Shown piece after piece: positions 1 through 64,000 of a stretch of DNA of 64,000 nucleotides; positions within the stretch are counted from its first letter, which is position 1, and every line of letters begins with the position of its first letter. The translations under genes and the position numbers were made by a program. The notes under the pieces are model-generated. The model was given only the letters and a program-made list of their open reading frames with translations. It ran no database searches and was not told where the DNA came from. The DNA comes from Candidatus Omnitrophota bacterium (GTDB lineage: Bacteria > Omnitrophota > Gorgyraeia > Zapsychrales > Zapsychraceae): the NCBI GenBank assembly GCA_029261055.1, contig JAJDCA010000037.1:10291-74290 (forward strand). Reading direction: 5' to 3'.

Positions 1-8
1 TTAGGCCA

Positions 9-275
9 GTGCTTTATAGTAATTGTTATCACGGCATTCAAGTTGCTTCTACAGGAGAAAGGAATAGCCGGATGGGCGATTTAGGTGTGGTGAGGCCATT
101 TGTATTTATCGTGCTTATGCTGCTTTTGTGGGCTATTGTTGAATCTGCAATGGAATATAGGTATGCAGTATGTAAAAACAACACTTTAATTGTTATAAAT
201 GGTTGTGAATATTATACAAAGAATGGCGGTCGCACCTTTACGCATTGTTATGATTGCGGTAATCACAATAACTAG
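9..275 (+). CDS. hypothetical small protein with one TM segment (may start upstream of window)
   Basis: ORF track; hydrophobic stretch VVRPFVFIVLMLLLWAIV; no recognisable domain. Confidence 0.3.
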   Translation: MLYSNCYHGIQVASTGERNSRMGDLGVVRPFVFIVLMLLLWAIVESAMEYRYAVCKNNTLIVINGCEYYTKNGGRTFTHCYDCGNHNN

Positions 276-436
276 TTTCATGAGTCGGACTACCGTTCTT
301 TGGAAAGGATTAAGATGAACGACAACGATGATGTGTGGCAAACTAAGAAGTTTAATATTTATTGGGGCTGGTTTTGTATGTTTGTACTTTGTGTTTATTT
401 ATATACAAAGATATAATGTGTAAATTATTAAAAAGA

Positions 437-465
437 TTGATCATTAAAATATTATGTGGTATAAT
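437..465 (+). promoter_or_regulatory. sigma70-like promoter TTGATC-N17-TATAAT with TGn extended -10
   Basis: TTGATC at 437-442, 17-nt spacer, TATAAT at 460-465, TGG immediately upstream of -10; 28 nt upstream of RBS GAAAGGAGAAT. Confidence 0.6.
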
Positions 466-493
466 AATAAAAATGTTTTCTTGAAAGGAGAAT

Positions 494-709
494 ATGATGG
501 CTAAAAAAAAGAAACGTAAGCCAAGAAGTCGTGCAGTTACTACCATTTTAAAAGAGATTGAAAAAGCTAAAAATGCGATTGAAAAAGCTAAGGTTGCTGA
601 GTCAGAACTCAAGGCTTTGCAGGATGAGTTGGCTGCAATACCGCAAGAAAGACTAGATAGAGAAATTGCCAAAGCTAAGAATGCAATGGATATGTTGTCT
701 GGTAAATAA
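494..709 (+). CDS. small basic coiled-coil protein (hypothetical)
   Basis: Strong RBS GAAAGGAGAAT; Lys/Arg-rich N-terminus then heptad-like EKAK repeats. Confidence 0.55.
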   Translation: MMAKKKKRKPRSRAVTTILKEIEKAKNAIEKAKVAESELKALQDELAAIPQERLDREIAKAKNAMDMLSGK

Positions 710-739
710 TTAATATTAATAATGGAAAGAATAATTTAA

Positions 740-1351
740 ATGAAAGTTAATGGATACGAAATATGTTCAGGTGCTAATTTACGTGGCATTGATTTAAGTG
801 GTGTTGATTTGCGTGATGCTAACTTGTGTTATGCTGATTTAGCCTTTGCAAATTTATCTGATGCTAAACTATGTAATGTTAATTTGAGTAATGCTGATTT
901 GAGCAATGCTAATCTGATTAATACTGATCTATCCGGTACTAGTCTTAATTGTAGCAATTTATTCAATTCCAATCTGTGTAGCGCTAATTTAAGTGGAGCT
1001 AATTTATCTTTAGCTACTTTAAACTATGCTAAATTAGATGGTACTAACCTGAGCGATGCCAAATTACCTACAGTTACAATGATGCTAATGGCTAGATGGA
1101 ATAAGGTTTCAGACAAACTATGTTTAAAGTTAATGCAATATGATGCTGATTGTCACGGAAATATTGAGGCATTTGATAATTGGGCGAAAAACTCTAATGA
1201 ATGTCCAATGATAAATCAACCATTTATCAGAGCGTGTAACTTTATAGAAAAATCTGATCTATGGTGTCGTAGGACAGAAAACGAGGTAGCGCCAACACCA
1301 TACGAATTACTAATGCAATTATTTAAAGAAAAAAATATCAAATTTGCATGA
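740..1351 (+). CDS. pentapeptide-repeat protein
   Basis: Long run of A(N/D)L(S/x)x pentapeptides (ANLSDAKLCNVNLSNADLSNANLINTDLSGTSL...). Confidence 0.85.
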   Translation: MKVNGYEICSGANLRGIDLSGVDLRDANLCYADLAFANLSDAKLCNVNLSNADLSNANLINTDLSGTSLNCSNLFNSNLCSANLSGANLSLATLNYAKLDGTNLSDAKLPTVTMMLMARWNKVSDKLCLKLMQYDADCHGNIEAFDNWAKNSNECPMINQPFIRACNFIEKSDLWCRRTENEVAPTPYELLMQLFKEKNIKFA

Positions 1352-1401
1352 GTTGGATATGTGAATTTTGGAAATAAGTTATAGCAACATGTAAGGCAAG
1401 T

Positions 1402-1569
1402 ATGAATATTATACGAAACAGTCCGAGAATTTTACTATATATTATGGTATCAGCAATTATGCTTGCAATTATGATAATGTTTTATGTTGTAGATCCGGCA
1501 GAGACTAATATAAAAATTCAAAATGACAGAACAAATGATTTAATAAAAAAAATCCGTCAATTTAAATAA
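1402..1569 (+). CDS. hypothetical 55-aa membrane protein
   Basis: Unlisted short ORF MNIIRNSPRILLYIMVSAIMLAIMIMFYVV...; one TM; weak RBS AAGG. Confidence 0.3.
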   Translation: MNIIRNSPRILLYIMVSAIMLAIMIMFYVVDPAETNIKIQNDRTNDLIKKIRQFK

Positions 1570-1623
1570 TAATATCATTAATTACTATTCTGTATTAATC
1601 AATGGTTGAAGGGCAAAACTCTA

Positions 1624-3756
1624 ATGAAACTAGATGCAAAGTCTGTCGGTGTAGAATCTCGTGGCGTAAAAAATACAATGAAATTCGGAATTGGCGATGC
1701 ATCCGTTGTAATTGATATTCTAAGAAATAGACTATATGCTCATCCTATTCAAGCTTTAGTGCAAGAATATTTGTCAAATGCTAGAGATGCTCATAGAGAA
1801 ATCAATTCAAGTCGATCAATAGTTATTACTATACCAACTGAGTTATCGCCAGTTTTTAAAGTTAGGGATTTTGGTCCTGGCGTTTCTCCAGATCGTTATG
1901 AAAATGTGTTCATTCTGTATGGATCAAGCACTAAAAGAGATAACAATATTCAGACTGGTGGATTTGGTATTGGTGCAAAATCTGCATGGTCTTATACTGA
2001 TTCATTTAATGTAACCACCTTTGTAGATGGTACTAAACGTGACTACATAAATCATGTTGGAAACACAAATGAGGGTGAGGCTGATTTAATAAGCGAATCT
2101 GAAACCGATGAGTTGAATGGGACAGAGATACAGATATCTGTTGATTATAATGATATCTATAAGTTTAGAGATGCTATTTTCAGAGCTACATACTTTTGGC
2201 AAGATCAATGTCAATTTTTTGGTATAGATAAAGACAGCTTGCCAGAAAAAATAGGTGTAATTGTTGGAGAAGATGTTGAAATAGTACCCAAAAATCATAT
2301 CAATAAATTATTGGGAATTAATTCTTATAGTAAGTATTTGATTGTTAGTTTAGATGGTATACCATATGCAGTAAAGGATGCCAGCGAAACAATTAATAAT
2401 GTAATGAATATGCTTGATCCTGAATACACTGCTGTTGTTCATTTGGGTGTTGGAGATATTGGTGTTGCTGCTAGCAGAGATTCCATTAATTATGATGATG
2501 AAACAAATGACACGTTAGAATTGGCAATGCATCATACTCTTAGTGTTTTTAATCGTTATATAGATAATAAAGTAAGTTCTATTGGTTCAATATCAGGATT
2601 TTTTGATGCATACAAAACACTAGAGCCTATGTTTGCCGATAATTACCTATGTAAATCTAGTTTACAGTTTAATAATTATAAAATAATATCATGGAATATT
2701 CATAGTGTTGATTTTAATTATATCAACATTGAAGAGGTGCAGTTTCTATATAATAGAAGATCAAGATCCAGAAATATGTATAGATTAACAAGAAATGACA
2801 GGAAAAGTGTTAATTTTAAGGATTTAAATCACTGTATTTATTATATTGACACAGATGAATCAAAACAAAAGATAAATAGAAGAATTCGCACCGCATTAAA
2901 TATAATCAATGATGACTTATCAAATAAAAAGGAATATATTACTGTTTTAGGTTCAAAATTAAATAATAAATCTAAACTAATGCAGATTGTAAAAGATTTA
3001 AAAGCTATTCCTATATCTTCAATAGAAATGGCTCCGGTTCAAAAAAGAACAAATACTAAAAAATTGTCTTGTGAAAGTGTGATAGTTCATTGTGTGTCAA
3101 AAAACAATTACCATACTGCTAAAAAATCTCACTCAAAATATACAAAATATGTTAATCTTTACGAAAATGAAGTTACATATATATATGTGGAGCTTCACAA
3201 AGGTAAATTTCCAGAATCTATACATGAGGGTGAATTATCAGACTGGTTTGAGAAACATTATGATGATCAAAAGTTGGTCTTTTGTGGAGTAGCTAATAGA
3301 ACTGCTAAGAGTGTTAAAAATGATTCAAATTTTATATCTCTGGAAAAATGGGCATCTAAGTTTAAACCTTCTAAAGATATGATCAATGATACAGTTTATG
3401 TTGATTCAATACGCAGAGAGTCTCAAATTGGAGACCTAATAAAAATATTAAAAGATTTGAAATTGAGAAATGCTAAGTTAGTAAAAACGGTGTATAATAT
3501 GAATGAAATTATAAATAGCTTTAATCAAAATCAATTGCCAACAAAAATAAAGGAATTAATAAATTATGACCATGAAAAACATTCAAAAAAAATAAATTCA
3601 ATGATAGATGCTTTGCGGGATGTAAAGCAACAGTATCCAATATTACAATTTTTACTAGATAATACCCATTACAAAATGGGCAATAGGTTTAAGGAAATGC
3701 CGTTTGAAGATTTGTCACTATATATTAACTATAAAAAAAGATTTTTAAAAAAATAG
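1624..3756 (+). CDS. GHKL-superfamily ATPase, Hsp90/MORC-like (HATPase_c)
   Basis: Bergerat-fold motifs in order: N-box EYLSNARDAH, G1 VRDFGPGV, G2 GGFGIGAKSAWSY. ATG at 1624 preferred over the TTG at 1606 used by the ORF track. Confidence 0.65.
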   Translation: MKLDAKSVGVESRGVKNTMKFGIGDASVVIDILRNRLYAHPIQALVQEYLSNARDAHREINSSRSIVITIPTELSPVFKVRDFGPGVSPDRYENVFILYGSSTKRDNNIQTGGFGIGAKSAWSYTDSFNVTTFVDGTKRDYINHVGNTNEGEADLISESETDELNGTEIQISVDYNDIYKFRDAIFRATYFWQDQCQFFGIDKDSLPEKIGVIVGEDVEIVPKNHINKLLGINSYSKYLIVSLDGIPYAVKDASETINNVMNMLDPEYTAVVHLGVGDIGVAASRDSINYDDETNDTLELAMHHTLSVFNRYIDNKVSSIGSISGFFDAYKTLEPMFADNYLCKSSLQFNNYKIISWNIHSVDFNYINIEEVQFLYNRRSRSRNMYRLTRNDRKSVNFKDLNHCIYYIDTDESKQKINRRIRTALNIINDDLSNKKEYITVLGSKLNNKSKLMQIVKDLKAIPISSIEMAPVQKRTNTKKLSCESVIVHCVSKNNYHTAKKSHSKYTKYVNLYENEVTYIYVELHKGKFPESIHEGELSDWFEKHYDDQKLVFCGVANRTAKSVKNDSNFISLEKWASKFKPSKDMINDTVYVDSIRRESQIGDLIKILKDLKLRNAKLVKTVYNMNEIINSFNQNQLPTKIKELINYDHEKHSKKINSMIDALRDVKQQYPILQFLLDNTHYKMGNRFKEMPFEDLSLYINYKKRFLKK

Positions 3757-3766
3757 AAAATGGCAC

Positions 3767-3795
3767 TTGCATTAGTTTAAATAATATGTTATAAT
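3767..3795 (+). promoter_or_regulatory. sigma70-like promoter TTGCAT-N17-TATAAT (extended -10)
   Basis: TTGCAT 3767-3772, 17-nt spacer ending TGT, TATAAT 3790-3795; upstream of RBS AAGGAGAAAC. Confidence 0.6.
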
Positions 3796-3823
3796 ACAAT
3801 AGATATTAGTATAAGGAGAAACA

Positions 3824-4018
3824 ATGGATAATAAAGCTAGGACTGAATTCTTGAAATGTACAATAACTGAAGTTTTGGGTGAGTTAGATGACCTAAACGA
3901 TAAACCTTGCGAAGATCCTACGTTATATGGACTAGAGGAAAAGTTTTTGTTACGTAAAATGGAAATGCTAGAGGCTCATTTAAATAAAATAGAATATCTA
4001 ATTGAAAAAGAAAACTAA
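3824..4018 (+). CDS. small conserved protein, paralog of ORF 61092..61286
   Basis: RBS AAGGAGAAAC; shares pattern EFL..LDD..P..E.F..RM.ML.AHL..EYL with the 61092 ORF. Confidence 0.5.
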   Translation: MDNKARTEFLKCTITEVLGELDDLNDKPCEDPTLYGLEEKFLLRKMEMLEAHLNKIEYLIEKEN

Positions 4019-4074
4019 TGGCCTGTAAATCAAAATCAACATTATAAACAAATCTAAAAGAAAGTGAGAAATCA

Positions 4075-5031
4075 ATGTTAAGCTATCATATTTTACCCAA
4101 TGGAATTAGTCTTAGTTATGATGGAAAAGTTGTTCTGGTCAATAAAAGCGACAAGAGACACGAGAAAATCATAGCCGCGATCAGAAATGGCGAAGAGTCT
4201 ACTATTCCTGGCATCGTTGAGCACATGCAGCGTTATTTTGACAGACATGACGGAGCTGAATTCGTTAATGGTCAAGTTTTAATCGATGGATGCGAAATTC
4301 CACAAGAGCTGAATCATTATATTCTTGGTTTGGCGGATGATGAGCTTCCATTTAATCGCATGATAAAGTTCTGGAGACGGTTACAGAAGAGTAATCGTTT
4401 CGGTGTTAGAGAAAGACTATTTCGGTTTCTTCAGCGACAAGAACATCCTATTACAGAAGATGGTAGGTTTTTGGCTTATCGTCGTGTTGGTGTTATTGAT
4501 AATAAAAAAACGAAAAAGGATGGTGTTGATGTTTTAAAATTCCCAAACAAGACTGAGGGTGAGCGCATTCTGGTTGACTTGCATACTAGGACTATCGACA
4601 ACTCAGTTGGTGAAACTCCCTATATGGACCCTGTGACAGTATGTGACGATCCAAACATTACATGCGCAGAAGGACTACATGCTGCATCATTTAAGTATGC
4701 TAGTGAATTCTACGGTGATGGTGTTTTGGTTGAGGTTGCTATTGCTCCAGAAGATGTAATTTGTGTGCCAAATGATTATGATGGGCAAAAAATGCGCACA
4801 TGCCGCTATGAAGTCATTACAGAAATAGATGGTCCAAGGTCTGGTCCCTCTGTTGATTTGGAACCTAATAATAAGACCAATGATAGTTCGGATGAAAACG
4901 TCATAATGACAGATGAAGAAATTGAGGAAGAGCGACAAAAGGAAAGATGTTGGGATTCCGAACATAACAATATTGATTACGATGATGACAATGGCAATTA
5001 CGATGACGACGATGTTGAGTATAGCTATTAA
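4075..5031 (+). CDS. hypothetical protein with poly-acidic C-terminus
   Basis: 318-aa ORF, RBS GAAAGTGAGAAATCA; C-terminal DYDDDNGNYDDDDVEYSY tail; no motif recognised. Confidence 0.55.
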   Translation: MLSYHILPNGISLSYDGKVVLVNKSDKRHEKIIAAIRNGEESTIPGIVEHMQRYFDRHDGAEFVNGQVLIDGCEIPQELNHYILGLADDELPFNRMIKFWRRLQKSNRFGVRERLFRFLQRQEHPITEDGRFLAYRRVGVIDNKKTKKDGVDVLKFPNKTEGERILVDLHTRTIDNSVGETPYMDPVTVCDDPNITCAEGLHAASFKYASEFYGDGVLVEVAIAPEDVICVPNDYDGQKMRTCRYEVITEIDGPRSGPSVDLEPNNKTNDSSDENVIMTDEEIEEERQKERCWDSEHNNIDYDDDNGNYDDDDVEYSY

Positions 5032-5062
5032 ATAATTAATTTTAAACATCACCTATAATAGT

Positions 5063-5434
5063 TTGAAAGGCATATTTATGGATTTTAACATCGGCGACAC
5101 TGTATTATTAACGTTGGACAAAAAGGCTGGAAAAGTAATTAGAAGTTTTGAATCTTTAGATGATATTGCGCTCCACTATCCACGTTATAATAGTCAGGAA
5201 GAATACTATATATTAACTAGAAAAGTATGGTATCAAGATAATAATGTTGATGAATATGACCCTATATATCTTGTCGAGCTTACTAATCCTGAATCATGCT
5301 CAGAATCAATCAAGTATATGCTTTGTCCTGGTCCACTATTATCTTTGATTAAAAATAATTGCTGTTGTGGCGTTGATACACTTGGGTATGGTATTCATTC
5401 ACAATATTGTGATAAATACAAAATTAGTTTATAG
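5063..5434 (+). CDS. hypothetical protein
   Basis: ORF with RBS GAAAGG; ends in TAG and lies in frame with the downstream pentapeptide gene. Confidence 0.5.
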   Translation: MKGIFMDFNIGDTVLLTLDKKAGKVIRSFESLDDIALHYPRYNSQEEYYILTRKVWYQDNNVDEYDPIYLVELTNPESCSESIKYMLCPGPLLSLIKNNCCCGVDTLGYGIHSQYCDKYKISL

Positions 5435-5443
5435 GTAAAGAGA

Positions 5444-6064
5444 GTGTTTAAAGTGTCAAATTGTCCTAAATGTGGTAGTCAGATAGTATATCAAGGTTTG
5501 TCCAAGGTAGAGTGCGATACATCAAGTTGTTCTAATTTCAGCTCTATCGAGTCTTTAGATGTAGATTTCAATGACGACTACTTAATGACAAAGATTAAAG
5601 ATGTGTTGAGATACACTAATTGTATTAGTTGGTTCAAGTATTTTGAAAATAATCGGCAGATAATTGCTAATGCACTAGATTCCAATAATTTAGTGGGTTA
5701 TTTTAATATTTTGCGTGATACTGAACTAGAGTATTGTAGTGGACCACTGGTGGGTAGATTATTTACTAGTTTTGGCAATTTACGTGGCGCTAATTTGAAT
5801 CGTTTTAGCTTATGTAGTGCTAATTTAGATGGCTTAGATTTGTGTGGTACTAATTTAATTCGCGCTAGTCTAGCTTGTGTCAATTTGACTGGTGCTGATC
5901 TAACCAATGCATCTTTACAAAGGGCTGACCTGTTTGGTGCTAATCTATCCTATGCTAATTTGGCTGGTGCCAACTTAACTAATGCTGATTTGCGTGGCGC
6001 TGATCTAGGATTCTGTAATTTAACTAACACTGTCTTAACTGGAACTATTTTGGAAAAACCATAA
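5444..6064 (+). CDS. zinc-ribbon plus pentapeptide-repeat protein
   Basis: N-terminal CPKCG...C..SSC; C-terminal ANL/ADL pentapeptide run; GTG start uncertain (GTG 5444 or 5453). Confidence 0.75.
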   Translation: MFKVSNCPKCGSQIVYQGLSKVECDTSSCSNFSSIESLDVDFNDDYLMTKIKDVLRYTNCISWFKYFENNRQIIANALDSNNLVGYFNILRDTELEYCSGPLVGRLFTSFGNLRGANLNRFSLCSANLDGLDLCGTNLIRASLACVNLTGADLTNASLQRADLFGANLSYANLAGANLTNADLRGADLGFCNLTNTVLTGTILEKP

Positions 6065-6072
6065 AATAATAC

Positions 6073-6101
6073 TTGCACCAATTTATTTAATGTGTTATAA
6101 T
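6073..6101 (+). promoter_or_regulatory. sigma70-like promoter TTGCAC-N17-TATAAT (extended -10)
   Basis: TTGCAC 6073-6078, 17-nt spacer ending TGT, TATAAT 6096-6101. Confidence 0.6.
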
Positions 6102-6144
6102 TTATTGTAGGTAATTTTGCTTACATAATTAGAAAGAGGCTGTT

Positions 6145-6492
6145 ATGAGCTTACTTAAAAATGATTTTGATTCACTTATGAATAAGGCTAAGAATGAAAA
6201 TCTAGTAACCAATATCGCAAAACAGGTGTTTCTGACTTTATTTTTTGGTGTACTAGGAATGATTCTTGTACCATATTCTTTGAATCTACTTTTATCTTGT
6301 GCTAGTATGGAGCCTGTTGCTACTAAAACTGCTGGATTCCTTATTGGTGCTGCTATATTTAACCTAGATAAATTTGGAAAATTTAAGTTTGTTTCAATCT
6401 TGTCTATGTTGCTGTATGTTGCTTTCGATGTAAATATGTTTGACGCAGTTAAAGTTGGCGTTGATTTTCTATTAGCTGCTGCACCAGAGTAA
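6145..6492 (+). CDS. hypothetical membrane protein
   Basis: RBS AGAAAGAGG; 2-3 predicted TM helices. Confidence 0.5.
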   Translation: MSLLKNDFDSLMNKAKNENLVTNIAKQVFLTLFFGVLGMILVPYSLNLLLSCASMEPVATKTAGFLIGAAIFNLDKFGKFKFVSILSMLLYVAFDVNMFDAVKVGVDFLLAAAPE

Positions 6493-6515
6493 AATTAAAG
6501 TTGAGAGAATAAATT

Positions 6516-6980
6516 ATGGAAATTATCGAGGGTGATTTGCTCCATTTGGCATGTACTGGTGAATTTGATGTTATTATTCATGGTACTAATTGTCAAAATG
6601 TTATGGGTGCTGGGATTGCTTATGAAATTAAGGAGTATTTTCCAGAAGCTTTTGTGGCTGACCGTGATTATTTAAGATGTCATGGTTCAGAATTTCTGCT
6701 AGGGAATTTTTCCTCAGTCGATGTTTCTGATCTGTTTGGAAGACCTTTAATTATAGTTAATGCCTACACTCAACTAAAATATGGAGAAGGATTGCAAGTT
6801 GATTACGATGCAATTGACCAAGTGTTTGGTAGAATTGCTGATGCTTTTCCAAATAAATCAATAGGTTATCCAAAAATTGGTGCTGGGTTAGGCGGTGGTG
6901 ATTGGGATAGGATCTCAAAAATAATTGATACGCGCTTAGATGGCATGGATCATACTTTGGTAATCTATAAAGAAAGTTAG
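6516..6980 (+). CDS. macro-domain protein, TARG1/OARD1/DarG-like
   Basis: VIIHGTNCQNVMGAGIAYEIKEYFP matches the TARG1-type signature (H-x-x-N-C-x-x-MGAGIA). Confidence 0.7.
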   Translation: MEIIEGDLLHLACTGEFDVIIHGTNCQNVMGAGIAYEIKEYFPEAFVADRDYLRCHGSEFLLGNFSSVDVSDLFGRPLIIVNAYTQLKYGEGLQVDYDAIDQVFGRIADAFPNKSIGYPKIGAGLGGGDWDRISKIIDTRLDGMDHTLVIYKES

Positions 6981-6986
6981 CAATTT

Positions 6987-7553
6987 ATGCTATTTACAAC
7001 AATTCAGTTATGCAAAAATAATAAACCATGTACTGATGGATATAAAAGAATGCTGGAACGATTTCCAGATCACACCAAAGATGAAATTATACCCATACTA
7101 AGAATAGCTGAAGATAACAATTTTGGACTAGAAGATGGCTTGTTTGCCTTAAAGTGCACTATGGAAGATAGTAGAAGTACCTGTATTGATTTCTGTATCT
7201 TTTGCTTAGAAATAGCTATTAATTCTTTACATACAAATAACAAAAACTACAATAGAATAATAAAGCTTGAGCGCAACATAAGAGACTATGCTTACGGTGA
7301 CATCACTACATTTCCAGAATGCGACATGCCATTATCTATTGTAGATTCTTGGGATATTGATGAGCGTATTTTAAATGTTGTGTATCATACATATTCATGT
7401 ATAGAAAGCGCAAGTAATAAAGATGCCGCTGGCCATGCCGCCGATGTGTCACACATAACAATTGATCATTGCATCAATGATAAAAATGATAAAGATATAA
7501 GGAAAAGTCAGGTGCATAAGCACTTGATTCATTTACTAGAATTTAATAAATGA
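6987..7553 (+). CDS. hypothetical Cys/His-containing protein
   Basis: 188-aa ORF, no recognised domain. Confidence 0.45.
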   Translation: MLFTTIQLCKNNKPCTDGYKRMLERFPDHTKDEIIPILRIAEDNNFGLEDGLFALKCTMEDSRSTCIDFCIFCLEIAINSLHTNNKNYNRIIKLERNIRDYAYGDITTFPECDMPLSIVDSWDIDERILNVVYHTYSCIESASNKDAAGHAADVSHITIDHCINDKNDKDIRKSQVHKHLIHLLEFNK

Positions 7554-7744
7554 TTAAATATATAGAAGGGTATGCTGTGTTTATTTCCATATTATTGATA
7601 GTGTGGAGTCTTATAAGTGTATCTATATTAGGTTTAAGTTCCCCTAAACCAACTGTTCTTGGGCTGTTTGGTGCATTAGCAGTATTAGTTTTCATATTTG
7701 TAGCCATCGTATCGAGGGATAAAAATAAAAAGGAAACATATTAG
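7550..7744 (+). CDS. small membrane protein
   Basis: Two hydrophobic helices, overlaps neighbours by 4 nt (operon-like). Confidence 0.4.
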   Translation: MIKYIEGYAVFISILLIVWSLISVSILGLSSPKPTVLGLFGALAVLVFIFVAIVSRDKNKKETY

Positions 7745-8193
7745 TGATAACATTATTAACAATTCTTTGGCTTTTATGTTTGTTTTGTTTTGCTATGTGG
7801 GGCATGTATAGGCTCGTAGTTAGAGGAGATCAATATGGCGACAAGGATGAATTTCATCTGTTTATGTATCTCTGTGGATTATGTCTCTTTCTATTTGCTG
7901 CTGGGTTTGCTGGCTGTGAAGCAACCAACAAATTTAATAAAGGGCAATCTTTTATAAATGAATTTGGAACGATTGGTATTGTAACTGATATCAAAACAAT
8001 TAGAACTAGTGCCCATCCAAGCCATCCACATTATATTACATTATATGTAGTAAAAAATAGAGAAAATAAATTAATGAGCGTTAATAGTGGCAAACATAGT
8101 GCTAAAGTTGGAGAACTATGGGAGTTAAAATGTGATTATAGTGGCCCATATTCTGTAGGACTATATAAAAAATTAAATAAAAAATCATTGTAA
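7744..8193 (+). CDS. membrane protein (hypothetical)
   Basis: N-terminal two TM helices; GTG start. Confidence 0.45.
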   Translation: MITLLTILWLLCLFCFAMWGMYRLVVRGDQYGDKDEFHLFMYLCGLCLFLFAAGFAGCEATNKFNKGQSFINEFGTIGIVTDIKTIRTSAHPSHPHYITLYVVKNRENKLMSVNSGKHSAKVGELWELKCDYSGPYSVGLYKKLNKKSL

Positions 8194-8209
8194 AGTTAGG
8201 TAGAGTTAA

Positions 8210-8518
8210 GTGGATTTACCATTATACAAAAAAGAAATTGCTAGAATGGAGTATTTTTGTGACTGGTTTGCTGATGCTGTAACCAAGAGAGATTATGAAA
8301 ACCTATCTGTTCAAAATTTTGAAGATGCATATGCTGCTAACAGTTGTCTTAAATATTTTAATAATATGACAAAAAATGAATTATCTATAATTCGTATTAA
8401 TGATCAAATAGAATTTATTTCAGGTGGGACTGGACTAGTGTGGGAGCGTGTTTTTCGCATTAGCGTATTAGAAGCCCTTAAGCAGGACTTTGAAAATCAT
8501 AAAAATAAAGGAACATAA
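8210..8518 (+). CDS. hypothetical protein
   Basis: ORF track; GTG start; ATGA overlap with next gene. Confidence 0.45.
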   Translation: MDLPLYKKEIARMEYFCDWFADAVTKRDYENLSVQNFEDAYAANSCLKYFNNMTKNELSIIRINDQIEFISGGTGLVWERVFRISVLEALKQDFENHKNKGT

Positions 8519-8994
8519 TGGACAATGACGATTATAATGTAGTAAAAGAGGCTAATGCACTTGGGTTAACAGCAGAAGAAGATTCTGATGGATGGACTAT
8601 TTTTGGAGATGGATGGTCAATGATGTTTCTTATGAAACATAAGGCAATTACATTTTTAAATGGTTATCATATGGGCAAGCAACATTTTAAAACCGATGAA
8701 TTAGAAAATATCAAAGCAAAAAATAAAAAATTAATATGTATACTAAAAGAATTATATAACAATAATAATAGAAGAATAAAAAAATCCAATACATTATTAG
8801 GTCATCAAAAAGAACAGATTAGGGCTAGGATTAGGCATATGAATACAGAATTAGATATGTCTGGCGAAGGACTAATTAATGGCGTTACTGAAAATATGAC
8901 AGAATTTATTGAGCTAAGAGCCAGTATTAGACTTTTAGAAGATATTAAAAAAGAACTCAATCCTTTTAAGACACAATTTAATAAACTCAAATAA
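8518..8994 (+). CDS. hypothetical protein
   Basis: ORF track, translationally coupled to previous gene. Confidence 0.5.
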   Translation: MDNDDYNVVKEANALGLTAEEDSDGWTIFGDGWSMMFLMKHKAITFLNGYHMGKQHFKTDELENIKAKNKKLICILKELYNNNNRRIKKSNTLLGHQKEQIRARIRHMNTELDMSGEGLINGVTENMTEFIELRASIRLLEDIKKELNPFKTQFNKLK

Positions 8995-9009
8995 GTAGAA
9001 AGATGTAGC

Positions 9010-9345
9010 ATGACTACAGGGAGCAGTGAGCGCGATATAGATACTAGCTGTCTAACAGAACCAATCAAAATTGACCGCTGGACAAGAACATATTGTCATA
9101 ATTGCGGGGTTACTTTTGATTTTACTAGAACCATGGAAAAAGAAGTTCGGCCACACGAAAAAATATTATGTAGCGAATGTGAAGTTTCTAACCCACTATA
9201 TGATGAAATAGATGAACTAAATAGTGAAATAAGTAAGCTTAAGTTAGAAAATAAAAAATTAAAAACTAAAATAAACAATATGACTAGAAAAATTACTGCA
9301 ACAAACAAAAGATTAGCTGCTATAATAGCGAAAAGAGGTTTTTAA
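9010..9345 (+). CDS. zinc-ribbon / coiled-coil protein
   Basis: CHNCG...CSECE then leucine-heptad KLKLENKKLKTKINN. Confidence 0.45.
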   Translation: MTTGSSERDIDTSCLTEPIKIDRWTRTYCHNCGVTFDFTRTMEKEVRPHEKILCSECEVSNPLYDEIDELNSEISKLKLENKKLKTKINNMTRKITATNKRLAAIIAKRGF

Positions 9346-9349
9346 AATA

Positions 9350-9640
9350 ATGGACAATCTTTGCTTTGACCTAGAAGCTATTGGTATTGATGAAGAATTG
9401 ATATTAAAAACAAATATAGACTCTGCTAAAAAAAATATTAAACTATTAAAAACTTTAATTAATTCTTCCAAGAAAGATACAGAGGAATTGGAATGTTTAC
9501 CAAAGTGTGGAGAGTCGCCTGGTATTTCTTATAATTTAGGAATAGAGGAGGGTAGGCGTCAAATTTATAAAGATCTGATTTACTTTTATGAATCACAAAT
9601 TAAAAATATTAGAAAAAGGAAAATTAGGAGAAAATTATGA
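9350..9640 (+). CDS. hypothetical protein
   Basis: ORF track. Confidence 0.45.
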   Translation: MDNLCFDLEAIGIDEELILKTNIDSAKKNIKLLKTLINSSKKDTEELECLPKCGESPGISYNLGIEEGRRQIYKDLIYFYESQIKNIRKRKIRRKL

Positions 9641-9996
9641 AAAATACAAAGGATAAGTTAGTGATGAGTTTTGGTGCCTTAGTTATTATTGCCATTATTG
9701 GCTTTATATTTATAGGTATTGCTGGTCATTTTAATACAAAAACAATAACTGGTACAGTAACCGAAAAAGAACGAATCATTGATAGTGGCGGTGGCTCTTC
9801 ATACTATTTGGTTTGGGTAGAATCAAAAGATGGCACCACTCACGTATTGAAAAATTCAGACACTTGCTTTCGGTGGAAGTTTAATTCATCTACTATTCAT
9901 GGCAAGATCAAAGTAGGTAATCAAGTAAATTTACGGACGTATGGATTTCGTATTCCCATCTTATCTATGTATCCGAATATTATTGAAATTGAATAG
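9637..9996 (+). CDS. membrane-anchored protein
   Basis: N-terminal TM FGALVIIAIIGFIFIGIAG. Confidence 0.45.
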   Translation: MKNTKDKLVMSFGALVIIAIIGFIFIGIAGHFNTKTITGTVTEKERIIDSGGGSSYYLVWVESKDGTTHVLKNSDTCFRWKFNSSTIHGKIKVGNQVNLRTYGFRIPILSMYPNIIEIE

Positions 9997-10094
9997 TGTG
10001 TTGGCTCCTATGACATGCACTGACAGAGAAAAAAACATAACCCGCAACCATATATTGGTGGCATAACGTTTACAGCGTCCAAGAAAGGACAACT

Positions 10095-10934
10095 ATGCGT
10101 CTTTATTGTATTTTAGTGATTCTATTAGGCTTAATTTGTTTTTCTGTAAAAGCATATGGTCAGGATGAACAGTCGCAACCAAAGTCTTATTTCCCACATG
10201 GAACATTTAGTGACAATGGTGACGGTACTTATTTAATGGAGGTTTTTACGCAAGATATGATTGATAATGGACTTTATCCTGATGGGTTTGATTCCTTGCC
10301 CGCTCAGATGAAGTCGAGCTATCTATCTACCATTAAAACACTATTATCAACATCATATGAGGAGGGAACTAAAATTTACCTCGTGCCAGATGGTGGAATA
10401 TGCAAGATATTATCTACAGCTAAAGATGTGGTAGTTCCAGGAGGCAATAACAGATTTGAGTATAATCGGGTGGATTATACGACATATTCTACTAATCGTG
10501 CAGAGTTTAAGTCTATTACCTTTTATGGGCAGCAGTGTTGTAAGGTCAAGCTTAAGGGAGCCTTTAGTGTTCCTGAAGATGAAATTCCTCTAATTGGATG
10601 GTCTAATATAACTACACAAATTTACGATTGTAATTCTGGCAACATATCAACAGATGCTAATGGTCAAATTCAAATTAATAGCATTAATTTGGGGAGTCCT
10701 ATTGCATCAGCTCCTATATACGAAGTTAGATGGGATACAACAGGTTGGCGCGGAGAGCCTGGACTTACTCATACTCGCTTCAAAAAATTTACTGGTGAGT
10801 TTATAATGGAGGTGCCTTGTGATAGTTGTAGGATTGTTAAATTTCAGATTTCAACTAGGACAGGATCTTATTCTCTTATATATGCTTTAAAATGTGGAGC
10901 CGTCTACTGTAATGGATACGAGAATGGGTTCTAG
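10095..10934 (+). CDS. secreted protein (signal peptide)
   Basis: MRLYCILVILLGLICFSVKAYG signal peptide; RBS AAAGGACAACT. Confidence 0.55.
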   Translation: MRLYCILVILLGLICFSVKAYGQDEQSQPKSYFPHGTFSDNGDGTYLMEVFTQDMIDNGLYPDGFDSLPAQMKSSYLSTIKTLLSTSYEEGTKIYLVPDGGICKILSTAKDVVVPGGNNRFEYNRVDYTTYSTNRAEFKSITFYGQQCCKVKLKGAFSVPEDEIPLIGWSNITTQIYDCNSGNISTDANGQIQINSINLGSPIASAPIYEVRWDTTGWRGEPGLTHTRFKKFTGEFIMEVPCDSCRIVKFQISTRTGSYSLIYALKCGAVYCNGYENGF

Positions 10935-11080
10935 AATATAGAACTTAGATTTTGTGTAGCTTGTGACAATCCAAGTTACAGGCTACATATTTCACCATTA
11001 TAGAGCTTATAATAATAAACTAATGTAAATTCGTATAATGTATTGCATACTTTTAACTTAATACACTATAGGGGGTTTAC

Positions 11081-11641
11081 ATGTTGATATTTAAAATTAG
11101 ACAGCGTGGTGCTGCAATTGTTGAGACTGATTTGGTTGAAATTGTATTTTCTCAAGAGACACCACTAGCGTTTAGGCGTAAAGATCATGATAATCGTGCA
11201 TTTCTAGTAAACAGAAGACTTATGCAGTTTGATAAAAGAGTTGTGGATTCTTGGCTAAATGGCCAAGACTACTCTATTGTTAGCGAAAACAGTGTGGCCG
11301 AATCTATAAAAACAAAAACTGGAGATGCAATACCAAATACAGCGCCAATCATTCGTTTTTTTACTCCAAATACACAGGTTGTAGCCAATGGAGGGTTTCC
11401 GTTTACTTTATCAACTAATGGTACAGCATCATTGATTGACGATAATCTTCCAAGCGGAAACATAACATTTTTATGGAAGCAAATAAGTGGCCCTGGTGTT
11501 TCGTCTGTGACATTTTCTGACCCTACGGTCGGATTTCCATCTATTACTTTTCCAACAAGTGGGATATATGTCATAAGACTCACAGCGGATGATGGTGAAT
11601 TATCTGGATACGCCGAAATAACTGTTGATATTAATAAATAA
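11081..11641 (+). CDS. Ig-like/PKD-type domain protein (possible virion decoration)
   Basis: C-terminal FLWKQISGPGVSSVTFSDP...GIYVIRLTADDGELSGYAEITVDI resembles bacterial Ig/PKD repeats. Confidence 0.5.
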   Translation: MLIFKIRQRGAAIVETDLVEIVFSQETPLAFRRKDHDNRAFLVNRRLMQFDKRVVDSWLNGQDYSIVSENSVAESIKTKTGDAIPNTAPIIRFFTPNTQVVANGGFPFTLSTNGTASLIDDNLPSGNITFLWKQISGPGVSSVTFSDPTVGFPSITFPTSGIYVIRLTADDGELSGYAEITVDINK

Positions 11642-11669
11642 ATAAACGTCAAATATAGCAATATTTATG

Positions 11670-11703
11670 CCTGATAATTTTTGTAAATTGTCAGGTTTTT
11701 TTA
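11670..11703 (+). terminator. rho-independent terminator
   Basis: CCTGATAAT...ATTGTCAGG 9-bp stem (one mismatch) followed by T7 run. Confidence 0.6.
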
Positions 11704-11732
11704 TTGACAATACAAACATTTCATCTTATAAT
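11704..11732 (+). promoter_or_regulatory. consensus sigma70 promoter TTGACA-N17-TATAAT
   Basis: Exact consensus hexamers with 17-nt spacer; 38 nt upstream of the 11771 start. Confidence 0.7.
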
Positions 11733-11770
11733 TTATTGAACGTATTTTAGTTGTATTTTGAACCCATGAG

Positions 11771-12097
11771 ATGAAAGTAACTATTATGAGCAATCAAATA
11801 GATATTATAAAAAATTTAATTGAAAATACTAACGGCAAGATTGCCAGCATTACATTTAAAAAACGTACTGGGAAACAAGAGGTGACTACCAGAACAATTA
11901 GAACTGGTGTAAAACGAGATGTTATTGGTGTTGGACAAAAATATAATCCGTCAGATTACGATCTCATAACGATATTTGATATGAATAGAGATAATGGTCC
12001 TGGCAAAGAGCGTGGTAGACATTTGAACATCCCTCTTGACTCTATCATAGAATTGCGTTGCGGTAAAATTAAATATACAACAGATAAGGTTATTTAA
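11771..12097 (+). CDS. hypothetical protein
   Basis: ORF track. Confidence 0.5.
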   Translation: MKVTIMSNQIDIIKNLIENTNGKIASITFKKRTGKQEVTTRTIRTGVKRDVIGVGQKYNPSDYDLITIFDMNRDNGPGKERGRHLNIPLDSIIELRCGKIKYTTDKVI

Positions 12098-12423
12098 TGA
12101 AAATATCAATTTTGCTAATTATTTTATTATCTATATGTGGCTGTAATAAAACTAGTAGTATTAATAACAGTCACATTGTAGAAAATACTACTGAGTTTGA
12201 ATATTGGGATGGTAAATTCCCAAATACTATACCAAAAGAATCATTTAGAGTGTATTTTAAAACTCTGAAAAACAAAAATCACTCAATTAGGACTGGAATT
12301 ATGGTTGAGCCAGCAACTAGATTACATGACGTTGCAATCAATACCTGTAAGGATCATGCTAGAAATCAGGGCTGGGTTGAATACAGTAGTCAACAATGGA
12401 GACGAGAGGTTTCTGTTAAATAA
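12097..12423 (+). CDS. putative lipoprotein
   Basis: N-terminal LLIILLSICGC lipobox-like signal. Confidence 0.5.
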   Translation: MKISILLIILLSICGCNKTSSINNSHIVENTTEFEYWDGKFPNTIPKESFRVYFKTLKNKNHSIRTGIMVEPATRLHDVAINTCKDHARNQGWVEYSSQQWRREVSVK

Positions 12424-12424
12424 A

Positions 12425-12661
12425 ATGACAAAACAAATTTCCGTCTATATGTGCATCAAGTGTGCTAAGGTTTTTTCTGAGCCCGACAGATATAAAACTA
12501 ATTCAGAGTATTTTGAGTGGTGTCCATGCTGCTGTAGTCCCGATATTAAATCTATTACCTGTACTGAAAACCTTAATTTAAAGCAATCAAAATGTTGTGA
12601 TTTATTTGATAGTATTGGAAACTTTATTATTATAGATTCACTATTTAATGAAAGTATATAA
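12425..12661 (+). CDS. zinc-ribbon protein
   Basis: CIKCAKV...CPCCCSPD; ATG at 12425 directly after the upstream stop (track start 12305 overlaps the previous gene). Confidence 0.4.
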   Translation: MTKQISVYMCIKCAKVFSEPDRYKTNSEYFEWCPCCCSPDIKSITCTENLNLKQSKCCDLFDSIGNFIIIDSLFNESI

Positions 12662-12664
12662 CTT

Positions 12665-13156
12665 ATGGATTATGATGATTTAGAAAAAATCTACACCAAA
12701 CAATTTACTGACAAGTGCGAAGAATTAAATTTAAGAAAACCAAAAAAGGACTTTGAGGGAATTCCAACACTTTATCCTCGTGGAAAAAAAAGAAAGTGGT
12801 ACTGTCAGGCTTGGGGAAATAATGAGGCAGCACTAACCCTCTTTGATCATATTTTAGCAGCAGATGGTAAAACACTGCATGGTAAAACGGTAGTTGTTTT
12901 TTTTAATAAATTCATCAAGTGTACGGGGTTTTATGGCGTTGAGTTTCGCGATTTAGAAGATCATAATGTCATGTCTCGCTTCATAGAGAATGGATTTAAA
13001 ATTATAACAGGCGATACAGAGATGAACCTTGTTTTTCCACTGTCTAAATTAGAGGAAATAGTAGAAGAATTTGGTTTTGAAAAAAAGAAAGCTAGTAAAA
13101 ATCAAATAGAGTACAGAAAAAACTTTGGCAAATTCGTCAAAGAGTCAAAAAAATAA
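12665..13156 (+). CDS. hypothetical protein
   Basis: ORF track. Confidence 0.5.
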   Translation: MDYDDLEKIYTKQFTDKCEELNLRKPKKDFEGIPTLYPRGKKRKWYCQAWGNNEAALTLFDHILAADGKTLHGKTVVVFFNKFIKCTGFYGVEFRDLEDHNVMSRFIENGFKIITGDTEMNLVFPLSKLEEIVEEFGFEKKKASKNQIEYRKNFGKFVKESKK

Positions 13157-13282
13157 TAATACACTAAAGAATGCCAATGCCCAATGATTACTTCGTACTG
13201 CTTTGCGTGTTACCAACTAACTGTTCTGCTCTAACAAGAGAAGTTAATTAGTTATGTTGCTTAGTAGTTTACTACTGCTCGT

Positions 13283-13310
13283 CTGGGGAGCACCCCCAGT
13301 GCGCTTTGTT
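13283..13310 (+). terminator. GC-rich hairpin with interrupted U-tract
   Basis: CTGGGG-AGCAC-CCCCAG followed by TGCGCTTTGTTTGG. Confidence 0.35.
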
Positions 13311-13428
13311 TGGTGTCTCAATGTTTTTGAGTTGCGCCATCTATACCAGTTATAACTATATGTTATGTTTAAAATCGCGAAGTGCTGGTTAAAAATTTAT
13401 TTTGTTTGTAAGTTACGTTTACCTAACA

Positions 13429-13449
13429 CGTTCTGGGAGCGTTTTTTTT
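13429..13449 (+). terminator. rho-independent terminator
   Basis: CGTTC-TGG-GAGCG stem-loop followed by T8. Confidence 0.5.
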
Positions 13450-13500
13450 CTCTAGTATCACACATATGAAAAATGCTTATTAGACTTATGACTATACAAT

Positions 13501-13950
13501 GTGACACTATACAATAAGAAAAGAGCTATAATGTTATTAGATTTATCATTTCAGTTAGATGACTTTAGAGACGTTGTTGTCGAGTACCCCGATCATGTTA
13601 CCGACATATTTAGACAGATTTTTGACGATGGGTTTAATCAGTCTGACCCTAGTAATCCTGGGTACACGGTAAATATCCAACCCTGCGACCTAACCTGGAT
13701 GCTTGTTCGTGATGAGGAGTGCTTAGGCAATGCAACCGTAGACACATCCAATAAGTCTATAAACATTAGATTTGACCAACTAGACTTTAAACTGGCGGCG
13801 GTATATAAATCGGCACTGTGGAAGAGTAGATCCACCGTAAGGATGACACAACCAAGAATAAACAAATATGATAGGAATATCATTAGTAATAATAAGCCAA
13901 CTAGGCTCAGACTAGTAGAGCAGGATTCAGTTCCATTTATGAGGCTGTGA
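13501..13950 (+). CDS. hypothetical protein
   Basis: ORF track. Confidence 0.45.
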   Translation: MTLYNKKRAIMLLDLSFQLDDFRDVVVEYPDHVTDIFRQIFDDGFNQSDPSNPGYTVNIQPCDLTWMLVRDEECLGNATVDTSNKSINIRFDQLDFKLAAVYKSALWKSRSTVRMTQPRINKYDRNIISNNKPTRLRLVEQDSVPFMRL

Positions 13951-13965
13951 GGCTATGACTTTCCC

Positions 13966-14538
13966 TTGTTAAAGAATACGCTATGTTGTGGTAAGGAATT
14001 GAAATTGAAATTAGATGGTAATAATGCTATTATATCCTATTTGTCATTTTTATTAATAGGTATTTTTACATTTGTTAGTGTTTCGGTTGGTAAACCAGGC
14101 ATTGAATATTTGTCGTTTGCAATTGACTTAAAGGATGTTGTAGTGATTGCGGTGGCGTTACCAACAATGATATTAATTAATTATGTTGTTGGTTTACTTT
14201 CTCCCAATGAAGGTGATAGTGGTAGAATTAATGGTAAATTGTTGCCTATGATTGTATTCGTTATATTTGCCTCCATTATAGAAGAAATGTTTATTAGGAG
14301 CGTCATTCATGTTAGGTTTGGGGTTTTTATTGCAGCTATTGTTTTTGCATTAATGCATTTAAAATCATTTTCATACTTTATAATGACATTTATTATAGGA
14401 TTACTGCTCGGTGTTTGTTTTGAGTTTACAGGTAGTGTGTCTGTTCCGGTAATAATTCATGTTTTACATAACATAATCGTTGTTGTTTCGTTGAACTTTA
14501 GAAAGAATAATTATGTCGTGTGTGAAAATTGTTCCTGA
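13966..14538 (+). CDS. CPBP (CAAX/Abi) family intramembrane metalloprotease
   Basis: Motif 1 IEEMFIRS (EExxxR), motif 2 FALMH (FxxxH), motif 3 HVLHN (HxxxN); multiple TM helices. Confidence 0.7.
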   Translation: MLKNTLCCGKELKLKLDGNNAIISYLSFLLIGIFTFVSVSVGKPGIEYLSFAIDLKDVVVIAVALPTMILINYVVGLLSPNEGDSGRINGKLLPMIVFVIFASIIEEMFIRSVIHVRFGVFIAAIVFALMHLKSFSYFIMTFIIGLLLGVCFEFTGSVSVPVIIHVLHNIIVVVSLNFRKNNYVVCENCS

Positions 14539-14785
14539 AGATAATGTAGACATAGAAGATATTTTATTAGTTGTGTTTAATAATAATCTATTGCCTGGAT
14601 TGGAAAACTGTACAAAAGCATTATGTACTAAGGGTAGGTGGCTTGGGTGGCTATTTTGTCTGAATAATAAAAATAAATGGAAGCCATGCAGGTTTCCTAC
14701 TGAAGTTGACATGTCCTATATTGTAAGAGATGATATATTTTCACAAACAATTATAGATTACATCATACAATCTATAAGTAAGTAG
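14513..14785 (+). CDS. hypothetical protein
   Basis: ORF track; 26-nt overlap with CPBP gene. Confidence 0.35.
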   Translation: MSCVKIVPEDNVDIEDILLVVFNNNLLPGLENCTKALCTKGRWLGWLFCLNNKNKWKPCRFPTEVDMSYIVRDDIFSQTIIDYIIQSISK

Positions 14786-14795
14786 GTGTAGACAT

Positions 14796-15002
14796 ATGTT
14801 TAAATTTAAACATAATGAAATTGTTAAAATAAAAAAATCTAATAAAATAGGTGTTGTTGTTTGCATAAGACATAGCTCTACTGATAATGCACCACAGTAT
14901 TTAGTTCAGACATCAAGTAGTGGCCTATCTCAATCTTTTGATCAAAGCGATTTGAAAAAAAGATACAATCTATTAATGAGATTAATAAAGAAGTTGAAAT
15001 AA
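14796..15002 (+). CDS. hypothetical small protein
   Basis: ORF track. Confidence 0.4.
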   Translation: MFKFKHNEIVKIKKSNKIGVVVCIRHSSTDNAPQYLVQTSSSGLSQSFDQSDLKKRYNLLMRLIKKLK

Positions 15003-15287
15003 CTCAATTTAGATTATATTAAGTCTAGTTAAACTCATGTCTTGGACACAATCTATAAAAATTATACTGTTTTGTTTATACATGTGATATTATCATAGTA
15101 ATAGATTGGAGGTTTTTTGGAGCAGCTTTTGTTTTTCATTGGTGTACTTATATGTTTATTTACATTAATGTTTGTATCTGAAATAATTAAGTTTTTTACT
15201 TATTTAATTTGGCAACCACTAGAAACAATAATTAAAGTTTTGTGTGATATTGTCAATAAACGTTAGTATGTTAGATAGGATTTTACA

Positions 15288-15590
15288 ATGAAGCCATTTT
15301 ATTCTCACCTAAGAGAAGATCATAAGAATTTTGATCAAGAGGTGTTTCGTGCGTTATGTGATAGTATTAAATTAGGACAAATAAGCTACAATTGTGCTTT
15401 TAGACTTATTAAGCAGAAGAAAATCAAAGCATTTACTACATGTAGACTTAAAAACAGCAAATATGAACTTGTTGGTTGCGGATATGCTTTCTGTGTTGAT
15501 AACTTTTGTAAAAAAGATGGTAGGTCAATCTCTAAAGGTAGAGCTGAAGAAAACTATATGTTTAATATTAGGGATGACAACAGTAAATAG
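15288..15590 (+). CDS. hypothetical protein
   Basis: ORF track; RBS TAGGATTTTACA. Confidence 0.4.
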   Translation: MKPFYSHLREDHKNFDQEVFRALCDSIKLGQISYNCAFRLIKQKKIKAFTTCRLKNSKYELVGCGYAFCVDNFCKKDGRSISKGRAEENYMFNIRDDNSK

Positions 15591-15653
15591 TTTGACAGAT
15601 GTGACAAATGTGAACTATTTATTTAAAAATGTGATAGATGTGATAAAAATGAC

Positions 15654-15682
15654 TTGACAATATCATTATTTTGTGGTACAAT
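15654..15682 (+). promoter_or_regulatory. sigma70-like promoter TTGACA-N17-TACAAT (extended -10)
   Basis: TTGACA 15654-15659, 17-nt spacer ending TGG, TACAAT 15677-15682. Confidence 0.6.
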
Positions 15683-15727
15683 ATAGTGTATTGTTTGTTA
15701 AACTATTGTACTAGAAAGAGATATGCT

Positions 15728-16966
15728 ATGAAAACTGAAGTCAAGTCAACATCTGTTGCAGGTAAGAAATTATTATTAGAATTAAAAAAAATTCATCCTC
15801 AGTGGGAGTTGGCGGCAGCAATATTTTTATCATTGCGAGGTCGTCTTGAGCGTAAGTTAGTTGAATCAGGTGACTTGGAATTTGATAACCGTATTGGGAA
15901 AGCATTTCCAGACGGAGATATCTCTATCATTATGCTTGGTGATCGTGGTACGCGAAAAACAACACTGATGAAAAGTATTTTTAATGGTTTAGGTCTTAAT
16001 GGCACTTCTGATAATGATGAACCAATGTCTCATTTTGTTAAAAGTGCTAATGCTGCAACATCTGTTGGATTATTTGAACTTTTTGAAGATCATCCCGATA
16101 AGGTTTTATTCATAGACGAAATTGATTTAGATAGTTCTGGTCATTTTGGAATCTTTAAACAAATCTCAAATGGAGAAATATTCAGGCAAAAGCATGGTGG
16201 TATTGATCCAGTGCCATTTAAGAGCTTAGTAATATCTGCAACAAATTCTATTAGTATGCCTAAAAAACGTAGTGATCGTCAACATCTATTAGCTGTACTT
16301 GATAGATTCTATGTCATGTTAGCAAAACCAGTTGAAACAAATGTTCATAATATAATTGACAATGTTATTGATGGTAATTTTGCTAATCAAAAGGTAAACT
16401 GGAAATATCTCACAGAATGTCTTACTAGAAGTAATTTCAATAAAATTGTAGAAAATGAAAAAGCTCTTGTTCATGCGATTTGGGAAGAAAAAGAGAAATA
16501 TGTACTAGGGTCTGGAAGAGATCAGACGAGAAATATCTTTAAAATTGTAGATACTGTATTGTTTTTTAAAAGAATACTTGGTGTTGAAGATGTTACCCAA
16601 CATAAAGACATTGCTGCAATGATAGTTAAGTTGATTGATGCCATTATTTTGATTAATCCTGCCAGCATTATTTCTCTCAAGGATGACTTAGATGAGCTTT
16701 TATATAATGCCGTATCTAATAATGATGATGAAAATGGTGTGCGAATGTCTCAAATACTAGATACATGTAGCGAACATGGTATGTCAATAAATGAAAGCCA
16801 GAGAAGAAAAATAATTAATCGTCTTGATAATTTAGTTATGTCAAGTATTTTAACTAGACCATCTAAGGGGCGTTATAGTACGAAAAAAATAATGATCCCC
16901 AAAAAGAAAAGCGATGGATCTAAAGTTAATAAGGTTAAAAATAGTCCATTATCTGGACTACTATAA
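15728..16966 (+). CDS. AAA+ ATPase with non-canonical Walker A
   Basis: GDRGTRKTT (GxxGxRKT), Walker B VLFIDEIDL, sensor-1 ISATN. ATG at 15728 with RBS GAAAGAGA preferred over track start 15671, which lies inside the promoter. Confidence 0.55.
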   Translation: MKTEVKSTSVAGKKLLLELKKIHPQWELAAAIFLSLRGRLERKLVESGDLEFDNRIGKAFPDGDISIIMLGDRGTRKTTLMKSIFNGLGLNGTSDNDEPMSHFVKSANAATSVGLFELFEDHPDKVLFIDEIDLDSSGHFGIFKQISNGEIFRQKHGGIDPVPFKSLVISATNSISMPKKRSDRQHLLAVLDRFYVMLAKPVETNVHNIIDNVIDGNFANQKVNWKYLTECLTRSNFNKIVENEKALVHAIWEEKEKYVLGSGRDQTRNIFKIVDTVLFFKRILGVEDVTQHKDIAAMIVKLIDAIILINPASIISLKDDLDELLYNAVSNNDDENGVRMSQILDTCSEHGMSINESQRRKIINRLDNLVMSSILTRPSKGRYSTKKIMIPKKKSDGSKVNKVKNSPLSGLL

Positions 16967-16989
16967 ATTAGTGATAGGTAATATAGCCA

Positions 16990-17193
16990 ATGAGTAATGT
17001 ATTCAGGGAGATATTCAGTATCAAAGAGGACAACGGCGATCTTGGCTTCTACGAGGACGGAACGATTTGCGTAGAAGTTAGTGGTTCATATGGGGTTGAC
17101 TTTGGAGTGTTGGAACTAACAAAAGCCCAAACCTGCGCCCTTTATGAAGCAATGAAGGCGCATTATGAGAGGGAAGAGGATGAGCAGGATTAA
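16990..17193 (+). CDS. hypothetical small acidic protein
   Basis: ORF track. Confidence 0.4.
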   Translation: MSNVFREIFSIKEDNGDLGFYEDGTICVEVSGSYGVDFGVLELTKAQTCALYEAMKAHYEREEDEQD

Positions 17194-17392
17194 AGAAGGA
17201 GATCTATGCAAGTTGAGGAAAGATAAATACCTAATACTCAAAGTGAAGAGGATTCTGCCTAAAGGATCTCACGATAGAAAGTGTGAGCTTGTTGAGTGCT
17301 GGGCAGAGCCCGATAGAGGACAAGATAATATGTCTTTCGCCTTAATGAAAACATTTAGAATGGTTGACTTAGTTGCAATAGAAAGAAAATGA
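17165..17392 (+). CDS. hypothetical small protein
   Basis: ORF track. Confidence 0.4.
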   Translation: MRGKRMSRIKEGDLCKLRKDKYLILKVKRILPKGSHDRKCELVECWAEPDRGQDNMSFALMKTFRMVDLVAIERK

Positions 17393-17404
17393 AATGGAGT
17401 TACA

Positions 17405-17659
17405 GTGAAAAAATATGAACTAAAAAAGAATAGCGTCACATTTGCAGAATGGGATGGCAAAATATGTTGTCATGAAGAGAGTAATCTTTCGTGGGCTGCT
17501 ATTGTTAATAACCATCATGATAAGGTTTATATATCAGAAGAACTTATAGACGATTTATCAAAGGCTCTTGAGAGGCACAGAAGATTTAGGGTATTAAATG
17601 GAGTTATTGCGTTTAGTCAGGAGATAAAAAAGGGTGACAATGGTGATAAAGTCGACTAG
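17405..17659 (+). CDS. hypothetical small protein
   Basis: ORF track. Confidence 0.4.
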   Translation: MKKYELKKNSVTFAEWDGKICCHEESNLSWAAIVNNHHDKVYISEELIDDLSKALERHRRFRVLNGVIAFSQEIKKGDNGDKVD

Positions 17660-18185
17660 CTGGGATTATGTTTGGATGAATATCGCCGAAACTATAGCAG
17701 AAATGAAATCTAAAGATCCCGAAATAAAGGTTGGGTCCGTATTGGTGAGCGATGATAATAAACAGATGTCTGTTGGGTTTAATGGATTTGCTAAAAACAT
17801 CAAAGAAACAGAAGAAAGATGGAGCAACGACAGCAAAAAAGACCTCGTAATTCATGCTGAAGAGAATGCTTTGCATAATGCAAATACAGATGTGAGCGGA
17901 TGGACAATTTATATAACGCTATTTCCATGCACCAGATGTGCTAATATTATAATAAACAATGGAATTAAGCGGGTAGTTTATTTAAATGATTACAAAAAGG
18001 AAAGCAGTTGGAATCAGAAAAGAGAACTAACACTAGAGTTGTTAAAAGAGGCGGGGGTAAAGATAGAGAAGCTGAGCGAATTAGAGGATTCAGTGAAAAA
18101 GTCAATAGTCTCAACCAGCAAGAAATCTCAAAATTTGTTTATGAGAATATTGATGAATTTATTAACATTTGGAAACCGTCCATAG
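17634..18185 (+). CDS. dCMP deaminase
   Basis: GFNGFAKN (GYNG-like), HAEENAL zinc-binding, PCTRCANII (PCxxC); C-terminal ~30 aa overlap next ORF. Confidence 0.8.
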   Translation: MTMVIKSTSWDYVWMNIAETIAEMKSKDPEIKVGSVLVSDDNKQMSVGFNGFAKNIKETEERWSNDSKKDLVIHAEENALHNANTDVSGWTIYITLFPCTRCANIIINNGIKRVVYLNDYKKESSWNQKRELTLELLKEAGVKIEKLSELEDSVKKSIVSTSKKSQNLFMRILMNLLTFGNRP

Positions 18186-18703
18186 AGAAAATTCATAATA
18201 AGTATTGCAAATTTAATAGAATAATAGATCTTAGTGACCTAGAACAAGAGTCTGTTGTTATTGCTCTAGAATGTCTTGGTAGATTTGACCCTCTTAAGAT
18301 AAAGAAGGGAACTAATTATTCTAAATTGACTAACTTTGTTATAACGTCTATTCATTTTAAACTTTTATCATATATTTATCATAATAGATTTTCAATTCAT
18401 ATTCCGGCAGGTTCTTCCAGGGGGTTGACCGAAACCATAAAGCAAAAGTATAGTCCCACAGCATCCGGCTTGAATAACGTTGCATCAAATAGTATTGACC
18501 TAGATAGTATTATATACTCACAAGAGTTAGTTGATAAGATAGCATTGTTTGATAAAGATGGTATTTTTACATTGCATTATTTTTATGGGTTTACACAAAA
18601 TGAAATTGCTAGTGCATTAAATTTAACCAGACAAACAGTTTATTGTAGATTATCAATTATTAAAAATAAAATCAAAAACAGAATAAAAAACACAATGGAG
18701 TAA
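18008..18703 (+). CDS. putative sigma-factor-like transcription regulator
   Basis: Region-2-like ESVVIALECLGRFDP and C-terminal HTH NEIASALNLTRQTVYCRLSIIK; 178-nt overlap with deaminase makes the true start uncertain. Confidence 0.4.
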   Translation: MESEKRTNTRVVKRGGGKDREAERIRGFSEKVNSLNQQEISKFVYENIDEFINIWKPSIEKIHNKYCKFNRIIDLSDLEQESVVIALECLGRFDPLKIKKGTNYSKLTNFVITSIHFKLLSYIYHNRFSIHIPAGSSRGLTETIKQKYSPTASGLNNVASNSIDLDSIIYSQELVDKIALFDKDGIFTLHYFYGFTQNEIASALNLTRQTVYCRLSIIKNKIKNRIKNTME

Positions 18704-18706
18704 CAT

Positions 18707-27764: not shown

Positions 27765-27838
27765 TCGCTCTTAGTGTAGTGGCAGCACCAGAAATTCTAA
27801 ACTTCTTAGTCAGGGTTCGATTCCCTGGGGGCGATCCA
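27765..27838 (+). tRNA. suppressor-type tRNA, anticodon CUA (amber), CCA encoded
   Basis: Acceptor TCGCTCT/GGGGCGA, D stem GTGT/GCAC, anticodon arm AGAAA-TTCTAAA-CTTCT (U33, A37), T arm CAGGG-TTCGATT-CCCTG, TCCA. Confidence 0.6.
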
Positions 27839-27862
27839 AGTTAAAAGAAAGAAAATAATATC

Positions 27863-28063
27863 ATGGCAAAGAAATTAGAAAAATCAATTGTATTTAGAAA
27901 ATCCAGCAAGCTTGGATTTGGTTTTCAAGTTTATCTATACAAAGTTGCAAAACTATTTGACACTATTCTTAGACGAGGAGATAGAATTGTACTGCGTAAA
28001 GATTACGTAAATCTTCAAGTTCAGTTCATGTTTTGGGAGATGTCAATACTCATCTATGGTTAA
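27863..28063 (+). CDS. hypothetical small protein
   Basis: ORF track. Confidence 0.35.
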   Translation: MAKKLEKSIVFRKSSKLGFGFQVYLYKVAKLFDTILRRGDRIVLRKDYVNLQVQFMFWEMSILIYG

Positions 28064-28084
28064 CAAAAAAAGAAAGAAAACATT

Positions 28085-28567
28085 ATGAGAGAAGTAAGCA
28101 GAATACAAGCTGAAAACATTTGTAAAGAATTGATTGAAATTTCTTCTGATACAGAACATAGGATGACAAGAACATCAAATTGTCTGGTTGATTACGCACT
28201 TATTAAAATTACTGAACAGTCCACACTTTTGAAGGATAAAAATATGGAAGATAAAGAGAAGTCATTACAAGTTCGTGCTATTGATATTTTAAGTAAATAT
28301 CTTAATGATCTAGACAAGAAAGATAATCTTACTGAAAAGGAGGCAGAGTTAGTTTTGGCCATTCAAGAGGTTGCACGTCTTAAGATTATCAAACTTGGTG
28401 ATGTTAAAAATGGATTTCCACCCACTGGGAAAAAAATTAAAAAAATGATTAAAATAATTCAGGAGTCCCATAGTATAGATTTTCGTGCAATTATCTGGGA
28501 TGATCTGATCGATGTCGTTGATATAGACGGCAATTCAATTTCAATTGACAGCAGTGACTTAATTTAG
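28085..28567 (+). CDS. hypothetical protein
   Basis: ORF track. Confidence 0.5.
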   Translation: MREVSRIQAENICKELIEISSDTEHRMTRTSNCLVDYALIKITEQSTLLKDKNMEDKEKSLQVRAIDILSKYLNDLDKKDNLTEKEAELVLAIQEVARLKIIKLGDVKNGFPPTGKKIKKMIKIIQESHSIDFRAIIWDDLIDVVDIDGNSISIDSSDLI

Positions 28568-28589
28568 TCACAACACAAGAGGAGGACAG

Positions 28590-28757
28590 TATGCGTATTA
28601 AGTTTGAAAATTGGAAAGACCTAATTAATGCCAATGGTGTTACATTAAATACCTACAAAACACCAAATGGTTCATGGGTTGGATCTGTTGATACAAACGG
28701 TGAGCTTTTAGGCTTTGTTGATGTTGATTGGAACTTCCTACCAATGGGTGTTCAGTA
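28590..28757 (+). CDS. hypothetical 55-aa protein (unlisted ORF)
   Basis: Strong RBS AAGAGGAGGACAGT; MRIKFENWKDLINANGVTLNTYKTPNGSWVG... Confidence 0.45.
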
Positions 28758-28898
28758 ATAATTAGCAAGGGTTGATAAGATACAGTGGGAAGATGCTTTC
28801 GAGCACGCGATTCATTTATTTGAACTTACTTAGGTCGTTTTTCATAGTTACGAATTGAGTACCTCTGCTTTCAGCCCTTGCACCTTTTAAGATTTGCA

Positions 28899-29174
28899 AT
28901 GAATAAAAATTTTGAACTATTAAATAGAATGCATGAGCTATGTGACATTATAACAAGCTTTGATCCTTACCCAGTCAAGATCAAGGCCCCAATGCATGTT
29001 GTATGGCAAATAAATGAATTGGAAATTATAACATGTGCAAAAGGTCCACTATTTGGAGAAGATATAAAAATAAATAGTAGTTGGGATTTAGTAACTACCT
29101 ATATAGTAGAGTTGGCAGATGGCACAGAAGTCATTAAAGCATGTAGCGAAGGTGGAGTAGATTATGTCAGATAA
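28899..29174 (+). CDS. hypothetical protein
   Basis: ORF track (ATG 28899 preferred over TTG 28878). Confidence 0.4.
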   Translation: MNKNFELLNRMHELCDIITSFDPYPVKIKAPMHVVWQINELEIITCAKGPLFGEDIKINSSWDLVTTYIVELADGTEVIKACSEGGVDYVR

Positions 29175-29379
29175 AAAATTAAAGAGCTTTGAGCTGACTG
29201 CCAGTGGATCTACACACACTCAGGTTAATTTGGTTTTTAACGCTAAAAACAAAGAAGAAGCTGAAAAATTAGTAGATGAAATTCTATCTAATGGACATTT
29301 CAACGGTAAAAAACTAGAATATAGTTTTGATTACACAAATTTCGAAGACATAGATGTAGTGGAGGTTGAAAATGAATGA
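29164..29379 (+). CDS. hypothetical small protein
   Basis: ORF track. Confidence 0.4.
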   Translation: MSDKKLKSFELTASGSTHTQVNLVFNAKNKEEAEKLVDEILSNGHFNGKKLEYSFDYTNFEDIDVVEVENE

Positions 29380-29992
29380 ATGGCGCAAATATCCAAAAAC
29401 TACTAGGTTATCAAAATGTAGAATGAGAATAACTGAAAAGCTCGACGGAACAAACGCTGCAATTGAAATTATAGAAAAGCTTGATGGACCCAATATTGTT
29501 TTATCATATTCTCGCAATAGGCAACTTGGTGAGCCTAAACCCTATACTACAGTACTTGAAGATGGTTCTGAAAAAACATACATGTCTAAAGAGTATGAGC
29601 ATTTTGGATTTAGAGAATGGGTAAAAGAAAACGCTAAAAGATTATCGGAGCTATTGCCGGTTGGTATTCATTATGGAGAATGGTGTGGTCCTGGAATACA
29701 AAAAAATCCTTTAGGGTTGCCTAGCAAGAGGTTTTTTCTATTTAATGGATACCCCAAGGACACGGAAGTAGAAAAGGCACAGGGTATAGGGCTATTTGAA
29801 GTACCAACGTTATATATTGGTAAATTTTCTATAGAAAAAATAGAAGAGGTTCACAATGACCTACTATCAAATGGCACCAAGGTGTTTAATTCAATTGAAC
29901 CAAAGTCACCAGAGGGAATAATCATTAACGCATTTGGTACAAGATTCAAGAAAACAGAATTAGATTTACCAAAGGGTCTTATTGATGAATAG
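29372..29992 (+). CDS. ATP-dependent RNA/DNA ligase-family nucleotidyltransferase (RNA-ligase-like)
   Basis: Motif I EKLDGTN (KxDG), motif III-like HYGEWCG, motif IV PEGIIINAFG, motif V RFKKT. Confidence 0.5.
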   Translation: MNEWRKYPKTTRLSKCRMRITEKLDGTNAAIEIIEKLDGPNIVLSYSRNRQLGEPKPYTTVLEDGSEKTYMSKEYEHFGFREWVKENAKRLSELLPVGIHYGEWCGPGIQKNPLGLPSKRFFLFNGYPKDTEVEKAQGIGLFEVPTLYIGKFSIEKIEEVHNDLLSNGTKVFNSIEPKSPEGIIINAFGTRFKKTELDLPKGLIDE

Positions 29993-30551
29993 CAACCAAG
30001 AAGAAACATTTGATAAAATGTTTAGTGATGGATACTTTGTAGTTTATGAAGCAGATAGTGGTGAGGTGATTTGTCGCAAAACACAAATTAAAGGAAAAGA
30101 CACCACTACATACTATAAGATCATCAAGACCGATGGAACAATATGTAATAAAAAAGAACAAATGATAGAGGATATATTTGGACCATTTAACGAAAACGAA
30201 GATAAAAAATACTTTGATGAATGGAACAATAATGAGATAGAAAGAGGAAGCATTGTTCATGTTTTCAATGATCCGTTTCGTCCAGAGGTAATAGTTCGTT
30301 TTTGTTTTGAAGACGAGTATCGCAGATATGCTTTTGAAATGTATTCTAGAAGAAGCAATATGTTTGAACATGTTGACACCACTCCAAGGGTTATTGTTAA
30401 CGAAAACGAATTAAAAAGATGGTCAAAATATTTATCAGAGTCATCATTCAAACCATTATTCGATATGAACTTGCCATCACTAACTAAAGTAGTATTTAAA
30501 GAAATAGATACCATTGATCGTTGTGCCGTATGGAGAACTGATGAACAATAA
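29982..30551 (+). CDS. hypothetical protein
   Basis: ORF track. Confidence 0.5.
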   Translation: MMNSNQEETFDKMFSDGYFVVYEADSGEVICRKTQIKGKDTTTYYKIIKTDGTICNKKEQMIEDIFGPFNENEDKKYFDEWNNNEIERGSIVHVFNDPFRPEVIVRFCFEDEYRRYAFEMYSRRSNMFEHVDTTPRVIVNENELKRWSKYLSESSFKPLFDMNLPSLTKVVFKEIDTIDRCAVWRTDEQ

Positions 30552-30726
30552 AGAATTTTGGAAATTTTTAAAGAAGTTAGACGATTTTGATAGAGAGTAT
30601 GGTAAAATTTTAGAATTATTAGACGAGATGGGTATCAAGCCAGAACCATTTTATATAGATCCAAGTCAAGCAATTGGTATTGATGAACATAGTCTTGATT
30701 TACTTAAATCAAATAGGCGGAAATAG
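30514..30726 (+). CDS. hypothetical small protein
   Basis: ORF track. Confidence 0.4.
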   Translation: MIVVPYGELMNNKEFWKFLKKLDDFDREYGKILELLDEMGIKPEPFYIDPSQAIGIDEHSLDLLKSNRRK

Positions 30727-30739
30727 GTAATAATTAATA

Positions 30740-32197
30740 ATGTTGTTTACGGAAAAAAAAGCTAAATTGGCTCTAAAAAAGGTCTTTGGCTATGATGAAT
30801 TTAGACCTGGACAGTTAGAAGCGATTATGGACTTGTCAAGCGGTAAAGATGTTCAGGTTATTTTTCCTACATCACACGGCAAGTCTATTTGTTATCAAAT
30901 TCCCGCCATATGCTCCAAAGGCACTGCGCTAGTTGTGTCTCCACTAATTTCATTGATGAAGGATCAGGTTGATGCACTACTTGAAAAGGGCGTAGATGCG
31001 GCATTTCTAAATAGCACACTCTCACCTAAACGACAAACTGAAGTTATGGACATGTTGAAGAATGATGAGCTTAAAATATTATATATAACTCCAGAAAGAT
31101 TCAAGTCGTCATCCTTTAAAACCACACTGATTGATTCAAATATAAGCATTTTTGCAGTTGACGAATGCCACGCCATAAGCGCCTGGGGTCATGATTTTAG
31201 ACCAGATTATAGACGATTGGGGTCTGTCAAGGAAGCATTAGACGTGCCAACCATTGCGTTAACAGCAACGGCAACCACTGTTGTTCAGGACGATATTGAA
31301 ACACAACTAAAAATGCAAAATGTTTCAAAGTATATTCATGGATTCGATAGACCAAATCTAGAATACAGTATAGAACTATTCTCCGATCAATTTCTAAAAG
31401 AAACCGCCATTAAAAAACACATCATAAAGATAGCAAAAGAGGGTGGAGACCCAGCAATTTTTTATTGTGGCACAAGGAAGCAGACAGATCGTATCGTCCA
31501 GATTGTTAAAAGTATCAAGGGTCTAAAAATACCGTCAATTGCAAAATATCATGGAGCAATGAAAGACAAGGACAGAGAAAAGGTACAGGGCGACTTCATG
31601 AGTGGCAAAACACCATGGATTGCTGCGACTAATGCATTCGGTATGGGGATCGACAAAGCTAATGTCAGGAATATAATTCATGTATCGGTCCCTGGGTCGG
31701 TAGAGGCGTGGTATCAAGAGGTTGGACGTGCAGGTCGTGATGGTAAGGATTCTCGGTGCAATCTTTTCTACTGTCAGCGTGATTTAGGTTTGCAGTGGTT
31801 CTTTATTAATATAGCAAATCCATCAAAATATGTTTTTGAAAATGTTTGGGATCTTTTATGGTCATATGGTGATTCTGTTGTGCAAATGACACAGAAGAAA
31901 TTTTATGATGATTATAAGATTAGATGTGGTAGTTCAGATTCGTCTGGCTGTATCAGTACTGCTGTTCGTGTTTTGAAAAAGTCAGGTGCCATAGATCCGA
32001 ATTCTAGTAGAGGCCAAATGGTTTTAATGGATTATCCTAATCGTAGACCAGTAGAACTGTATTTAGATTTTGATAAATTGGAAGAAAAAGAAAAAATGGA
32101 TAGGGACAGATTTGGTAGAATGCTCAATTTTATCAATGGGTATGGCTCTATTCGAAATAGGGTATTGAGATACTTTGGAGAAAGTACTAATGAGTAA
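30740..32197 (+). CDS. recQ: RecQ-family DNA helicase
   Basis: FRPGQLEAI, Walker A PTSHGKSICYQIP, VVSPLISLMKDQV, DECH box VDECHAISAWGHDFRP, motif VI QEVGRAGRDG. Confidence 0.85.
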   Translation: MLFTEKKAKLALKKVFGYDEFRPGQLEAIMDLSSGKDVQVIFPTSHGKSICYQIPAICSKGTALVVSPLISLMKDQVDALLEKGVDAAFLNSTLSPKRQTEVMDMLKNDELKILYITPERFKSSSFKTTLIDSNISIFAVDECHAISAWGHDFRPDYRRLGSVKEALDVPTIALTATATTVVQDDIETQLKMQNVSKYIHGFDRPNLEYSIELFSDQFLKETAIKKHIIKIAKEGGDPAIFYCGTRKQTDRIVQIVKSIKGLKIPSIAKYHGAMKDKDREKVQGDFMSGKTPWIAATNAFGMGIDKANVRNIIHVSVPGSVEAWYQEVGRAGRDGKDSRCNLFYCQRDLGLQWFFINIANPSKYVFENVWDLLWSYGDSVVQMTQKKFYDDYKIRCGSSDSSGCISTAVRVLKKSGAIDPNSSRGQMVLMDYPNRRPVELYLDFDKLEEKEKMDRDRFGRMLNFINGYGSIRNRVLRYFGESTNE

Positions 32198-32570
32198 TGA
32201 TAAGTCTTATTGTATTAAGTGGTCTGCAAAAGATAAGAAATATATAGCAACGTGTGCTGAATTTCCTAGTATTTCAGCTTTGTCTATAGATTCCAAAAGG
32301 GCGATGCAAGACTTAGAGGTTATGATTAGTTATATTGAAAAAGAGACCTATCCTCATTATTCAGAGCTTAGCAATCATTTAGAATCTGATATATCTTTTG
32401 AATGCTGTAGTTGTGTACATCGTTATATGATTAACAAATGTAAAGCCCAGGTGTATGAAGAGGTTTTGGAGGCGTGGAATGCACCAATAAATAAAATGAA
32501 GAAATTTGAATACAAAAGATTTATAGATTGGCTAGAAAATAAAGTTAAAGAAAGTAAGTATGTCCAATAA
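32175..32570 (+). CDS. hypothetical protein
   Basis: ORF track. Confidence 0.45.
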   Translation: MEKVLMSNDKSYCIKWSAKDKKYIATCAEFPSISALSIDSKRAMQDLEVMISYIEKETYPHYSELSNHLESDISFECCSCVHRYMINKCKAQVYEEVLEAWNAPINKMKKFEYKRFIDWLENKVKESKYVQ

Positions 32571-32913
32571 AAACAACAAGTCTAAACAGTACATTAAACA
32601 TGCACATAGTCTGGGATACCGTGTTTTAAGTTGTGGATCTGTCAAATCCCCACTTGGAAAAAGAAGAAAACTAAGAGTTAATACTAGCGGATATTTAAGA
32701 TTTAATATTAAATTTAATAAAGATACTGTAAGTATAGATGTCCATCGGCTTGCTGCATTTCAAGTGTATGGAAGTAAAATATTCAATGATAAGTTAGTTA
32801 TTAGACATTTAAACGATTGCAAAACTGATAATAGGAAGAAAAATTTAAAGCTTGGAACTCACTCTGAAAATTTGATTGATAGTTATAAAAACGGCAAAAG
32901 AAACAGCAAGTAA
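32560..32913 (+). CDS. HNH homing-endonuclease-like protein (HNH_3 type)
   Basis: SGYLRFNIKF...VHRLAAFQVYG...IRHLNDCKTDNRKKNLKLGTHSEN. Confidence 0.65.
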   Translation: MSNKNNKSKQYIKHAHSLGYRVLSCGSVKSPLGKRRKLRVNTSGYLRFNIKFNKDTVSIDVHRLAAFQVYGSKIFNDKLVIRHLNDCKTDNRKKNLKLGTHSENLIDSYKNGKRNSK

Positions 32914-32928
32914 AGAACGGAAATATAC

Positions 32929-33372
32929 ATGGGTAATAGTTTAATAAGATGGTGGGTTGTGTTTTGCACAATGGTTGGAATGATTGCCACTTCATTTTTA
33001 TTTGGTGGTGCAGATTTTATTTTACAAAATGATTCAACTTATATATCTTGGTTGATTATTGCCATTTTTACAATTGCATCATTTCATACCGGCTATTTAG
33101 CACATAATAATACTGATAAGTTTAGTGTAGTTAAATATTTTATTATGGCGTGTGGTATGTTGGGGATGCTCGGAACAGTGGTTGGGTTGTCTATGTCGAT
33201 ATCTGGAACACTTGATCAAATAGATGTTAAAAATATAGAGACAACCAAGTTGGCATTATCAAACATTGCAAACGGAAGTGGTGCTGCATTTACAACAACT
33301 ATAGTTGGGCTTGTGTGTGGATTAATGCTTGAGACACAATTAATAGCAATCAATGGTAAATGGAGAGCTTAA
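32929..33372 (+). CDS. MotA/TolQ/ExbB-family proton-channel protein (short form)
   Basis: Multi-TM; conserved GMLGMLGTVVGLSMSI and AAFTTTIVGLVCGLMLE blocks of the MotA_ExbB family. Confidence 0.6.
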   Translation: MGNSLIRWWVVFCTMVGMIATSFLFGGADFILQNDSTYISWLIIAIFTIASFHTGYLAHNNTDKFSVVKYFIMACGMLGMLGTVVGLSMSISGTLDQIDVKNIETTKLALSNIANGSGAAFTTTIVGLVCGLMLETQLIAINGKWRA

Positions 33373-33973
33373 TTTGTTTAATAAAGCAACTAGTTTAATT
33401 TTTATTGATCTATTATTGAATCTTGTATTGACTTATTTAATTCTATTTGCATTGGCGTTCATCCTAATAAATGACACATCTAGCAAGAACCAAACGAAAA
33501 ATAGCAACAACATACTAATATCAATGGCATGGGATCTTGATTGTGACATTGACTTATGGCTACTAATGCCTGATGGTAGTAAAATTTATTATAATAGAAG
33601 AGATAATCCACCAGCGCATCTCGATGTTGATGTAAAGAGATGGAGAAGATACAAGTATCCCGATACAGGTGAAATTTACACTATTAAAAATAATGAGGAA
33701 ATAATCTCTATTCGTGGAATTATGGATGGTAAGTATGTTGTAAATGCACACGCTTACGACTTACACAATGTTAAAGATTCTATAAATGTAGATATATTGA
33801 TTCAAGATGTTGGAAATTCAAAAATTATTTATGCTGGATCTAAGACACTTAGAAGAGAAGTAGTGGAGCAGAGTTTTGTAACATTCACTGTAAATGACCT
33901 AAAAAATGACAACTATGACATATCTGAAGTTTATACAAATAGACCAGAGTACTTTGTTGGGGAAGACTTATAA
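33353..33973 (+). CDS. ExbD/TolR-like membrane protein with divergent periplasmic domain
   Basis: N-terminal LIFIDLLLNLVLTYLILF matches the ExbD/TolR TM block (PFIDVMLVLLIIFMV) and keeps the TM aspartate. Confidence 0.5.
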   Translation: MVNGELNLFNKATSLIFIDLLLNLVLTYLILFALAFILINDTSSKNQTKNSNNILISMAWDLDCDIDLWLLMPDGSKIYYNRRDNPPAHLDVDVKRWRRYKYPDTGEIYTIKNNEEIISIRGIMDGKYVVNAHAYDLHNVKDSINVDILIQDVGNSKIIYAGSKTLRREVVEQSFVTFTVNDLKNDNYDISEVYTNRPEYFVGEDL

Positions 33974-34443
33974 TGGAATTATTTTTAGCAGCAAGCATTA
34001 TATCTCTCATGTTTATTACTGTATTTTCATTAGTTATAACATTTTATAATACACGCTGGGTTCTAATATTTATGATTCCGCTAGTTATTGCAATTGGAAT
34101 GGTTGGTATAACGTCATATAAATCTATGCTTGGTTATCCTGTAAATATCGAATGGCACCAAATGCCTAACAAGTGGACAGCGATATTTTTTCGTGTTAAA
34201 GATAAAGACAGCATTAGTATTTGGCTACTGGAGAACAAAACCACTAGATTAGTTAAATTGCCATACATAAAAAAAGCACAGGATGCACTTGAGGCAGAGA
34301 AAAAGAAGATGGGCAGCGGCACCCCTGTTACGTTTGGCAAAAATAAAAAGTCTAGCAAAGGCGGCAAGGGTGTTGACGGTTGGAAATATGGCGTTAAATC
34401 ATACGGTGATCCAATTAGGGGGATTTTGCCTAAAAAACAGTAG
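33973..34443 (+). CDS. two-TM membrane protein with Lys/Gly-rich C-terminus (third component?)
   Basis: Two N-terminal TM helices; C-terminal KKKMGSGTPVTFGKNKKSSKGGKG. Confidence 0.45.
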   Translation: MELFLAASIISLMFITVFSLVITFYNTRWVLIFMIPLVIAIGMVGITSYKSMLGYPVNIEWHQMPNKWTAIFFRVKDKDSISIWLLENKTTRLVKLPYIKKAQDALEAEKKKMGSGTPVTFGKNKKSSKGGKGVDGWKYGVKSYGDPIRGILPKKQ

Positions 34444-34467
34444 GCCCTTGTTGTATAGGAGTTAATT

Positions 34468-34785
34468 ATGAAATTGCAAATTGCAGATCGTCTTTGTAGC
34501 TTATGTGAGTGTACTGAACTAGAAGAATTCTTAAAAACAAGTGGCAACGACATCAATATTAAGGCGTTTAATTTTACATGCGATGTAGACGGTTTAAATA
34601 TTCTTACTATTCAGTATAGTGAGACCAAAAGTAACGATGAACTGTATTGTGCTACATTTACAGTAAATGACATGTATTTAGTTTCCAGTGTAATTATTTT
34701 AGATAATGAGCCAGTAGATAAGTCTAAAAATAAATCTAATCAGAACTCTTTAGAGTGGTTTCAAGATTTTATGAAAAAGTCATAG
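34468..34785 (+). CDS. hypothetical acidic protein
   Basis: RBS TAGGAG; ORF track. Confidence 0.45.
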   Translation: MKLQIADRLCSLCECTELEEFLKTSGNDINIKAFNFTCDVDGLNILTIQYSETKSNDELYCATFTVNDMYLVSSVIILDNEPVDKSKNKSNQNSLEWFQDFMKKS

Positions 34786-34853
34786 TGTAGGTTAATACTG
34801 GTAACTAACTTATGACTATTAATAAAAATCATTATACAAAACACCAATAATAC

Positions 34854-34861
34854 TGTATAAT
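34854..34861 (+). promoter_or_regulatory. extended -10 element TGTATAAT
   Basis: TGTATAAT 7 nt upstream of the GAGG that opens element B. Confidence 0.45.
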
Positions 34862-34868
34862 ATATACA

Positions 34869-34938
34869 GAGGCCACGATTCGCGCTTCCTTCTAATATTT
34901 AATTTTTGGTTTAAAAACTAGCGCAATCAATTTCCTCT
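34869..34938 (+). ncRNA. CUUCCUUCUAA-motif structured element, copy B
   Basis: GAGG-CCACGATTC-GCGC-TTCCTTCTAA...GCGC-AATCAATTT-CCTC with nested helices GAGG/CCTC, GATT/AATC, GCGC/GCGC. Confidence 0.35.
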
Positions 34939-34962
34939 AATTCAAATAAAAAAAATAAGCAT

Positions 34963-35067
34963 AGGCTACAAGGCTAGCTTCCTTCTAATCGGTTTCCAAG
35001 CGGATGGTTGTGGGTTCGACTCCCACCTATAGTTTTGTCTATAGTAGCTCAATGGTAGAGTATCCGC
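34963..35067 (+). tRNA. tRNA-Gly(UCC)-like gene with 3' half upstream of 5' half, embedded in motif copy C
   Basis: The 5' motif part AGGCTACAAGGCTAGC-TTCCTTCTAA is at 34963-34992. The 3' half TTTCCAA-GCGGA-TGGTT-GTGGG-TTCGACT-CCCAC-CTATAG is at 34993-35032. After TTTTG comes the 5' half TCTATAG-TA-GCTC-AATGGTA-GAGT-A-TCCGC at 35038-35067. The halves form a complete cloverleaf. Confidence 0.35.
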
Positions 35068-35112
35068 CCTAAAAGTTTCCTTAATATCCTGTGTATTAAA
35101 TACTAAACGATA

Positions 35113-35186
35113 AGGCTATGTAAGTAGCTTCCTTCTAACTAATCAATCTTAGACGTTGAATCAAACTAGCTACCGCAATCTCCTTT
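35113..35186 (+). ncRNA. CUUCCUUCUAA-motif structured element, copy D
   Basis: AGGCTATGTAA-GTAGC-TTCCTTCTAA...GCTAC-CGCAATCTCCTTT. Confidence 0.3.
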
Positions 35187-35203
35187 TTAAGAAAGTTAAT
35201 ATA

Positions 35204-37306
35204 ATGAAGCAAAAAATTGCACTCAAGTACTCCAGCTCCATATTTATCAGCAACAATGACTCTAGTGATCACAATAACGCTATCTTGGTTGCTTCAATTA
35301 ATTCTGAATTGATGCAAAATGGGTTTATGCTAAGTCAAGATTCTAGCACTAAATTAGGTATGCTTAGTGATGTTGAACTTACTGACATATATAAAGACAT
35401 TGTTACTGAAGTCCGTATCCTCGTTGGTAACGATGTAGACTATCAACCAATGTACCCAAACTTTCCCGAACAGGTAATGAATGCTTCTGCATCAGAGCTT
35501 TTTCTTAATGCTATCACCCACTACTGGACACATGGCGAATGGAGTCCTAGCTATGAAAAATTACCTCGTGAAATAAGTTTTGAGAATGTTAATTTTAAAG
35601 AGATAAACTTAATTCATGATGTGGAATTTAATAAAATTTTCGAAACAATACTATCTTCGAATGATTCTATTTCTGACTTTGACAGAGAGACCATTGCGTG
35701 GTTTGTTGACACTCATAAGCAATGCAATTATGAAAACTTAAAAATTCCATTTAAAGAAAATATGTGCTTTCTTGCTGGATTACTTGCTGCAAACAATGAA
35801 GACATATCAAAACTACCACAAACGGCAACAGATGTTCTTAGGATTGCCACTGTGTTTTCTGGTGGAGATATATCATTAGCAGAAAATACTAAATTTAAAT
35901 CATTGCCACGAAAATTGCGTCGAATGTTAGTTTCTGCTTTAGAAAACGTGGCAAATTTAGATGATCTTATGCGACATAGAGGTAAATGGATTCGTCTGTT
36001 TCATAATCTACATATAAGTGAATTGACCAAATCGGCAAACTTGCTTGATATGGTGGAATTGATTAGAAGTGGCAAAAATATTGAAACATTTAATAGTAAG
36101 GTTGAGTTAACTATAGCGAACAAAGATCCGTTAGCCGCTATAGCTCTTTTAAAGACTCGCCCAGGGGATTTTGCTCGTCGCATCAGTTGTGTTTTGGGAC
36201 TAAAAGTTCCTGGACGTAGAACAGTTGTAGAAGAGTTTTTAAAAGTTGCTAATCAGGTATCAACGCGAGTTTTGCTTCAATTGATGGGCAGTTTAAAAAT
36301 TCGTGGAAATTCTACAACCGATAAAAGGGTAATATTTCCCAAGGGTAGTATTCAGAAGGCACAAATTGTCAATACAGAATTACCTAAGCTTGGCATAAGA
36401 GCAACGTTGGCTTTAACCAATGGTGTGAAGGAAGTACTGACTGAGAGATTTTCTAGCCTGGATAATCTTGGATGTGTCTACATTGATCCAGATCTTAAAA
36501 AATGTCCACTGCCATCTCAGCAGCGCAGTGCTTCAGAAGGTTTAATACAGGTTGCAAGAGGTACACATCTGCCAATCGGAGATGATAAAAATACATTAAG
36601 ATTTTTTGTATACTGGATAGGGCAAGATATAGATTTAAGTGCTACATTTCATGATGAAAATTTTAGAACTATTGGAAATGTTTCATATAGGAATCTACAA
36701 AATAAACTATTTGGATCATATCATAGTGGAGACAAGACCAAAGCTCCAAATGGCGAATGTGAATTTATTGACGTAAATATTGACGATGCCGTTAAATCTG
36801 GTACAAGATATGTGGTTATGAATGTGTTAGTGTATAGTGGTCCAAAATTCTCTGAGCACGAAAAATGTTATGTTGGATGGATGACTCGTTCTCAACCCAA
36901 TAGTAATGAGATATTTGACGCTAAGACAGTAGATCAAAAGATTGACCTAGCTTCAGAATGCCTAAACTCTATTCCAGTCGTGTTTGATTTAGTAGAAAGA
37001 AAGGCAATATGGACAGACTTATCAACCTCCAAAAATGTTCAGTGGGGTGGCAATAATGTAGAATCCAATAGGGCTACCATCGAGGACAAGTTGGAAGCTA
37101 TTACTAGCTTAAACAATAAGACTAATTTGTTTGAGCTATTTGAACTACATGCAATGGCTAGATCTACTGCTATTGTAGATGATCCCGAAAATGCAGAGAT
37201 GATATTTTCTGTAGAAAATTGTGGTGACATTACGCCAAGTAACATCATGTTAATAAATTCTGAATATTTGACCGATAGTACAGCAACAAAGAAAGAAAAT
37301 GTATAA
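35204..37306 (+). CDS. large hypothetical protein (700 aa)
   Basis: ORF track. ATG 35204 preferred because TTG 35156 lies inside element D. No recognised motif. Confidence 0.5.
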   Translation: MKQKIALKYSSSIFISNNDSSDHNNAILVASINSELMQNGFMLSQDSSTKLGMLSDVELTDIYKDIVTEVRILVGNDVDYQPMYPNFPEQVMNASASELFLNAITHYWTHGEWSPSYEKLPREISFENVNFKEINLIHDVEFNKIFETILSSNDSISDFDRETIAWFVDTHKQCNYENLKIPFKENMCFLAGLLAANNEDISKLPQTATDVLRIATVFSGGDISLAENTKFKSLPRKLRRMLVSALENVANLDDLMRHRGKWIRLFHNLHISELTKSANLLDMVELIRSGKNIETFNSKVELTIANKDPLAAIALLKTRPGDFARRISCVLGLKVPGRRTVVEEFLKVANQVSTRVLLQLMGSLKIRGNSTTDKRVIFPKGSIQKAQIVNTELPKLGIRATLALTNGVKEVLTERFSSLDNLGCVYIDPDLKKCPLPSQQRSASEGLIQVARGTHLPIGDDKNTLRFFVYWIGQDIDLSATFHDENFRTIGNVSYRNLQNKLFGSYHSGDKTKAPNGECEFIDVNIDDAVKSGTRYVVMNVLVYSGPKFSEHEKCYVGWMTRSQPNSNEIFDAKTVDQKIDLASECLNSIPVVFDLVERKAIWTDLSTSKNVQWGGNNVESNRATIEDKLEAITSLNNKTNLFELFELHAMARSTAIVDDPENAEMIFSVENCGDITPSNIMLINSEYLTDSTATKKENV

Positions 37307-37308
37307 TT

Positions 37309-38052
37309 ATGCATAGCCCTGAACAAGATAATCAAGAAGAAAATATAATAGAGGTATTACAAGATGTGGCTGATTCCGTAATAGCTGCACCTAACAAAAA
37401 TGCATCTGAAGCACAGATTGCTATTACAGGTAATGAAACTGAAAATGAATCTCTAATCTTATCTCCGAATCTAATGTTAGATATGGTTGATATAGAAACA
37501 GACCTGGATAGACTAACTGTCAATTGTACAGATGTAAAAGATGACGAAATTGATGAAATTAAACGACAACTACATGCAAATATGGTTCTTTTGGACAAAT
37601 CCGCATTAGGATTATCTGCAATACAGATTGGCATTCCAAAAAGAGCTTTTGTGATTAAGGTGATCAACAAAGATAGACCAATGCGCCGCAAACTATCATT
37701 TGATGAAAAATATAATTTAATATATTTTATTAATCCAGAGATTATATTTTCGCAATACCCTCGTCATATGGTTGAATCATGTCTTAGTATCCCTCGTGAA
37801 AAATTTCGTGTTGAAAGATGCTCTCGGGTTAGGATTACAGATGATCTAAATGGTGAACAAATGTTTAAAAATAAACTAGCGCATGTTGTACAGCATGAAT
37901 TTGATCATACTCGTGGAATTACACTGTACCAGTCTGGTAATCAAGAAATCGTACAAGTAGATGACAATGCTAGGGTAGATATTGGTTTCCTTAGCGAACG
38001 TGAAAGACAATCTTTATTTGAGACAACTGGGAGGTTGGATTATGGGACTTAA
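37309..38052 (+). CDS. def: peptide deformylase with ~75-aa acidic N-terminal extension
   Basis: Motif I GLSAIQIG, motif II ESCLSIP (EGCLS), motif III QHEFDHTRG (HExxH). Confidence 0.8.
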   Translation: MHSPEQDNQEENIIEVLQDVADSVIAAPNKNASEAQIAITGNETENESLILSPNLMLDMVDIETDLDRLTVNCTDVKDDEIDEIKRQLHANMVLLDKSALGLSAIQIGIPKRAFVIKVINKDRPMRRKLSFDEKYNLIYFINPEIIFSQYPRHMVESCLSIPREKFRVERCSRVRITDDLNGEQMFKNKLAHVVQHEFDHTRGITLYQSGNQEIVQVDDNARVDIGFLSERERQSLFETTGRLDYGT

Positions 38053-38314
38053 ACAAGAATACATTGGAAACATTCAGCCATTATGCTTGGCTGCATTGGC
38101 GGAAAAGTGGAACACTGTAGATAGTATTGTCAAGTCAATGGACGATATATTAGATGGCGCTGCTTCTGATTCTGGAATCGCCGCATCTCAAGCACATTTT
38201 GATTTTTTAGATGCTCATGCTAGAATTGAAACATCTCGCAGAACACGCAATAAGGAGTCACTATGCACTGCTGCTGCACAAGCGGCAGATATACTGGACC
38301 CCGCTCAGCCTTAA
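38042..38314 (+). CDS. hypothetical protein
   Basis: ATG 38042 with RBS GGGAGGTTGGATT; the track ORF from 37982 overlaps the def 3' end. Confidence 0.45.
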   Translation: MGLKQEYIGNIQPLCLAALAEKWNTVDSIVKSMDDILDGAASDSGIAASQAHFDFLDAHARIETSRRTRNKESLCTAAAQAADILDPAQP

Positions 38315-38326
38315 TTGGTAGCAGAT

Positions 38327-38397
38327 GGCTCTGTAGTTTAATGGTAAAACAGCCGATTCTAACTCGGTATTTGCAGGTTCAAATCCTGTCGGAGTCT
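38327..38397 (+). tRNA. second suppressor-type tRNA, anticodon CUA
   Basis: Acceptor GGCTCTG/CGGAGTC, D arm GTTT-AATGGTA-AAAC, anticodon arm GCCGA-TTCTAAC-TCGGT, T arm GCAGG-TTCAAAT-CCTGT. Confidence 0.6.
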
Positions 38398-38479
38398 TTA
38401 TTTTAGCAATGACAAATCGTATAATAAACACATTAAAAGGAGAATAAATCAAATGTTGTAGACAGTATCATATCTTTAC

Positions 38480-38767
38480 GTGTTAGTTAGACTGGACTTA
38501 ACCAGATCTCAACAAACTGTCCAAGCTGCTCATGCAGCAATTGAGGCAGCTCGCCAATTACCCATCCATGAAACACATCCCCATTTAGTAATATGTGGTA
38601 TAGATGATCTATATTCACTAGAAAAGGCGCTAGGTTGTCTTGAGTTTAAGGGACTGTCGTGTTTTAAATTTTATGAACCAGATATCAATAATGAATTAAC
38701 GGCTATTGCTGTAGGTCTATTGAGAGGCAAGGCATGTCGCCCACTCTCTAAGTATAAACTGCTTTAA
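38480..38767 (+). CDS. PTH2-family peptidyl-tRNA hydrolase
   Basis: QTVQAAHAAIEAA (GKxAAQCxHAA block), HLVICGIDDLYSLEKALG, TAIAVGLLRG; GTG start. Confidence 0.55.
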   Translation: MLVRLDLTRSQQTVQAAHAAIEAARQLPIHETHPHLVICGIDDLYSLEKALGCLEFKGLSCFKFYEPDINNELTAIAVGLLRGKACRPLSKYKLL

Positions 38768-38776
38768 GGAGGCAAA

Positions 38777-39163
38777 ATGAGTACTTTTAAATCAAGCTGG
38801 GGTTATCATTCCGTAGATTACAAAGATTTTTTAATATTAAAAGAGATGCACAAAATGTATTGGGAATCTCTAAAAGAGGCATATCAGTGGATGCGATGGC
38901 AGAGAAAACATCCCAGAAACCGCCGAGGGGAGGAGCCAAAAGTTAACGATCTGTTTATAGATACTGCCAAAAGTTCTTATTTTTTCACCGCCGATGAAGA
39001 CGGTAACAGTAGATGTCATAACTTACCCTTTACTTGCAAATTTGACACCATAGTAGCTGACTTTCAAGACGCTAGAATGCCGGTAAAAGAAGAGTGTGAT
39101 ATCAAGGAGCTAGATATGGCTAAATACCTAGAATTGTACCGCGAAATCACGTCTGTAAGGTAA
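38777..39163 (+). CDS. hypothetical protein
   Basis: RBS AAGGAGGCAAA. Confidence 0.5.
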   Translation: MSTFKSSWGYHSVDYKDFLILKEMHKMYWESLKEAYQWMRWQRKHPRNRRGEEPKVNDLFIDTAKSSYFFTADEDGNSRCHNLPFTCKFDTIVADFQDARMPVKEECDIKELDMAKYLELYREITSVR

Positions 39164-39280
39164 CGTTGATCGCTCCACGCTATTTGCTTTTCTCTGCAAA
39201 AGTATGCAGCATTTTATATGATTATAGATATAATTAGAGTAGTGATATTTAATGTTGTAAATTAGTTAAGGACGGTTGTT

Positions 39281-39772
39281 TTGTCAAGGCAGAAGTATTA
39301 TGGAAGAAAAAAAACCCATAGATTAGTTATTATATTTTCTATGGTAGTATTATTGATTGGTCTTGTCTCTTCTTACTACGGGACAAGACCAATAATTATA
39401 CAGGGATTAAGTATGTTTCCATCTATATCTCATAAAGATAGATTTATATCTATTGAGAATTTCAATATAAATAGATTTGACATTGTATCTGTAGTTGTAA
39501 ACAATGAAAACCTATGCAAGAGAGTAATTGGCTTGCCTAAAGATGTAATTCAATTTACTAAAAATAATATTATAATAAATAATGAACTTATGACAGAATA
39601 TTATGTTCTTGATATTTCAGATTACGAGATTGGCAAATCATACACTCTTAAAGACGATGAGTATTTTGTAATGGGTGATAATCGCAATAATTCTCATGAC
39701 TCTAGAGCATTTGGACCTATTAAAAAAATTCAGATAAAGTCAAAAATACTTCATAGGGTTTGGAGACAGTAA
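39281..39772 (+). CDS. lepB: signal peptidase I (S26 family)
   Basis: Basic N-region plus TM, Ser box GLSMFPSIS, Lys box CKRVIGLPKD, box E VMGDNRNNSHDSRAFGPI; TTG start with RBS TAAGGACGG. Confidence 0.75.
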   Translation: MSRQKYYGRKKTHRLVIIFSMVVLLIGLVSSYYGTRPIIIQGLSMFPSISHKDRFISIENFNINRFDIVSVVVNNENLCKRVIGLPKDVIQFTKNNIIINNELMTEYYVLDISDYEIGKSYTLKDDEYFVMGDNRNNSHDSRAFGPIKKIQIKSKILHRVWRQ

Positions 39773-40734
39773 TGAAAAAACCATTATTATCAATAATTGT
39801 ACCTTGTGCTCCAAATCGAACACAGCGTGTTAAGACAATCATATCTAGATTAAGTTTAAATAAAGGATTGCATCCAGAAATCCCATTTGAATTAATAATT
39901 GTTGATGGTGGATCTACAGATGAATTAAAAGAAATATGCATGGCTGCAAGAGTACATCTAGACATAAAGTATATATATTTACCACTGTATCAATTTATCA
40001 ATCCGTCCTACCCTCGAAATGTTGGATTTAGAATTGCAGAGGGCGATATATTTACTATGCTAGATGCGGACTATTGGGTTGGAGAAGATTTTATAGTTGG
40101 TGCTACCAAGCCCTTTTTAAATGGTGACAGGGATATTATTAACAATGGTTATGTTATTGACACGTCTGAGAACAATAGAGGTGGCCAACGTGTTGCAGAG
40201 CATATAAATAGCTGTTTATTAGATTCAGTAAATTTAAAGAAAACAATATTGAGTCTTTATGATGTGTGCAATATACCTAAACCATGTGAACCAAAGCATA
40301 TTTGGCTGTGGTCAGCACCAAGACAAAATTATTTTAAGATGAATGGGTATGATGAAAAATATGTTTTAGGTGGCTGGTGTAGAGAGGACGATGATTTTTT
40401 CTATCGTACAATGGAGACAGGACTCAAAAGACATAAAAATGAATATGATAAATTTTGCTGTTTGCATATGTGGCACGAACAGGGTGTAAGGTCTAACGCC
40501 AATGTTAATCGTGAATATTATAGTAAAGTACTACCTAGTAACTTTATTAGAAATATAAATCACCAGTGGGGAAAAATGTTAGCAGGCTCATACTGTGATA
40601 TTGGTGGCACAGCACTTGACCATTACGAAACAGAAGAATGGATTGAAACAAATCAATCGGATGTTGTGTCTTATAAAAATGAAAAGCCATGGAAGTCAAT
40701 AGAAGAACTTAAGCAAAGTATAGAAAAGAGCTGA
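39772..40734 (+). CDS. GT2-family glycosyltransferase
   Basis: LSIIVPCAPNRTQRV..., LIIVDGGSTD, TMLDADYW (DxD-like). Confidence 0.65.
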   Translation: MKKPLLSIIVPCAPNRTQRVKTIISRLSLNKGLHPEIPFELIIVDGGSTDELKEICMAARVHLDIKYIYLPLYQFINPSYPRNVGFRIAEGDIFTMLDADYWVGEDFIVGATKPFLNGDRDIINNGYVIDTSENNRGGQRVAEHINSCLLDSVNLKKTILSLYDVCNIPKPCEPKHIWLWSAPRQNYFKMNGYDEKYVLGGWCREDDDFFYRTMETGLKRHKNEYDKFCCLHMWHEQGVRSNANVNREYYSKVLPSNFIRNINHQWGKMLAGSYCDIGGTALDHYETEEWIETNQSDVVSYKNEKPWKSIEELKQSIEKS

Positions 40735-40735
40735 G

Positions 40736-41125
40736 ATGAAGACAATAATAGCCGGAGGACGTAAAATACATGATAAAAAACTGTTGTGGGATATTGTAAA
40801 AGATATTGATTTTGACATAACAGAAATAGTGTCTGGTTGTGCAAATGGTGTTGATACAATGGGTGAAAAATATGCTAAATGGGCTAACATACCTGTTAAG
40901 CAATTTCCTGCCGATTGGGGAAACCTAGACTTGCCTGGTGCTCGTATTAAAGAAAATGAATATGGCAAATACAATGCTACTGCTGGACTTTTCAGAAATG
41001 ATGAAATGGCAAGGTATGCAGGTGCATTAATATTAATTTGGGATGGAGAGAGTTCTGGCAGTAGAAATATGCTAGAATTGGCTGAAGAATATGGTTTAGT
41101 TATTTTAGAAAAAGTAATACAGTAA
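40736..41125 (+). CDS. DUF2493/SLOG-family Rossmann protein
   Basis: IIAGGRKIHD...IVSGCANGVDTMGEKYAKWANIPVKQFPADWGN...AGLFRNDEM...IWDGESSGSRNMLELAEEYGL. Confidence 0.5.
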   Translation: MKTIIAGGRKIHDKKLLWDIVKDIDFDITEIVSGCANGVDTMGEKYAKWANIPVKQFPADWGNLDLPGARIKENEYGKYNATAGLFRNDEMARYAGALILIWDGESSGSRNMLELAEEYGLVILEKVIQ

Positions 41126-41140
41126 AATAAGGATTTTAAG

Positions 41141-41569
41141 ATGCAGGGGTTTCCACAAGATAATGTATTGGGTCAAACAGGTGTTGATCAAGATAATATT
41201 ACTCCAGAAATGCTACAGCAAAAAGCTGTAATGGATGAAAGAAACAGGATCATAAATAAGTTTATGACTGGTGTTCAGTCCGTTGGTATGGTTGACGCTA
41301 CAACTAATCGCGGTATTTTAAATGGTTTATTAGCTGACAATATTGACATAATTGTTGGATGTGCAACTTTTAAAAATATATCTAAGAGAATATCGAGTGC
41401 CAGAGACATTGGTTTAGATAGTATAATTGTATCCTGTGAAGAAATTGAAGAGATTGAGTACCAAATGAAGGGCAACGAAATAAGTTCTGGATCGTGGATA
41501 TCTGTACTCACAACATTGCAGTACGGAGTAATACGCAAAGATAATGGTGAGGTTATAGTTCTGTGGTAA
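41141..41569 (+). CDS. hypothetical protein
   Basis: ORF track. Confidence 0.45.
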   Translation: MQGFPQDNVLGQTGVDQDNITPEMLQQKAVMDERNRIINKFMTGVQSVGMVDATTNRGILNGLLADNIDIIVGCATFKNISKRISSARDIGLDSIIVSCEEIEEIEYQMKGNEISSGSWISVLTTLQYGVIRKDNGEVIVLW

Positions 41570-42036
41570 ATTTTAAAAAAAAGCCAAAATCTGATTGTAA
41601 CACTATAGGTATTTGTGCAGGTTGCTTCACTATTCTTACACCCAATCATGTCAAGTATTTGGAAGAGGCAAGGGATGCATGTGATTATTTAATAGTCATA
41701 ACTAATTCGGATAAGTATATACTTGATAAAAAGGGCATTGTTCCCATATCTTGTGAAGGTAGAATGCAGATATTATCAGGATTAAAATCCGTTGATGAAG
41801 TATCTAGCTTTGAAGAAGAGGATGAGCATGACTGGATTGACAGATTTAAAAGAACTAGATTGTCTGAGTTTGCAGAAAATGCCAAGACAGTAGTGTTTCA
41901 TGATCAGTGTGCTATGTTTAATAAATTTCCAGATGATATTCCAGGATTTGGAGTGGCAGACATTGTAACTATGATTAGTCGTAAGGCTGGAGTGGCTGTT
42001 TCAGATATTTTTAGAAAGATTAAAAATGAAAAATAA
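41563..42036 (+). CDS. hldE: D-glycero-beta-D-manno-heptose-1-phosphate adenylyltransferase (HldE domain II-like), HxGH replaced by TPNH
   Basis: GICAGCFTILTPNHVKYLEEAR, LIVITNSD (VNSD block), R..ILSGLKSVDEVSSFEEEDEHD. Confidence 0.65.
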   Translation: MVNFKKKPKSDCNTIGICAGCFTILTPNHVKYLEEARDACDYLIVITNSDKYILDKKGIVPISCEGRMQILSGLKSVDEVSSFEEEDEHDWIDRFKRTRLSEFAENAKTVVFHDQCAMFNKFPDDIPGFGVADIVTMISRKAGVAVSDIFRKIKNEK

Positions 42037-42967
42037 TATACTCGTAATAGGTGATGCGATGTTAGATTCTCATGTAATGGGTCATACTGATCGCATATCA
42101 CCAGAAGCACCTGTACCAGTTGTTAGTGATGTCGAGAAGATTTGCAAGCTTGGCGGTGCTGCTAATGTGGCTGCACAAGTATCAGTTTATGCTGACAATA
42201 CAGTAATGATGTATAAAATAACATCTGGCGATCCTTTAGAACACAATGAAATGTGCAAATTGCTGAAGGAGAAAAATATTTATTTCCTTCCCATGTCACT
42301 TCCAAGAAGTAGTAAAACTATGATACCTGTAAAAGAAAGAGTTTGGGTTGGTAAACAGCAGATTTGTCGCATAGACAGAGAAAATACAGACCGCCCAACG
42401 CTTAAGGAATCAGCACAGTGGATAGAGGATATAAAAACTACTATTAAAGAATACGGCATTACTAAGGTAATATTTTCGGACTATGACAAGGGTACATTAA
42501 CGGACGGAATTATAGAGAGCATAGCTCGTTACTGCAACAGTCGTCAAATAATTACAGTACTAGACCCCAAAAGACCCACGTTCTCCGGTATTAAATTTTT
42601 ATCCGCCGTAAAGTGCAACGAAAAGGAATTACAATCAACCGGACTCAATAATATTGATGAATTATCCTCTAGTATGGCCGGAGTACGCATTATTCAAACT
42701 CGCGGGAATAAGTCAACCAAGGTTAGTTTATCCTCTATGCTTGGACTACAAAGCAGTGTAGTAGATGTCACTGAGTCAGACGTTGTTGACACATGCGGAT
42801 GTGGAGATATTCATATCGCAATACTAACACTTATGTTTGATGGAACTAATATTTTGTCAGCGGTTAGGTGTGCAAACAGTGCAGCATCATTGTCGGCCAA
42901 GCATCTTGGTTGTTACACACTATCTAAAGAGGAGATCGAAAGTTGCATACAAAGCCACACTTCTTAG
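42026..42967 (+). CDS. hldE: D-glycero-beta-D-manno-heptose-7-phosphate kinase (HldE domain I / RfaE-like)
   Basis: ILVIGDAMLD, RISPEAPVPVV, GGAANVA, VIFSDYDKG, DTCGCGD. Confidence 0.8.
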   Translation: MKNNILVIGDAMLDSHVMGHTDRISPEAPVPVVSDVEKICKLGGAANVAAQVSVYADNTVMMYKITSGDPLEHNEMCKLLKEKNIYFLPMSLPRSSKTMIPVKERVWVGKQQICRIDRENTDRPTLKESAQWIEDIKTTIKEYGITKVIFSDYDKGTLTDGIIESIARYCNSRQIITVLDPKRPTFSGIKFLSAVKCNEKELQSTGLNNIDELSSSMAGVRIIQTRGNKSTKVSLSSMLGLQSSVVDVTESDVVDTCGCGDIHIAILTLMFDGTNILSAVRCANSAASLSAKHLGCYTLSKEEIESCIQSHTS

Positions 42968-43920
42968 TAACTGGTGGATTAGGATTTATTGGATCTGCAC
43001 TAGTTGATAGATTAGAAAGAGATTATCCAAGTGTAGGTATTTTGATAATTGATAATCTTACACACTCTAGTTCTACAAAGGGAGATGAGTTTACAAATAG
43101 AGTTTTTGCACGTAGCTTAAGTCATAATGTTTTTTGTGATTTCTCAGATTACTTGCTGGAGTCATATAATGTGCAATGTGTATTTCATTTGGCAGCACTG
43201 AGCAACACTTCAACAGAATCCATGGCAGACTTATTTGAGCAAAACGTCAAGGCTACTGAACTGCTGGTTAAGTCAGCAGTTAAAAATAATATACCTATGG
43301 TGTATGCATCTTCTGCTAGCGTTTATGGTAATGAAAAAGTACCAATGGAGGAAGACCAAGATTTATTTCCTATAAGTAATTACGGTATTTCAAAAATGTT
43401 GTCTGATTTGACAGTCGATAAATATATGGATGTTGGAAATAGTATTGCTGGTTTAAGAATTTTTAACTGTTATGGACCAGGAGAAGATCACAAGCAGTAC
43501 ACCAACTCATGTTCTCCAATGCTGACATTCTATAATTCACTATCTAGTGGGAGTGGAGTCAGTCTATTTAACGACAGTAAACAATATTTTCGTGACTTTA
43601 TATATATAGATGATGTTGTAGAAGCTATTGTGTGTTCATATAGACAAGGACTAGATGGAATCTTTAATGTTGGCTCAGGAGAGTGTCATAGTTTTTATGA
43701 TATTGCTAAGCTTATTGCAGAAGAATTAGGTATAATGAATATAGACGATCTTATTACGTGGAAGTCAATGAGTGACGAGATGTATAATAGATATCAGGCA
43801 CATACGCTTTCATGCAACGAAAATTCTCCATTTAATTTTCTTTATAAAGATGTTAGAACTGGTGTAAAGAAATACATTGAATATTTAAAGAGTAGGAACA
43901 ATGGACAAAAAGCTTACTGA
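42943..43920 (+). CDS. hldD: ADP-L-glycero-D-manno-heptose-6-epimerase (HldD/RfaD)
   Basis: FLVTGGLGFIGS, YASSASVYG, SNYGISK (YxxxK), RIFNCYGPGEDHK, RDFIYIDDV, GIFNVGSG, RYQAHT. Confidence 0.75.
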   Translation: MHTKPHFLVTGGLGFIGSALVDRLERDYPSVGILIIDNLTHSSSTKGDEFTNRVFARSLSHNVFCDFSDYLLESYNVQCVFHLAALSNTSTESMADLFEQNVKATELLVKSAVKNNIPMVYASSASVYGNEKVPMEEDQDLFPISNYGISKMLSDLTVDKYMDVGNSIAGLRIFNCYGPGEDHKQYTNSCSPMLTFYNSLSSGSGVSLFNDSKQYFRDFIYIDDVVEAIVCSYRQGLDGIFNVGSGECHSFYDIAKLIAEELGIMNIDDLITWKSMSDEMYNRYQAHTLSCNENSPFNFLYKDVRTGVKKYIEYLKSRNNGQKAY

Positions 43921-44092
43921 TAAAATTAAAAAAATGTACAAAGAGGACTTCATGAGCCTAAATGAGATTGGCAGGTTGCTTGATCTACATCAAGAGACAG
44001 TCAAAAGAAGGCTTGTAAAGATGGGTGTTAGAATCAGAAGTAGAAGCATGTCAATGGATATCCATCATGCTAAAAGAAGAAAAAAATCTTAG
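43901..44092 (+). CDS. small HTH protein
   Basis: MSLNEIGRLLDLHQETVKRRLVKMG helix-turn-helix. Confidence 0.4.
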   Translation: MDKKLTDKIKKMYKEDFMSLNEIGRLLDLHQETVKRRLVKMGVRIRSRSMSMDIHHAKRRKKS

Positions 44093-44108
44093 AGTTAGGA
44101 ATTTTATA

Positions 44109-44864
44109 ATGGCTGGAAAGAAACCAACCGAGAAGGATCTACAAGGCAAGAGCTTTACTACTATTTTTGGAGATGAGTATAAGGTGTCTGATCACTTTGA
44201 ACCCAGTGACTTTATCTTGCTAAAGCAAGGGTCTAGAGATAGTCTATTTGTTAGACATGATCCACTGTTGCGTGTAGCTAAAGACGAAGATGTTCTTGGA
44301 ATTTTAGGTAGAAAAGTAGAAGTTAACCAAAGTCCTAGTAGGGATAATGAATGGTGTGCTACATCTACTGTTACTTATAAATTTGGCGGTAAAGATGAAT
44401 CTATAACATGGTCTGATTGTGCAGATTGTCGCAAAGGAAATGCTCGTGGTGGATATGCAACATATTCTACTGCAATGTCCACAACAAGAGCTTCTGCTAG
44501 GGCACTGAGGTTTGCTCTTGGTTTAGAATTTTGTAGTGCTGAAGAAATGGGTGACATAGATGATATGGTAGATGAATCATTTACTGATCCTATAGACGAT
44601 GCTCAATTGAATGTAATAAAAAGCAAATACATTAAGCAATATGGATATACACTAGAAGATATAGTGTCATACATTTTAAAAACCTTTGAACGAAACGTTG
44701 ACGTATTAGAGGATATTTACAAGGGCGAAGCAGCACAATTGTTACAATATTTGAATAAGTCTAAAAAACCAGTTGACAAGGTTAAGAAGCCAGCAAAAGA
44801 AACCAAGAAGAAAGTAAGCAAAACTAAAAAGAAAACAAGCAAAGTCAAGAAAAAGGAGGAGTAA
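44109..44864 (+). CDS. putative Rad52/Sak-like single-strand annealing protein with Lys-rich tail
   Basis: GGYATYSTAMSTTRASARALRFALGL resembles the Rad52 block KEAxTDxLKRALRxFG; C-terminal KKPVDKVKKPAKETKKK. ATG 44109 with RBS AGGAAT. Confidence 0.3.
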   Translation: MAGKKPTEKDLQGKSFTTIFGDEYKVSDHFEPSDFILLKQGSRDSLFVRHDPLLRVAKDEDVLGILGRKVEVNQSPSRDNEWCATSTVTYKFGGKDESITWSDCADCRKGNARGGYATYSTAMSTTRASARALRFALGLEFCSAEEMGDIDDMVDESFTDPIDDAQLNVIKSKYIKQYGYTLEDIVSYILKTFERNVDVLEDIYKGEAAQLLQYLNKSKKPVDKVKKPAKETKKKVSKTKKKTSKVKKKEE

Positions 44865-44867
44865 TAG

Positions 44868-45242
44868 ATGCTGGAGCAATTTAATGCAGTATTTTATGAA
44901 GTACTGCCAGTCATATTGGCTATACTGGTCCCTTCGGTGTTTTTTGTAGTTAGGATTATTATTAAAAAACTAACGAATAAACTAGATGCAGAAACTCAGT
45001 CAAATATACATTCTATTGTTATGGATGTTGTTCAGCAGGGAGTTGATTATGCTGACAAATGGGCAGAAGATCAGAAGCGTAAAACGGATAATAAGCCATA
45101 TGGCAGTTTAAAGAGTAAAGAGGCGACCGCCTACATATTAGATGAATTAAAAGAGAGGGGTATAACTGATATAGCACGAGACTCTCTATTGCGTAAGATA
45201 GAGTCTAAACTTGGATCTGAAAAGAAAATTATAAAGGACTAG
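44868..45242 (+). CDS. N-terminally anchored membrane protein
   Basis: RBS AAGGAGGAGTAA; single TM VLPVILAILVPSVFFVV. Confidence 0.5.
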   Translation: MLEQFNAVFYEVLPVILAILVPSVFFVVRIIIKKLTNKLDAETQSNIHSIVMDVVQQGVDYADKWAEDQKRKTDNKPYGSLKSKEATAYILDELKERGITDIARDSLLRKIESKLGSEKKIIKD

Positions 45243-45244
45243 TA

Positions 45245-45712
45245 ATGCGAAAATTATTTTTATTATCAATTATTTTAACTGTACTTAGTACATTAACAGG
45301 CTGTAGCATGTTGGGCATTCGTGAAAAATCAGAGCTGACAATTGATCAAAAGGTCAACATTATTAAAAGTACAGCTACTAGTGCAACGTTTTTGGCACTA
45401 ACAGAAAACTCAGATGACAATGAGGAATTAGTCGAAAAGGCCAATGATCTAAAAGCACCAATTGAAAATGATGTTTTGCCGCTATTGCAGGATGGTAGTG
45501 TTACATTTGATTCAATAACAATTGGGTTACTGGAAGAAAAAATTGATCGTAGGTACATGCTATATCTCCAACAAACTATTGCTCTATTACAATTGTACTA
45601 TGAAGTACCTGATGTTGGTGATTTTATGTCGCCAGAAGATATATCATTATGGATAGCACTATTTGAAGGAATTGTAAAGGGTGCTAATCAGGCATTACTA
45701 ACTACGGAATAA
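45245..45712 (+). CDS. lipoprotein
   Basis: Signal plus lipobox LSTLTGCSM. Confidence 0.55.
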   Translation: MRKLFLLSIILTVLSTLTGCSMLGIREKSELTIDQKVNIIKSTATSATFLALTENSDDNEELVEKANDLKAPIENDVLPLLQDGSVTFDSITIGLLEEKIDRRYMLYLQQTIALLQLYYEVPDVGDFMSPEDISLWIALFEGIVKGANQALLTTE

Positions 45713-45731
45713 AGTATTTTAGGAGCAAGAT

Positions 45732-46004
45732 ATGGGTTGGTTAATGTTGGTAAAATTGCTATTACCACTGATAGCTAAAAAAAAGACTCTTTCATTTTCT
45801 GAAGCTAAGGTATTGGAGCAGTTAATTTCTAATGTAGCTGATCTTTTTGCCAAATCAAAAAGAACATGTGTGTATAAAACGCACGAGTGTAAATATAGAG
45901 ATGGCGCATGTTTTGTTTTAGCAACAAAGGGTAAGGACTGGAAAATTGATGATATTAAAAAGTGCCCATATTTAAAACCAATAAAGGAGAATGATAAAAA
46001 GTGA
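45732..46004 (+). CDS. hypothetical small protein
   Basis: RBS TAGGAGCAAGAT. Confidence 0.45.
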   Translation: MGWLMLVKLLLPLIAKKKTLSFSEAKVLEQLISNVADLFAKSKRTCVYKTHECKYRDGACFVLATKGKDWKIDDIKKCPYLKPIKENDKK

Positions 46005-46843
46005 GACTATTTGCAGTGTTTATTATATTATCTATACTCTCTTTTTTATCTTGCGACTTTGATAATGAATTAGATTATATGTTTTCTCCAGCATCAATTA
46101 TTAATGAAACAAAAAACAAAAGCATAACTGATTCTATGATATCTCCAGTTGGCAGAATACATATTTTTTCAAAAGATGACAATAAAGACGACATGGGTAG
46201 CGGTAGTGCTATACTAGTATCAGATTCATCAAAATCTATGGGTAATGATGAGTATCCATATGTGTATATTTATTTTACGGCGTCTCATGTTATAAATCCA
46301 ATTAATGATTTTGATGAGTTTGGAAACTTAACAAAAGTAAATACATGCTGGTCTATCCAAATGTGGTCATATAACAGTATAAATGACATTAAAGATGTAT
46401 CATATACTATAGACTTGTGCCCAGACAATGATATGTCAAAGTGTCATGTGTATAAATCATACATGCATGATGCTGCTATTTTGATAGTGTATACTAAAAA
46501 TAAATTATCTAAAATTAATCCTGTAAATATTGCTAAATTAAAAACAATAGGTGATATAAAAATAGGAGACATGCAATACTCTGTAGGATGTCAAGGTGGA
46601 ATATTTCCATACATTAGAACTGGGATTGTTTCAGCCATACAAAAAAATCTAATATGGGTTTCTACATCGGTTAATCTTGGAGACTCTGGTGGAGCTGCTT
46701 ACAATAAAGATATGGAGCTTGTTGGTATAATTATAGGTAAAGTTAATCATGGTGATGGAGGTGTATTTATACCGCTAAATAACATACATGAAGAATTGCT
46801 CATGGGTAATCGGATGAAAATTTTAAAAGAAATATGGAAATAA
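46001..46843 (+). CDS. secreted chymotrypsin-like (S1) serine protease
   Basis: Signal peptide; His box YFTASHVI, Ser box GDSGGAAY. Confidence 0.65.
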   Translation: MRLFAVFIILSILSFLSCDFDNELDYMFSPASIINETKNKSITDSMISPVGRIHIFSKDDNKDDMGSGSAILVSDSSKSMGNDEYPYVYIYFTASHVINPINDFDEFGNLTKVNTCWSIQMWSYNSINDIKDVSYTIDLCPDNDMSKCHVYKSYMHDAAILIVYTKNKLSKINPVNIAKLKTIGDIKIGDMQYSVGCQGGIFPYIRTGIVSAIQKNLIWVSTSVNLGDSGGAAYNKDMELVGIIIGKVNHGDGGVFIPLNNIHEELLMGNRMKILKEIWK

Positions 46844-46854
46844 GGAGAATATAA

Positions 46855-47220
46855 ATGGCAAACAAATCAGATGAAAAAACTATTAGAATTGTTCAAGGTG
46901 TTATATCTGAAGTCGCTAATGGCAAAGAGATTAATGGTGAATTAGCAAATATTTTAGCTAAAAAAATAATGGTAGCATTGAGAACTACTGGTGCTGAAAA
47001 GGCCACACAGCCAAAGAGACAATCTGCATTTATGGCGGTTCCAGGAGCAGATGGAGAAACTGCCATTGAGAATGTTTCCCCAAGCAGAACTGGGAGTGTG
47101 CCAAAACAAGCATCAGAAAAAAATGCATTTATTGTTGGTGATAATGTAGGTACTGAGAATAGTAAACCCAGTAAAAAGAACAAAAATAAAAATAAAAAAG
47201 ATAATTTAGGCAACAATTAA
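46855..47220 (+). CDS. hypothetical protein
   Basis: RBS AAGGAGAATATAA. Confidence 0.5.
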   Translation: MANKSDEKTIRIVQGVISEVANGKEINGELANILAKKIMVALRTTGAEKATQPKRQSAFMAVPGADGETAIENVSPSRTGSVPKQASEKNAFIVGDNVGTENSKPSKKNKNKNKKDNLGNN

Positions 47221-47221
47221 A

Positions 47222-47680
47222 ATGTCTATAAATGGATTTGGAGATATTATTAGTTGGGTCACTGGCCTATTTGGAATAATGCCGTGTGCAGCTTGTGAAA
47301 AGCGCCGTAAATGGCTAAATAAAATATTTCCATTCCGTTTTAAAACAATGCATGATAAAATGTTTGAAATACAAAATAAACTATGCAAAACAAATAAAAT
47401 GTCAAATAGTGATAGTGTATTTCTACATATGAAACACAGAGAAACTATCGAAGATTTTTTTAATGTTTTTGGTGACAAATTTGAAAACCTAAGAAATACT
47501 AGAGATATTGCCTTTCACGTATTGCACATTGATGATGATGTATTGCATTGTGCGCTAGTCCCAGCTAAATATGGTAAAAAGTTTAATATTAGTAAAAAAG
47601 AAATTATTAATATGAAAACAAGCATTAGAGATGATATAATTGACAATACTAAATTTAAAAAAGTAAGGTGGCATATATAA
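47222..47680 (+). CDS. hypothetical protein
   Basis: ORF track. Confidence 0.45.
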   Translation: MSINGFGDIISWVTGLFGIMPCAACEKRRKWLNKIFPFRFKTMHDKMFEIQNKLCKTNKMSNSDSVFLHMKHRETIEDFFNVFGDKFENLRNTRDIAFHVLHIDDDVLHCALVPAKYGKKFNISKKEIINMKTSIRDDIIDNTKFKKVRWHI

Positions 47681-47681
47681 A

Positions 47682-48050
47682 ATGTTATGGCAGATAGATT
47701 TAGACAATTATGAAACCATAACAGAAGACCATAATGATCTTGGACACTGGGGTAAAATCCTAAAAAAGTGCCATGATGGAAATCTATCAATATTAAATTT
47801 TCGTCTAGTATCACCAAATGGAAGTGCAAATATAATAGATAAAAATGCAGACAGATACTTTGTAATAAATGAAATTACAGCATTTGTTGGTGGTAGCAGC
47901 ATATCAAGACGCGGAATAGGTAGCGTAAGAGAAAAAACAAATAAAGTTAGAATAGAGTGGTATTGTCTTAATACTAGAAATTATATATTTACAGAAGTTA
48001 ATGAGGGTGTCAAAGATTATATATCTGAAATTTCTATCCAACATATTTAG
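47682..48050 (+). CDS. hypothetical protein
   Basis: ORF track. Confidence 0.45.
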   Translation: MLWQIDLDNYETITEDHNDLGHWGKILKKCHDGNLSILNFRLVSPNGSANIIDKNADRYFVINEITAFVGGSSISRRGIGSVREKTNKVRIEWYCLNTRNYIFTEVNEGVKDYISEISIQHI

Positions 48051-48112
48051 GTTTTAATATGTATAATATTTATAAATAATTTAACAAAACTCTAAAGATT
48101 GAAAAACTAAAT

Positions 48113-48670
48113 ATGAATAATAGTAAAATAAACGGTGTTAAAACTTGTCCAGTACACAAAACATACAAGGGTCGCAAACCAACCAAAAGAAACTGTCCAG
48201 ATTGTAAAAAACTTTACGAAACTCTTCAAGCAAAAAGTAGAGAGACAAAACCATTTAGATCATTATTTTCATCAGATTTTAACGTTAGTATGTTTCATAT
48301 GCTATCAGAACTTGCCTGCTATCAAAGGTTTGGAAAATTACCACCTTATTTCTGGAGAAAAGCCACACCATGTAGTCAAAAGGCCAAAGATCATTATCAA
48401 AAAACATACAAAATGCTTATGTCTTGGCAAAAAAAGAAATTTCCAGCTAAAAATAATAAATGGAATCCACTAGAGGCGCTAAATACTGTATTTTATTATC
48501 TATCAACAAATGATAGAGATATAGATGATTTTGCAAGAAGAAATGTCACAGTAATAAAAGAAATTAAGACAAGGGAAAAACATACACCCGAAGAGGCAAT
48601 TGATTTTGGGTCTACGAAAAGAAAGAGCAGATTTAAAGGGCTAAACAATCTTGGAGATGATAATGGCTAA
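48113..48670 (+). CDS. hypothetical basic protein
   Basis: ORF track; the alternative-frame ORF 48135..48473 is rejected. Confidence 0.45.
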   Translation: MNNSKINGVKTCPVHKTYKGRKPTKRNCPDCKKLYETLQAKSRETKPFRSLFSSDFNVSMFHMLSELACYQRFGKLPPYFWRKATPCSQKAKDHYQKTYKMLMSWQKKKFPAKNNKWNPLEALNTVFYYLSTNDRDIDDFARRNVTVIKEIKTREKHTPEEAIDFGSTKRKSRFKGLNNLGDDNG

Positions 48671-49652
48671 AAAGAAAACTAAAACTGGGAATGCAAGTAG
48701 TCCAATTGATATTGCGGCAGCATTAGAAAAAATGGGTGCAAAAGTAACTAATAAGATTGAACATTTTAATAGCCCATATCATATTCGCACTGGACTATGG
48801 AGCTTAGATTATATTATTTCTGATGGTAGAGGATTACCAACTGGTGTTATTCAATACTATGGCGGCGAAAGCTCTGGTAAAACCACGGCAGCGCTACAGG
48901 CAATGTCGAGTGCTCAAGAATTGGGTATGCCATGCTATTATATAAATGCCGAAAGAGCACTTACTGAAAGTTTAGTAAAATCATTTCCAAAAATAGATAC
49001 AACTAAAGTAACATGGATTGATCCAGACGGTGGTGAAGCAGCACTCGACGCTATTAAGCTAATACTGAAAAGTCAACCTGGGTCATTTATAGTTCTTGAC
49101 TCAATACCAGCATGTGTTCCCAAAGAGGTTTTGGATTCTGAAGCTGGAAAATACCACATGGCCAGATTAGCTCGTCTATTTTCTCCTGTCATGCCCGATT
49201 TTAAAAGGTTGGCCTGGAAGAACAAAAGCACATTATTGTTGATTAACCAGATGAGAGATAACATTAGTCCAATGCCAGGCAAACCAAAGAAGCCTGGTGG
49301 CCAAGCTATCAGTTTCTATTGTGATGTAATTGTTAAATTTAGAGTTAAGGGCAAAATAAAGCATGGCGATGACATTATTGGTCATGAGATGATTGCTGAA
49401 GTTGATAAAACTCGTGGTCAAGGTTCTGGTAAAAAATCTACATCAACCTTAATATATGGTAGTGGATTTATAGAAGGTTATGATGTTTTAGATTTAGCAA
49501 TAAGTTTTGGCTTTATCACCAAGAAAGGTGCTTGGTATTATTTTGATGATAATAATAAATTTCAAGGAAAGGATGCTACAGTGCAGGCACTTACCGATGA
49601 TGAAAAATTATTCAAAGAGATTGAATCTAAGATTCTGGAGATGATTCAATGA
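48663..49652 (+). CDS. recA: RecA-family recombinase
   Basis: GLPTGVIQYYGGESSGKTTAALQ (Walker A), FIVLDSIPA (Walker B), LLLINQMRDNI, GGQAISFYCDV; ATG 48663 with RBS GGAGATGA. Confidence 0.8.
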   Translation: MAKKKTKTGNASSPIDIAAALEKMGAKVTNKIEHFNSPYHIRTGLWSLDYIISDGRGLPTGVIQYYGGESSGKTTAALQAMSSAQELGMPCYYINAERALTESLVKSFPKIDTTKVTWIDPDGGEAALDAIKLILKSQPGSFIVLDSIPACVPKEVLDSEAGKYHMARLARLFSPVMPDFKRLAWKNKSTLLLINQMRDNISPMPGKPKKPGGQAISFYCDVIVKFRVKGKIKHGDDIIGHEMIAEVDKTRGQGSGKKSTSTLIYGSGFIEGYDVLDLAISFGFITKKGAWYYFDDNNKFQGKDATVQALTDDEKLFKEIESKILEMIQ

Positions 49653-50050
49653 AGTTTATTGGCCTAGATGGTAGAGAATATAATAAATCAATAACAGCTT
49701 CAGATTATGTTCGCACACCAGAAAGCAGGTCAAGGGGTGAGCAATGGTTATATGATGGGATATCGTGTCTTTTTCCTTATTATGATATATTGGAAGAGTT
49801 TCAATGTATTGGGCTGTCAAGACTTAGGATTGATTTTTTAATTTTAAGTCCTGGAATACGTATTGCATTTGAGTATGATGGTGAACAGCATCATAAGTAT
49901 GTGCCACATTTTCATCGCAGTCGTAAAGGTCATGCGGATTCAATTATTAGAGACTCTCAAAAGGATCAATGGTGTAAAATAAATGCCATAAAATTAATAA
50001 GAATAAATAAACAAGATGATAAACTTTTAAAGAGACTAATCAATGAGTGA
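49649..50050 (+). CDS. Vsr/DUF559-like PD-(D/E)xK endonuclease (free-standing)
   Basis: RIDFLILSPGIRIAFEYDGEQHHKY. Confidence 0.5.
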   Translation: MKFIGLDGREYNKSITASDYVRTPESRSRGEQWLYDGISCLFPYYDILEEFQCIGLSRLRIDFLILSPGIRIAFEYDGEQHHKYVPHFHRSRKGHADSIIRDSQKDQWCKINAIKLIRINKQDDKLLKRLINE

Positions 50051-50498
50051 TTTAAATGATGAAATACTGCAATGGACAAAAGACACTGGAACGACAAAAT
50101 TCAATAAACCATCATTGACTGTAGAAAAAATTTGTAGCTTTATGGAAAATGGCATGGCAGACAAAGAATTGTCTGAGATAGAGGACTTTTTATTGCAGTT
50201 AGGATCATATAATTTATGGTTGCGCAATACATGTGGATCTATACTGGCAACTATTCGTAGAACGGAACAAGATTTAAACATTCAAATAGCTAAAGGGTAT
50301 AAGTCAATGTCTAAGGTCTTTGCATCTCAGGATGTTAAAGAGGCTATGATATGTGAAAAAAATAGTAATGCACGTAAACTTAAAGAACAATTAGTGAAAT
50401 TGCGAATGAAATATGATAAAATAAGTAAAATACCACAATCAATTGACTCATCTATTAGAACTATAGAGAACGCAGTTAGGAGAAAGAGTGGCACGTAA
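50043..50498 (+). CDS. hypothetical protein (possible helicase-associated)
   Basis: ORF track, immediately upstream of dnaB-like gene. Confidence 0.4.
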   Translation: MSDLNDEILQWTKDTGTTKFNKPSLTVEKICSFMENGMADKELSEIEDFLLQLGSYNLWLRNTCGSILATIRRTEQDLNIQIAKGYKSMSKVFASQDVKEAMICEKNSNARKLKEQLVKLRMKYDKISKIPQSIDSSIRTIENAVRRKSGT

Positions 50499-51966
50499 TA
50501 ACAACATTTTACTTGGTTCTGAAAAATCAATTTTAGCAGCAATTATAAATGAACCAAATTTAATATTTGACATACATGATATTACATTAAATGAGACCGA
50601 TTTTAAAAATACTACATTGCGTCAAATATATGTTGGTGCATTAAATGTGTCAAAAAAACTAGATGAAGAAAGTGGCTCAGTACCTATTGATCACATTATA
50701 CTTTTAGAATCTATTGCGCAACATTTTCCAGCAGCATACAAAGAAAATAGTCAGCAATTTCAGACAACTATAGATTCTCTATCTAAATTAAGTGTTGGAA
50801 ACATAAATGATCACATTCGTATTGTAGCTACTGAATCTTATAAGCGCAAAACTATAAGACATTTGAAATCAATCAAGGACTCCATAGACGATTTCAGTGA
50901 CCCAGTTTCACTGGTTGAGCATTTGGAAAGCGAAACATTGGGATTCACAGGAAGTCTTTTTGATGATTCGGCAGACGTTGTTCATATTGGCGAAAGACAC
51001 AAGGATTGGATAAGTGAGCTAGCATTAAAAGCCAAAGAAGACGATATTGATCTGGGATTCAGTTCTGGTTTTGAAAGATATGATAATGCCATTGGTGCAG
51101 GATTTGAAAAAGGTTGTGTTAATGTTATAGCAGCTCGCCCGAAGCGTGGCAAATCATTTGTGGCGTTAAAAATAGGAATGTTTGTTTCAAGTCTGGATAT
51201 TCCGGTATTATATTTAGACACAGAATTGTCTGAAGATATACAAATGACAAGAATGACTGCAATGGAGTCGCTGGTTCCATTTAGTACTATCAAGTCTGGA
51301 GAATTTGTATTTGATGATGCTGCTGCTAATTCAATAAAAAACTGCATGAAAGATATTCGTGAGAGATCGCTGTATTATCTACCAATAGCTGGCTGGACAA
51401 TAGAAAAGCAAGTTTCAGCAATTCGGAGATGGTTTTCTAAAGTTGTTGGAAAAGACGAAAATGGCAAACCTAAGAATGCATTGGTTATATTAGACTATTT
51501 AAAACTAATGAATTCCACCGATAAGAAAAATGACAAAGAGTGGGAGGCTCTTGGCTACAGAATGACATTGCTAAAGAATCTTATGGCGCAGCAGGGTGGC
51601 AGCATGTTGGCATTTGCTCAACAAAACAGAGACGGCACAGAGAGGGGAGATGCTACTACAATCAGCGGTAGTGATAGAATTATCTGGCTATGTGATAGTT
51701 TTTCAATATGGTCACTGAAGTCAGAAGAAGAAATAAATGCTCAGATACAAAACATTAGAGAGCAGGATGGTAATGAGGATGCGCAGAGTAGTTTTACAAA
51801 TATGAAATTATCAGTAGTAGAATCGAGACATGGCCCAGGAACAGGCGAGGGTAGATATATAGGATTTTATTTTGATGGAAAAGATCCCAGTATTGATAGA
51901 GATGAATTCTGTGGAACAATTCAGGAAAAGGGTATTGAGTGTCCGTGGACAGGTGCAAATAGATGA
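50488..51966 (+). CDS. dnaB: DnaB-family replicative helicase
   Basis: Walker A AARPKRGKSFVALKIG, LYLDTELS, ILDYLKLM (Walker B), QQNRD; GTG start with RBS TTAGGAGAAAGA. Confidence 0.8.
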   Translation: MARNNNILLGSEKSILAAIINEPNLIFDIHDITLNETDFKNTTLRQIYVGALNVSKKLDEESGSVPIDHIILLESIAQHFPAAYKENSQQFQTTIDSLSKLSVGNINDHIRIVATESYKRKTIRHLKSIKDSIDDFSDPVSLVEHLESETLGFTGSLFDDSADVVHIGERHKDWISELALKAKEDDIDLGFSSGFERYDNAIGAGFEKGCVNVIAARPKRGKSFVALKIGMFVSSLDIPVLYLDTELSEDIQMTRMTAMESLVPFSTIKSGEFVFDDAAANSIKNCMKDIRERSLYYLPIAGWTIEKQVSAIRRWFSKVVGKDENGKPKNALVILDYLKLMNSTDKKNDKEWEALGYRMTLLKNLMAQQGGSMLAFAQQNRDGTERGDATTISGSDRIIWLCDSFSIWSLKSEEEINAQIQNIREQDGNEDAQSSFTNMKLSVVESRHGPGTGEGRYIGFYFDGKDPSIDRDEFCGTIQEKGIECPWTGANR

Positions 51967-52982
51967 AAAAATACCAATTATTGGCGTTAGCATTAGAGGA
52001 ACATGTAGAAAGTCTAATGGATGAACTAGATTTACCAATAGAAGAATATACCGTTTCATTAAGAGATATAAGGGGATGTGCTCCGTGTCATGATGGCGAC
52101 AATCCGACTGGATGGATATATTATGTTGATAAAGGAAAATGGTTCTGCTGGACAGAAGGATGTCACAAAGAGTATGGCTCTGATCTAATTGGGTTAGTTC
52201 GTGTGGTTAAAAATTGTAGCTTTAAAGAGGCTGTATTATGGTCCAATAATTTTCTTAGCAATAAAAATGGAGTCACTGCGAAAGAACTTGAAGAAAAGAA
52301 GAAGTCTAGAGTATCTATAAAGCGTGACTTTTGGCAAGAGCATACTGATCAAAAGATATTTCATAAGTCTATTTTAAAAAAACTTGATACGGCAGTAAAG
52401 TATGCTAGATTTCGTCGTTTGTCATGGGCCATAATGCGCAAAATGGGAGCTGGATATGCTCGAAAGGGTCGTCTTGGCGGAAGAGTTGTTCTGCCAGTTA
52501 GAAACATTGACGGAAATATTGTTGGATTTACTGGCAGAAAAATACATGATAATATGAATGGTCCAAAGTGGTTTCATAAATTTAAAACAGATATAAATTT
52601 ATTTAACATAGATCGTGCTGCTAAATTTATAAAAGAAACAGGGTCTTCTACAATTTTTGTAGTAGAGGGGCCATGGGATATGATAAAGATGGAAATGGCC
52701 GGATTCCCCAATACTGTTGCTTGCTTTGGTGTATATTTGTCAACTGGTCAGACTGAGATTTTAAATAAGATAGGTGTCAACAATATAATTCTTGGTCTGG
52801 ACAATGATGACGCCGGTAATAAAAATTCTATAGAAAACAAAAAAAGACTAGAGCAAAATGGGTTTGATGTATGTATAATATCTCCTAGAAAAGGGTTTGA
52901 CTTTGGAGACAAAGGTACGTCTACAGAAGAAATTGTTAATATAGTAAAAAAATCTTGCCCTGAAATACAACCAGTTAGATAG
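51963..52982 (+). CDS. dnaG: DnaG-like primase (zinc-binding plus TOPRIM)
   Basis: CAPCHDGDNPTG...CWTEGCH zinc ribbon; TOPRIM VVEGPWDMI ... LGLDNDDAGN. Confidence 0.75.
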   Translation: MKKYQLLALALEEHVESLMDELDLPIEEYTVSLRDIRGCAPCHDGDNPTGWIYYVDKGKWFCWTEGCHKEYGSDLIGLVRVVKNCSFKEAVLWSNNFLSNKNGVTAKELEEKKKSRVSIKRDFWQEHTDQKIFHKSILKKLDTAVKYARFRRLSWAIMRKMGAGYARKGRLGGRVVLPVRNIDGNIVGFTGRKIHDNMNGPKWFHKFKTDINLFNIDRAAKFIKETGSSTIFVVEGPWDMIKMEMAGFPNTVACFGVYLSTGQTEILNKIGVNNIILGLDNDDAGNKNSIENKKRLEQNGFDVCIISPRKGFDFGDKGTSTEEIVNIVKKSCPEIQPVR

Positions 52983-52990
52983 GTGCTAAT

Positions 52991-53653
52991 ATGAAAGTCA
53001 TTGGACTTAATGGAATGCTACAGTCTGGAAAAGACACATTTGCAAATTTTGCAGAAGAGGTTCTACCCAACCAAGTTGCTAGAATATCATTGGCGTATCC
53101 CCTTAAGAAATTTTGTGTAAACTATTTAGGTATACCGGAAAAAAACTGCTTTGGAAATGATTTTGAAAAAAATCAATGGGTTGGGCAATGGGGCCAAATT
53201 TTTAAAAATCCAGAAATATTGTCAAAGTACGAAAAAGAAAAGGATGATAATATTAGTGGCCGTGAAGTATTGCAAGTTGTTGGTACTGATATATTTCGCG
53301 ACAACCTAAACCCCAACATATGGATTGACATAGCTCAAAAGAGACTAGAGGATAGGCAGTTTGATAAAGAAGTGTCTGGTGATGTCAAGGTGGTTTTCAT
53401 TACGGATGTCAGATTTCCAAATGAGGTAGAGTGGATCAAGTCACATAAGTATACAGGAATCAGACTATATAGATATGTCTCTAGATCAAAAGATGTGGCA
53501 GCACATAAAAGCGAATCACTATTTAGTGAAATTAGCGATAATAATTTTGATCATATTATAGATGCAAAAGATAATCAAAGCTTATCTGCATTAAAAAAAC
53601 ACGTCATCAGGATACTATACTCAGAGGAGCTTCTGGATGGAATTTTTGAATAG
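52991..53653 (+). CDS. dNMP kinase (T4 gp1-like)
   Basis: VIGLNGMLQSGKDTFANF matches T4 gp1 LSGVKRSGKDT. Confidence 0.6.
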   Translation: MKVIGLNGMLQSGKDTFANFAEEVLPNQVARISLAYPLKKFCVNYLGIPEKNCFGNDFEKNQWVGQWGQIFKNPEILSKYEKEKDDNISGREVLQVVGTDIFRDNLNPNIWIDIAQKRLEDRQFDKEVSGDVKVVFITDVRFPNEVEWIKSHKYTGIRLYRYVSRSKDVAAHKSESLFSEISDNNFDHIIDAKDNQSLSALKKHVIRILYSEELLDGIFE

Positions 53654-54539
53654 CAAAGAGTGTAGAAGAGACATGCTTCTAGGCTTAAAAGACGAAACAA
53701 TAGCAGTACTGTGTGACACAGATCCAGATGGGTATGGTGCAGCATGGGCAGTATCTAAATTTTTGACTAACTGTAAGTTTTTTCCAATAGAAGATGGTAG
53801 ACCTGACTGGGAGATGGCAGTTAAAAATAATCCTGAAATACTGAATTGTAATCATATAATGATGCTAGACATGTCTTTTGATCGCTCAACGACTTTATCT
53901 TTATATCAAAAATACAACACTGTAACAGTTATAGATCATCATTGGACAGCGAAAAGTGAAATTGGGGATTTGCATGGTGTATTTATTAATGAACATAAAT
54001 CTGCTGCGGCCCTAGCTTATGAGTTTTTTGACAGTTCACATCTACCAAACGTTATAAAGTATATTCAGGATTATGATCTATGGCAACACAGACTGCCACA
54101 TACCCACGAAATAGCAAGCTTATTACAGAGCTTAAAAATTCCTATTTTCGATTCATTAGACGAACTGGACTTTATGTTGAGTACTACTGAAGGCATTGAC
54201 AATGCGGCAACTATTGGTGGCTCAGCACTAAATTATAGGAGAGCAATGTCAGCGCTAGCAGAGAAAAATGTAATGCGCGGCACCCTAAATGGATACAACG
54301 TGCCATTTGTTAACATATCTAATCCACTATTGGTTAGTGATGTTGGCGATACGCTCAGCGATGGGGAGCCCTTTTCCTTGTCCTGGTTTCAGCAGTCCGA
54401 TGGTACATATAAGTACTCACTAAGATCTCGATTTAATAAACAGCAACAAGCGATTGATGTTTCTGTTATTGCCAAATTTCATGGTGGTGGAGGACACTCT
54501 ACTGCCGCAAGTTTTATTACAAACGATAGGATAGTATAA
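53637..54539 (+). CDS. DHH-family phosphoesterase (NrnA/RecJ-like)
   Basis: LCDTDPDGYGAA, VIDHHWT, FHGGGGHSTAASF (DHHA1). Confidence 0.7.
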   Translation: MEFLNSKECRRDMLLGLKDETIAVLCDTDPDGYGAAWAVSKFLTNCKFFPIEDGRPDWEMAVKNNPEILNCNHIMMLDMSFDRSTTLSLYQKYNTVTVIDHHWTAKSEIGDLHGVFINEHKSAAALAYEFFDSSHLPNVIKYIQDYDLWQHRLPHTHEIASLLQSLKIPIFDSLDELDFMLSTTEGIDNAATIGGSALNYRRAMSALAEKNVMRGTLNGYNVPFVNISNPLLVSDVGDTLSDGEPFSLSWFQQSDGTYKYSLRSRFNKQQQAIDVSVIAKFHGGGGHSTAASFITNDRIV

Positions 54540-54838
54540 TGTCTACACTTAGAGAGAGAATTTTGTCAGAATCTAATGGATCTTACATGCTTGACAGATA
54601 CTTACTTGGTCAACATGTATGCGCAATTACGTGTGATCCAAGAGACGCTGATACATGTATTATTGGTGATTCACATATTGGTACATCTGAACATGTATGT
54701 TTAAAAGAAGTTGGTTTAGATGAAGAAATATCAGATGACTGTCGCATATTGATGATAACTAAGTCAACGTGGAAAAAGTCACTAACCGAAAATCTCCTTA
54801 AGACAACTTTAGAAGAATACAAGAGGCAGCAGGATTAA
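54539..54838 (+). CDS. hypothetical protein
   Basis: ORF track. Confidence 0.4.
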   Translation: MSTLRERILSESNGSYMLDRYLLGQHVCAITCDPRDADTCIIGDSHIGTSEHVCLKEVGLDEEISDDCRILMITKSTWKKSLTENLLKTTLEEYKRQQD

Positions 54839-55977
54839 TGCATATTAATAGATTAAGTGCTAGTGCATACAAGTGCCATGAACAGTGTCCATTTAAATAT
54901 TTTTTAAATTATCATTTGAAAATTCGTGGAGAACAGACATTCGCCGCAGATTATGGTAGTGTAATTCATGAAATATTGGAGAGATATGCTTTTGCTAAAA
55001 AAGATACTGTAGAAGATAAGGAAGGAAAAGGTAAAGAGGGCACTGATGAGGTTTGGCACAATAATCAAAAGCCAGTAAGCAATGGTCCGTATTTAACTGT
55101 TTCAGATATTGAAGAGCAGTATATAGATATATTGTTGGAAAATGGCTGGAGAAGTGAATCTATGTCAAAACTGTGGCCCAGTCATCGCTATGTTAGAGAA
55201 GTTGAAAAAACATGTGATGATTGTCCTTTCTTTAAAGATGGAGTGTGTGGAATTGTAAACCACAATGTTGATGATATTTCAGGATATGATCCAGATGCAA
55301 AGGTCAATAAAGGAAAGTCAGCTAAAGAAAAGAAGATTGACTTTAACTTCGGTTGTCCACTTGAGGAATATAAAGAGGGTGTTCGTCAAATTGAAGATGT
55401 AATATTTGATGATAAGCCATACGGACCATTCAATAGAAAGATTGTAGACGCAGAGCGATATTTTAGAATAAAAATTGTAGATGGTGAAAAAACCTACACA
55501 TGTAGTGGGTTGATGGATTTAACTACAGAATTGGACAAAGATACTATTGAGATTTTTGATTATAAAACTGGTAGATTCAAGATGTCTTATCCAGACTGCT
55601 TAAAAGACATTCAGTTGATGATGTATTATTATGCGGCTAAACGATTATATCCAAAATACAAAAATCATATGATAACAATATATTATTTATGTGGTGGAAA
55701 GAAGCAGATTACACCACCATTTGGAGACATGACAGAGCAAGAGGTGTGTGACAGAATTAAAAAACGTTGGAATGAAATTGAGCAAGATATTTTTCCACAA
55801 AGACGTTGTGATAAATATGATGGGTCCGTAGAATTTGATCATAAATGTAATTATTTATGCGATAAAGAATTCTGTGAAGAGATGCACCCCAAGTTAACTA
55901 AATTTGTAGCTAATGGTGGCAACATTCATGATGTTGAGTCGGCAGATGACTTTGAAGAATTTTTAATTAATATTTAA
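54838..55977 (+). CDS. RecB/Cas4-like PD-(D/E)xK nuclease with C-terminal Cys cluster
   Basis: EIFDYKTGR (DYKTG motif), QLMMYYY; C-terminal C-x-CDKYDGSVEFDHKCNYLCDKEFC suggests an Fe-S cluster. Confidence 0.55.
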   Translation: MHINRLSASAYKCHEQCPFKYFLNYHLKIRGEQTFAADYGSVIHEILERYAFAKKDTVEDKEGKGKEGTDEVWHNNQKPVSNGPYLTVSDIEEQYIDILLENGWRSESMSKLWPSHRYVREVEKTCDDCPFFKDGVCGIVNHNVDDISGYDPDAKVNKGKSAKEKKIDFNFGCPLEEYKEGVRQIEDVIFDDKPYGPFNRKIVDAERYFRIKIVDGEKTYTCSGLMDLTTELDKDTIEIFDYKTGRFKMSYPDCLKDIQLMMYYYAAKRLYPKYKNHMITIYYLCGGKKQITPPFGDMTEQEVCDRIKKRWNEIEQDIFPQRRCDKYDGSVEFDHKCNYLCDKEFCEEMHPKLTKFVANGGNIHDVESADDFEEFLINI

Positions 55978-56000
55978 TACAAGAAAGAGAAATTAAAATA

Positions 56001-56540
56001 ATGCAACTAACCAGAGATGAGAAATATGAATGTTTAGATGCAATAGTAGAATATATTACTAAGTGTAATGTAATGCGTGTTCCAGTTATTTTTTGTGGTG
56101 AAGGAAATCGTTTTCCAACGGTGCCTGGAAGTATTCATAATATATCCACTATGTATGGTAGTCATTGTCAATATGGCGGTGTTCTTAGAGATTCTGAGTT
56201 TAAAATTGGTCCAGTTGGCATAGGCATTTTGGTAAGTAACCAATATTCAGATGAAAATATTTTGAGTATAATATTTGCACTAATTCACGAATATGTTCAT
56301 GCTACTAATGTGGACAATGTTCCATTAGCAGAAAATGGTTGGCTTGACGCTTGTGAAGATGAAACAATGAACATTGAGATTATGATTCCTCTCATGGAAA
56401 AAAGATTTAGTGCCTGTTTATTTAAGAAGATACTTATTAATTATAAAACAACAATAATAGATAATAATATGTTGGCGGGACATTACGCTTATTTAAAATC
56501 AACAGAAATTATATTAGAAAAATTAAAAAGTATTACTTAG
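56001..56540 (+). CDS. hypothetical protein with HExxH motif
   Basis: ALIHEYVHATN. Confidence 0.4.
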   Translation: MQLTRDEKYECLDAIVEYITKCNVMRVPVIFCGEGNRFPTVPGSIHNISTMYGSHCQYGGVLRDSEFKIGPVGIGILVSNQYSDENILSIIFALIHEYVHATNVDNVPLAENGWLDACEDETMNIEIMIPLMEKRFSACLFKKILINYKTTIIDNNMLAGHYAYLKSTEIILEKLKSIT

Positions 56541-56589
56541 AAAATCATCAATCTTTAAAAATGTTTAAATAGGAGATATAAAACAGACT

Positions 56590-59500
56590 ATGGATAATAA
56601 AAAACACAAGTATTGTAGTCTACATACACATTCTTCATTTTCTATTAGAGATTCTTGCAATAGGGTTGATGACCTCGTTACTAGAGCAAAAGAAGTTGGC
56701 ATGAAGGCAATTTCCATAAATGATCATGGCAATGTATTTGGACTTATTAAAATGTACAAAGCATGTCAGGAAAATGGAATTAAATTTGTACCTGGAATTG
56801 AAGCATATTTTACTCATGATCACTCGGAAAAAGAGCGGAGTTCGCGCCATATTACTATTTTGGTAGAAAATAATATAGGATTAGAGAATCTATATAAATT
56901 AGTAACACGATCTAATCTACCAGGAACTAGGGGTGGCGGGTTTTATTTTCGTCCACGTATTGATTGGTCAGACCTTAGAGAATTCCACAAAGGGTTAATA
57001 ATTTTAAGTGGATGCATGAACTCTCCAATTAATTTTGAATTTTATAAAAATGAAGACTATGAGACTGGTAAAAAATACGCTAAAGAAATAATTAAAATTG
57101 TTGGTAGAGATAATTTTTTTATTGAACTCCAAAATGTAAATGAAAAAAATAAAATATATATTCCAGAACAAGAAATTATTTTAGAATACAGTCGCCGTCT
57201 AGCAAGTGACCTAAATATTCCTGCCTGTGCATCTAATGATTGCCATATCACCAACAAAGATGATGCGTTTGCTCACGAAGTACTAAAAGCTATAGATGCT
57301 AGGATGACTTTAGAAAGTCCAGTGGTTGATAGGTCAAAAGGTGTTACTCGTGGTAGATTAGTGTTTAGTGGTTTCGACTATTATGTTCGCTCTGATGAAG
57401 AGATGCGTCAAAAATTCACAGATGAAGAAGTTGAAACAAGTAGCATTATTGCAGATAGATGTAATGTAACTTTTCCACTTGGTGAAAATCACATGCCTAG
57501 TTTTCGTGGAATGAGTGATGACAAATGCTATGATTTTCTAATACAAGAATGTCGCAAAGGCTGGAAGCGCCTAAAAATAAATAAAAAGAAAAATAAAGAC
57601 GAGTATCTTGATAGACTAAAACATGAGCTTGCAGAAGTAAAGGATGCAAGATTACATCACTATTTTATGATTGTTTGGGATGTTTGTAATTTCTGTAGAG
57701 AAAATAAAATAGCACTAGGCTTCGGTCGCGGAAGCTGTGGGGGAAGTTTAGCATTATATCTACTAGGAATAACTCAAAGAGCTGATCCAATAAAATATAA
57801 TCTAATCTGGGAGAGATTTTGGAATCATGGTCGTAAAGGGTCGATGCCAGATATTGACCTAGATATTCAGCCAGATAGACGTGAAGACGTGATTGAATAC
57901 TTGCGTCAACAGTTTGGTAATGATAAAGTAATGCCAATGATGACTATTGGCACGATGGCAGCAAAAGAAGCTATTGTTAGTTGTGGCAAGGTAATTGGAC
58001 TAAATTTAGATTATCTTCATAATATGACGAAGCTTTTCCCACACAAGTATAAGGACTTAAATGATGTTATCAATACTGTACCAGAGATTAAAGATGCTTC
58101 GAGAGGGGTGGACAAGGATGTAAAACAATGGCGCAAGGAGTGGAAATCTGCTACTGTTGGACAGAAGAAAACCCTGGAGAGACTAGCCAAGGCTCGTAAG
58201 GATAAACTTGTTAAAACATTTGAGGTAGCCAAAAGGTTAGAGGGCACTGTTAGTAACCGTGGAACTCATGCATGTGCTATTTTACTATCGGATGAATCTA
58301 TAGAGGGGAAAATTCCCACATGCTGGGATGCTAAGAGCCGAAGTGTGTTGACTGGATTTGATATGTATGACCTCGACGATCTTGGTTATATGAAATTAGA
58401 TTGCCTTGGTTTAAAAACCCTCGGAGTTGTTAATAGCATTGACACTGATTTCTACAATACGGTTGGTGATTTTGATGATCCAGAAGTATACAAGGCGCTT
58501 GGTCGTGGCAAAAACAAGGGTATTTTTCAATTAGAGAGCCAACTTGGAACAAAATGGACAAAGAAACAAAAGCCTAAAAATATTACTGATATTGCAGATT
58601 TAATTACTATTATCCGCCCCGCTGCGTTAGAACCAGGACTGTCTGACCAATATGTAAAGAATAGAGAAAGCAAAAAGAAGCCAGTATATCTTCATCCTGA
58701 CCTAAAAAAAATACTAGACGACAGTGAAGGTGTAATGATATACCAAGAACAGGCGTTAGAGATAGCGAGGTACTATGCCGGATTTTCTTTACAGAAGGCA
58801 GACTCACTAAGAAAAGTTCTCGGAAAAAAGCTTGAAGACAAGCTTCCAGAGTTTGAGGCAGAGTTTAAAGACGGCGTTGTGGAAAAATTCAATGATGCTG
58901 ACCTTGCTCACGAACTGTGGGAATGGCTAAAGCATGGCGCTGGCTATGGATTCAACCTAGCCCACGCTTTAACTTATGGTATGATGGCATATACAACAGC
59001 CTACTTTAAACTGCATCGACCAATGGAATTTTTCTGTGCCATGCTTCGATTCTCCGAGTATAAACAAAATACACAGGAAGAAATCGGAGAACTGTTTTAT
59101 GATGCCAAATGGCATGGCGTTGATGTCAAAGGCCCATGTGCTCTTCATGGAAATGAAGATTTTGAAATTATAGATGGTGAAATATATTATGGACTTGCCA
59201 AAATAAAGAGCGTGGGACTAACTACAATTAAATCACTAAAGAAAACGAAACTAAATACTTGGCAAGATGTTGTTAGGAATAGAAAAAAGTTAAAGAAAAA
59301 TGTGGTAGATTCTCTAATTTGGTCTGGTGCATTGGACTATCTTAATATATCAAGAATAGAGATGGCTTCTAATATGGAGTTTCTAGAAAATCTTACAGAT
59401 AGAGAGATTGAGATATTTAATACAGGTTTTCTGGGAGAGAGTTCTGTTGAATTTAAAGGTGGCAAAGTAGTTTCATTGAATCCTAAAAATAATACATTAT

Positions 59501-60009
59501 CTTTTCGTGAAACCGTTGATGCGTTTTATAAATTTATGACTGATTCAAAAATAGGAAATTCAAAAATAAAAGCCATAAGCGCTCGTAGAGCTGAAAAGGT
59601 TACTGATTATTTAGCATTATTCCTATCATCAAAGTTGGAAGACATCTCCAAATCTAAAATTGCCCAAAAAGAGACACATTATTTGGGAATTCCTTTGACA
59701 TGTTGTGAGGTTGATATGTATAATGATAATAGACAAACTCACAGTATTTTAGATATAGATAAAGAAATAAATGGTAAAGGTGTTGCGACGATAGGTGTTG
59801 TGTCAAAAATCAATACAAGGCTTGATAAAAACCGTAATCGCATGTGTTTCATTGGCCTACAAGACAAGACATTTATGATAGATGCTGTCATGTTTTCTGA
59901 TTCTTATAGAAAATATGGAACAGGTATAGATGTTGGGAGTGTGATCTATGTTGAAGGTAAGAAAAACAACGGTGGGTCATTCCAGATTGAGAAGGCGGAG
60001 ATTCTTTGA
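56590..60009 (+). CDS. dnaE: DNA polymerase III alpha subunit-like (DnaE-type, PHP domain)
   Basis: N-terminal PHP HTHSSFSIRDS...NDHGNVFG...GIEAY; 1139 aa; polymerase core FGRGSCGGSLALYLLGIT; C-terminal OB-like region. Confidence 0.85.
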   Translation: MDNKKHKYCSLHTHSSFSIRDSCNRVDDLVTRAKEVGMKAISINDHGNVFGLIKMYKACQENGIKFVPGIEAYFTHDHSEKERSSRHITILVENNIGLENLYKLVTRSNLPGTRGGGFYFRPRIDWSDLREFHKGLIILSGCMNSPINFEFYKNEDYETGKKYAKEIIKIVGRDNFFIELQNVNEKNKIYIPEQEIILEYSRRLASDLNIPACASNDCHITNKDDAFAHEVLKAIDARMTLESPVVDRSKGVTRGRLVFSGFDYYVRSDEEMRQKFTDEEVETSSIIADRCNVTFPLGENHMPSFRGMSDDKCYDFLIQECRKGWKRLKINKKKNKDEYLDRLKHELAEVKDARLHHYFMIVWDVCNFCRENKIALGFGRGSCGGSLALYLLGITQRADPIKYNLIWERFWNHGRKGSMPDIDLDIQPDRREDVIEYLRQQFGNDKVMPMMTIGTMAAKEAIVSCGKVIGLNLDYLHNMTKLFPHKYKDLNDVINTVPEIKDASRGVDKDVKQWRKEWKSATVGQKKTLERLAKARKDKLVKTFEVAKRLEGTVSNRGTHACAILLSDESIEGKIPTCWDAKSRSVLTGFDMYDLDDLGYMKLDCLGLKTLGVVNSIDTDFYNTVGDFDDPEVYKALGRGKNKGIFQLESQLGTKWTKKQKPKNITDIADLITIIRPAALEPGLSDQYVKNRESKKKPVYLHPDLKKILDDSEGVMIYQEQALEIARYYAGFSLQKADSLRKVLGKKLEDKLPEFEAEFKDGVVEKFNDADLAHELWEWLKHGAGYGFNLAHALTYGMMAYTTAYFKLHRPMEFFCAMLRFSEYKQNTQEEIGELFYDAKWHGVDVKGPCALHGNEDFEIIDGEIYYGLAKIKSVGLTTIKSLKKTKLNTWQDVVRNRKKLKKNVVDSLIWSGALDYLNISRIEMASNMEFLENLTDREIEIFNTGFLGESSVEFKGGKVVSLNPKNNTLSFRETVDAFYKFMTDSKIGNSKIKAISARRAEKVTDYLALFLSSKLEDISKSKIAQKETHYLGIPLTCCEVDMYNDNRQTHSILDIDKEINGKGVATIGVVSKINTRLDKNRNRMCFIGLQDKTFMIDAVMFSDSYRKYGTGIDVGSVIYVEGKKNNGGSFQIEKAEIL

Positions 60010-60473
60010 AAAAATTGTCTAAAAAAGAAGTGCGTGAAAGTTTGGAGCACTGGCAAACTGTGCTTAAGCTTACAAACTGGACAATTGAATTTGCTGTTAT
60101 TTCAGAAGAAAATATGTTGGAAGAAATTCTTGAAAATCAGCCAGAGGGCGGATGGTCGCAAAGTGATTTAGAAGAAAGCGCTTCTGCATTTTTAGTATGG
60201 GTGAGACAAGATGAGCAATGTGCAAAGATTTTGTTTCACGAAGATATGAAAGATGATGTAGAGTATGGTTCGGTTTATAATTTAGATACTGTATGTATAC
60301 ATGAATTATTGCATATAATGTTAAACGAACAGTTTGGTCTATTCCCCAAACATATAAGAACACATAAGAAGGTTCATCTCTTTGAGGAATGGATTTGTAA
60401 TAGGTTTTCTAGGATAATATATGATTTTGGTGAGTCTGGTGTAATTGACTCTGAATCATATAACAACAAATAG
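60006..60473 (+). CDS. small HExxH protein (putative zinc metallopeptidase-like)
   Basis: VCIHELLHIMLNEQFG. Confidence 0.4.
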   Translation: MKKLSKKEVRESLEHWQTVLKLTNWTIEFAVISEENMLEEILENQPEGGWSQSDLEESASAFLVWVRQDEQCAKILFHEDMKDDVEYGSVYNLDTVCIHELLHIMLNEQFGLFPKHIRTHKKVHLFEEWICNRFSRIIYDFGESGVIDSESYNNK

Positions 60474-60491
60474 TTTTACGAGAGGTAATGT

Positions 60492-61028
60492 ATGTCTAGT
60501 CCTAATTTTGTTTTACTTGAGGGATACGTGTCACGAAATGCTGAGTTGCGAGAAGTTGGAAACAATGGAGCTACAATTTTGGCATTTAGTGTTGGAGTTA
60601 GTAAGGGTCGTGACAGCGATGGAGAGAGTCTAGGAACCTCTTATTTTGACATTGATTTCTGGAATCCGTCTGAAAAGCTTGCTGATTCCATTATCGATGC
60701 CAGCGAGGATGAAGATAGTAGTCTAAAACTTTCAATTCGAGGTAGACTCAATCAGGATAGGTGGGAGAATGAAGATGGTGAGTCGCGCAGCAGGGTGAAA
60801 ATTGTTGCAAGCACTATTAGTATTCCAAACTATTCTGAAAATAATGATAATGGTGGAAAAAAAGGTAAGAAAAAGAAAAAGAAAAAGGGAAGCAGCAAAA
60901 AGAAATCTTCTCGGCCAACTAATCGCAAGAGTAGTAAAAAATCTAGAAAAGCCACCAATACTGGCAGAAAAAACGATGACGATTTTGATGAAGACGAAGA
61001 CGATGATGAGGATGACGTACCCTTTTAA
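60492..61028 (+). CDS. ssb: single-stranded DNA-binding protein
   Basis: OB-fold N-terminus VLLEGYVSRNAELRE...; acidic C-terminal tail DDDFDEDEDDDEDDVPF. Confidence 0.8.
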   Translation: MSSPNFVLLEGYVSRNAELREVGNNGATILAFSVGVSKGRDSDGESLGTSYFDIDFWNPSEKLADSIIDASEDEDSSLKLSIRGRLNQDRWENEDGESRSRVKIVASTISIPNYSENNDNGGKKGKKKKKKKGSSKKKSSRPTNRKSSKKSRKATNTGRKNDDDFDEDEDDDEDDVPF

Positions 61029-61091
61029 TAATAAATAAGTTTGAATTTAGTAATGATTATTAATTAATATTAAATATGAAATGAGAAAACA

Positions 61092-61286
61092 ATGAATAAT
61101 GCACATAGGGTTGAGTTTTTGAGACATGCAATAAATAAAGAGTCAAAAGCACTAGATGATATAGAGTATAGACCTTATAAAGATGCTGATGAGCACAAAC
61201 TACAAAAAGAGTTTATAGAGTGTAGAATGAATATGCTAAAAGCTCATCTGTCTTTAAGAGAATATCTTGCCAAAAAAAGACAATAA
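61092..61286 (+). CDS. small conserved protein, paralog of ORF 3824..4018
   Basis: Shared pattern with the 3824 ORF (EFL, LDD, RM.ML.AHL, EYL). Confidence 0.45.
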   Translation: MNNAHRVEFLRHAINKESKALDDIEYRPYKDADEHKLQKEFIECRMNMLKAHLSLREYLAKKRQ

Positions 61287-61351
61287 GGTATCTGGGCGTT
61301 CAAAATTATAAAGATTAAAGAATTACTTAAACAAAGATTAAGGAATAGACC

Positions 61352-61603
61352 ATGCTTAATGATACACTTAAAGCTGCAAATAGCAAATTTGCAGAATTTC
61401 CAGCCCTTTCATTATCGAATGATACACTTCGCACAAAGACAGATTATATGGACCAGTCCGTATTAATAAATTTAAACTCTATAGAAAGCATTGATAAGAG
61501 TAGCAACAATAGTTGCAGAATTACTGTTGACAGTGGAAGGGTTTGGGATATTGCACTGTCTCAAGAGGAAGTTATTAATCTTGTGCTAACATTTAATAAT
61601 TAA
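61352..61603 (+). CDS. hypothetical protein
   Basis: RBS TTAAGGAATAGACC. Confidence 0.45.
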   Translation: MLNDTLKAANSKFAEFPALSLSNDTLRTKTDYMDQSVLINLNSIESIDKSSNNSCRITVDSGRVWDIALSQEEVINLVLTFNN

Positions 61604-61629
61604 ATCATAATCAGATAATAAGGGTGTCA

Positions 61630-64000
61630 ATGTCTAATAAACATAAAAAATCTTCCAACAGTTCAATAAATCTTAAAAATGGTATTAAGGTTGTGAGAAA
61701 CAATCAGAAAAAAACATCGGCACCTAAATTTGATGGTGTTTCAAAGTTAGCACTACCAAGAATTATTGGTGGAGATTTTGACTATGATGCGAATGATATA
61801 AGTAAATATCAAAAGATGATAGATGATGCGCCCAAAAGAAATGAAAAGCCACGCATTTTATTCATTGGTGAAGCTTCTTATTTAAAGACAGGGTTTTCAA
61901 CTTATCTTCACTATGTGTTTTCTCATCTCTATGAGACTGGAAAATACGAATTAGCAGAACATGCTTCTTACGGATATTCAAAAAATGTAGATCCTCGTGC
62001 CAGATCTGTTAAATGGAAATATTATCACTGTATGCCTGAAAGTCCAGAAGAAGAGAGATTGTACAAGTCTGATCATGAAGCACAGTTTGGTAAATTGAAA
62101 CTATCTCAAACATTATCAGATTTTCGTCCAGATATAATTATATGTATTAGAGATAATTGGATGGATACACATGTTCTTAAGAATAAACTAGCTAAAAATG
62201 CATCAATATTTTGGATGGTGTGTCTAGATGGCTCTCCTCAAAAATGGGAATGGTTGCAAGATTACAATAATGTTGACAAAGTGTTTGCATATTCTTATTT
62301 TGGCAAAAAAGTATTAGAAAGCCAGTCTAAGTCAGAGTTAGCGAAAGTCAAAAATGTCAAACCAATTCTTGTTTCAGATGTTATGCAGGCTGGTGCAGAT
62401 CTAGATGTTTTAAAACCATTACCTCGTGATGAGGTTTACGAAAAGCTTGGCTTGGGTGAGGCCAAACATCTAAGATTTATTGGCACCGTAATGAGAAACC
62501 AACCTAGAAAATTATTCACTAGAATAATCGAATCATTTGCTGAATTAATTCGCAAGCATCCTAAAGAGTCTGAAAATGTTATGCTGCATTTGCACACTAG
62601 CGTTAGGGATGTTGGTTTCAATATTCCAGAGGCGATTCAACAAAACGGTGTAGAGCACAGAGTTACTTTTACATATCTATGTCAGGGATGTGGAAATGTA
62701 GCAATATCAACTTTTCGTGGTTCACCTACGCAGTGTCCTTTGTGTGGTGAAAACAAGATGGATTGCCCAAGTACTGCGCATGGCCTAGACCCAAAAACAT
62801 TTAATCTTATATACAATATGCTAGATGTTTACATTCAAGGGTCAATTGCAGAAGGGTGTTTTGGCAAAGGAACATTAGTTTGTACAGGTAAAGGCTATAT
62901 TCCAATTGAAACGGTGTCTGTTGGTGATAAAATATTATCACATAATGGAAAATGGCAAACAGTCAATAAAACCTTCATCAATGAGGTAAGCAGTAGTGTT
63001 CTAAAGCTTGGAATAACTGGAACATACGAAGACATCATGATAACAGATAACCATAAAGTATATGTTGCAAAAACAAACGAAGTGATTGATAAGTGGGGCA
63101 GAAAACATAATACACCAATAGGTGAAGTAACATCTAAGTCTGCTGGCAAATTAACAAAAGAGGACTGGATCGCCTGCCCTATTGACCAACATGTTGATGA
63201 TGTACAATATATAAAAATTACAGACTATGTTTCCGACTCTTATGAAGATAAAAATGGGTTGGTAAGATATAAAACTAAAAGATACTGCAAATCTGGAATC
63301 CAAACGGATGTAAAAAATAAATTCGAACTAAATAATGATAATTTAAGCCTATTGGGTTTGTTGATGGGGGATGGCTATTTTGATGGTAGATATGTATCAA
63401 TTTCAGGAAACAGTCAAACAAAATTAAAAAACTTTGAACTATTTGAAAAATCAATGAATGGGCTTACAGAAAATCCAGTAGGAAAAAGAATTAAGTCCAA
63501 TGCAAATGCTACTGAATGTACTGTTAGTAGTCCAATATTATCTAAATTTTTTAGAGCACTAATAGGAAGATATTCAAGAGATAGAAAAATACCTAGTGAA
63601 TTGATTCATTTGCCGATCAATAAGCAAAAATTATTCATATGTGGTTACTATATGGCAGATAATACTACAGACAAGGATCTAATAGGGTTTAGCACTAGCT
63701 CTTTACAATTAGCTACTCAAGTCAGAAACATGCTGTCAAGAATGAACATTTGCATGTATATTTCTAGTTGTAAGAGGTCAAGTTGCGAATATAAAATATA
63801 TACAAAAATTAACAGAGTAGAATTGAGTCTCCTTGTGAATGAAACTAACTTTAAATATGAAAAACCAAAAAAAGATAGATTAAGATCTAAAATTATTAAC
63901 AATTATATATTTTCTAGGGTTAAAAAAATTGAAAAATGCAATTATGATTGCGACAAAGTTTACAACCTACAAGCAATAGACAGGGAGAATATCAATAATA
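61630..64000 (+). CDS. GT4-like glycosyltransferase interrupted by an intein (3' end beyond window)
   Basis: Open frame from ATG 61630 to window end (not in ORF track because it is unterminated). Extein ends ...NMLDVYIQGSIAEG (EGxG catalytic block), then Cys-1 of the intein. Upstream zinc ribbon CQGCGN...CPLCGEN. Confidence 0.6.
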   Translation, partial: MSNKHKKSSNSSINLKNGIKVVRNNQKKTSAPKFDGVSKLALPRIIGGDFDYDANDISKYQKMIDDAPKRNEKPRILFIGEASYLKTGFSTYLHYVFSHLYETGKYELAEHASYGYSKNVDPRARSVKWKYYHCMPESPEEERLYKSDHEAQFGKLKLSQTLSDFRPDIIICIRDNWMDTHVLKNKLAKNASIFWMVCLDGSPQKWEWLQDYNNVDKVFAYSYFGKKVLESQSKSELAKVKNVKPILVSDVMQAGADLDVLKPLPRDEVYEKLGLGEAKHLRFIGTVMRNQPRKLFTRIIESFAELIRKHPKESENVMLHLHTSVRDVGFNIPEAIQQNGVEHRVTFTYLCQGCGNVAISTFRGSPTQCPLCGENKMDCPSTAHGLDPKTFNLIYNMLDVYIQGSIAEGCFGKGTLVCTGKGYIPIETVSVGDKILSHNGKWQTVNKTFINEVSSSVLKLGITGTYEDIMITDNHKVYVAKTNEVIDKWGRKHNTPIGEVTSKSAGKLTKEDWIACPIDQHVDDVQYIKITDYVSDSYEDKNGLVRYKTKRYCKSGIQTDVKNKFELNNDNLSLLGLLMGDGYFDGRYVSISGNSQTKLKNFELFEKSMNGLTENPVGKRIKSNANATECTVSSPILSKFFRALIGRYSRDRKIPSELIHLPINKQKLFICGYYMADNTTDKDLIGFSTSSLQLATQVRNMLSRMNICMYISSCKRSSCEYKIYTKINRVELSLLVNETNFKYEKPKKDRLRSKIINNYIFSRVKKIEKCNYDCDKVYNLQAIDRENINN
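62857..64000 (+). mobile_element. intein with LAGLIDADG homing endonuclease domain (C-terminal part outside window)
   Basis: Block A CFGKGTLVCTGKGYIPIETVSVGDKILS; LAGLIDADG motifs LLGLLMGDGYFDGR and LIGFSTSSLQLATQVRNMLSRMNI. Confidence 0.7.

Follow-up and report, generated by a model that had tools for sequence, protein, structure and literature searches.

A stand-alone macrodomain of the Tk.4/AdfM family with a glutamine-type active site in a plastic early region of a novel phage

Does this locus encode an anti-defence island and, if so, which of its genes would act against host defence? A preliminary description had proposed such an island, made up of a macro domain flanked by two pentapeptide-repeat proteins (PRPs). 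We analysed the locus within a window of 64,000 nucleotides, the whole stretch of DNA under study; the locus opens the early/accessory arm of a novel phage of about 155 kb.

A conserved backbone with variable slots

The three open reading frames of the preliminary description are present at their positions, all on the forward strand (Table 1), while its interpretation was borne out in part only. The PRP genes do not flank the macro gene but rather the rII pair, PRP1 lying 5.2 kb upstream of the macro gene, and the intervening genes, presented as just small early genes, include the long rIIA and rIIB.

Table 1 Features of the region, in window coordinates.
Feature	Coordinates	Strand	Description
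Promoter candidate	437..465	+	best sigma-70-like candidate, TTGATC-17-TATAAT, TG extended -10; upstream of orf71
orf71	494..709	+	small helical protein, basic (pI 10); conserved backbone begins with this gene
PRP1	740..1351	+	203 aa; Pfam Pentapeptide 5.7e-26; cargo of variable slot A
tm55	1402..1569	+	55-aa predicted membrane peptide, slot A; hydrophobic core in translation
rIIA homologue	1606..3756	+	716 aa; phrog_612 4.6e-76; GHKL-type ATPase-like N-terminus
Extended -10 element	3787..3795	+	TGTTATAAT, in rIIA-orf64 gap
orf64	3824..4018	+	acidic product of 64 aa; gene inserted in the rIIA-rIIB interval
rIIB homologue	4075..5031	+	318 aa; phrog_609 2e-42; very acidic C-terminal tail
orf123	5063..5434	+	Cys-rich protein, slot B cargo
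PRP2	5444..6064	+	206 aa; Pfam Pentapeptide 1.8e-21; slot B cargo
Extended -10 element	6093..6101	+	TGTTATAAT, in PRP2-tm115 gap
tm115	6145..6492	+	predicted membrane protein
Macro protein	6516..6980	+	154 aa; stand-alone macrodomain, Tk.4/AdfM family, Gln-type (SCO6735-like) active site
orf188	6987..7553	+	acidic, Cys-rich product; variable slot C begins with this gene

The genes orf71, rIIA, rIIB and macro form a conserved backbone with three variable slots between them, whose content differs among related phages. In the two relatives compared (L006 and L010), the backbone and the genes downstream of it are common at 40–66% identity, the three slots are filled with genes other than those of our phage, and neither relative carries a PRP at either PRP position. 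On this comparison with two relatives, the macro gene sits in a plastic accessory region and the PRPs are lineage-specific, swappable cargo of its slots.

Homologues of orf71 occupy the same position upstream of rIIA in L006 (49%) and L010 (54%). No homologue of tm55 or orf123 was found in these relatives, and family searches with orf123 gave no significant match. The tm115 product, also without a match in family searches, is 47% identical to L006:7054-7332 and is absent in L010. The macro gene and orf188 share one reading frame, with TAG and 6 nt between them, and orf188 gives weak matches to phrog_18326 (5e-5) and PADLOC PDC-M06A (3e-4); slot C of L010 contains an Acb2/Tad1-hairpin gene.

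The rIIA and rIIB homologues are the classical counter-exclusion pair. As in T4, they are adjacent and in identical order, with full-length PHROG matches; the sequences are nevertheless very divergent from those of T4, and the insertion of orf64 between them is specific to this stretch, the gap in L006 and L010 measuring only about 56–60 nt. No BLAST-level relatives of either gene were found among cultured phages. The rIIA product is 49% and 48% identical to those of L006 and L010 and weakly matches HATPase_c (7.9e-5). Its phrog_612 match begins at residue 7, and its true start is probably the ATG at 1624, with GAAGGG before it. For rIIB the identities are 64% and 66%, and the rIIB of both relatives carries PF26926 Phage_T4_rIIB.

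The strong sigma70-like promoters proposed for this region are not enriched (33 sites, against 49.5 ± 6.5 expected from shuffles). The single good -35/-10 site, upstream of orf71, is a consensus match of a type not enriched in the region. The extended -10 motif is equally not enriched, with 10 occurrences across the window and 8.6 expected; the two listed in Table 1 are intergenic, and the one at 6093..6101 could drive tm115, macro and orf188 as a transcription unit.

A macrodomain with glutamine in place of the catalytic lysine

The motif HGTNCQNVMGAGIA, from which a TARG1/DarG-type macro domain had been proposed, corresponds to residues 22–35 of the macro protein. The protein matches Pfam Macro (26.7 bits; cut-off 22), phrog_335, the family of T4 Tk.4 (1.1e-48), and the PADLOC DarG model (7.9e-16), the latter two far beyond what chance would give. 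Sequence and profile matches in the PDB comprise DarG, SCO6735, BT1257 and TARG1, the best by sequence being Mtb DarG (4e-10) and SCO6735 (4e-9). The AF2 model (pLDDT 93.2) finds its best folds in Poa1p, DarG, TARG1, BT1257 and SCO6735, with TM about 0.7–0.77. Judged by sequence and predicted fold, the macro protein is a genuine macrodomain of the ALC1/TARG1/DarG class.

Homologues were found in 2,765 phage records, T4-type tk.4 among them, and the protein aligns with T4 Tk.4 at 30% identity (E 5e-17). By these matches it adds a member to an established counter-defence family, Tk.4/AdfM (anti-DarT factor Macrodomain). The family is not phage-specific, because bacterial homologues at 54–59% identity are common in free-living bacteria.

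The active-site residues are N25, Q86 and G122-A-G-L...G128-D-W130. Q86 replaces the catalytic Lys of TARG1 and DarG, and a Gly stands at the position of the TARG1 Asp. In one alignment column, Q86 coincides with a Gln in Tk.4 of T4 and JS10 and with the Gln of 'IGQ' in SCO6735 and BT1257, whereas PhiKZ gp104, DarG and TARG1 have Lys. In 40 homologues (54–59% identity), N25, N82, Q86 and G122-A-G-L..G128-D-W are invariant. The preliminary description had taken absence of the Lys/Asp equivalents as evidence against the proposed function. Both are indeed absent, but this does not count against function, because T4 Tk.4, by its knockout phenotype, and SCO6735 are active with the same Gln.

SCO6735 (PDB 5e3b, Streptomyces coelicolor) and BT1257 (2fg1, Bacteroides) are likewise Gln-type ALC1-like macrodomains in which the Lys is replaced, and have the GxGLxGGxW loop in common with the macro protein (profile E 9e-11 and 1.2e-13). 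In SCO6735, Gln85 stands where Lys would and the Q85A variant is dead; the positioning Asn is kept (N27, equivalent to N25). The enzyme removes ADP-ribose linked to thymidine in DNA (dT-ADPr) and relieves the toxicity of DarT, and thus provides a mechanistic precedent for dT-ADPr cleavage. On the other hand, SCO6735 and BT1257 are cellular and not phage proteins, the DNA-contact residue K34 of SCO6735 is Ala in the macro protein (Ser in T4 Tk.4), V25 is Gly, and the Gln is followed by a shorter mobile loop.

T4 Tk.4 is similarly a stand-alone phage macrodomain of ~150 aa among early accessory genes, and it shares with the macro protein the catalytic-site Gln, in the context 'YTQ', and the G-A-G-(L/I)-G-x-G-x-W loop. 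The identity is only 30%, however, its gene adjoins vs/tk and not rII, and our phage belongs to a different lineage with a DnaE-type polymerase. PhiKZ gp104 and the DarG2 macrodomains (Taq 5m31/5m3e, Mtb 5m3i) share the fold class, the conserved Asn and, presumably, DarT2-modified thymidine as substrate, but they use a catalytic Lys (K78/K80) with a G-x-G-N-G-G-L loop and are only 23–26% identical; DarG also contains a further domain that binds DarT, and its gene adjoins darT. Human TARG1/OARD1 shares the ALC1-like macro fold and, in the phosphate-binding loop, the 'MGAGIA' motif, whereas its catalytic dyad K84/D125 is wholly absent here and its identity is 20% (phmmer E 0.48).

DarT2-modified DNA as the likely substrate

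T4 without tk.4 is sensitive to DarTG2; tk.4 was the single significant hit of the screen, and its product received the name AdfM in 2025, the enzymatic activity being inferred in that preprint (bioRxiv 10.1101/2025.11.20.689424). PhiKZ gp104, named AdfM in 2026, removes DarT2-made ADPr from DNA (PMC13309987). The earlier suggestion that a phage copy may reverse DarT has thus been demonstrated for homologues.

The best explanation, to which we give a probability of roughly 65%, is that an AdfM-family macrodomain counters DarT2 by a Gln mechanism, next to an rII pair for counter-exclusion and PRPs as slot cargo. It builds on the observed fold, family membership, residue conservation and synteny, from which we infer the substrate and DarT2 as the target. 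The macro protein would be an orphan antitoxin-like ADP-ribosylglycohydrolase. A host DarT2 toxin would put ADP-ribose on thymidine bases of single-stranded phage DNA; the most likely job of the macro protein would be to strip it off, restoring replication in hosts that carry DarTG2. The mechanism is most likely Lys-independent, as described for SCO6735: N25 would hold Q86, the Gln would position the distal ribose and water would do the chemistry, unlike in DarG and TARG1, which rely on Lys or on Lys/Asp.

SCO6735 also hydrolyses protein ADP-ribosylation, and therefore the substrate of the macro protein could be broader or different. It might be ADP-ribose on proteins or RNA of host or phage, as in marks left by other ART-type defences. 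Alternatively, the enzyme might act on a small molecule, ADP-ribose-1''-phosphate or O-acetyl-ADP-ribose for instance, in line with the old 'phosphatase'/Appr-1-p annotation and a Poa1p-like housekeeping role. Poa1p is the top Foldseek match (5e-9), many homologue records are labelled 'phosphatase' or O-acetyl-ADP-ribose deacetylase, bacterial homologues are widespread without phage context, and the phage encodes an RNA ligase (29366-29992). We nevertheless consider such a substrate unlikely: the only known genetic phenotype of the family, in T4, is DarTG2 sensitivity, the sequence similarity to Poa1p is restricted to the N-terminal ~45 residues, and SCO6735 is inactive on 5'-phospho- and 2'-OH-linked RNA ADP-ribosylation according to the results of PMC11833690, its discussion being less clear-cut.

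It is very improbable that the macro protein instead reverses or tunes marks made by the phage's own ADP-ribosyltransferases, for while T4 encodes Alt, ModA and ModB besides Tk.4, the T4 screen ties Tk.4 to DarTG2, and no ART domain was found in the about 50 ORFs scanned in the window (about 90 kb of the genome lie outside it).

Pentapeptide-repeat proteins as slot cargo

Both PRPs contain genuine pentapeptide repeats, as the preliminary description stated and Pfam confirms. PRP1 (AF2 pLDDT 90.8) has about 20 repeats (aa ~9–113, 5 coils) followed by a conserved C-terminal module of ~85 aa, whose conserved residues in family alignments are W120, M132, D135, W148, C155-P156, R164, F168 and E197. 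This module occurs in 254 cluster representatives, C-terminal in every one, and is accompanied by pentapeptide repeats in 34 of 40 family members. In PRP2 the order is reversed: an orphan N-terminal domain of ~105 aa, covered by no database homologue, precedes about 20 repeats (aa ~106–205), and tblastn with PRP2 against phages gave no match. The N-terminal domain may contain a Zn ribbon (CPKC...C..C), a resemblance of which the searches give faint hints (E 0.09–0.4).

The further claim that the PRPs are Qnr/MfpA-like DNA mimics, acting against restriction or protecting topoisomerase in one island with the macro gene, was not supported; we found no specific evidence for mimicry. The PRPs do share with Qnr, MfpA and AlbG the right-handed quadrilateral beta-helix of A(D/N)LXX repeats, they are mildly acidic overall (pI 4.8–5.0), their slots adjoin known counter-defence genes, and a Lar restriction-alleviation domain occurs in one protein with the PRP1-type C-module. 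However, each has half the coils (about 5, ~100 aa) and an unrelated fused domain in place of the C-terminal dimerisation helix, unlike a dimeric rod of full length; the repeat domains carry a net charge of just -4.3 (PRP1) and -1.3 (PRP2). Similarity is not preferential either: Qnr, MfpA and AlbG match at 1e-3 to 1e-5, whereas cyanobacterial or designed PRPs reach 1e-27 to 1e-31 and rank far above them by fold too. The EVADES catalogue of 268 anti-defence proteins nowhere uses the word 'pentapeptide' in its text, and the two relatives lack PRPs at these positions. We thus regard DNA mimicry as improbable.

The gene order raises the alternative that the PRPs bind or regulate the rIIA/rIIB proteins, with PRP1, directly upstream of rIIA, docking onto the rIIA GHKL-type ATPase (cf. 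its HATPase_c match) as MfpA does onto the GyrB ATPase (complex with the N-terminal 47-kDa gyrase fragment, 6zt5), and with PRP2 downstream of rIIB. This is highly unlikely, since the closely related rIIA/rIIB of L006 and L010 (48–66% identity) occur without any PRP, and PRP1-family members in L004, L012 and L013 do not adjoin rII genes. As cargo of the variable slots, with any role being our inference, the PRPs would most plausibly be protein-binding beta-helix scaffolds directed against some host or rival-phage factor.

A Gln-type macrodomain in the AdfM family

The gene that a preliminary description had read as a macrodomain of the TARG1/OARD1/DarG type encodes a 154-aa protein (here the macro protein), and its coordinates are borne out, including the motif HGTNCQNVMGAGIA, which forms residues 22-35. 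The protein scores 26.7 bits against Pfam Macro (cut-off 22). Its AlphaFold (AF2) model (pLDDT 93.2) has the alpha/beta/alpha macro fold, and Foldseek places Poa1p, DarG, TARG1, BT1257 and SCO6735 closest to it (probability 1.0, TM 0.68-0.77). A single-sequence search of solved structures returned Mtb DarG (4e-10), SCO6735 (4e-9) and Taq DarG (1.3e-6), then BT1257 and Poa1p, with TARG1 marginal (0.48). When a profile of 40 homologues was searched against the PDB, the matches were BT1257 (1.2e-13), Mtb DarG (3e-11), SCO6735 (9e-11), Taq DarG (2.6e-9) and TARG1 (4e-7). All top PDB matches are ALC1-like, not MacroD or PARG. The PADLOC DarG model also matches (7.9e-16), over model positions 3-144 of 329 only, corresponding to the macro part. 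Sequence, profile, PADLOC and fold matches thus agree, and the assignment to the ALC1/TARG1/DarG-like class is right.

DarG of the DarTG2 system, however, carries a C-terminal DarT-binding domain and is encoded beside darT, whereas the macro protein consists of the macro domain only. Its gene is flanked by tm115 and orf188, with no darT alongside, and among the region's genes PADLOC matched only the macro gene and, weakly, orf188. Homologues were found by tblastn in 2,765 phage records, including tk.4 of T-even phages. T4 Tk.4 is 30% identical to the macro protein over 153 aa (BLASTP, E 5e-17); the two are full-length homologues and stand-alone phage proteins with the 'YTQ' motif in common. 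PhiKZ gp104 is 23% identical (E 2e-8). Elsewhere, homologues have Mom, PAPS-reductase and Prok-Ub/E2/JAB genes close by (locus L011), or genes for a methyltransferase and UDG (locus L009).

The proposal that a phage copy could reverse DarT activity has been demonstrated for two of these homologues. When a transposon screen was run on a host carrying DarTG2, T4 tk.4 was its only hit; a clean knockout is DarTG2-sensitive, and the gene received the name adfM, for anti-DarT factor Macrodomain (bioRxiv 10.1101/2025.11.20.689424). PhiKZ gp104, independently named AdfM, strips DarT2-made ADP-ribose off DNA and eases DarT2 toxicity, with N23 and K78 as active-site residues (PMC13309987). Protection from DarTG2 is on record for T4 and PhiKZ only, and homology makes the macro protein an AdfM-type candidate.

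The Lys and Asp of TARG1, whose absence had been expected to speak against this function, are both missing. In our macrodomain alignments (A1 and A5, with the TARG1 sequence entered by hand and DarG, SCO6735 and BT1257 as fragments from PDB search matches), Q86 of the macro protein fills the catalytic-Lys column of TARG1 K84, Taq DarG K80 and PhiKZ AdfM K78, and Gly stands in the TARG1 D125 column ('GAGLGGGDW' vs 'GCGLDRLQW'). Gln occupies the Lys column also in homologues 54-59% identical to the macro protein, in T4 and JS10 Tk.4, in SCO6735 and in BT1257. Q86, N25, N82 and the segment G122-A-G-L..G128-D-W130 are unchanged in 40 homologues.

The loss of both residues does not refute the function, because SCO6735, which is without Lys and Asp, is efficient at removing ADP-ribose from thymidine on DNA and saves cells from DarT; its Gln85, positioned by Asn27, is essential (Q85A is dead) (PMC9411070). 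SCO6735 Q85 and N27 align with the invariant Q86 and N25 in A5. Of the two DNA-contacting lysines of SCO6735, K34 corresponds to A32, and K88 of the macro protein falls near the position of K89, where its loop is shorter. A HMMER pairwise alignment with SCO6735 had put the Gln three residues off; the multiple alignment A5 resolved its placement. From its sequence, the macro protein would not need the dyad and is a predicted dT-ADPr hydrolase of the Gln-type, Tk.4/SCO6735-like kind. It adds to the AdfM/Tk.4 family a new and divergent sequence, whose active site is of the SCO6735 Gln type. With this site invariant across the family, a missing Lys/Asp dyad is no ground for dismissing such genes.

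A different substrate (ADP-ribose on protein or RNA, or Appr-1''-p) is in agreement with Poa1p topping the fold matches and with SCO6735 acting on proteins too; we consider it the less likely reading. As far as the window goes, regulation of the phage's own ART products is improbable, since the scan of about 50 of its ORFs yielded no ART; a partner NADAR did not turn up in them either.

The observation holds up and its central idea is correct, yet the biology is already known. The modest residual novelty lies in an uncharacterised family of pentapeptide-repeat proteins with a C-terminal module, described below, and in the split among phage AdfMs: PhiKZ AdfM is Lys-type and DarG-like, whereas the macro protein and T4 Tk.4 are Gln-type and SCO6735-like. 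It seems that phages acquired anti-DarT2 macrodomains on two or more occasions, drawing on these mechanistically different subclades. The text of the T4 AdfM preprint mentions neither 'lysine' nor 'SCO6735', and so does not draw this split.

Gene order and variable slots around rIIA and rIIB

Genes of positions 494-7553, every one on the + strand
Gene	Position	Strand	Family match
orf71	494-709	+	
PRP1 (pentapeptide-repeat protein)	740-1351	+	Pfam Pentapeptide (PF00805), 5.7e-26
tm55 (predicted 55-aa membrane peptide)	1402-1569	+	
rIIA	1606-3756	+	phrog_612 (RIIA), 4.6e-76
orf64	3824-4018	+	
rIIB	4075-5031	+	phrog_609 (RIIB), 2e-42
orf123	5063-5434	+	
PRP2 (pentapeptide-repeat protein)	5444-6064	+	Pfam Pentapeptide (PF00805), 1.8e-21
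tm115 (predicted 115-aa membrane protein)	6145-6492	+	
macro protein	6516-6980	+	phrog_335, 1.1e-48
orf188	6987-7553	+	

The tabulated family matches, like that to Pfam Macro, exceed chance by a wide margin. The preliminary description had spoken of small early genes between the two pentapeptide-repeat proteins, behind strong sigma70-like promoters. Neither part was confirmed. The phrog_612 and phrog_609 matches show that these genes include rIIA and rIIB, the two largest of the region, which are full-length homologues of the T4-type genes and adjacent in the order A then B; rIIB of the related phages L006 and L010 carries PF26926. The true start of rIIA is probably ATG 1624, behind GAAGGG. 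Sigma-70-like sites show no enrichment: there are 33 of them, where shuffled sequence gave 49.5 +/- 6.5. One good site of this kind lies at 437-465, and TGnTATAAT occurs in intergenic gaps at 457, 3787 and 6093, a motif likewise not enriched window-wide (10 copies, with 8.6 expected). As many as three transcription units would be plausible. The macro ORF and orf188 share one frame, split by TAG plus 6 nt (6978-6989; ...YKES*QFMLFT...); amber suppression would yield a macro-orf188 fusion, a frame relation that is not conserved in the related phage L006 and may be due to chance.

Two related phages, both located through their macro homologues, were compared gene by gene. L006 (a 168-kb contig) shares rIIA (49% identity), rIIB (64%), macro (57%) and about 12 more syntenic genes; L010 (a 28.9-kb contig) shares rIIA (48%), rIIB (66%) and macro (56%). 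Searches for related loci with rIIA and with a rIIB alignment found none in IMG/VR and one weak metagenome match (L008). The common backbone runs orf71, slot A, rIIA, rIIB, slot B, macro, slot C, then homologues of the window genes at 11081-13156.

Contents of the variable slots in the window and its two relatives
Slot	Window	L006	L010
A	PRP1, tm55	DUF7239, 268-aa gene	57-aa gene, 273-aa gene (homologous to the 268-aa gene of L006)
B	orf123, PRP2, tm115	249-aa gene, tm115 homologue, DUF1523, 82-aa gene	79-aa gene only
C	orf188, about 8 genes	one gene	ten genes, one with an Acb2/Tad1-hairpin domain

Since the slot contents differ in both relatives, the pentapeptide-repeat proteins are lineage-specific cargo, and rII and macro are backbone. 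A partnership between the pentapeptide-repeat proteins and rIIA is disfavoured, as L006 and L010 both carry rII without them. What remains of the proposed anti-defence island, in a comparison of two relatives only, is a plastic accessory region with conserved flanks, variable cargo and counter-defence genes (rII, the AdfM-like gene and the Acb2/Tad1-hairpin gene of L010); a functional unit of the pentapeptide-repeat and macro proteins is not upheld, the former being variable cargo. The L010 gene (9139-9468, 109 aa) carries PF24729 Acb2_Tad1_hairpin, the domain of the anti-CBASS/anti-Thoeris sponge family. About 700 bp separate it from macro, which lies upstream, and the window has no homologue of it. 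With the three slots around rII mapped, their unknown accessory genes can be screened for counter-defence, the pentapeptide-repeat family with the C-terminal module among them.

The pentapeptide-repeat proteins

The preliminary description had read PRP1 and PRP2 as DNA mimics of the Qnr/MfpA type, an interpretation that is unsupported. Each contains about 20 clean A(D/N)LXX repeats in about 5 coils, joined in PRP1 to a C-terminal module of about 85-90 aa and in PRP2 to an N-terminal domain of about 105 aa, whereas Qnr and MfpA have about 8-10 coils, are repeats throughout their 180-220 aa or so and end in a dimerisation helix. The helix is thus of half length and attached to a foreign domain, and the charge of the repeat domains is weak (net -4.3 for PRP1 and -1.3 for PRP2). 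Nor is there preferential similarity: Qnr, MfpA and AlbG match at 6e-4 to 6e-3 (PRP1) and at about 1e-5 (PRP2), far below other, cyanobacterial or designed, pentapeptide-repeat proteins (1e-27 to 1e-31), and Foldseek likewise ranks them lower. PRP1 and PRP2 are 43% identical within the repeats only, which is no higher than their identity to unrelated proteins of this kind, and a recent duplication as their origin is not supported.

In the AF2 model of PRP1 (pLDDT 90.8) a beta-helix (residues 2-110) is followed by a small helical domain. Foldseek found generic beta-helices only, with no informative match to the C-terminal module. This module (W..vSd.LC..LM.YDA..H...F..WA.gG.CPY...RA.NF.E...LW; invariant W120, M132, F145, P156, R164 and F168) occurs in 254 of the 1.84 billion cluster representatives searched, C-terminal every time, and 34 of the 40 members scanned carry Pfam pentapeptide repeats. 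Among 40 members (alignment A6), one carries Pfam Lar_restr_allev (restriction alleviation) and one an ETF domain. Elsewhere the genes of this family are embedded in phage-like stretches of small uncharacterised genes and do not neighbour rII or macro genes. At two such loci (L004:10951-11352 and L012:6727-7128) a 133-aa gene, with DUF1257 in L012, directly follows the pentapeptide-repeat gene and may form a conserved pair with it; the window has no equivalent of this gene.

The N-terminal part of PRP2 is an orphan domain that may contain a Zn ribbon: a database search gave no homologue spanning it, and a Pfam scan at E up to 10 gave faint Zn-ribbon matches only. Neither this domain nor the PRP1 C-terminal module had a tblastn match in phages. 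No protein in the EVADES anti-defence catalogue (268 proteins) is described as a pentapeptide-repeat protein, and a literature search found nothing specific on phage examples as counter-defence proteins.

Both proteins may act as protein-binding scaffolds. With its beta-helix of variable length and conserved C-terminal module, the PRP1 family may be a new kind of phage protein for counter-defence or host takeover. PRP2, although an orphan, may be grouped with it, and both would be exchanged as cargo in rII-flanking hot-spots. Read jointly with the dual recruitment of anti-DarT2 macrodomains, this has a probability of roughly 0.25.

The phage beyond the locus

A single database contig of 154,790 bp encodes the exact window proteins, and megablast of window positions 1-8000 against 50,697 phage records found no nucleotide-level relative. 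The window encodes UvsX, a DnaB-like helicase, primase and a DnaE-like Pol III alpha, as well as SSB, dNMP kinase, dCMP deaminase, RNA ligase and peptide deformylase. The best relatives of the polymerase (1,139 aa, 56590-60009), in human faecal phage contigs and actinophages, are only about 26-33% identical, and this divergence points to a deep-branching phage lineage without a close cultured relative. A candidate anti-DarT macrodomain of the AdfM type is now placed in deep-branching uncultured phages with a DnaE-type polymerase and amber-reading tRNAs.

Two tRNAs with the amber-reading CUA anticodon lie on the + strand at 27765-27838 and 38327-38397. A tRNA cluster occupies 25753-27838, and the other tRNAs are Met (two), Gly, Asn and Pro. 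TAG is the stop codon of 29 of the 98 window ORFs, including rIIA and the macro gene. TAG recoding has been reported for some gut phages, and here late genes outside the window may be recoded.

A second 716-aa ORF (35156-37306), of the same length as rIIA, matches phrog_33734 (unknown function, 3.5e-79) only and no Pfam family. Host-like enzymes, unusual in a phage early region, are encoded at 13966-14538, 37309-38052, 39281-39772, 46001-46843 and 53637-54539: a Rce1-like CAAX protease, peptide deformylase, S26 signal peptidase, a trypsin-like peptidase and a DHH phosphoesterase. More glycosyl- and methyltransferases lie at 18707-24913. Finally, a sugar-nucleotide cluster at 39760-43920 (GT2 glycosyltransferase, cytidylyltransferase-like protein, PfkB kinase and nucleotide-sugar epimerase) is similar to an HldE/HldD-like ADP-heptose pathway and contains a protein with a YAcAr/YspA-type SLOG domain (40736-41125).

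What the first reader, a model, noticed from the sequence alone, without database searches (positions are those of the whole stretch)
27765..27838. Two phage tRNAs with CUA (amber-reading) anticodons
tRNA 27765-27838 (loop UUCUAAA, encoded CCA) and tRNA 38327-38397 (loop UUCUAAC) both fold into good cloverleaves with C34-U35-A36. Genes in this window still use TAG as a stop (for example the ORFs ending at 3756, 5434, 10934 and 25562). This is the pattern of large phages that recode TAG only in late genes and carry their own suppressor tRNAs. The second tRNA sits between the peptide deformylase and a PTH2 peptidyl-tRNA hydrolase. Both have U73.
Basis: seen in the sequence. Interest (0 to 1): 0.7.

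Follow-up and report, generated by a model that had tools for sequence, protein, structure and literature searches.

The report
Two amber-suppressor tRNAs in a phage
A roughly 155-kb uncultured phage carries two intact tRNA genes that read the stop codon UAG, a known trick of phages that rewrite UAG in late genes, but the 64 kb available uses UAG as an ordinary stop, so recoding itself is unproven.

Summary
ARAGORN and Rfam both find tRNAs with anticodon CUA at 27765-27838 and 38327-38397, with the loops, U73 and CCA as described. The neighbouring peptide deformylase is confirmed. The PTH2 call holds only at family-profile level.

- The window is standard code: TAG ends 29 of 102 genes, more than TGA.
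- Six TAG-ended genes stop exactly where their orthologues in related phages stop.
- Reading TAG as sense lengthens ORFs no more than reading TGA as sense does.
- Two related phages carry 14-15 tRNAs in the same region but no CUA tRNA, and the start of their opposite-strand arm is intact in standard code.
- The rest of this phage's 154,790-bp contig could not be retrieved, so late-gene recoding is untested.

In favour: the first tRNA shares its scaffold with phage tRNA-Trp(CCA) and with the suppressor tRNA of TAG-recoded crAss-like phages. All 47 viral loci with that signature carry a CUA tRNA, and 33 show strong TAG recoding nearby.

Verdict: a new member of a known kind. The tRNAs are probably functional, probably glutamine-inserting. 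Their purpose in this genome is open.

The parts
27765..27838 (+). tRNA with anticodon CUA (CUA1). It has U1-A72, U73, an encoded CCA, a 4-nt variable loop, loop UUCUAAA and an A31/C39 mismatch. Its scaffold resembles tRNA-Trp and the crAss-type suppressor.
   Evidence: ARAGORN. Rfam tRNA 45.0 bits. INPHARED nearest matches are phage tRNA-Trp(cca) plus one CUA tRNA in a TAG-recoded fragment. Alignment A2.
38327..38397 (+). tRNA with anticodon CUA (CUA2). It has G1-C72, G2-U71, U73, no CCA, a 4-nt variable loop and loop UUCUAAC. Its isotype ancestry is unresolved.
   Evidence: ARAGORN. Rfam tRNA 65.2 bits. The minimum-energy fold is the cloverleaf, z = -2.4. Nearest phage tRNAs are of mixed isotype. 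It occupies the slot held by tRNA-Gly(GCC) in relative L005.
25753..27740 (+). The rest of the tRNA cluster: Met(CAU) 25753-25826, Met(CAU) 26576-26652, Gly(UCC) 26662-26737, Asn(GUU) 26829-26902, Pro(UGG) 27517-27594, and a tRNA with a 65-76-nt insertion at 27604-27740.
37309..38052 (+). Peptide deformylase, upstream of CUA2.
   Evidence: Pfam Pep_deformylase 1.6e-24. Orthologues in L003 and L005.
37982..38314 (+). Small ORF that ends 12 nt before CUA2. Its orthologue in L005 (14705-14995) ends 11 nt before tRNA-Gly(GCC).
38480..38767 (+). Divergent PTH2-family (peptidyl-tRNA hydrolase 2) protein, downstream of CUA2.
   Evidence: No hit for the protein alone. A family profile hits PDB peptidyl-tRNA hydrolases at 4.8e-7. 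42 of 70 family members hit Pfam PTH2. The single-sequence structure model was too poor to use (pLDDT 46.7).
39281..39772 (+). Signal peptidase S26, in the same protein-maturation neighbourhood.
   Evidence: Pfam Peptidase_S26 6.8e-27.

Best explanation
Both genes encode functional amber-suppressor tRNAs. They are transcribed with the early/middle genes of the + strand arm and charged by a host synthetase.

The likeliest amino acid is glutamine. C34-U35 is a main GlnRS determinant, and CUA1 adds a weak U1-A72 first pair on a Trp-type body. That is the same logic as the E. coli tRNA-Trp amber suppressor, which is charged with glutamine, and as the crAss-phage suppressors.

In the infected cell the tRNAs would compete with release factor 1 at UAG. 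Their most likely purpose is to let ribosomes read through in-frame UAG codons in at least some phage genes outside this window. The candidate location is the opposite-strand arm that, in relatives, begins about 20 kb beyond the window.

Shown: tRNA integrity, the anticodon, the scaffold relationship, and the standard-code status of the window. Inferred: aminoacylation, the amino acid inserted, and the existence of any in-frame UAG elsewhere in the genome.
For: - Two independent tools agree on cloverleaf and register.
- All conserved tertiary positions are present.
- The two CUA tRNAs are only about 70% alike, so they are not a fresh duplicate. Relatives have none at those positions. Together this points to gain and retention under selection.
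- CUA1 matches phage tRNA-Trp(cca) genes (24 of the 25 listed hits; 49 records matched in all). The one unannotated hit, in MT836538.1, is a CUA tRNA.
- In MT836538.1 that tRNA lies 15 nt upstream of a terminase gene with 12 in-frame TAG, followed by a portal gene with 8. PHROG E-values are 1e-156 and 6e-119.
- A scan of IMG/VR for this D-arm plus a YTCTAA loop found 47 loci, all with an ARAGORN CUA tRNA. In 33 of them long-ORF coverage rises by at least 0.2 when TAG is read as sense. One contig carries two CUA tRNAs in tandem. Nine of the 13 distinct IMG/VR sequences also begin with U1; the other four are unresolved.
- An amber suppressor derived from tRNA-Trp is charged with glutamine, and weakening the 1-72 pair yields glutamine-inserting suppressors (review PMC9976931).
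- TAG is read as glutamine in crAss-like phages by metaproteomics (abstract of PMC9523058).
- This phage has lower GC (34%) than its relatives (40-42%), the direction Borges et al. link to recoding.
Against: - No in-frame TAG anywhere in 64 kb. Long-ORF coverage is 0.88 in standard code and 0.92 with TAG as sense, against 0.91 with TGA and 0.97 with TAA as sense.
- TAG ends 29 of 102 genes, versus 18 for TGA.
- Six TAG-ended genes align to within a few residues of the ends of orthologues that stop with TAA, TGA or TAG, so active suppression would extend many proteins.
- There is no excess of backup stops after TAG.
- Same-frame gene junctions across TAG (4 of 29) are no more frequent than across TAA (about 9 of 55), and the downstream genes have their own start sites.
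- The holin-like gene is not recoded.
- No release factor or aminoacyl-tRNA synthetase appears among the ORFs of 200 aa or more.
- Relatives show no recoding in the first ~10 kb of the opposite-strand arm.
- Recoding is reported as rare outside gut habitats, 0-0.65% of jumbo phages (PMC13037316).
- U73 matches no known bacterial Gln or Trp identity set.
- CUA1 has a weak, mismatched anticodon stem.
Confidence: 0.45

Rival explanations
1. The tRNAs are functional suppressors in a genome that is standard code throughout. This could be a recent acquisition that precedes any recoding, the stage Borges et al. describe for a standard-code phage that has gained a suppressor. Or the suppressors could serve another role, such as rescuing occasional nonsense mutations or causing read-through of host or early phage UAG stops.
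For: - The whole window is standard code with frequent, conserved TAG terminators.
- Relatives lack CUA tRNAs and look standard-coded where sampled.
- Suppressor tRNAs in standard-code relatives of recoded phages are documented.
- Other large phages carry a CUA tRNA inside a tRNA array whose surroundings look standard-coded: L094, L113, L119 and L126.
- Recoding is rare outside gut habitats.
Against: - No selective benefit is known that would hold two different suppressors in a genome with no UAG to decode.
- Suppression carries a cost for the 28% of genes that end in TAG.
- The CUA1 scaffold is mostly found beside recoded genes.
Confidence: 0.35
2. The tRNAs are decaying or inactive variants. 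Phage tRNA arrays turn over quickly, and these could be sense tRNAs whose anticodons mutated. They might be poorly charged or unused.
For: - tRNA content differs sharply between close relatives: 8 here against 14-15 in the matching region.
- CUA2 sits in a slot that holds tRNA-Gly(GCC) in a relative.
- CUA1 has an A/C mismatch, the lowest-but-one Rfam score in the window, and no spontaneous cloverleaf fold.
- U73 fits no expected identity set.
Against: - Two different tRNAs reaching the same nonsense anticodon by decay is improbable.
- All tertiary-interaction positions are intact.
- CUA2 is one of the best-scoring tRNAs in the window.
- CUA2 is too far from the relative's tRNA-Gly (outside its eight closest of 36, all under 66% identity) to be a simple anticodon mutant.
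Confidence: 0.12
3. They are pyrrolysine tRNAs, as ARAGORN's label suggests.
For: Only the CUA anticodon and ARAGORN's automatic name.
Against: - Both have canonical elongator architecture: a 5-bp anticodon stem, a 7-nt D loop with GG, and a TTC(G/A)A T-loop. This is unlike the compact tRNA-Pyl; that comparison rests on established knowledge, not a tool result.
- No pyl genes appear among the annotated ORFs.
Confidence: 0.01

Closest known systems
Suppressor tRNA(CUA) of TAG-recoded crAss-like phages (for example the unannotated tRNA in GenBank MT836538.1, and 47 IMG/VR loci)
   Same: - Anticodon CUA.
- Near-identical D arm (GTGT-AGTGG(C/T)A-GCAC) and TTCGATT T-loop.
- A first base pair that starts with U1.
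- 78% identity to CUA1 over 61 nt.
- Encoded by a phage whose replication-type genes are in standard code.
   Different: - The crAss-type tRNAs have A73, mostly with U1-G72, and lie directly beside heavily recoded terminase and portal genes.
- CUA1 has U73 and U1-A72, and lies in a region with no recoding.
- The host phages share no detectable proteins with this window.
Phage tRNA-Trp(CCA), and the E. coli tRNA-Trp amber suppressor
   Same: - CUA1 differs from the loop of Streptomyces phage Comrade tRNA-Trp (TTCCAAA) only at position 35.
- It shares that tRNA's D arm and its 4-nt variable loop TAGT.
- The classical E. coli C35-to-U tRNA-Trp suppressor reads UAG and is charged with glutamine (PMC9976931).
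   Different: - Bacterial tRNA-Trp identity uses G73 and, in E. coli, A1-U72. CUA1 has U73 and U1-A72.
- The acceptor stems are unrelated.
- No tRNA-Trp was seen in the relatives' sampled regions, so direct descent is not shown.
Stage-specific stop-codon recoding in large phages (Lak, crAss-like, Garnet, Amethyst, Sapphire, Topaz and others; Borges et al.)
   Same: - A large phage with low GC.
- Suppressor tRNA genes in the standard-code part of the genome.
- Replication genes free of in-frame TAG.
- A tRNA with an internal insertion, which is reported as common in alternatively coded jumbo phages.
   Different: - In-frame TAG has not been observed here.
- TAG is a frequent terminator rather than a depleted one.
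- No RF2 gene was found in the window.
- The lineage's retrievable relatives come from environmental assemblies rather than gut. Its DnaE is closest to that of Patescibacteria among cellular homologues.
Standard-code phage that has acquired a suppressor tRNA (the Agate-clade example in Borges et al.)
   Same: A suppressor is present while the sampled genome reads as standard code, and close relatives lack it.
   Different: That example is a TGA suppressor in a gut phage. Here there are two different TAG suppressors.

Membership tests
Amber (UAG) suppressor tRNA, canonical elongator type | Complete cloverleaf with the conserved tertiary nucleotides | tested here: met
   ARAGORN and Rfam at 45.0 and 65.2 bits against a gathering score of 29. 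U8, A14, G18-G19, G53-C61 and the TTC(G/A)A T-loop are read directly.
Amber (UAG) suppressor tRNA, canonical elongator type | C34-U35-A36 in a 7-nt loop after U33 | tested here: met
   The Rfam alignments place UUCUAAA and UUCUAAC in the loop. ARAGORN gives anticodon cta, with or without the intron option.
Amber (UAG) suppressor tRNA, canonical elongator type | Aminoacylation, and read-through of UAG in vivo | not testable with these tools
   This needs a reporter assay, charged-tRNA detection or proteomics.
Phage with TAG recoded in late genes (code-15-like) | In-frame TAG inside conserved protein-coding genes | tested here: not met
   The test covers the 64-kb window only. Long-ORF coverage is 0.88 against 0.92 with TAG as sense, no better than the TGA control, in every 8-kb slice. 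Orthologue ends coincide. The remaining ~91 kb of the genome could not be read.
Phage with TAG recoded in late genes (code-15-like) | Suppressor tRNA(CUA) encoded in a standard-code region | tested here: met
Phage with TAG recoded in late genes (code-15-like) | TAG rare or absent as a true terminator | tested here: not met
   Stops are TAA 55, TAG 29, TGA 18. Relatives use TAG for 18 of 78 stops. In the recoded fragment MT836538.1, intact ORFs end almost only in TAA or TGA.
Phage with TAG recoded in late genes (code-15-like) | TAG positions align with glutamine in homologues | not testable with these tools
   No in-frame TAG is available in the readable sequence.
Phage with TAG recoded in late genes (code-15-like) | Accessory code-change genes (RF2 or a dedicated synthetase); optional in the family | tested here: not met
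   None among the ORFs of 200 aa or more in the window (orthologue annotations).
tRNA-Trp-derived suppressor | Body of the tRNA resembles tRNA-Trp(CCA), with only position 35 changed in the loop | tested here: met
   Met for CUA1 only. 24 of the 25 listed INPHARED hits are annotated tRNA-Trp (49 records matched in all), at up to 82-84% identity (alignment). CUA2 shows no consistent isotype.
tRNA-Trp-derived suppressor | Bacterial Trp acceptor identity (G73) | tested here: not met
   Both tRNAs have U73. The identity rule is from PMC9976931.
tRNA-Pyl | Compact non-canonical architecture: 6-bp anticodon stem, very short D loop, no GG/TPsiC motifs | tested here: not met
   Both are canonical. The family definition is from established knowledge.
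PTH2 peptidyl-tRNA hydrolase (neighbour gene 38480-38767) | Significant match to the PTH2 family profile or to solved PTH2 structures | tested here: inconclusive
   The protein alone gives no hit. A profile of 70 relatives hits PDB peptidyl-tRNA hydrolases at 4.8e-7 and 1.7e-3, and 42 of 70 relatives hit Pfam PTH2. It is therefore a divergent member by transitive evidence. The structure model was unusable.

The most novel reading that the evidence does not exclude
Read-through itself is the function. In a phage that keeps TAG as the terminator of about 28% of its early and middle genes, and infects a standard-code host, switching on two suppressors would extend the C-termini of many early phage proteins and host proteins. 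That would act as a timed shut-off or remodelling device, rather than a way to decode recoded late genes. A variant of this reading is that the two tRNAs, with unrelated acceptor stems but the same unusual U73, insert two different amino acids at UAG.
Probability: 0.08. Interest if true: 0.7.

Novelty: new member of a known kind. Interest (0 to 1): 0.3.

Why it matters
If the unseen part of this genome carries in-frame TAG, stage-specific amber recoding would extend beyond gut phage clades. It would reach an environmental lineage of ~130-170-kb phages whose DnaE is closest to that of Patescibacteria among cellular homologues. It would also show recoding arising in a genome where TAG is still a common terminator, which does not fit the 'deplete first, then recode' route proposed for gut phages.

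If the genome is standard code throughout, it is a clean case of suppressor acquisition before, or without, recoding.

Either way there is a practical point. Gene callers should test code 15 on the opposite-strand arm of this contig before its late proteins are annotated.

Tried and rejected
**Reaching the rest of this genome.**
- Five exact look-ups of four window proteins found nothing on record (DnaE was tried twice, the second time as P0001).
- P0244, a glycosyltransferase from the same 154,790-bp contig but outside the window, surfaced. It was also not on record, and it found nothing in genome, viral or metagenome contigs.
- Exact and shortened tRNA patterns found nothing in IMG/VR or GTDB genomes.
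- Megablast of 24 kb against INPHARED found nothing.

**In-frame TAG inside the window.**
- The four same-frame junctions are 5434, 6980, 20900 and 34443.
- They are no more frequent than TAA junctions.
- The downstream genes have their own purine-rich start regions.
- The Macro domain upstream of 6980 is complete.
- For 34443, the orthologues end at the same residue.
- I rejected them as read-through candidates.

**Backup-stop signature after TAG.** None was found.

**Descent of CUA2 from the syntenic tRNA-Gly(GCC), or of either tRNA from tRNA-Arg(UCU) by a 1-nt loop shift.**
- CUA2's identity to the syntenic tRNA-Gly(GCC) is below 66%.
- Identity to tRNA-Arg(UCU) is only 72-73%, with unrelated acceptor stems.
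- This remains an idea, not a result.

**Isotype of CUA2.** BLAST against phage tRNAs gave mixed isotypes.

**Family-wide recoding survey.** 57 metagenome loci around the glycosyltransferase gave no tRNAs there and no interrupted opposite-strand genes.

**What the opposite-strand genes are.** PHROGs gave no function for them, so calling that arm 'late/structural' is an inference.

**Other dead ends.**
- The structure prediction of the PTH2-like ORF had pLDDT 46.7, so no fold search was run.
- A literature search for the relatives' sample gave nothing relevant.
- The sigma-70 promoter scan found fewer sites than the shuffled controls.

Full report
**1. Observation**

ARAGORN finds seven tRNAs in the window. 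Two have anticodon cta, at 27765-27838 and 38327-38397 on the + strand. Rfam's tRNA model matches both over its full length, at 45.0 and 65.2 bits against a gathering score of 29. It places UUCUAAA and UUCUAAC in the 7-nt anticodon loop.

Read directly from the sequence:
- CUA1 has U1-A72, U73 and an encoded CCA.
- CUA2 has G1-C72, U73 and no CCA.
- Both have 4-nt variable loops and all the usual tertiary positions.

CUA1 has an AU-rich anticodon stem with an A31/C39 mismatch and does not fold into a cloverleaf on its own. CUA2 does. Neither resembles tRNA-Pyl, so ARAGORN's 'Pyl' label only reflects the anticodon. The two are about 70% identical to each other.

**2. Setting**

The window is one densely packed + strand arm with 34% GC and steadily positive GC skew. 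Genes identified:

| Function | Coordinates |
|---|---|
| rIIA-like protein | 1606-3756 |
| rIIB-like protein | 4075-5031 |
| dCMP deaminase | 17634-18185 |
| Sigma factor | 18008-18703 |
| RecQ-like helicase | 30740-32197 |
| Peptide deformylase | 37309-38052 |
| Signal peptidase S26 | 39281-39772 |
| Sugar-modification cluster | 39760-43920 |
| Holin-like gene | 44868-45242 |
| RecA | 48651-49652 |
| DnaB | 50488-51966 |
| Primase | 51963-52982 |
| DnaE | 56590-60009 |

Identical DnaE, helicase and glycosyltransferase proteins are recorded on a 154,790-bp contig.

Two relatives could be read in part:
- a 168,394-bp scaffold, deposited in a MAG labelled Pacearchaeota (loci L001, L003, L007);
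- a 127,484-bp contig (loci L005, L006, L008).

Gene order is collinear and protein identity is 47-88%. In both relatives the genes flip to the opposite strand about 10 kb past DnaE. That arm holds long proteins of unknown function. I take it as the probable late arm by inference only.

**3. Is TAG recoded?**

Not in the window.
- A non-overlapping gene set covers 89% of the sequence. Stops are TAA 55, TAG 29, TGA 18.
- Six TAG-ended genes align to within a few residues of both C-termini with orthologues that end in TAA, TGA or TAG. TAG is therefore a true terminator, interchangeable with the others.
- Long-ORF coverage goes from 0.88 to 0.92 with TAG as sense. It goes to 0.91 with TGA and 0.97 with TAA as sense. 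No 8-kb slice behaves differently.
- Same-frame gene junctions across TAG (4 of 29) are as common as across TAA (about 9 of 55). The downstream genes have their own start regions.
- There is no enrichment of backup stops after TAG.
- The holin-like gene has no in-frame TAG.

The rest of the genome could not be retrieved by any route. Late-gene recoding in this phage remains untested.

In the relatives, the first ~10 kb of the opposite-strand arm is intact in standard code. The same holds in two or three more distant metagenome relatives.

**4. Origin of the tRNAs**

The relatives carry 14-15 tRNAs around the helicase but no CUA tRNA. The window has eight tRNAs in all.

CUA2 starts 12 nt after ORF 37982-38314. 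In L005 the orthologous ORF is followed, 11 nt later, by tRNA-Gly(GCC), which also has U73, a 4-nt variable loop and no CCA. The sequences are too different to claim descent.

CUA1 follows tRNA-Pro and a tRNA with a long insertion. L003 has Pro followed by Ile(GAU) at that position.

Against 50,697 phage records:
- CUA1 matches 49 records. 24 of the 25 listed are annotated tRNA-Trp(cca) of actinophages, at up to 82-84% identity.
- The one unannotated hit, in MT836538.1, is a CUA tRNA.

CUA1 and Comrade tRNA-Trp share the D arm, the variable loop TAGT and the loop TTC[C/T]AAA.

MT836538.1 is clearly TAG-recoded. Its tRNA sits 15 nt upstream of a terminase gene with 12 in-frame TAG, followed by a portal gene with 8.

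Scanning IMG/VR for this D arm plus a YTCTAA loop gave 47 loci, all with an ARAGORN CUA tRNA. In 33 of them long-ORF coverage rises by at least 0.2 with TAG as sense. These are mostly one low-GC clade, so they are not independent events. One contig has two CUA tRNAs side by side. Nine of the 13 distinct IMG/VR suppressor sequences have U1 with A73 and CCA; the other four are cut short or differ.

CUA2 has no consistent isotype neighbour. Its D arm recurs in a few CUA tRNAs sitting in tRNA arrays of large phages whose surroundings look standard-coded.

**5. Mechanism**

From the identity literature (PMC9976931):
- U35 is central to GlnRS recognition;
- weak 1-72 pairs favour glutamine insertion;
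- bacterial Trp needs G73;
- U73 is the bacterial Gly and Cys discriminator.

CUA1 is therefore best read as a glutamine-inserting suppressor on a Trp-type body. This is inference, not demonstration. CUA2's amino acid is open. The shared U73 is unexplained.

The genes sit among early/middle genes, next to peptide deformylase and a divergent PTH2. That matches the 'code-change genes in standard code' layout of Borges et al..

**6. Weighing**

For late-arm recoding:
- two different suppressors gained and kept;
- a scaffold typical of recoded phages;
- lower GC than the relatives;
- a tRNA with an insertion.

Against:
- TAG is abundant as a stop, contrary to the depletion reported for recoded clades and their relatives and to what the recoded fragment shows;
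- the holin-like gene is not recoded;
- the relatives are standard-coded and lack the suppressors;
- recoding is rare outside gut habitats.

My estimates:

| Reading | Probability |
|---|---|
| At least some genes outside the window need the suppressors | 0.45 |
| Suppressors present in a fully standard-code genome | 0.35 |
| Inactive variants | 0.12 |

**7. Novelty**

Phage-encoded CUA suppressors and stage-specific TAG recoding are well described. This is a new member of that kind, in a little-known environmental lineage. It has two unusual details, frequent TAG terminators and U73 on both tRNAs, and the decisive evidence is missing. Interest is modest.

Noticed in passing
window 34786-35155, especially 35002-35065 (+): A 370-nt gene-free gap holds a match to Rfam YrlA (Y RNA-like): 37.3 bits, E 1.2e-6, below the gathering score of 69. 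Its tRNA-like part is 88% identical to the 3' half of the window's tRNA-Gly(UCC). In relative L005 the gene in the matching position carries TROVE/Ro60 domains. Here the next gene (35156-37306, 716 aa) has no Pfam or PDB hit and matches only PHROG 33734. This may be a phage Ro60/Y-RNA-type module.
   Followed up: partly
window 34884, 34977, 35127 and 25684 (+): The 12-mer GCTTCCTTCTAA occurs three times exactly in the Y-RNA-like gap, and once with one mismatch just upstream of the first tRNA-Met. That is 5 matches against 0.37 expected, and none of 100 shuffles reached 5. Its function is unknown.
   Followed up: partly
window 13484, 25609, 34808 (+): ACTTATGACTA occurs exactly three times, each time inside one of the three largest non-coding gaps. 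It could be a phage-specific promoter or processing signal. With one mismatch allowed, the count is only marginally above chance.
   Followed up: partly
window 27604-27740 (+): This tRNA has perfect acceptor, D and T arms but a 65-76-nt insertion in the anticodon arm. Rfam scores it at 43.9 bits. ARAGORN finds it only with the intron option, and its anticodon call is doubtful. It sits where relative L003 has tRNA-Ile(GAU).
   Followed up: partly
window 25753-25826 (+): A tRNA-Met(CAU) has three G-C pairs at the bottom of a long anticodon stem, an initiator-like feature. ARAGORN finds it, but Rfam does not at its gathering score. The phage also encodes a peptide deformylase.
   Followed up: no
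window 61600-64000 (+, runs off the end): A glycosyltransferase homologue is interrupted by an intein (Hint plus LAGLIDADG domains). The relative's copy aligns only up to the insertion point. Conversely, the relative's DnaE carries an intein that the window's DnaE lacks.
   Followed up: partly
L003 6312-8228 and 15340-16479; L005 999-1286 and 10167-13031: The relatives encode RtcB, a canonical PTH2, a DNA ligase and, in L005, a Ro60-like protein, together with 14-15 tRNAs. The window has no orthologue of RtcB, that PTH2 or the ligase and only eight tRNAs. The RNA-repair and tRNA module turns over quickly in this lineage.
   Followed up: partly
window 44868-45242 (+): A holin-like gene (Pfam Phage_holin_6_1 at 1.1e-5; PHROG holin) lies in the early/middle arm. 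It ends with TAG followed at once by a second in-frame stop.
   Followed up: partly
window 39760-43920 (+): A sugar-nucleotide modification cluster: a family-2 glycosyltransferase, a SLOG/YAcAr protein, a cytidylyltransferase, a PfkB kinase and an NAD-dependent epimerase. More glycosyl- and methyltransferases lie at 18707-24913.
   Followed up: no
L001/L003/L007 (ENA scaffold_14; NCBI GCA_023143585.1): The closest relative is deposited in a MAG named Candidatus Pacearchaeota. Its genes are bacterial-type (DnaE, RecA, DnaB). This looks like a phage contig mis-binned into an archaeal MAG. The cellular DnaE homologues closest to this clade are from Patescibacteria.
   Followed up: no
L068 (GenBank MT836538.1, 13,687 bp): This unannotated 'Bacteriophage sp.' record is a TAG-recoded crAss-like fragment. 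Its terminase and portal genes carry 12 and 8 in-frame TAG, with a CUA tRNA 15 nt upstream of the terminase gene.
   Followed up: yes
window 29366-29992 and 29982-30551 (+): An RNA-ligase-family ORF of 208 aa is followed, with a 1-nt frame shift, by a 189-aa ORF that starts with TTG and has no family match. Together they are about the length of a complete ligase. This could be a split or frameshifted gene.
   Followed up: no

What the first reader, a model, noticed from the sequence alone, without database searches (positions are those of the whole stretch)
32929..34443. Phage-encoded ExbB/TolQ-ExbD/TolR-like stator pair with a third membrane partner
ORF 32929..33372 carries both conserved TM blocks of the MotA/TolQ/ExbB family (GMLGMLGTVVGL and AAFTTTIVGLVCGL). 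The next ORF begins with an ExbD/TolR-like TM segment (LIFIDLLLNLVL, Asp retained) but has a divergent ~150-aa periplasmic domain. The third gene encodes a two-TM protein with a Lys/Gly-rich C-terminus. These proton-motive-force-driven motors are typical of cells (Tol-Pal, TonB, flagella, Zorya defense); one in a phage suggests energised envelope remodelling, DNA injection or exit, or superinfection exclusion. The short ExbB (147 aa) and the non-canonical partner domains indicate a divergent system.
Basis: partly seen in the sequence, partly recalled or inferred. Interest (0 to 1): 0.8.

Follow-up and report, generated by a model that had tools for sequence, protein, structure and literature searches.

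The report
Phage three-gene minimal proton-motor cassette
A phage carries a conserved three-gene membrane cassette that looks like a stripped-down proton-driven motor of the flagellar-stator/Tol/Ton type. The same cassette occurs in hundreds of other phage contigs and, in a longer four-gene form, in hundreds of bacterial species, and nobody appears to have studied it.

Summary
Three translationally coupled + strand genes lie at 32929-34443 in a T4-like phage genome. ORF1 (147 aa, 4 TM) is a MotA/TolQ/ExbB family member: Pfam 25.5 bits against a cut-off of 22.9, and its family profile hits only TolQ, MotA, PomA, ExbB and ZorA in the PDB. It has no cytoplasmic domain.

ORF3 is a new 2-TM protein with a periplasmic domain, a Lys/Gly linker and a conserved C-terminal peptide.

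The triad is intact in 75 of 80 IMG/VR loci examined, out of at least 177 that encode an ORF2 relative. It is also present, unannotated, in cultured Rhizobium phages (RHph_N34 gp145-147; 16-3 p038/p040/p042). At least 572 bacterial species encode an ORF2 relative; the Burkholderiales loci examined carry a long form with a fourth lipoprotein gene, often beside PQQ genes.

Most likely mechanism: a PMF-driven motor of the 5:2 type with periplasm-directed, Ton/Tol-like output. The biological role in infection is unknown. This is a new variant of a known kind.

The parts
32929..33372 (+). ORF1 (g1): minimal MotA/TolQ/ExbB-family A subunit. 147 aa, 4 TM, N-in/C-in, with only about 10-13 residues between TM2 and TM3, so no cytoplasmic domain.
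   Evidence: Pfam MotA_ExbB scores 25.5 bits against GA 22.9. The family profile hits TolQ (3e-4), MotA, PomA, ExbB and ZorA chains and nothing else in the PDB. T83 and T124 align to TolQ T145 and T178. Cellular homologues carry an insert of about 100 aa in the TM2-TM3 loop that the phage form lacks.
33353..33973 (+). ORF2 (g2): B-subunit-like protein. It has a short basic cytoplasmic N-tail, one TM helix with invariant Asp19 (motif F-I-D-L-L-x-N), a linker of about 12 residues, and a periplasmic TerD-like beta-sandwich carrying invariant acidic residues D65, D67, D93 and E116. The probable real start is TTG 33374.
33973..34443 (+). ORF3 (g3): third partner, 2 TM. The TM1-TM2 loop is positively charged, so the predicted topology is N-out/C-out. 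It carries an LGYP motif after TM2, a small periplasmic domain (..IxxWV..PRxYxxPY..), a Lys/Gly-rich low-complexity linker and a conserved C-terminal peptide (WKYxVxSYGDPIxGxLPxK).
   Evidence: It is conserved next to g2 in phage loci and in cellular operons. The topology statistics are: 2 TM in 71 of 82 members, loop net charge +1.1, N-tail -0.7. It has no relative in Pfam, PHROGs, NCBIfam, PADLOC or the PDB.

Best explanation
The three genes encode one inner-membrane machine: a minimal proton-motive-force motor of the MotAB/ExbBD/TolQR (5:2) type.

Proposed working. ORF1 would form the pentameric ring. It is a bare 4-TM bundle that keeps the two channel-lining Thr positions of TolQ. ORF2 would form the central dimer, with its TM Asp19 as the proton-binding site. 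Its TerD-like, probably Ca2+-binding, beta-sandwich would sit just above the membrane in the periplasm.

ORF1 has no cytoplasmic domain, so the work must be delivered to the periplasm. ORF3 is the likely force transducer, playing the role of TonB or TolA without being homologous to either. It would be anchored beside the ring by two TM helices and reach out through a flexible Lys/Gly linker. Its conserved C-terminal peptide would engage an envelope target.

The phage would use this to energise a process in the host's outer envelope during infection, in a Ton/Tol-like way (uptake across, or maintenance of, the outer membrane).

Status of each step. Shown: family membership of ORF1, the invariant Asp and topology of ORF2, the TerD-like fold, and conservation of the triad. 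Inferred: 5:2 assembly, proton flow, ORF3 as transducer, and the biological role.
For: ORF1 is a MotA_ExbB family member above the Pfam gathering score. Its family profile finds only TolQ, MotA, PomA, ExbB and ZorA in the PDB. ORF1 T83 and T124 align with TolQ T145 and T178.

ORF2 follows ORF1 with overlapping or abutting codons. It has one N-in TM helix (85 of 86 members). Its Asp is invariant across 54 sequences at 21-53% identity to it and nearly invariant across 101. The N-terminal family profile places this Asp opposite ExbD D25 and TolR D23.

The g1-g2-g3 order is kept in this window and in L001, L003, L004, L005 and L014. It is also kept in 75 of 80 IMG/VR loci, whose flanks otherwise differ. 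Only these three genes are universally shared.

The same three genes plus a lipoprotein form an operon in 51 of 52 complete bacterial loci.

All predicted soluble parts face the periplasm.

In 17 of the roughly 80 viral loci an SbmA/BacA inner-membrane importer gene (465 bits) lies within 3.2 kb downstream of g3. In 7 of them it is directly adjacent. By my own knowledge, microcin J25 uptake pairs a TonB-ExbBD-energised outer-membrane step with SbmA, so this is the same kind of pairing.
Against: - No structure or complex prediction of ORF1, or of the assembly, could be run, so the 5:2 stoichiometry is an analogy.
- The Pfam score of ORF1 is only 2.6 bits above the cut-off.
- The similarity of the ORF2 TM helix to ExbD/TolR scores 1-4 bits, below shuffled controls that reach 11 bits. 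The N-terminal profile finds nothing in the PDB.
- The TolQ-T145-equivalent Thr is Lys in the Burkholderiales cellular homologues, and the TolQ E173 equivalent is absent.
- ORF3 has no detectable similarity to TonB or TolA, and its topology rests on the positive-inside rule only.
- The SbmA linkage is absent from this window, and the lipoprotein partner is absent from most phage loci.
- Nothing tested here bears on when the genes are expressed or what phenotype they give.
Confidence: 0.55

Rival explanations
1. Interference device. The cassette does no productive work of its own. It mixes with, or competes against, the host's Tol, Ton or homologous g1-g4 motors. This would block the entry routes that other phages and bacteriocins use (superinfection exclusion) or disable an envelope-based defence.
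For: The ORF1 form is truncated, with no cytoplasmic domain, as expected for a dominant-negative subunit. The cassette sits among early/replication-region genes rather than lysis genes. It also occurs in the temperate phage 16-3, where exclusion functions are common. By my own knowledge, many phages and colicins need TonB or TolQRA to enter; the literature retrieved covers TolQR use by filamentous phage.
Against: All three genes are kept together, and the putative proton-binding Asp and channel Thr residues are conserved over deep divergence. That argues for a working, autonomous machine rather than a decoy. A decoy would not need its own B subunit and transducer.
Confidence: 0.17
2. Controlled proton leak. 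ORF1 and ORF2 form an unplugged or conditionally opened proton channel. The phage uses it to lower or tune the membrane potential, for host shut-off, lysis timing, or countering depolarisation-based abortive infection. ORF3 and the Ca2+-binding TerD-like domain would act as regulators.
For: The linker between the ORF2 TM helix and its periplasmic domain is about 12 residues and poorly structured, with no evident MotB-type plug helix. One relative in 54 gives a weak MotB_plug hit. The phage encodes rIIA, a protein annotated as a lysis inhibitor. By my own knowledge, unplugged MotAB leaks protons and arrests growth.
Against: A constitutive leak would be harmful in the hundreds of bacterial species that keep the homologous operon. 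The elaborate conserved periplasmic parts of ORF2 and ORF3 are more than a leak needs. The cassette is not next to holin or endolysin genes in any locus inspected.
Confidence: 0.12
3. Zorya-like defence module carried by the phage. A ZorAB-type motor would sense envelope perturbation by a competing phage and signal inward.
For: The only PADLOC and NCBIfam hits of ORF1 are ZorA models.
Against: These hits cover only the shared MotA/ExbB TM core and score far below the cut-offs (21.7 bits against 100; 17.6 against 700). ORF1 has no cytoplasmic tail at all, whereas ZorA signals through a long cytoplasmic tail. ORF2 and ORF3 give no PADLOC hit, and ORF2 gives no Pfam hit to a peptidoglycan-binding domain. 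No ZorC/D/E-like effector is conserved nearby.
Confidence: 0.03

Closest known systems
TolQ-TolR-TolA (Tol-Pal) and ExbB-ExbD-TonB (Ton) inner-membrane motors
   Same: Three adjacent genes encode an A subunit of the MotA/TolQ/ExbB family, a single-pass N-in B subunit with a TM Asp, and a third membrane-anchored protein with a flexible linker that reaches into the periplasm. TolQ is the best PDB match of the ORF1 family. The TolQ T145/T178 and TolR D23 equivalents are present. All output is periplasmic. The cellular version adds a lipoprotein gene, as tol-pal does.
   Different: ORF1 has 4 TM helices (MotA-like topology) and no cytoplasmic domain. ORF2 has a TerD-like beta-sandwich instead of the ExbD/TolR alpha/beta domain and gives no PF02472 match. 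ORF3 has two TM helices and no TonB_C or TolA domain, and shows no detectable homology to TonB or TolA.
MotAB/PomAB flagellar stator units
   Same: The A subunit has a 4-TM N-in topology. The B subunit is single-pass with the Asp near the cytoplasmic end of the helix. MotA and PomA chains are among the PDB hits.
   Different: There is no cytoplasmic torque-generating loop; the TM2-TM3 loop is about 10-13 aa against about 100 aa. ORF2 gives no Pfam hit, so no OmpA-like peptidoglycan-binding domain was detected. No flagellar genes are nearby, and there is a third partner.
ZorAB (Zorya anti-phage defence)
   Same: It is a non-flagellar MotAB-like pair involved in phage-host conflict, with weak profile hits to the shared TM core.
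   Different: There is no ZorA tail, no ZorB peptidoglycan-binding domain and no ZorC/D/E. Scores are far below the family cut-offs.
TerD family (tellurite-resistance/Ca2+-binding beta-sandwich; PDB 2kxt, 2qz7)
   Different: There is no sequence-level TerD Pfam match. To my knowledge TerD proteins are soluble and cytoplasmic. Here the fold is fused to a motor-type TM helix and predicted to be periplasmic.
Unannotated homologues in cultured phages: Rhizobium phage RHph_N34 gp145-gp147 (and P10VF, RL38J1, AF3 and others), and Rhizobium phage 16-3 p038/p040/p042
   Same: The same three families occur in the same order (HMM E-values 5e-21, 3e-41 and 7e-11 for RHph_N34). RHph_N34 gp145 also passes the Pfam MotA_ExbB cut-off (23.0 bits).
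   Different: Identity to the window proteins is only about 30%. All are annotated 'hypothetical protein'. In 16-3 the cassette is interrupted by two extra small genes (p039, p041).

Membership tests
MotA/TolQ/ExbB proton channel family (Pfam PF01618) - ORF1 | Profile match at or above the curated gathering score | tested here: met
   25.5 bits against 22.9, covering residues 64-133. Relatives P0004 and P0005 and the g1 genes of L001, L002, L014 and L015 carry precomputed PF01618 hits (weak in L003 and L013). RHph_N34 gp145 scores 23.0 bits.
MotA/TolQ/ExbB proton channel family - ORF1 | Two C-terminal TM helices carrying the conserved channel-lining Thr residues (TolQ T145 and T178) | tested here: met
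   The profile alignment to E. coli TolQ puts ORF1 T83 opposite T145 and T124 opposite T178. T123 and T124 are invariant in alignment A3. T83 is kept in the phage forms but is Lys in the Burkholderiales homologues.
MotA/TolQ/ExbB proton channel family - ORF1 | Cytoplasmic domain between the outer and inner TM helices (present in MotA, ExbB, TolQ and ZorA) | tested here: not met
   Only about 10-13 residues separate TM2 and TM3. Cellular homologues have an insert of about 100 aa at this point. This is a difference in architecture, not in family membership.
5:2 rotary motor (A5B2 complex) | Pentamer of A around a dimer of B, with the B Asp facing the A Thr residues | not testable with these tools
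ExbD/TolR (Pfam PF02472) - ORF2 | Profile match to the family | tested here: not met
   No hit at E<=1 for ORF2. None of 54 relatives hits PF02472 at E<=0.01. N-terminal segments alone give none at E<=10.
ExbD/TolR/MotB-type B subunit (functional class) - ORF2 | Single N-in TM helix with a conserved Asp near its cytoplasmic end, encoded directly after the A subunit | tested here: met
   D19 is invariant. A single TM is predicted in 85 of 86 members with N-tail net charge +1.2. The gene abuts or overlaps ORF1. The Asp aligns with ExbD D25 and TolR D23, but the alignment score is not above shuffles.
ExbD/TolR/MotB - ORF2 | Periplasmic ExbD/TolR alpha/beta domain or OmpA-like peptidoglycan-binding domain | tested here: not met
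TerD (Pfam PF02342) - ORF2 C-terminal domain | Sequence profile match | tested here: not met
   No TerD Pfam hit in ORF2 or in 54 relatives. The only weak hits are DUF2135 (3 members) and PPC (1 member).
TerD fold - ORF2 C-terminal domain | Structural superposition on solved TerD proteins | tested here: met
TonB / TolA - ORF3 | Single N-terminal TM anchor, and a TonB_C or TolA C-terminal domain detectable by profile | tested here: not met
   Two TM helices are predicted. No Pfam, NCBIfam or PHROG hit reaches significance. The family profile finds nothing meaningful in the PDB (best E 1.2).
Zorya (ZorA/ZorB plus effectors) | ZorA score above the NCBIfam cut-off, a long ZorA cytoplasmic tail, and ZorC/D/E neighbours | tested here: not met
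   Scores are 21.7 against 100, 17.6 against 700 and 11.8 against 500 bits. ORF1 ends 7 residues after TM4. ORF2 and ORF3 give no PADLOC hit, and no conserved fourth gene exists in phage loci.

The most novel reading that the evidence does not exclude
Phages carry their own autonomous, miniature PMF-driven envelope motor. It would be the smallest MotA/ExbB-type ring known (147 aa, no cytoplasmic domain), with a Ca2+-binding TerD-like axle subunit and a force transducer unrelated to TonB or TolA. They would use it to power an outer-envelope process of the infected cell. In one phage clade it is paired with a phage SbmA/BacA importer, which would make a virus-encoded two-membrane uptake route. 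The same motor family, with an added lipoprotein, would be an unrecognised fourth branch of Tol/Ton-like machines in Proteobacteria, tied to PQQ/quinoprotein dehydrogenase biology.
Probability: 0.35. Interest if true: 0.85.

Novelty: new variant of a known kind. Interest (0 to 1): 0.72.

Why it matters
Motors of the 5:2 type (MotAB, ExbBD, TolQR, GldLM, ZorAB) are the only known way for bacteria to deliver inner-membrane energy to the periplasm and outer membrane. The searches here found only a passing annotation of a phage 'ExbB' as an auxiliary metabolic gene (PMC11361711) and nothing on this module.

This cassette would add three things:
- A very small A subunit with no cytoplasmic part, useful as a minimal model for how such motors turn.
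- A new B-subunit head (TerD-like) and a new kind of third partner.
- Evidence that many phages bring such a motor with them, including genetically tractable Rhizobium phages and the classic temperate phage 16-3. That opens direct experiments on what envelope work a virus needs done.

The cellular four-gene counterpart next to pqq and PQQ-dehydrogenase genes is itself an unstudied system in common freshwater and soil Betaproteobacteria.

Tried and rejected
- DNA and ORF1-protein searches of 50,697 GenBank phage records found nothing useful. The window ORF2 found only a marginal Rhizobium phage hit. A more central family member (P0019) was needed to find the cultured-phage homologues.
- Word-indexed protein searches with single ORFs found only 2-3 relatives. 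The exhaustive profile search was needed.
- The first AF2 model of ORF2, from 3 sequences, had pLDDT 64 and gave mostly meaningless Foldseek hits (flavivirus E proteins). Only 2qng was plausible. It was superseded by the deep-alignment model.
- The N-terminal TM profile of ORF2 found nothing against the PDB and nothing relevant against Pfam. A direct HMM comparison with E. coli ExbD and TolR aligned the Asp, but at scores below shuffles. Homology of the TM helix is therefore not claimed.
- I tested whether the ORF2 domain is related to the neighbouring 716-aa protein, which has a 'DIDLSA' motif. hhalign found no similarity.
- I tested whether phage loci have a conserved lipoprotein after g3, as an analogue of cellular g4 or of an o-spanin. 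Only 5 of 78 loci do, so it is not part of the phage module.
- Zorya membership was rejected.
- The related-loci run on genome contigs with the broad alignment failed for lack of a conserved stretch and was redone with a narrower alignment. The 80 bacterial loci returned are therefore taxonomically narrow (Burkholderiales), and the PQQ linkage statistics are not phylogenetically independent.
- The AFDB50 fold library was not available.
- The promoter and terminator scans were uninformative, at or near shuffle expectation.
Full report
**1. What is there**

The window is a phage genome segment. Nearly all long ORFs are on the + strand and GC content is about 34%. It encodes rIIA, a 1139-aa DNA polymerase, a DnaB-like helicase, a primase, a UvsX-like recombinase and an exonuclease, and it carries seven tRNA genes. 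No GenBank phage record is similar at the DNA level.

The three ORFs of the finding exist as described: ORF1 32929-33372 (147 aa), ORF2 33353-33973 (206 aa) and ORF3 33973-34443 (156 aa).

They are translationally coupled. ORF1 ends with TAA at 33370-33372. ORF2 can start at ATG 33353, but TTG 33374 is the more likely start. It has a GGAG box 8 nt upstream and gives the N-terminus MFNK.. that relatives have. The ORF2 stop and the ORF3 start overlap as TAATG.

They lie between a RecQ-type helicase gene and an HNH endonuclease gene upstream, and a 716-aa gene and a peptide deformylase gene downstream. A related phage contig, L001, has the same order.

**2. ORF1 is a MotA/TolQ/ExbB protein, in a minimal form**

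Pfam MotA_ExbB matches residues 64-133 at 25.5 bits, against a gathering score of 22.9.

I built a profile from ORF1, five phage relatives and three bacterial relatives. In the whole PDB it finds 18 sequences at E<=1, and all are A subunits of 5:2 motors: TolQ (best, 3e-4), MotA, PomA, ExbB and ZorA-type chains.

In the alignment to E. coli TolQ, ORF1 T83 and T124 fall on TolQ T145 and T178. By my own knowledge these are the channel-lining threonines.

Hydropathy gives four TM helices (10-28, 39-57, 67-85, 116-134). The N-tail is positive and the first loop acidic, which is a MotA-like N-in topology.

The phage proteins have almost nothing between TM2 and TM3, and only 7 residues after TM4. 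The bacterial homologues have about 100 extra residues in that loop and a C-terminal extension. The phage form is therefore essentially a bare membrane bundle.

**3. ORF2 is B-subunit-like by architecture, but not an ExbD/TolR family member**

No Pfam, NCBIfam or PADLOC family matches ORF2.

An exhaustive profile search found 1104 cluster representatives at E<=1e-3. Most are about 200 aa and match over nearly the full length.

In 54 diverse members (21-53% identical to ORF2) the TM Asp (D19) is invariant and N23 is nearly so. The other invariant positions are W60, D65, D67, L90, D93, E116 and G126.

One TM helix is predicted in 85 of 86 viral members, preceded by a basic tail. This is the N-in/C-out topology of MotB, ExbD and TolR.

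The N-terminal profile places the Asp opposite ExbD D25 and TolR D23. The scores are only 1-4 bits, below shuffled controls, and neither the PDB nor Pfam is hit. The resemblance is therefore one of position and context, not demonstrable homology.

With a 101-sequence alignment, AlphaFold2 gives a confident model (pLDDT 83.5). It shows a TM helix, a disordered linker of about 12 residues and an all-beta sandwich.

**4. ORF3 is a conserved third partner of a new family**

ORF3 has no relative in any profile library or in the PDB. It is nevertheless always next to ORF2.

An alignment of 30 phage and bacterial members shows these features in order:
- two TM helices;
- an LGYP/GWP motif right after TM2;
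- a small domain (..I..WV....PR.Y..PY..);
- a charged, often Lys/Gly-rich linker of variable length;
- a short conserved C-terminal peptide ending in LP.K.

The TM1-TM2 loop is net positive (+1.1 on average; at least +1 in 58 of 74 members) and the N-tail is net negative. The C-terminal part is therefore predicted to be periplasmic.

**5. The cassette is widespread**

*Close relatives.* Four phage contigs have the triad at 37-58% identity. A more distant phage-like contig, L014, also carries the triad.

In the 80 best loci, 75 have g1-g2-g3 in order on one strand. The five exceptions lack a detectable g3 (4 loci) or g1 (1 locus); some of them lie at a contig end. The median g1 length is 155 aa.

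Clustering of all flanking ORFs shows that only these three genes are universal. Recurrent neighbours are typical of T4-like phages: late sigma factor, SbcD-like nuclease, helicase, tail tube, peptide deformylase and a ClpP-like protease.

*Cultured phages.* About 27 Rhizobium and 2 Sinorhizobium phage records contain the ORF2 family, all annotated 'hypothetical'. RHph_N34 gp145/146/147 and 16-3 p038/p040/p042 match my g1, g2 and g3 profiles. gp145 passes the Pfam MotA_ExbB cut-off.

*Literature.* Searches found reviews and surveys of 5:2 motors and of TonB/TolA-like transducers that do not mention this family or phage versions. They also found one paper that lists a phage 'ExbB' as an auxiliary metabolic gene.

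**6. The bacterial counterpart**

At least 572 species genomes encode an ORF2 relative; the limit was reached. The 80 best are Burkholderiales (Hydrogenophaga, Limnohabitans, Polynucleobacter, Ideonella, Methylibium and others). Alpha- and gammaproteobacterial members also exist.

The bacterial operon has four genes:
- g1, a MotA/ExbB-like protein of about 255 aa;
- g2;
- g3, about 170 aa, ending in ..LP..LPEK;
- g4, a lipoprotein of about 230 aa.

All four genes are present in 51 of 52 loci with full flanks.

In these loci pqqBCDE lies directly upstream in 19 of 52, and a PQQ-dependent dehydrogenase lies within 6 kb in 28 of 52. A distant member (L012/L013, 45% identical to the Hydrogenophaga ORF2 homologue; organism not named) also has a PQQ dehydrogenase next door. 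One alphaproteobacterial locus does not. The sample is taxonomically narrow, so this link is a lead, not a result.

**7. How it most likely works**

*Shown:*
- an A-type subunit;
- an adjacent single-pass protein with an invariant membrane Asp;
- a conserved third membrane protein;
- all soluble parts facing the periplasm;
- co-inheritance of the three genes over deep divergence, in viruses and in cells.

*Inferred, by analogy with TolQR/ExbBD/MotAB:*
- ORF1 forms a ring around an ORF2 dimer.
- Protons pass via D19.
- The resulting movement is passed to ORF3, which carries it through its flexible linker to an envelope target bound by its C-terminal peptide.

Because the phage ORF1 has no cytoplasmic face, a flagellar- or Zorya-type inward output is excluded. 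The short ORF2 linker keeps the TerD-like head close to the membrane, where it may gate or regulate the channel, possibly with Ca2+.

The biological purpose in infection is not established. One clue is that 17 of the roughly 80 viral loci carry an SbmA/BacA inner-membrane importer gene (465 bits) within 3.2 kb downstream of g3. It is directly adjacent in 7 loci, and in 4-5 loci small lipoprotein genes lie in between. This is the kind of pairing seen in Ton-dependent uptake followed by SbmA transport. The window itself has no SbmA gene.

I give the motor mechanism with periplasmic, Ton/Tol-like output a confidence of 0.55. Rivals are interference with host Ton/Tol or exclusion (0.17), a regulated proton leak (0.12) and a Zorya-like defence (0.03).

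**8. Comparison and novelty**

The system works like Tol/Ton. By membership, only ORF1 belongs to a known family. ORF2 fails the ExbD/TolR and OmpA tests and has a TerD-like fold without a TerD sequence match. ORF3 belongs to no known family.

This is a new variant of a known kind of machine. It is undescribed as far as the searched literature shows, and it is common in phages.

**9. Weak points**

- The Pfam score for ORF1 is marginal.
- There is no model of ORF1 or of the complex.
- The TerD assignment rests on a predicted structure.
- Topologies come from a simple hydropathy and charge analysis.
- Viral status of the IMG/VR contigs was checked only through neighbouring genes.
- The function is inferred from context alone.

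Noticed in passing
window 27765-27838 and 38327-38397: Two tRNA genes have a CTA anticodon (amber-suppressor type; ARAGORN labels them 'Pyl'). Rfam confirms both as tRNAs (45 and 65 bits). TAG still ends 21 of 69 long ORFs, so any recoding would be partial or stage-specific.
   Followed up: partly
window 35002-35065 (+): A Y RNA-like element matches Rfam YrlA at 37.3 bits (E 1.9e-6), below the gathering score of 69. It lies in the 370-nt gap just upstream of the 716-aa gene, and its tRNA-like T-arm was also picked up as a terminator-like hairpin. At the corresponding position, between the cassette and the peptide deformylase gene, the related phage contig L003 encodes a Ro60 homologue (TROVE, vWA_Ro60), and it carries RtcB about 7 kb upstream.
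   Followed up: partly
window 35156-37306 (+): A 716-aa protein matches NCBIfam 'MXAN_6230/SCO0854 family RING domain-containing protein' at 360 bits (below the 600 cut-off) and phrog_33734. It has no PDB relative and no detectable similarity to ORF2. A 698-aa gene sits in the same place after the cassette in L001.
   Followed up: partly
L016-L095 (bacterial loci); for example L016 2212-8000 and L008 6226-8825: There is a four-gene bacterial operon: a MotA/ExbB-like gene, the ORF2 homologue, the ORF3 homologue and a lipoprotein gene. It lies directly after pqqBCDE in 19 of 52 Burkholderiales loci and within 6 kb of a PQQ-dependent dehydrogenase in 28 of 52. This looks like an unstudied motor linked to quinoprotein or PQQ biology.
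   Followed up: partly
L172 6194-7165, L126 6137-7114, L161 6035-7006 and 14 other viral loci: A phage-encoded SbmA/BacA-family inner-membrane transporter (Pfam 465 bits) lies next to or near the cassette in 17 viral loci. In L115, L128, L131 and L143, one or two lipoprotein genes of 70-78 aa lie between g3 and it.
   Followed up: partly
L176 (Rhizobium phage 16-3) 2774-4635; L177 (RHph_N34) 3040-4654: In the temperate phage 16-3 the cassette is split by two extra small genes (p039 between g1 and g2, p041 between g2 and g3). In RHph_N34 a 42-aa lipoprotein-like ORF (gp148, LSSC lipobox) follows g3.
   Followed up: partly
window 27604-27740 (+): Rfam reports a tRNA match of 43.9 bits spanning 137 nt that ARAGORN did not list. 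It may be a tRNA with an insertion or intron.
   Followed up: no
window 32560-32913 (+) and 1606-3756 (+): An HNH homing-type endonuclease gene lies immediately upstream of the cassette (Pfam HNH_3; phrog_59 and phrog_959). HNH genes also precede the cassette in L001 and L003. An rIIA homologue lies at 1606-3756.
   Followed up: no

What the first reader, a model, noticed from the sequence alone, without database searches (positions are those of the whole stretch)
34963..35067. Gly-like tRNA gene with its 3' half upstream of its 5' half
At 34993-35032 there is a tRNA 3' half (anticodon loop TTTCCAA, stem GCGGA, T arm GTGGG-TTCGACT-CCCAC, acceptor CTATAG). It is nearly identical to the 3' half of the intact tRNA-Gly(TCC) at 26662. 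After 5 nt (TTTTG) follows a 5' half: acceptor TCTATAG, a canonical D arm GCTCAATGGTAGAGT, and anticodon-stem strand TCCGC. The two halves pair perfectly (TCCGC/GCGGA and a 6-bp acceptor), so together they form a full cloverleaf, but in permuted gene order. The breakpoint is exactly between positions 31 and 32. Possible explanations are a circularly permuted tRNA gene, two remnants of a tandem duplication, or a recombination scar. None of these is known for phages.
Basis: seen in the sequence. Interest (0 to 1): 0.75.

Follow-up and report, generated by a model that had tools for sequence, protein, structure and literature searches.

The report
tRNA mimic inside Y-RNA-like array
The apparent back-to-front glycine tRNA gene is a tRNA-shaped domain built into the middle one of three small structured RNAs; these sit just upstream of an uncharacterised protein gene, and the same RNA-protein pairing recurs in many large phages and bacteria, resembling the Ro60-Y RNA system but apparently distinct from it.

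Summary
Window 35000-35067 folds as a cloverleaf in permuted order: anticodon-stem 3' strand, T arm, acceptor hairpin closed by a short loop, D arm, anticodon-stem 5' strand. It is not a tRNA gene, a duplication remnant or an assembly artefact.

It is a tRNA-like module inserted in the apical loop of a conserved scaffold RNA. The scaffold has helices P1 and P2 and an invariant GGCYAU...CUUCCUUCUAA...AG...UUYCC signature. The module lies in unit 2 of a three-unit array (34867-35187) directly upstream of a 700-aa gene. That protein has a helical-repeat N-terminal domain and a TerD C-terminal domain, with no Pfam match.

A covariance model of the scaffold finds units on the gene's strand, next to the gene, in 30 of 32 viral loci and about 76 of 80 bacterial loci. 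Both the scaffold and the tRNA-like module show strong compensatory covariation.

The closest known thing is YrlA, the tRNA-mimicking bacterial Y RNA bound by Ro60. The Rfam YrlA model hits at 37 bits, below threshold. The Ro60-binding motif is absent, and the neighbouring protein is not a TROVE protein by sequence. Structural similarity to Ro60 is weak.

Best reading: a Y-RNA-like ribonucleoprotein locus that I could not find described.

The parts
34833..34861 (+). sigma-70-like promoter (TATACA-17-TATAAT) ending 6 nt before unit 1
   Evidence: Consensus scan, 10 of 12 matches. In relatives, the first unit of each array is likewise preceded by TTGACA/TATAAT-like hexamers, seen directly in the sequences printed. 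Function is inferred.
34867..34939 (+). scaffold RNA unit 1 (P1 AGAGG/CCUCU; P2; loop begins UCCUUCUAA)
   Evidence: Model R1, 62 bits. This unit is a member of the training alignment A2. Covariation of the scaffold is shown.
34960..35093 (+). scaffold RNA unit 2 (P1 CAUAGG/CCUGUG; P2) carrying an 84-nt insert in its apical loop
   Evidence: Model R1 with filters off: 27.4 bits, E 1.9e-6, full-length match with an 84-nt insertion. This unit was not in the training set. The minimum-free-energy fold reproduces P1, P2 and the cloverleaf.
35000..35067 (+). tRNA-like module in permuted order: stem strand GCGGA, variable loop, T arm, acceptor hairpin closed by UUUUGU, UA, D arm, stem strand UCCGC
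   Evidence: Rfam YrlA model positions 23-85. Covariation in alignment A3. Covariation at the 15:48 Levitt position. Orthologues in L118 and L120.
34993..34999 (+). UUUCCAA, the 'anticodon loop' of the finding; here it is a single-stranded linker between the invariant motif and the module
   Evidence: It corresponds to ATTTCAA in L118 and ATTATAA in L120. Linkers at this position in other loci are 8-16 nt and are not anticodon-loop-like.
35110..35187 (+). scaffold RNA unit 3 (P1 AAGG/CCUU; P2 GUAGCU/AGCUAC)
   Evidence: Model R1, 56 bits. Member of the training alignment A2.
35204..37306 (+). gene for a 700-aa protein: N-terminal helical-repeat domain (about residues 1-440) plus C-terminal TerD-type beta-sandwich; the presumed partner of the RNAs
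   Evidence: - No Pfam family matches; it matches phrog_33734, of unknown function.
- AlphaFold2 model with pLDDT 85.
- The family has 3546 clusters at 50% identity.
- Scaffold RNAs are adjacent to the gene in 30 of 32 viral loci and about 76 of 80 bacterial loci.
25667..25739 (+). fourth scaffold unit, 9.5 kb away, 13 nt upstream of tRNA-Met (25753-25826)
   Evidence: Model R1, 61.6 bits. Member of the training alignment A2. The motif ACTTCCTTCTAA is at 25684. A TATAAT hexamer lies at 25657-25662, seen in the sequence printed.

Best explanation
The 'permuted tRNA' is the tRNA-like domain of a small noncoding RNA. It is not a tRNA gene.

Proposed transcription and architecture:
- The region 34867-35187 is transcribed from a promoter at about 34833-34861.
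- It forms an array of three structured units upstream of, and probably co-transcribed with, the 700-aa gene at 35204.
- Each unit has the same scaffold. The 5' and 3' ends pair (P1). An internal loop follows (CYAU opposite AAYUU). A second helix (P2) ends in an invariant C-G/U-A. The apical loop opens with an invariant single-stranded UCCUUCUAA.
- The apical loop is a slot for variable modules.
- In unit 2 the slot holds a tRNA mimic joined through its 'anticodon stem'. Read 5' to 3', this gives stem strand, T arm, closed acceptor hairpin, D arm, stem strand, which is the permuted order.

Proposed function (inferred by analogy with Ro60-YrlA):
- The downstream-encoded helical-repeat/TerD protein binds the conserved scaffold.
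- The projecting tRNA-shaped elbow (T and D loops, Levitt pair) docks a tRNA-recognising factor. Candidates are modification enzymes, RNase P, the CCA-adding enzyme, or repair or defence enzymes.
- The RNA thereby tethers or titrates that factor.

What is shown and what is inferred:
- Shown: the sequence anatomy, the conservation, the covariation and the gene linkage.
- Inferred: transcription, protein binding and the tethering or decoy function.
For: Scaffold RNA:
- The motif GCTTCCTTCTAA occurs three times in 34884-35138, against 0.37 expected by chance.
- Alignment A2 of 25 units is 84.9% paired against 59.2% in shuffles.
- It has 114 cells with changes on both sides. The covariation score is 0.672 against 0.175 in shuffles (0 of 500 shuffles as high) and at most 0.21 with the partners slid.
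- Unit 2 fits the scaffold model with an 84-nt insert.

Linkage to the gene:
- Model R1 gives 71 hits in 32 viral loci. 22 of them are sequences the model was trained on.
- It gives 10 hits in GenBank phages XacN1, Xoo-sp13, MT835874 and Weasels2.
- It gives 147 independent hits in 80 bacterial loci.
- All hits are on the gene's strand and nearly all abut the gene.
- There are no hits in 49 kb of the Ro60-encoding phage Bxz1.
- There is only one weak extra hit (E 0.5) in the 64-kb window.
- No other protein is conserved in the neighbourhood.

tRNA-like module:
- Rfam YrlA hits its tRNA-like domain.
- In 22 modules from phages and bacteria, 94.7% of cells are paired against 71.9% in shuffles.
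- The anticodon-like stem, which my search pattern did not impose, has changes on both sides at all 5 pairs.
- The Levitt 15:48 position covaries: G:C in 15, A:U in 5, other in 2. Chen et al. reported the same for YrlA.
- Orthologous modules occur in syntenic relatives.

Protein:
- The AlphaFold2 model is confident.
- The C-terminal domain is TerD-like.
- For the N-terminal domain, Ro60 structures are the low-rmsd, long-alignment matches: 293 residues at 3.4 A to 1yvp, plus phage Ro60 9l5y and Rsr 2nvo.
- A phage TROVE protein is hit in BFVD with probability 1.0 over 336 columns.
Against: - There are no expression or binding data.
- The protein shows no sequence or profile similarity to TROVE: Pfam; hhalign probability 0.05-0.15%.
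- The GNCGAAN0-1G Ro60-binding motif of YrlA is absent from the + strand of 34860-35200.
- The last unit ends about 17 nt before the start codon, so a cis-regulatory role is not excluded.
- The fold of unit 2 is not significantly more stable than shuffled sequence (z -1.44).
- The T, D and acceptor pairings in alignment A3 were partly imposed by the pattern I used to find the modules.
Confidence: 0.6

Rival explanations
1. It is a true Ro60-YrlA system. The 700-aa protein would be a very divergent TROVE (Ro60) homologue whose vWA domain has been replaced by TerD. The RNAs would be divergent Y RNAs, so the locus would be a member of the known family rather than a parallel one.
For: - BFVD Foldseek hits a phage TROVE protein.
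- The Rfam YrlA score here (37.3 bits) is no worse than that of the YrlA next to a bona fide Ro60 in phage Bxz1 (32.5 bits).
- The logic is the same: several small RNAs beside the protein gene, one of them with a tRNA-like domain.
Against: - No TROVE signal in Pfam or in profile-profile comparison.
- The conserved RNA signature (GGCYAU, UCCUUCUAA) is unrelated to GNCGAAN0-1G or GGUCCGA, and GNCGAA is absent here.
- The scaffold model has no hit at the Bxz1 Ro60 locus.
Confidence: 0.2
2. The units are cis-acting leader elements that control expression of the downstream gene, for example autoregulatory protein-binding sites or attenuators. They would not be free-standing RNAs, and the tRNA-like module would sense a tRNA-binding factor.
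For: - In most loci the array abuts the start codon of the gene.
- It seems to share one promoter with the gene.
Against: - In several independent lineages the array lies 3' of the gene: L013, L018, L023, L024-L032, Weasels2, L055, L057, L067, L101, L108.
- A unit stands alone 9.5 kb away in front of a tRNA gene.
- There are up to eight units per locus.
Confidence: 0.12
3. It is a genuine circularly permuted tRNA-Gly(UCC) gene. The precursor would be circularised or ligated at positions 31/32 and opened at the acceptor end to give a working tRNA.
For: - The two halves would reconstitute a complete cloverleaf with a canonical UUUCCAA loop.
- The 3' half is 31/41 identical to the phage's own tRNA-Gly.
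- An RNA ligase gene lies 5 kb upstream.
- Some relatives carry NCCA after the acceptor 3' strand.
Against: - The anticodon-loop sequence is not conserved in the orthologues.
- The 1:72 position is U.U, and there is no discriminator-CCA.
- The flanks form the conserved scaffold helices rather than a bulge-helix-bulge or intron-like junction.
- The phage already has an intact tRNA-Gly(UCC).
- In L122 and L123 the same slot holds a plain hairpin.
- In most bacterial loci the acceptor is capped by a tetraloop.
Confidence: 0.03
4. It consists of remnants of a tandem tRNA duplication, a recombination scar, a phage attachment site carrying a tRNA 3' half, or a false 'dimeric tRNA' match.
For: - Phage attachment sites often carry tRNA 3' halves starting in the anticodon loop (general knowledge).
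- Chen et al. note that dimeric tRNAs can mimic YrlA hits.
Against: - The arrangement is conserved with compensatory substitutions across phages and bacteria.
- No complete tRNA flanks it.
- It is embedded in a covarying scaffold.
Confidence: 0.02

Closest known systems
YrlA, the tRNA-mimicking bacterial and phage Y RNA bound by Ro60/Rsr (Rfam RF02553; Chen et al. 2014, PMC4201824; structure preprint 10.1101/312249)
   Same: - The module order is the same: variable region, T arm, acceptor-like stem-loop, D arm.
- The module is attached through the anticodon-stem side to a stem formed by the RNA's 5' and 3' ends.
- U8, the G18/G19-type D loop, the T loop and the covarying 15:48 pair are conserved.
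- Several small RNAs sit on the same strand beside the gene of the presumed protein partner.
- It occurs in phages.
- In some members the acceptor is long and followed by CCA, as in M. smegmatis YrlA, which RNase P cleaves.
   Different: - The protein-binding scaffold is unrelated: GGCYAU / UCCUUCUAA / AG / UUYCC instead of GNCGAAN0-1G.
- The neighbouring protein has no TROVE or vWA_Ro60 signature and carries a TerD domain.
- Scores are below the Rfam threshold.
- The tRNA-like module is optional: many units, and all Firmicutes loci examined, lack it.
Circularly permuted tRNA genes of Cyanidioschyzon merolae and some other algae and archaea (from my own knowledge)
   Same: The 3' half lies upstream of the 5' half on one strand, joined by a short linker at the acceptor end.
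   Different: - Those genes yield real tRNAs through a bulge-helix-bulge junction, the splicing endonuclease, circularisation and RNase P/Z.
- Here there is no such junction, no conserved anticodon loop and no CCA-compatible end.
- A conserved non-tRNA scaffold surrounds the halves.
Two-piece (permuted) tmRNA genes of alpha-proteobacteria and cyanobacteria (from my own knowledge)
   Same: A tRNA-like domain encoded in permuted order, with the acceptor strands joined by an intervening segment that is excised.
   Different: - There is no tag reading frame and there are no pseudoknots.
- ARAGORN, which models permuted tmRNA, reports none.
Ro60 / Rsr (TROVE + vWA) proteins, including phage Ro60 (PDB 9l5y; PMC12135203)
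   Same: - A helical-repeat domain followed by a second globular domain.
- The gene is flanked by small structured RNAs.
- Present in jumbo phages and in bacteria.
   Different: - No detectable sequence or profile homology.
- The C-terminal domain is TerD, not vWA.

Membership tests
YrlA / bacterial Y RNA (RF02553) | tRNA-like domain in the order V region, T arm, acceptor-like stem-loop, D arm, closed by a stem leading to the RNA's ends | tested here: met
   cmscan aligns 35002-65 to model positions 23-85. Covariation is seen in 22 modules.
YrlA / bacterial Y RNA (RF02553) | Conserved tRNA tertiary positions, including compensatory G15:C48 / A15:U48 | tested here: met
   Columns 12 and 68 of alignment A3: C:G in 15, U:A in 5, other in 2. 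The window has A15:U48.
YrlA / bacterial Y RNA (RF02553) | GNCGAAN0-1G motif near the 5' end (the presumed Ro60 contact) | tested here: not met
   There is no + strand GNCGAA in 34860-35200. The conserved 5' signature here is GGCYAU...CUUCCUUCUAA.
YrlA / bacterial Y RNA (RF02553) | Score at or above the Rfam gathering threshold (69 bits) | tested here: not met
   The window scores 37.3 bits and relatives score 32-47 bits. Caveat: the YrlA next to a genuine Ro60 in phage Bxz1 also scores only 32.5 bits.
YrlA / bacterial Y RNA (RF02553) | Encoded within about 4 kb of a Ro60/TROVE gene on the same strand | tested here: not met
   The adjacent gene has no TROVE or vWA_Ro60 match. None of the 19 window ORFs scanned against Pfam, which include all six of 400 aa or more, is a TROVE protein. 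The remaining ORFs and the rest of the 155-kb phage contig were not searched.
Ro60 / TROVE protein family (for the 700-aa protein) | Sequence or profile homology to the TROVE domain | tested here: not met
   No Pfam match. hhalign against a Ro60 alignment gives probability 0.05-0.15%. A profile search against PDB sequences finds nothing.
Ro60 / TROVE protein family (for the 700-aa protein) | Closed ring of HEAT-like repeats superimposable on Ro60 | tested here: inconclusive
Circularly permuted tRNA genes | 3' half upstream of 5' half, together forming a complete cloverleaf | tested here: met
Circularly permuted tRNA genes | Conserved functional anticodon loop and a tRNA-type acceptor end (paired 1:72, discriminator, CCA-compatible) | tested here: not met
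   The loop is not conserved in the orthologues. The 1:72 position is U.U, and the acceptor is capped by a 4-6 nt loop.
Circularly permuted tRNA genes | Leader and trailer form a processing junction (bulge-helix-bulge) that allows circularisation | tested here: not met
   The flanks form the scaffold helices P1 and P2, with the invariant motif in between. Whether any joining occurs in vivo cannot be tested with these tools.
Two-piece (permuted) tmRNA | tRNA-like domain plus a tag-peptide reading frame | tested here: not met
   ARAGORN finds no tmRNA in the window.

The most novel reading that the evidence does not exclude
The scaffold RNAs and the helical-repeat/TerD protein form a second ribonucleoprotein family that is independent of Ro60 and widespread. 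The RNA is a modular display platform. In phages, the tRNA-like modules that carry NCCA are opened by RNase P into two-piece, possibly chargeable, tRNA mimics held on the protein. These would be used in the conflict over host tRNA cleavage or repair.
Probability: 0.2. Interest if true: 0.9.

Novelty: new variant of a known kind. Interest (0 to 1): 0.72.

Why it matters
Bacterial Y RNAs with tRNA-like domains are so far known only as partners of Ro60, and what the tRNA mimic is for remains unknown.

This locus shows the same acceptor-closed tRNA mimic grafted onto a different conserved scaffold. It sits beside a different, uncharacterised protein family of about 3500 clusters at 50% identity. 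That family is present in jumbo phages and in Firmicutes, Planctomycetes, Acidobacteria, Chloroflexi, gamma-proteobacteria and cyanobacteria.

If confirmed, three things would follow:
- A sequence-orphan 'TerD family' protein would gain a function: RNA binding.
- A widespread structured RNA absent from Rfam 15 would be added.
- An independent system would become available for asking why cells and phages tether tRNA look-alikes to proteins.

Cultured models exist: Xanthomonas phages XacN1 and Xoo-sp13, Paenibacillus and Brevibacillus.

Tried and rejected
Searches that found nothing:
- Nucleotide searches of GenBank phages with the locus.
- Pfam on the protein and on 25 family members.
- phmmer and a profile search against PDB sequences.
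- Foldseek against the PDB, which found only the TerD domain.
- Profile-profile comparison with a Ro60 alignment built from Bxz1 gp220 homologues.

Not available:
- The afdb50 structure library.
- The Burroughs and Aravind 2016 RNA-repair paper, which may discuss related loci, under three identifiers.

Literature searches that returned nothing describing this locus:
- TerD with Ro60, Y RNA or tRNA-like.
- Permuted tRNA in phages.
- The motif sequence itself.

Other checks:
- Clustering of neighbouring genes over 117 loci found no conserved second protein. Hen1 next to the gene in one Paenibacillus is anecdotal.
- The terminator-like call on the T arm plus CTATAGTTTT is the tRNA-like hairpin, not a convincing terminator.
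- I considered a type III toxin-antitoxin repeat array and rejected it. The units are diverged and covarying rather than near-identical repeats, and the protein has no nuclease fold.
- I rejected a phage attachment site and a dimeric-tRNA artefact because of the covariation and the scaffold.

Full report
**Observation.**
- UUUCCAA is followed by GCGGA, a 5-nt variable loop and the T arm GUGGG-UUCGACU-CCCAC.
- Next come CUAUAG, a short loop (UUUUGU), CUAUAG and UA.
- The D arm GCUC-AAUGGUA-GAGU, then A and UCCGC, complete it.
- ARAGORN and the Rfam tRNA model find seven or so ordinary tRNAs elsewhere in the window and none here.
- Two points were overstated. The 3' half is 31/41 identical to tRNA-Gly(UCC) at 26662. 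The acceptor is 6 bp plus a U.U, capped by a loop, with no discriminator-CCA.

**First lead.** A permissive Rfam scan of 34500-35500 gave one meaningful hit.
- It was YrlA (RF02553, 'Y RNA-like') at 35002-35065. The score was 37.3 bits against a gathering score of 69, with E 2.3e-6.
- The hit covers model positions 23-85, which is exactly YrlA's tRNA-like domain.
- Chen et al. 2014 (PMC4201824) describe YrlA as a Ro60-bound RNA whose central domain mimics tRNA.
- In YrlA a T arm, an acceptor-like stem-loop and a D arm occur in that order. There is a GNCGAAN0-1G motif near the 5' end, and the RNA is encoded within 4 kb of the Ro60 (TROVE) gene. It was reported in bacteria and in mycobacteriophages.
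- The 'permuted' order is therefore what a tRNA-like domain looks like when it is attached through its anticodon stem and its acceptor end is closed.

**The surrounding RNA.**
- The 12-mer GCTTCCTTCTAA occurs at 34884, 34977 and 35127, against 0.37 expected by chance. A one-mismatch copy lies at 25684.
- Each copy sits in a unit with the same layout:
  - NNNNGG-CYAU-(helix strand)-CUUCCUUCUAA-(variable)-(C)UAG-(helix strand)-AAYUU-CCNNNN.
- I aligned 25 short units from the window and from related loci (A2). The two helices, P1 and P2, show strong compensatory variation:
  - 84.9% of cells are paired, against 59.2% in shuffles.
  - 114 cells have changes on both sides.
  - The covariation score is 0.672, against 0.175 in shuffles (0 of 500 as high) and at most 0.21 with the partners slid.
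- A covariance model (R1) finds units 1 and 3 and the copy at 25667; these were in the training set.
- With filters off, R1 also finds unit 2 at 34960-35093, which was not in the training set. The match is full-length, with an 84-nt insertion in the apical loop (27.4 bits, E 1.9e-6). That insertion is the 'permuted tRNA'.
- The minimum-free-energy fold of unit 2 reproduces P1, P2 and the cloverleaf junction. Its stability is unremarkable (z -1.44).

**Linkage to a protein gene.**
- The array ends 17 nt before a 700-aa ORF (35204-37306). This ORF has no Pfam match and falls in phrog_33734, of unknown function. NCBI names its relatives 'TerD family protein'.
- The family is large: more than 1000 word-index hits, and 3546 clusters at 50% identity at E 1e-3 or better.
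- In 32 IMG/VR loci holding a relative, down to 27% identity, R1 found 71 units in 30 loci. All are on the gene's strand. They lie immediately upstream or, in some lineages, immediately downstream.
- The same holds for GenBank phages XacN1, Xoo-sp13 and a faecal phage scaffold, and weakly for Rhodococcus phage Weasels2. In these records the units fall in unannotated gaps.
- In 80 bacterial loci, R1 found 147 units in about 76 loci, again all on the gene's strand and adjacent to it. None of these was in the training set. The taxa are Paenibacillus, Brevibacillus, Bacillus relatives, Planctomycetes, Acidobacteria, Chloroflexi, Armatimonadota, gamma-proteobacteria and a cyanobacterium.
- Clustering all neighbouring ORFs over 117 loci showed no other conserved gene.
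- R1 has no hit in 49 kb around the genuine Ro60 gene of phage Bxz1.
- No Rfam 15 family covers the scaffold.

**The tRNA-like module is conserved.**
- A pattern search found the same permuted module inside scaffold units in about 20 further loci, from phages and bacteria.
- Alignment A3 (22 modules) is 94.7% paired, against 71.9% in shuffles.
- The anticodon-like stem, which my pattern did not impose, is 84.5% paired and has changes on both sides at all five pairs.
- The positions equivalent to the Levitt pair covary: G15:C48 in 15, A15:U48 in 5 (including the window), other in 2. Chen et al. reported the same hallmark for YrlA.
- Most bacterial modules have a 7-bp acceptor capped by a tetraloop.
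- Of the 13 modules with a linker of 7 nt or more, five carry NCCA directly after the acceptor 3' strand, where 0.2 would be expected by chance. This recalls M. smegmatis YrlA, which is cut by RNase P and receives CCA.

**Closest relatives of this phage.**
- Contigs encoding proteins 65-66% identical keep the synteny: MotA/ExbB-like gene..., array, gene, peptide deformylase.
- In L118 and L120 the middle unit carries an orthologous module, with 75% and 72% identity over the unit.
- Their acceptor is compensatory (CCCCGAC/GUCGGGG with a 7-nt loop).
- The window's 'anticodon loop' UUUCCAA corresponds to AUUUCAA and AUUAUAA in these two loci, so it is not conserved.
- In L122 and L123 the middle unit carries a plain hairpin instead.
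- The module is therefore an exchangeable cargo of the scaffold's apical loop, and the glycine anticodon is not under selection.
- The excess similarity of the window's module to the phage's own tRNA-Gly remains unexplained. It could reflect gene conversion or chance.

**The protein.**
- AlphaFold2 with 25 homologues gave a confident model with pLDDT 85 and pTM 0.83. It has a helical-repeat N-terminal domain (about residues 1-440) and a beta-sandwich (about 455-610).
- Foldseek against BFVD finds family members in Lactobacillus phage LpeD and Campylobacter phages. It also hits a crAss-like phage TROVE protein at E 6e-3 over 336 columns.
- Foldseek against the PDB finds only TerD.
- Sequence methods see nothing: Pfam, hhalign against a Ro60 alignment built from Bxz1 gp220 relatives (probability 0.05-0.15%), and a profile search against PDB sequences.
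- Whether the N-terminal domain is a TROVE-type ring therefore remains open.

**Interpretation.**
- Shown: a promoter-like site just upstream of unit 1; three scaffold units; a tRNA-like module in unit 2; tight and ancient linkage to one protein family.
- Inferred: the protein binds the invariant scaffold features, and the tRNA-shaped elbow recruits or titrates a tRNA-recognising factor, as proposed for Ro60-YrlA.
- A purely cis-regulatory role is less likely for three reasons. Arrays lie 3' of the gene in several lineages. A unit stands alone in front of tRNA-Met at 25667. Arrays reach eight units.
- A functional permuted tRNA-Gly is very unlikely, for the reasons given above.
- Duplication remnants, a recombination scar or an attachment site are excluded by the covariation.

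**Classification.**
- The RNA works like YrlA and shares its tRNA-like domain.
- It fails three of YrlA's defining features. The GNCGAA motif is absent. The score is below the Rfam threshold, although a genuine phage YrlA also scores only 32.5 bits. There is no TROVE gene neighbour.
- I therefore file it as a new variant of a known kind: a Y-RNA-like, tRNA-mimic-bearing RNA family with a different scaffold and a different protein partner.
- I found no description of it in the held literature. One relevant comparative-genomics paper could not be read, so prior description cannot be ruled out.

Noticed in passing
window 27604-27740 (+): The Rfam tRNA model matches at 43.9 bits across 137 nt, but ARAGORN does not call it. 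It has an acceptor, a D arm and a T arm, with an insertion of about 64 nt between the anticodon arm and the T arm. It could be an intron-bearing tRNA or another tRNA-like RNA.
   Followed up: no
window 27765-27838 and 38327-38397 (+): Two tRNAs have a CUA anticodon (amber-suppressor type; ARAGORN labels them Pyl). Yet TAG ends 27 of the 90 long + strand ORFs.
   Followed up: no
window 25667-25739 (+): A fourth scaffold unit (R1 61.6 bits) lies 9.5 kb from the array. A TATAAT hexamer sits just upstream, and the unit ends 13 nt before tRNA-Met at 25753-25826. RNase P processing of that tRNA would release the unit.
   Followed up: partly
window 29366-29992, 24924-25562, 30740-32197, 37309-38052, 39281-39772: RNA- and translation-related genes surround the locus: an RNA ligase (PF09414), an RNase T-like exonuclease, a DEAD-box helicase, a peptide deformylase directly after the 700-aa gene, and a signal peptidase.
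   Followed up: partly
L005 2657-2790: In one jumbo-phage locus a scaffold unit carries a tRNA-like domain in the normal, non-permuted order: 4-bp acceptor, D arm, a TTCG-capped arm in place of the anticodon arm, then the T arm. A permuted module lies in the same array.
   Followed up: no
L002 2151, L006 2730, L009 146 and 292, L050 3573: Five modules have a 7-bp acceptor followed by NCCA and a 7-17 nt linker. This is far more than chance would give, and it suggests that these are opened into two-piece tRNA mimics with a CCA end.
   Followed up: partly
L104 6507-7772 (Paenibacillus sp. H1-7): A Hen1 RNA 3'-end 2'-O-methyltransferase gene, a component of RNA-repair systems, lies directly downstream of the 700-aa gene. 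This was not a general feature of the 117 loci.
   Followed up: partly
L034 1944-2323 (XacN1) and L035 2195-2338 (Xoo-sp13): In two cultured Xanthomonas jumbo phages the scaffold units fill unannotated gaps upstream of ORF396 and Xoosp13_353. A nucleotidyltransferase gene lies about 1.5 kb upstream in both.
   Followed up: partly
L124 29980-30056 (phage Bxz1): The YrlA-like RNA upstream of the genuine Ro60 gene gp220 scores only 32.5 bits with Rfam RF02553. The curated threshold of 69 bits therefore misses known phage Y RNAs.
   Followed up: yes
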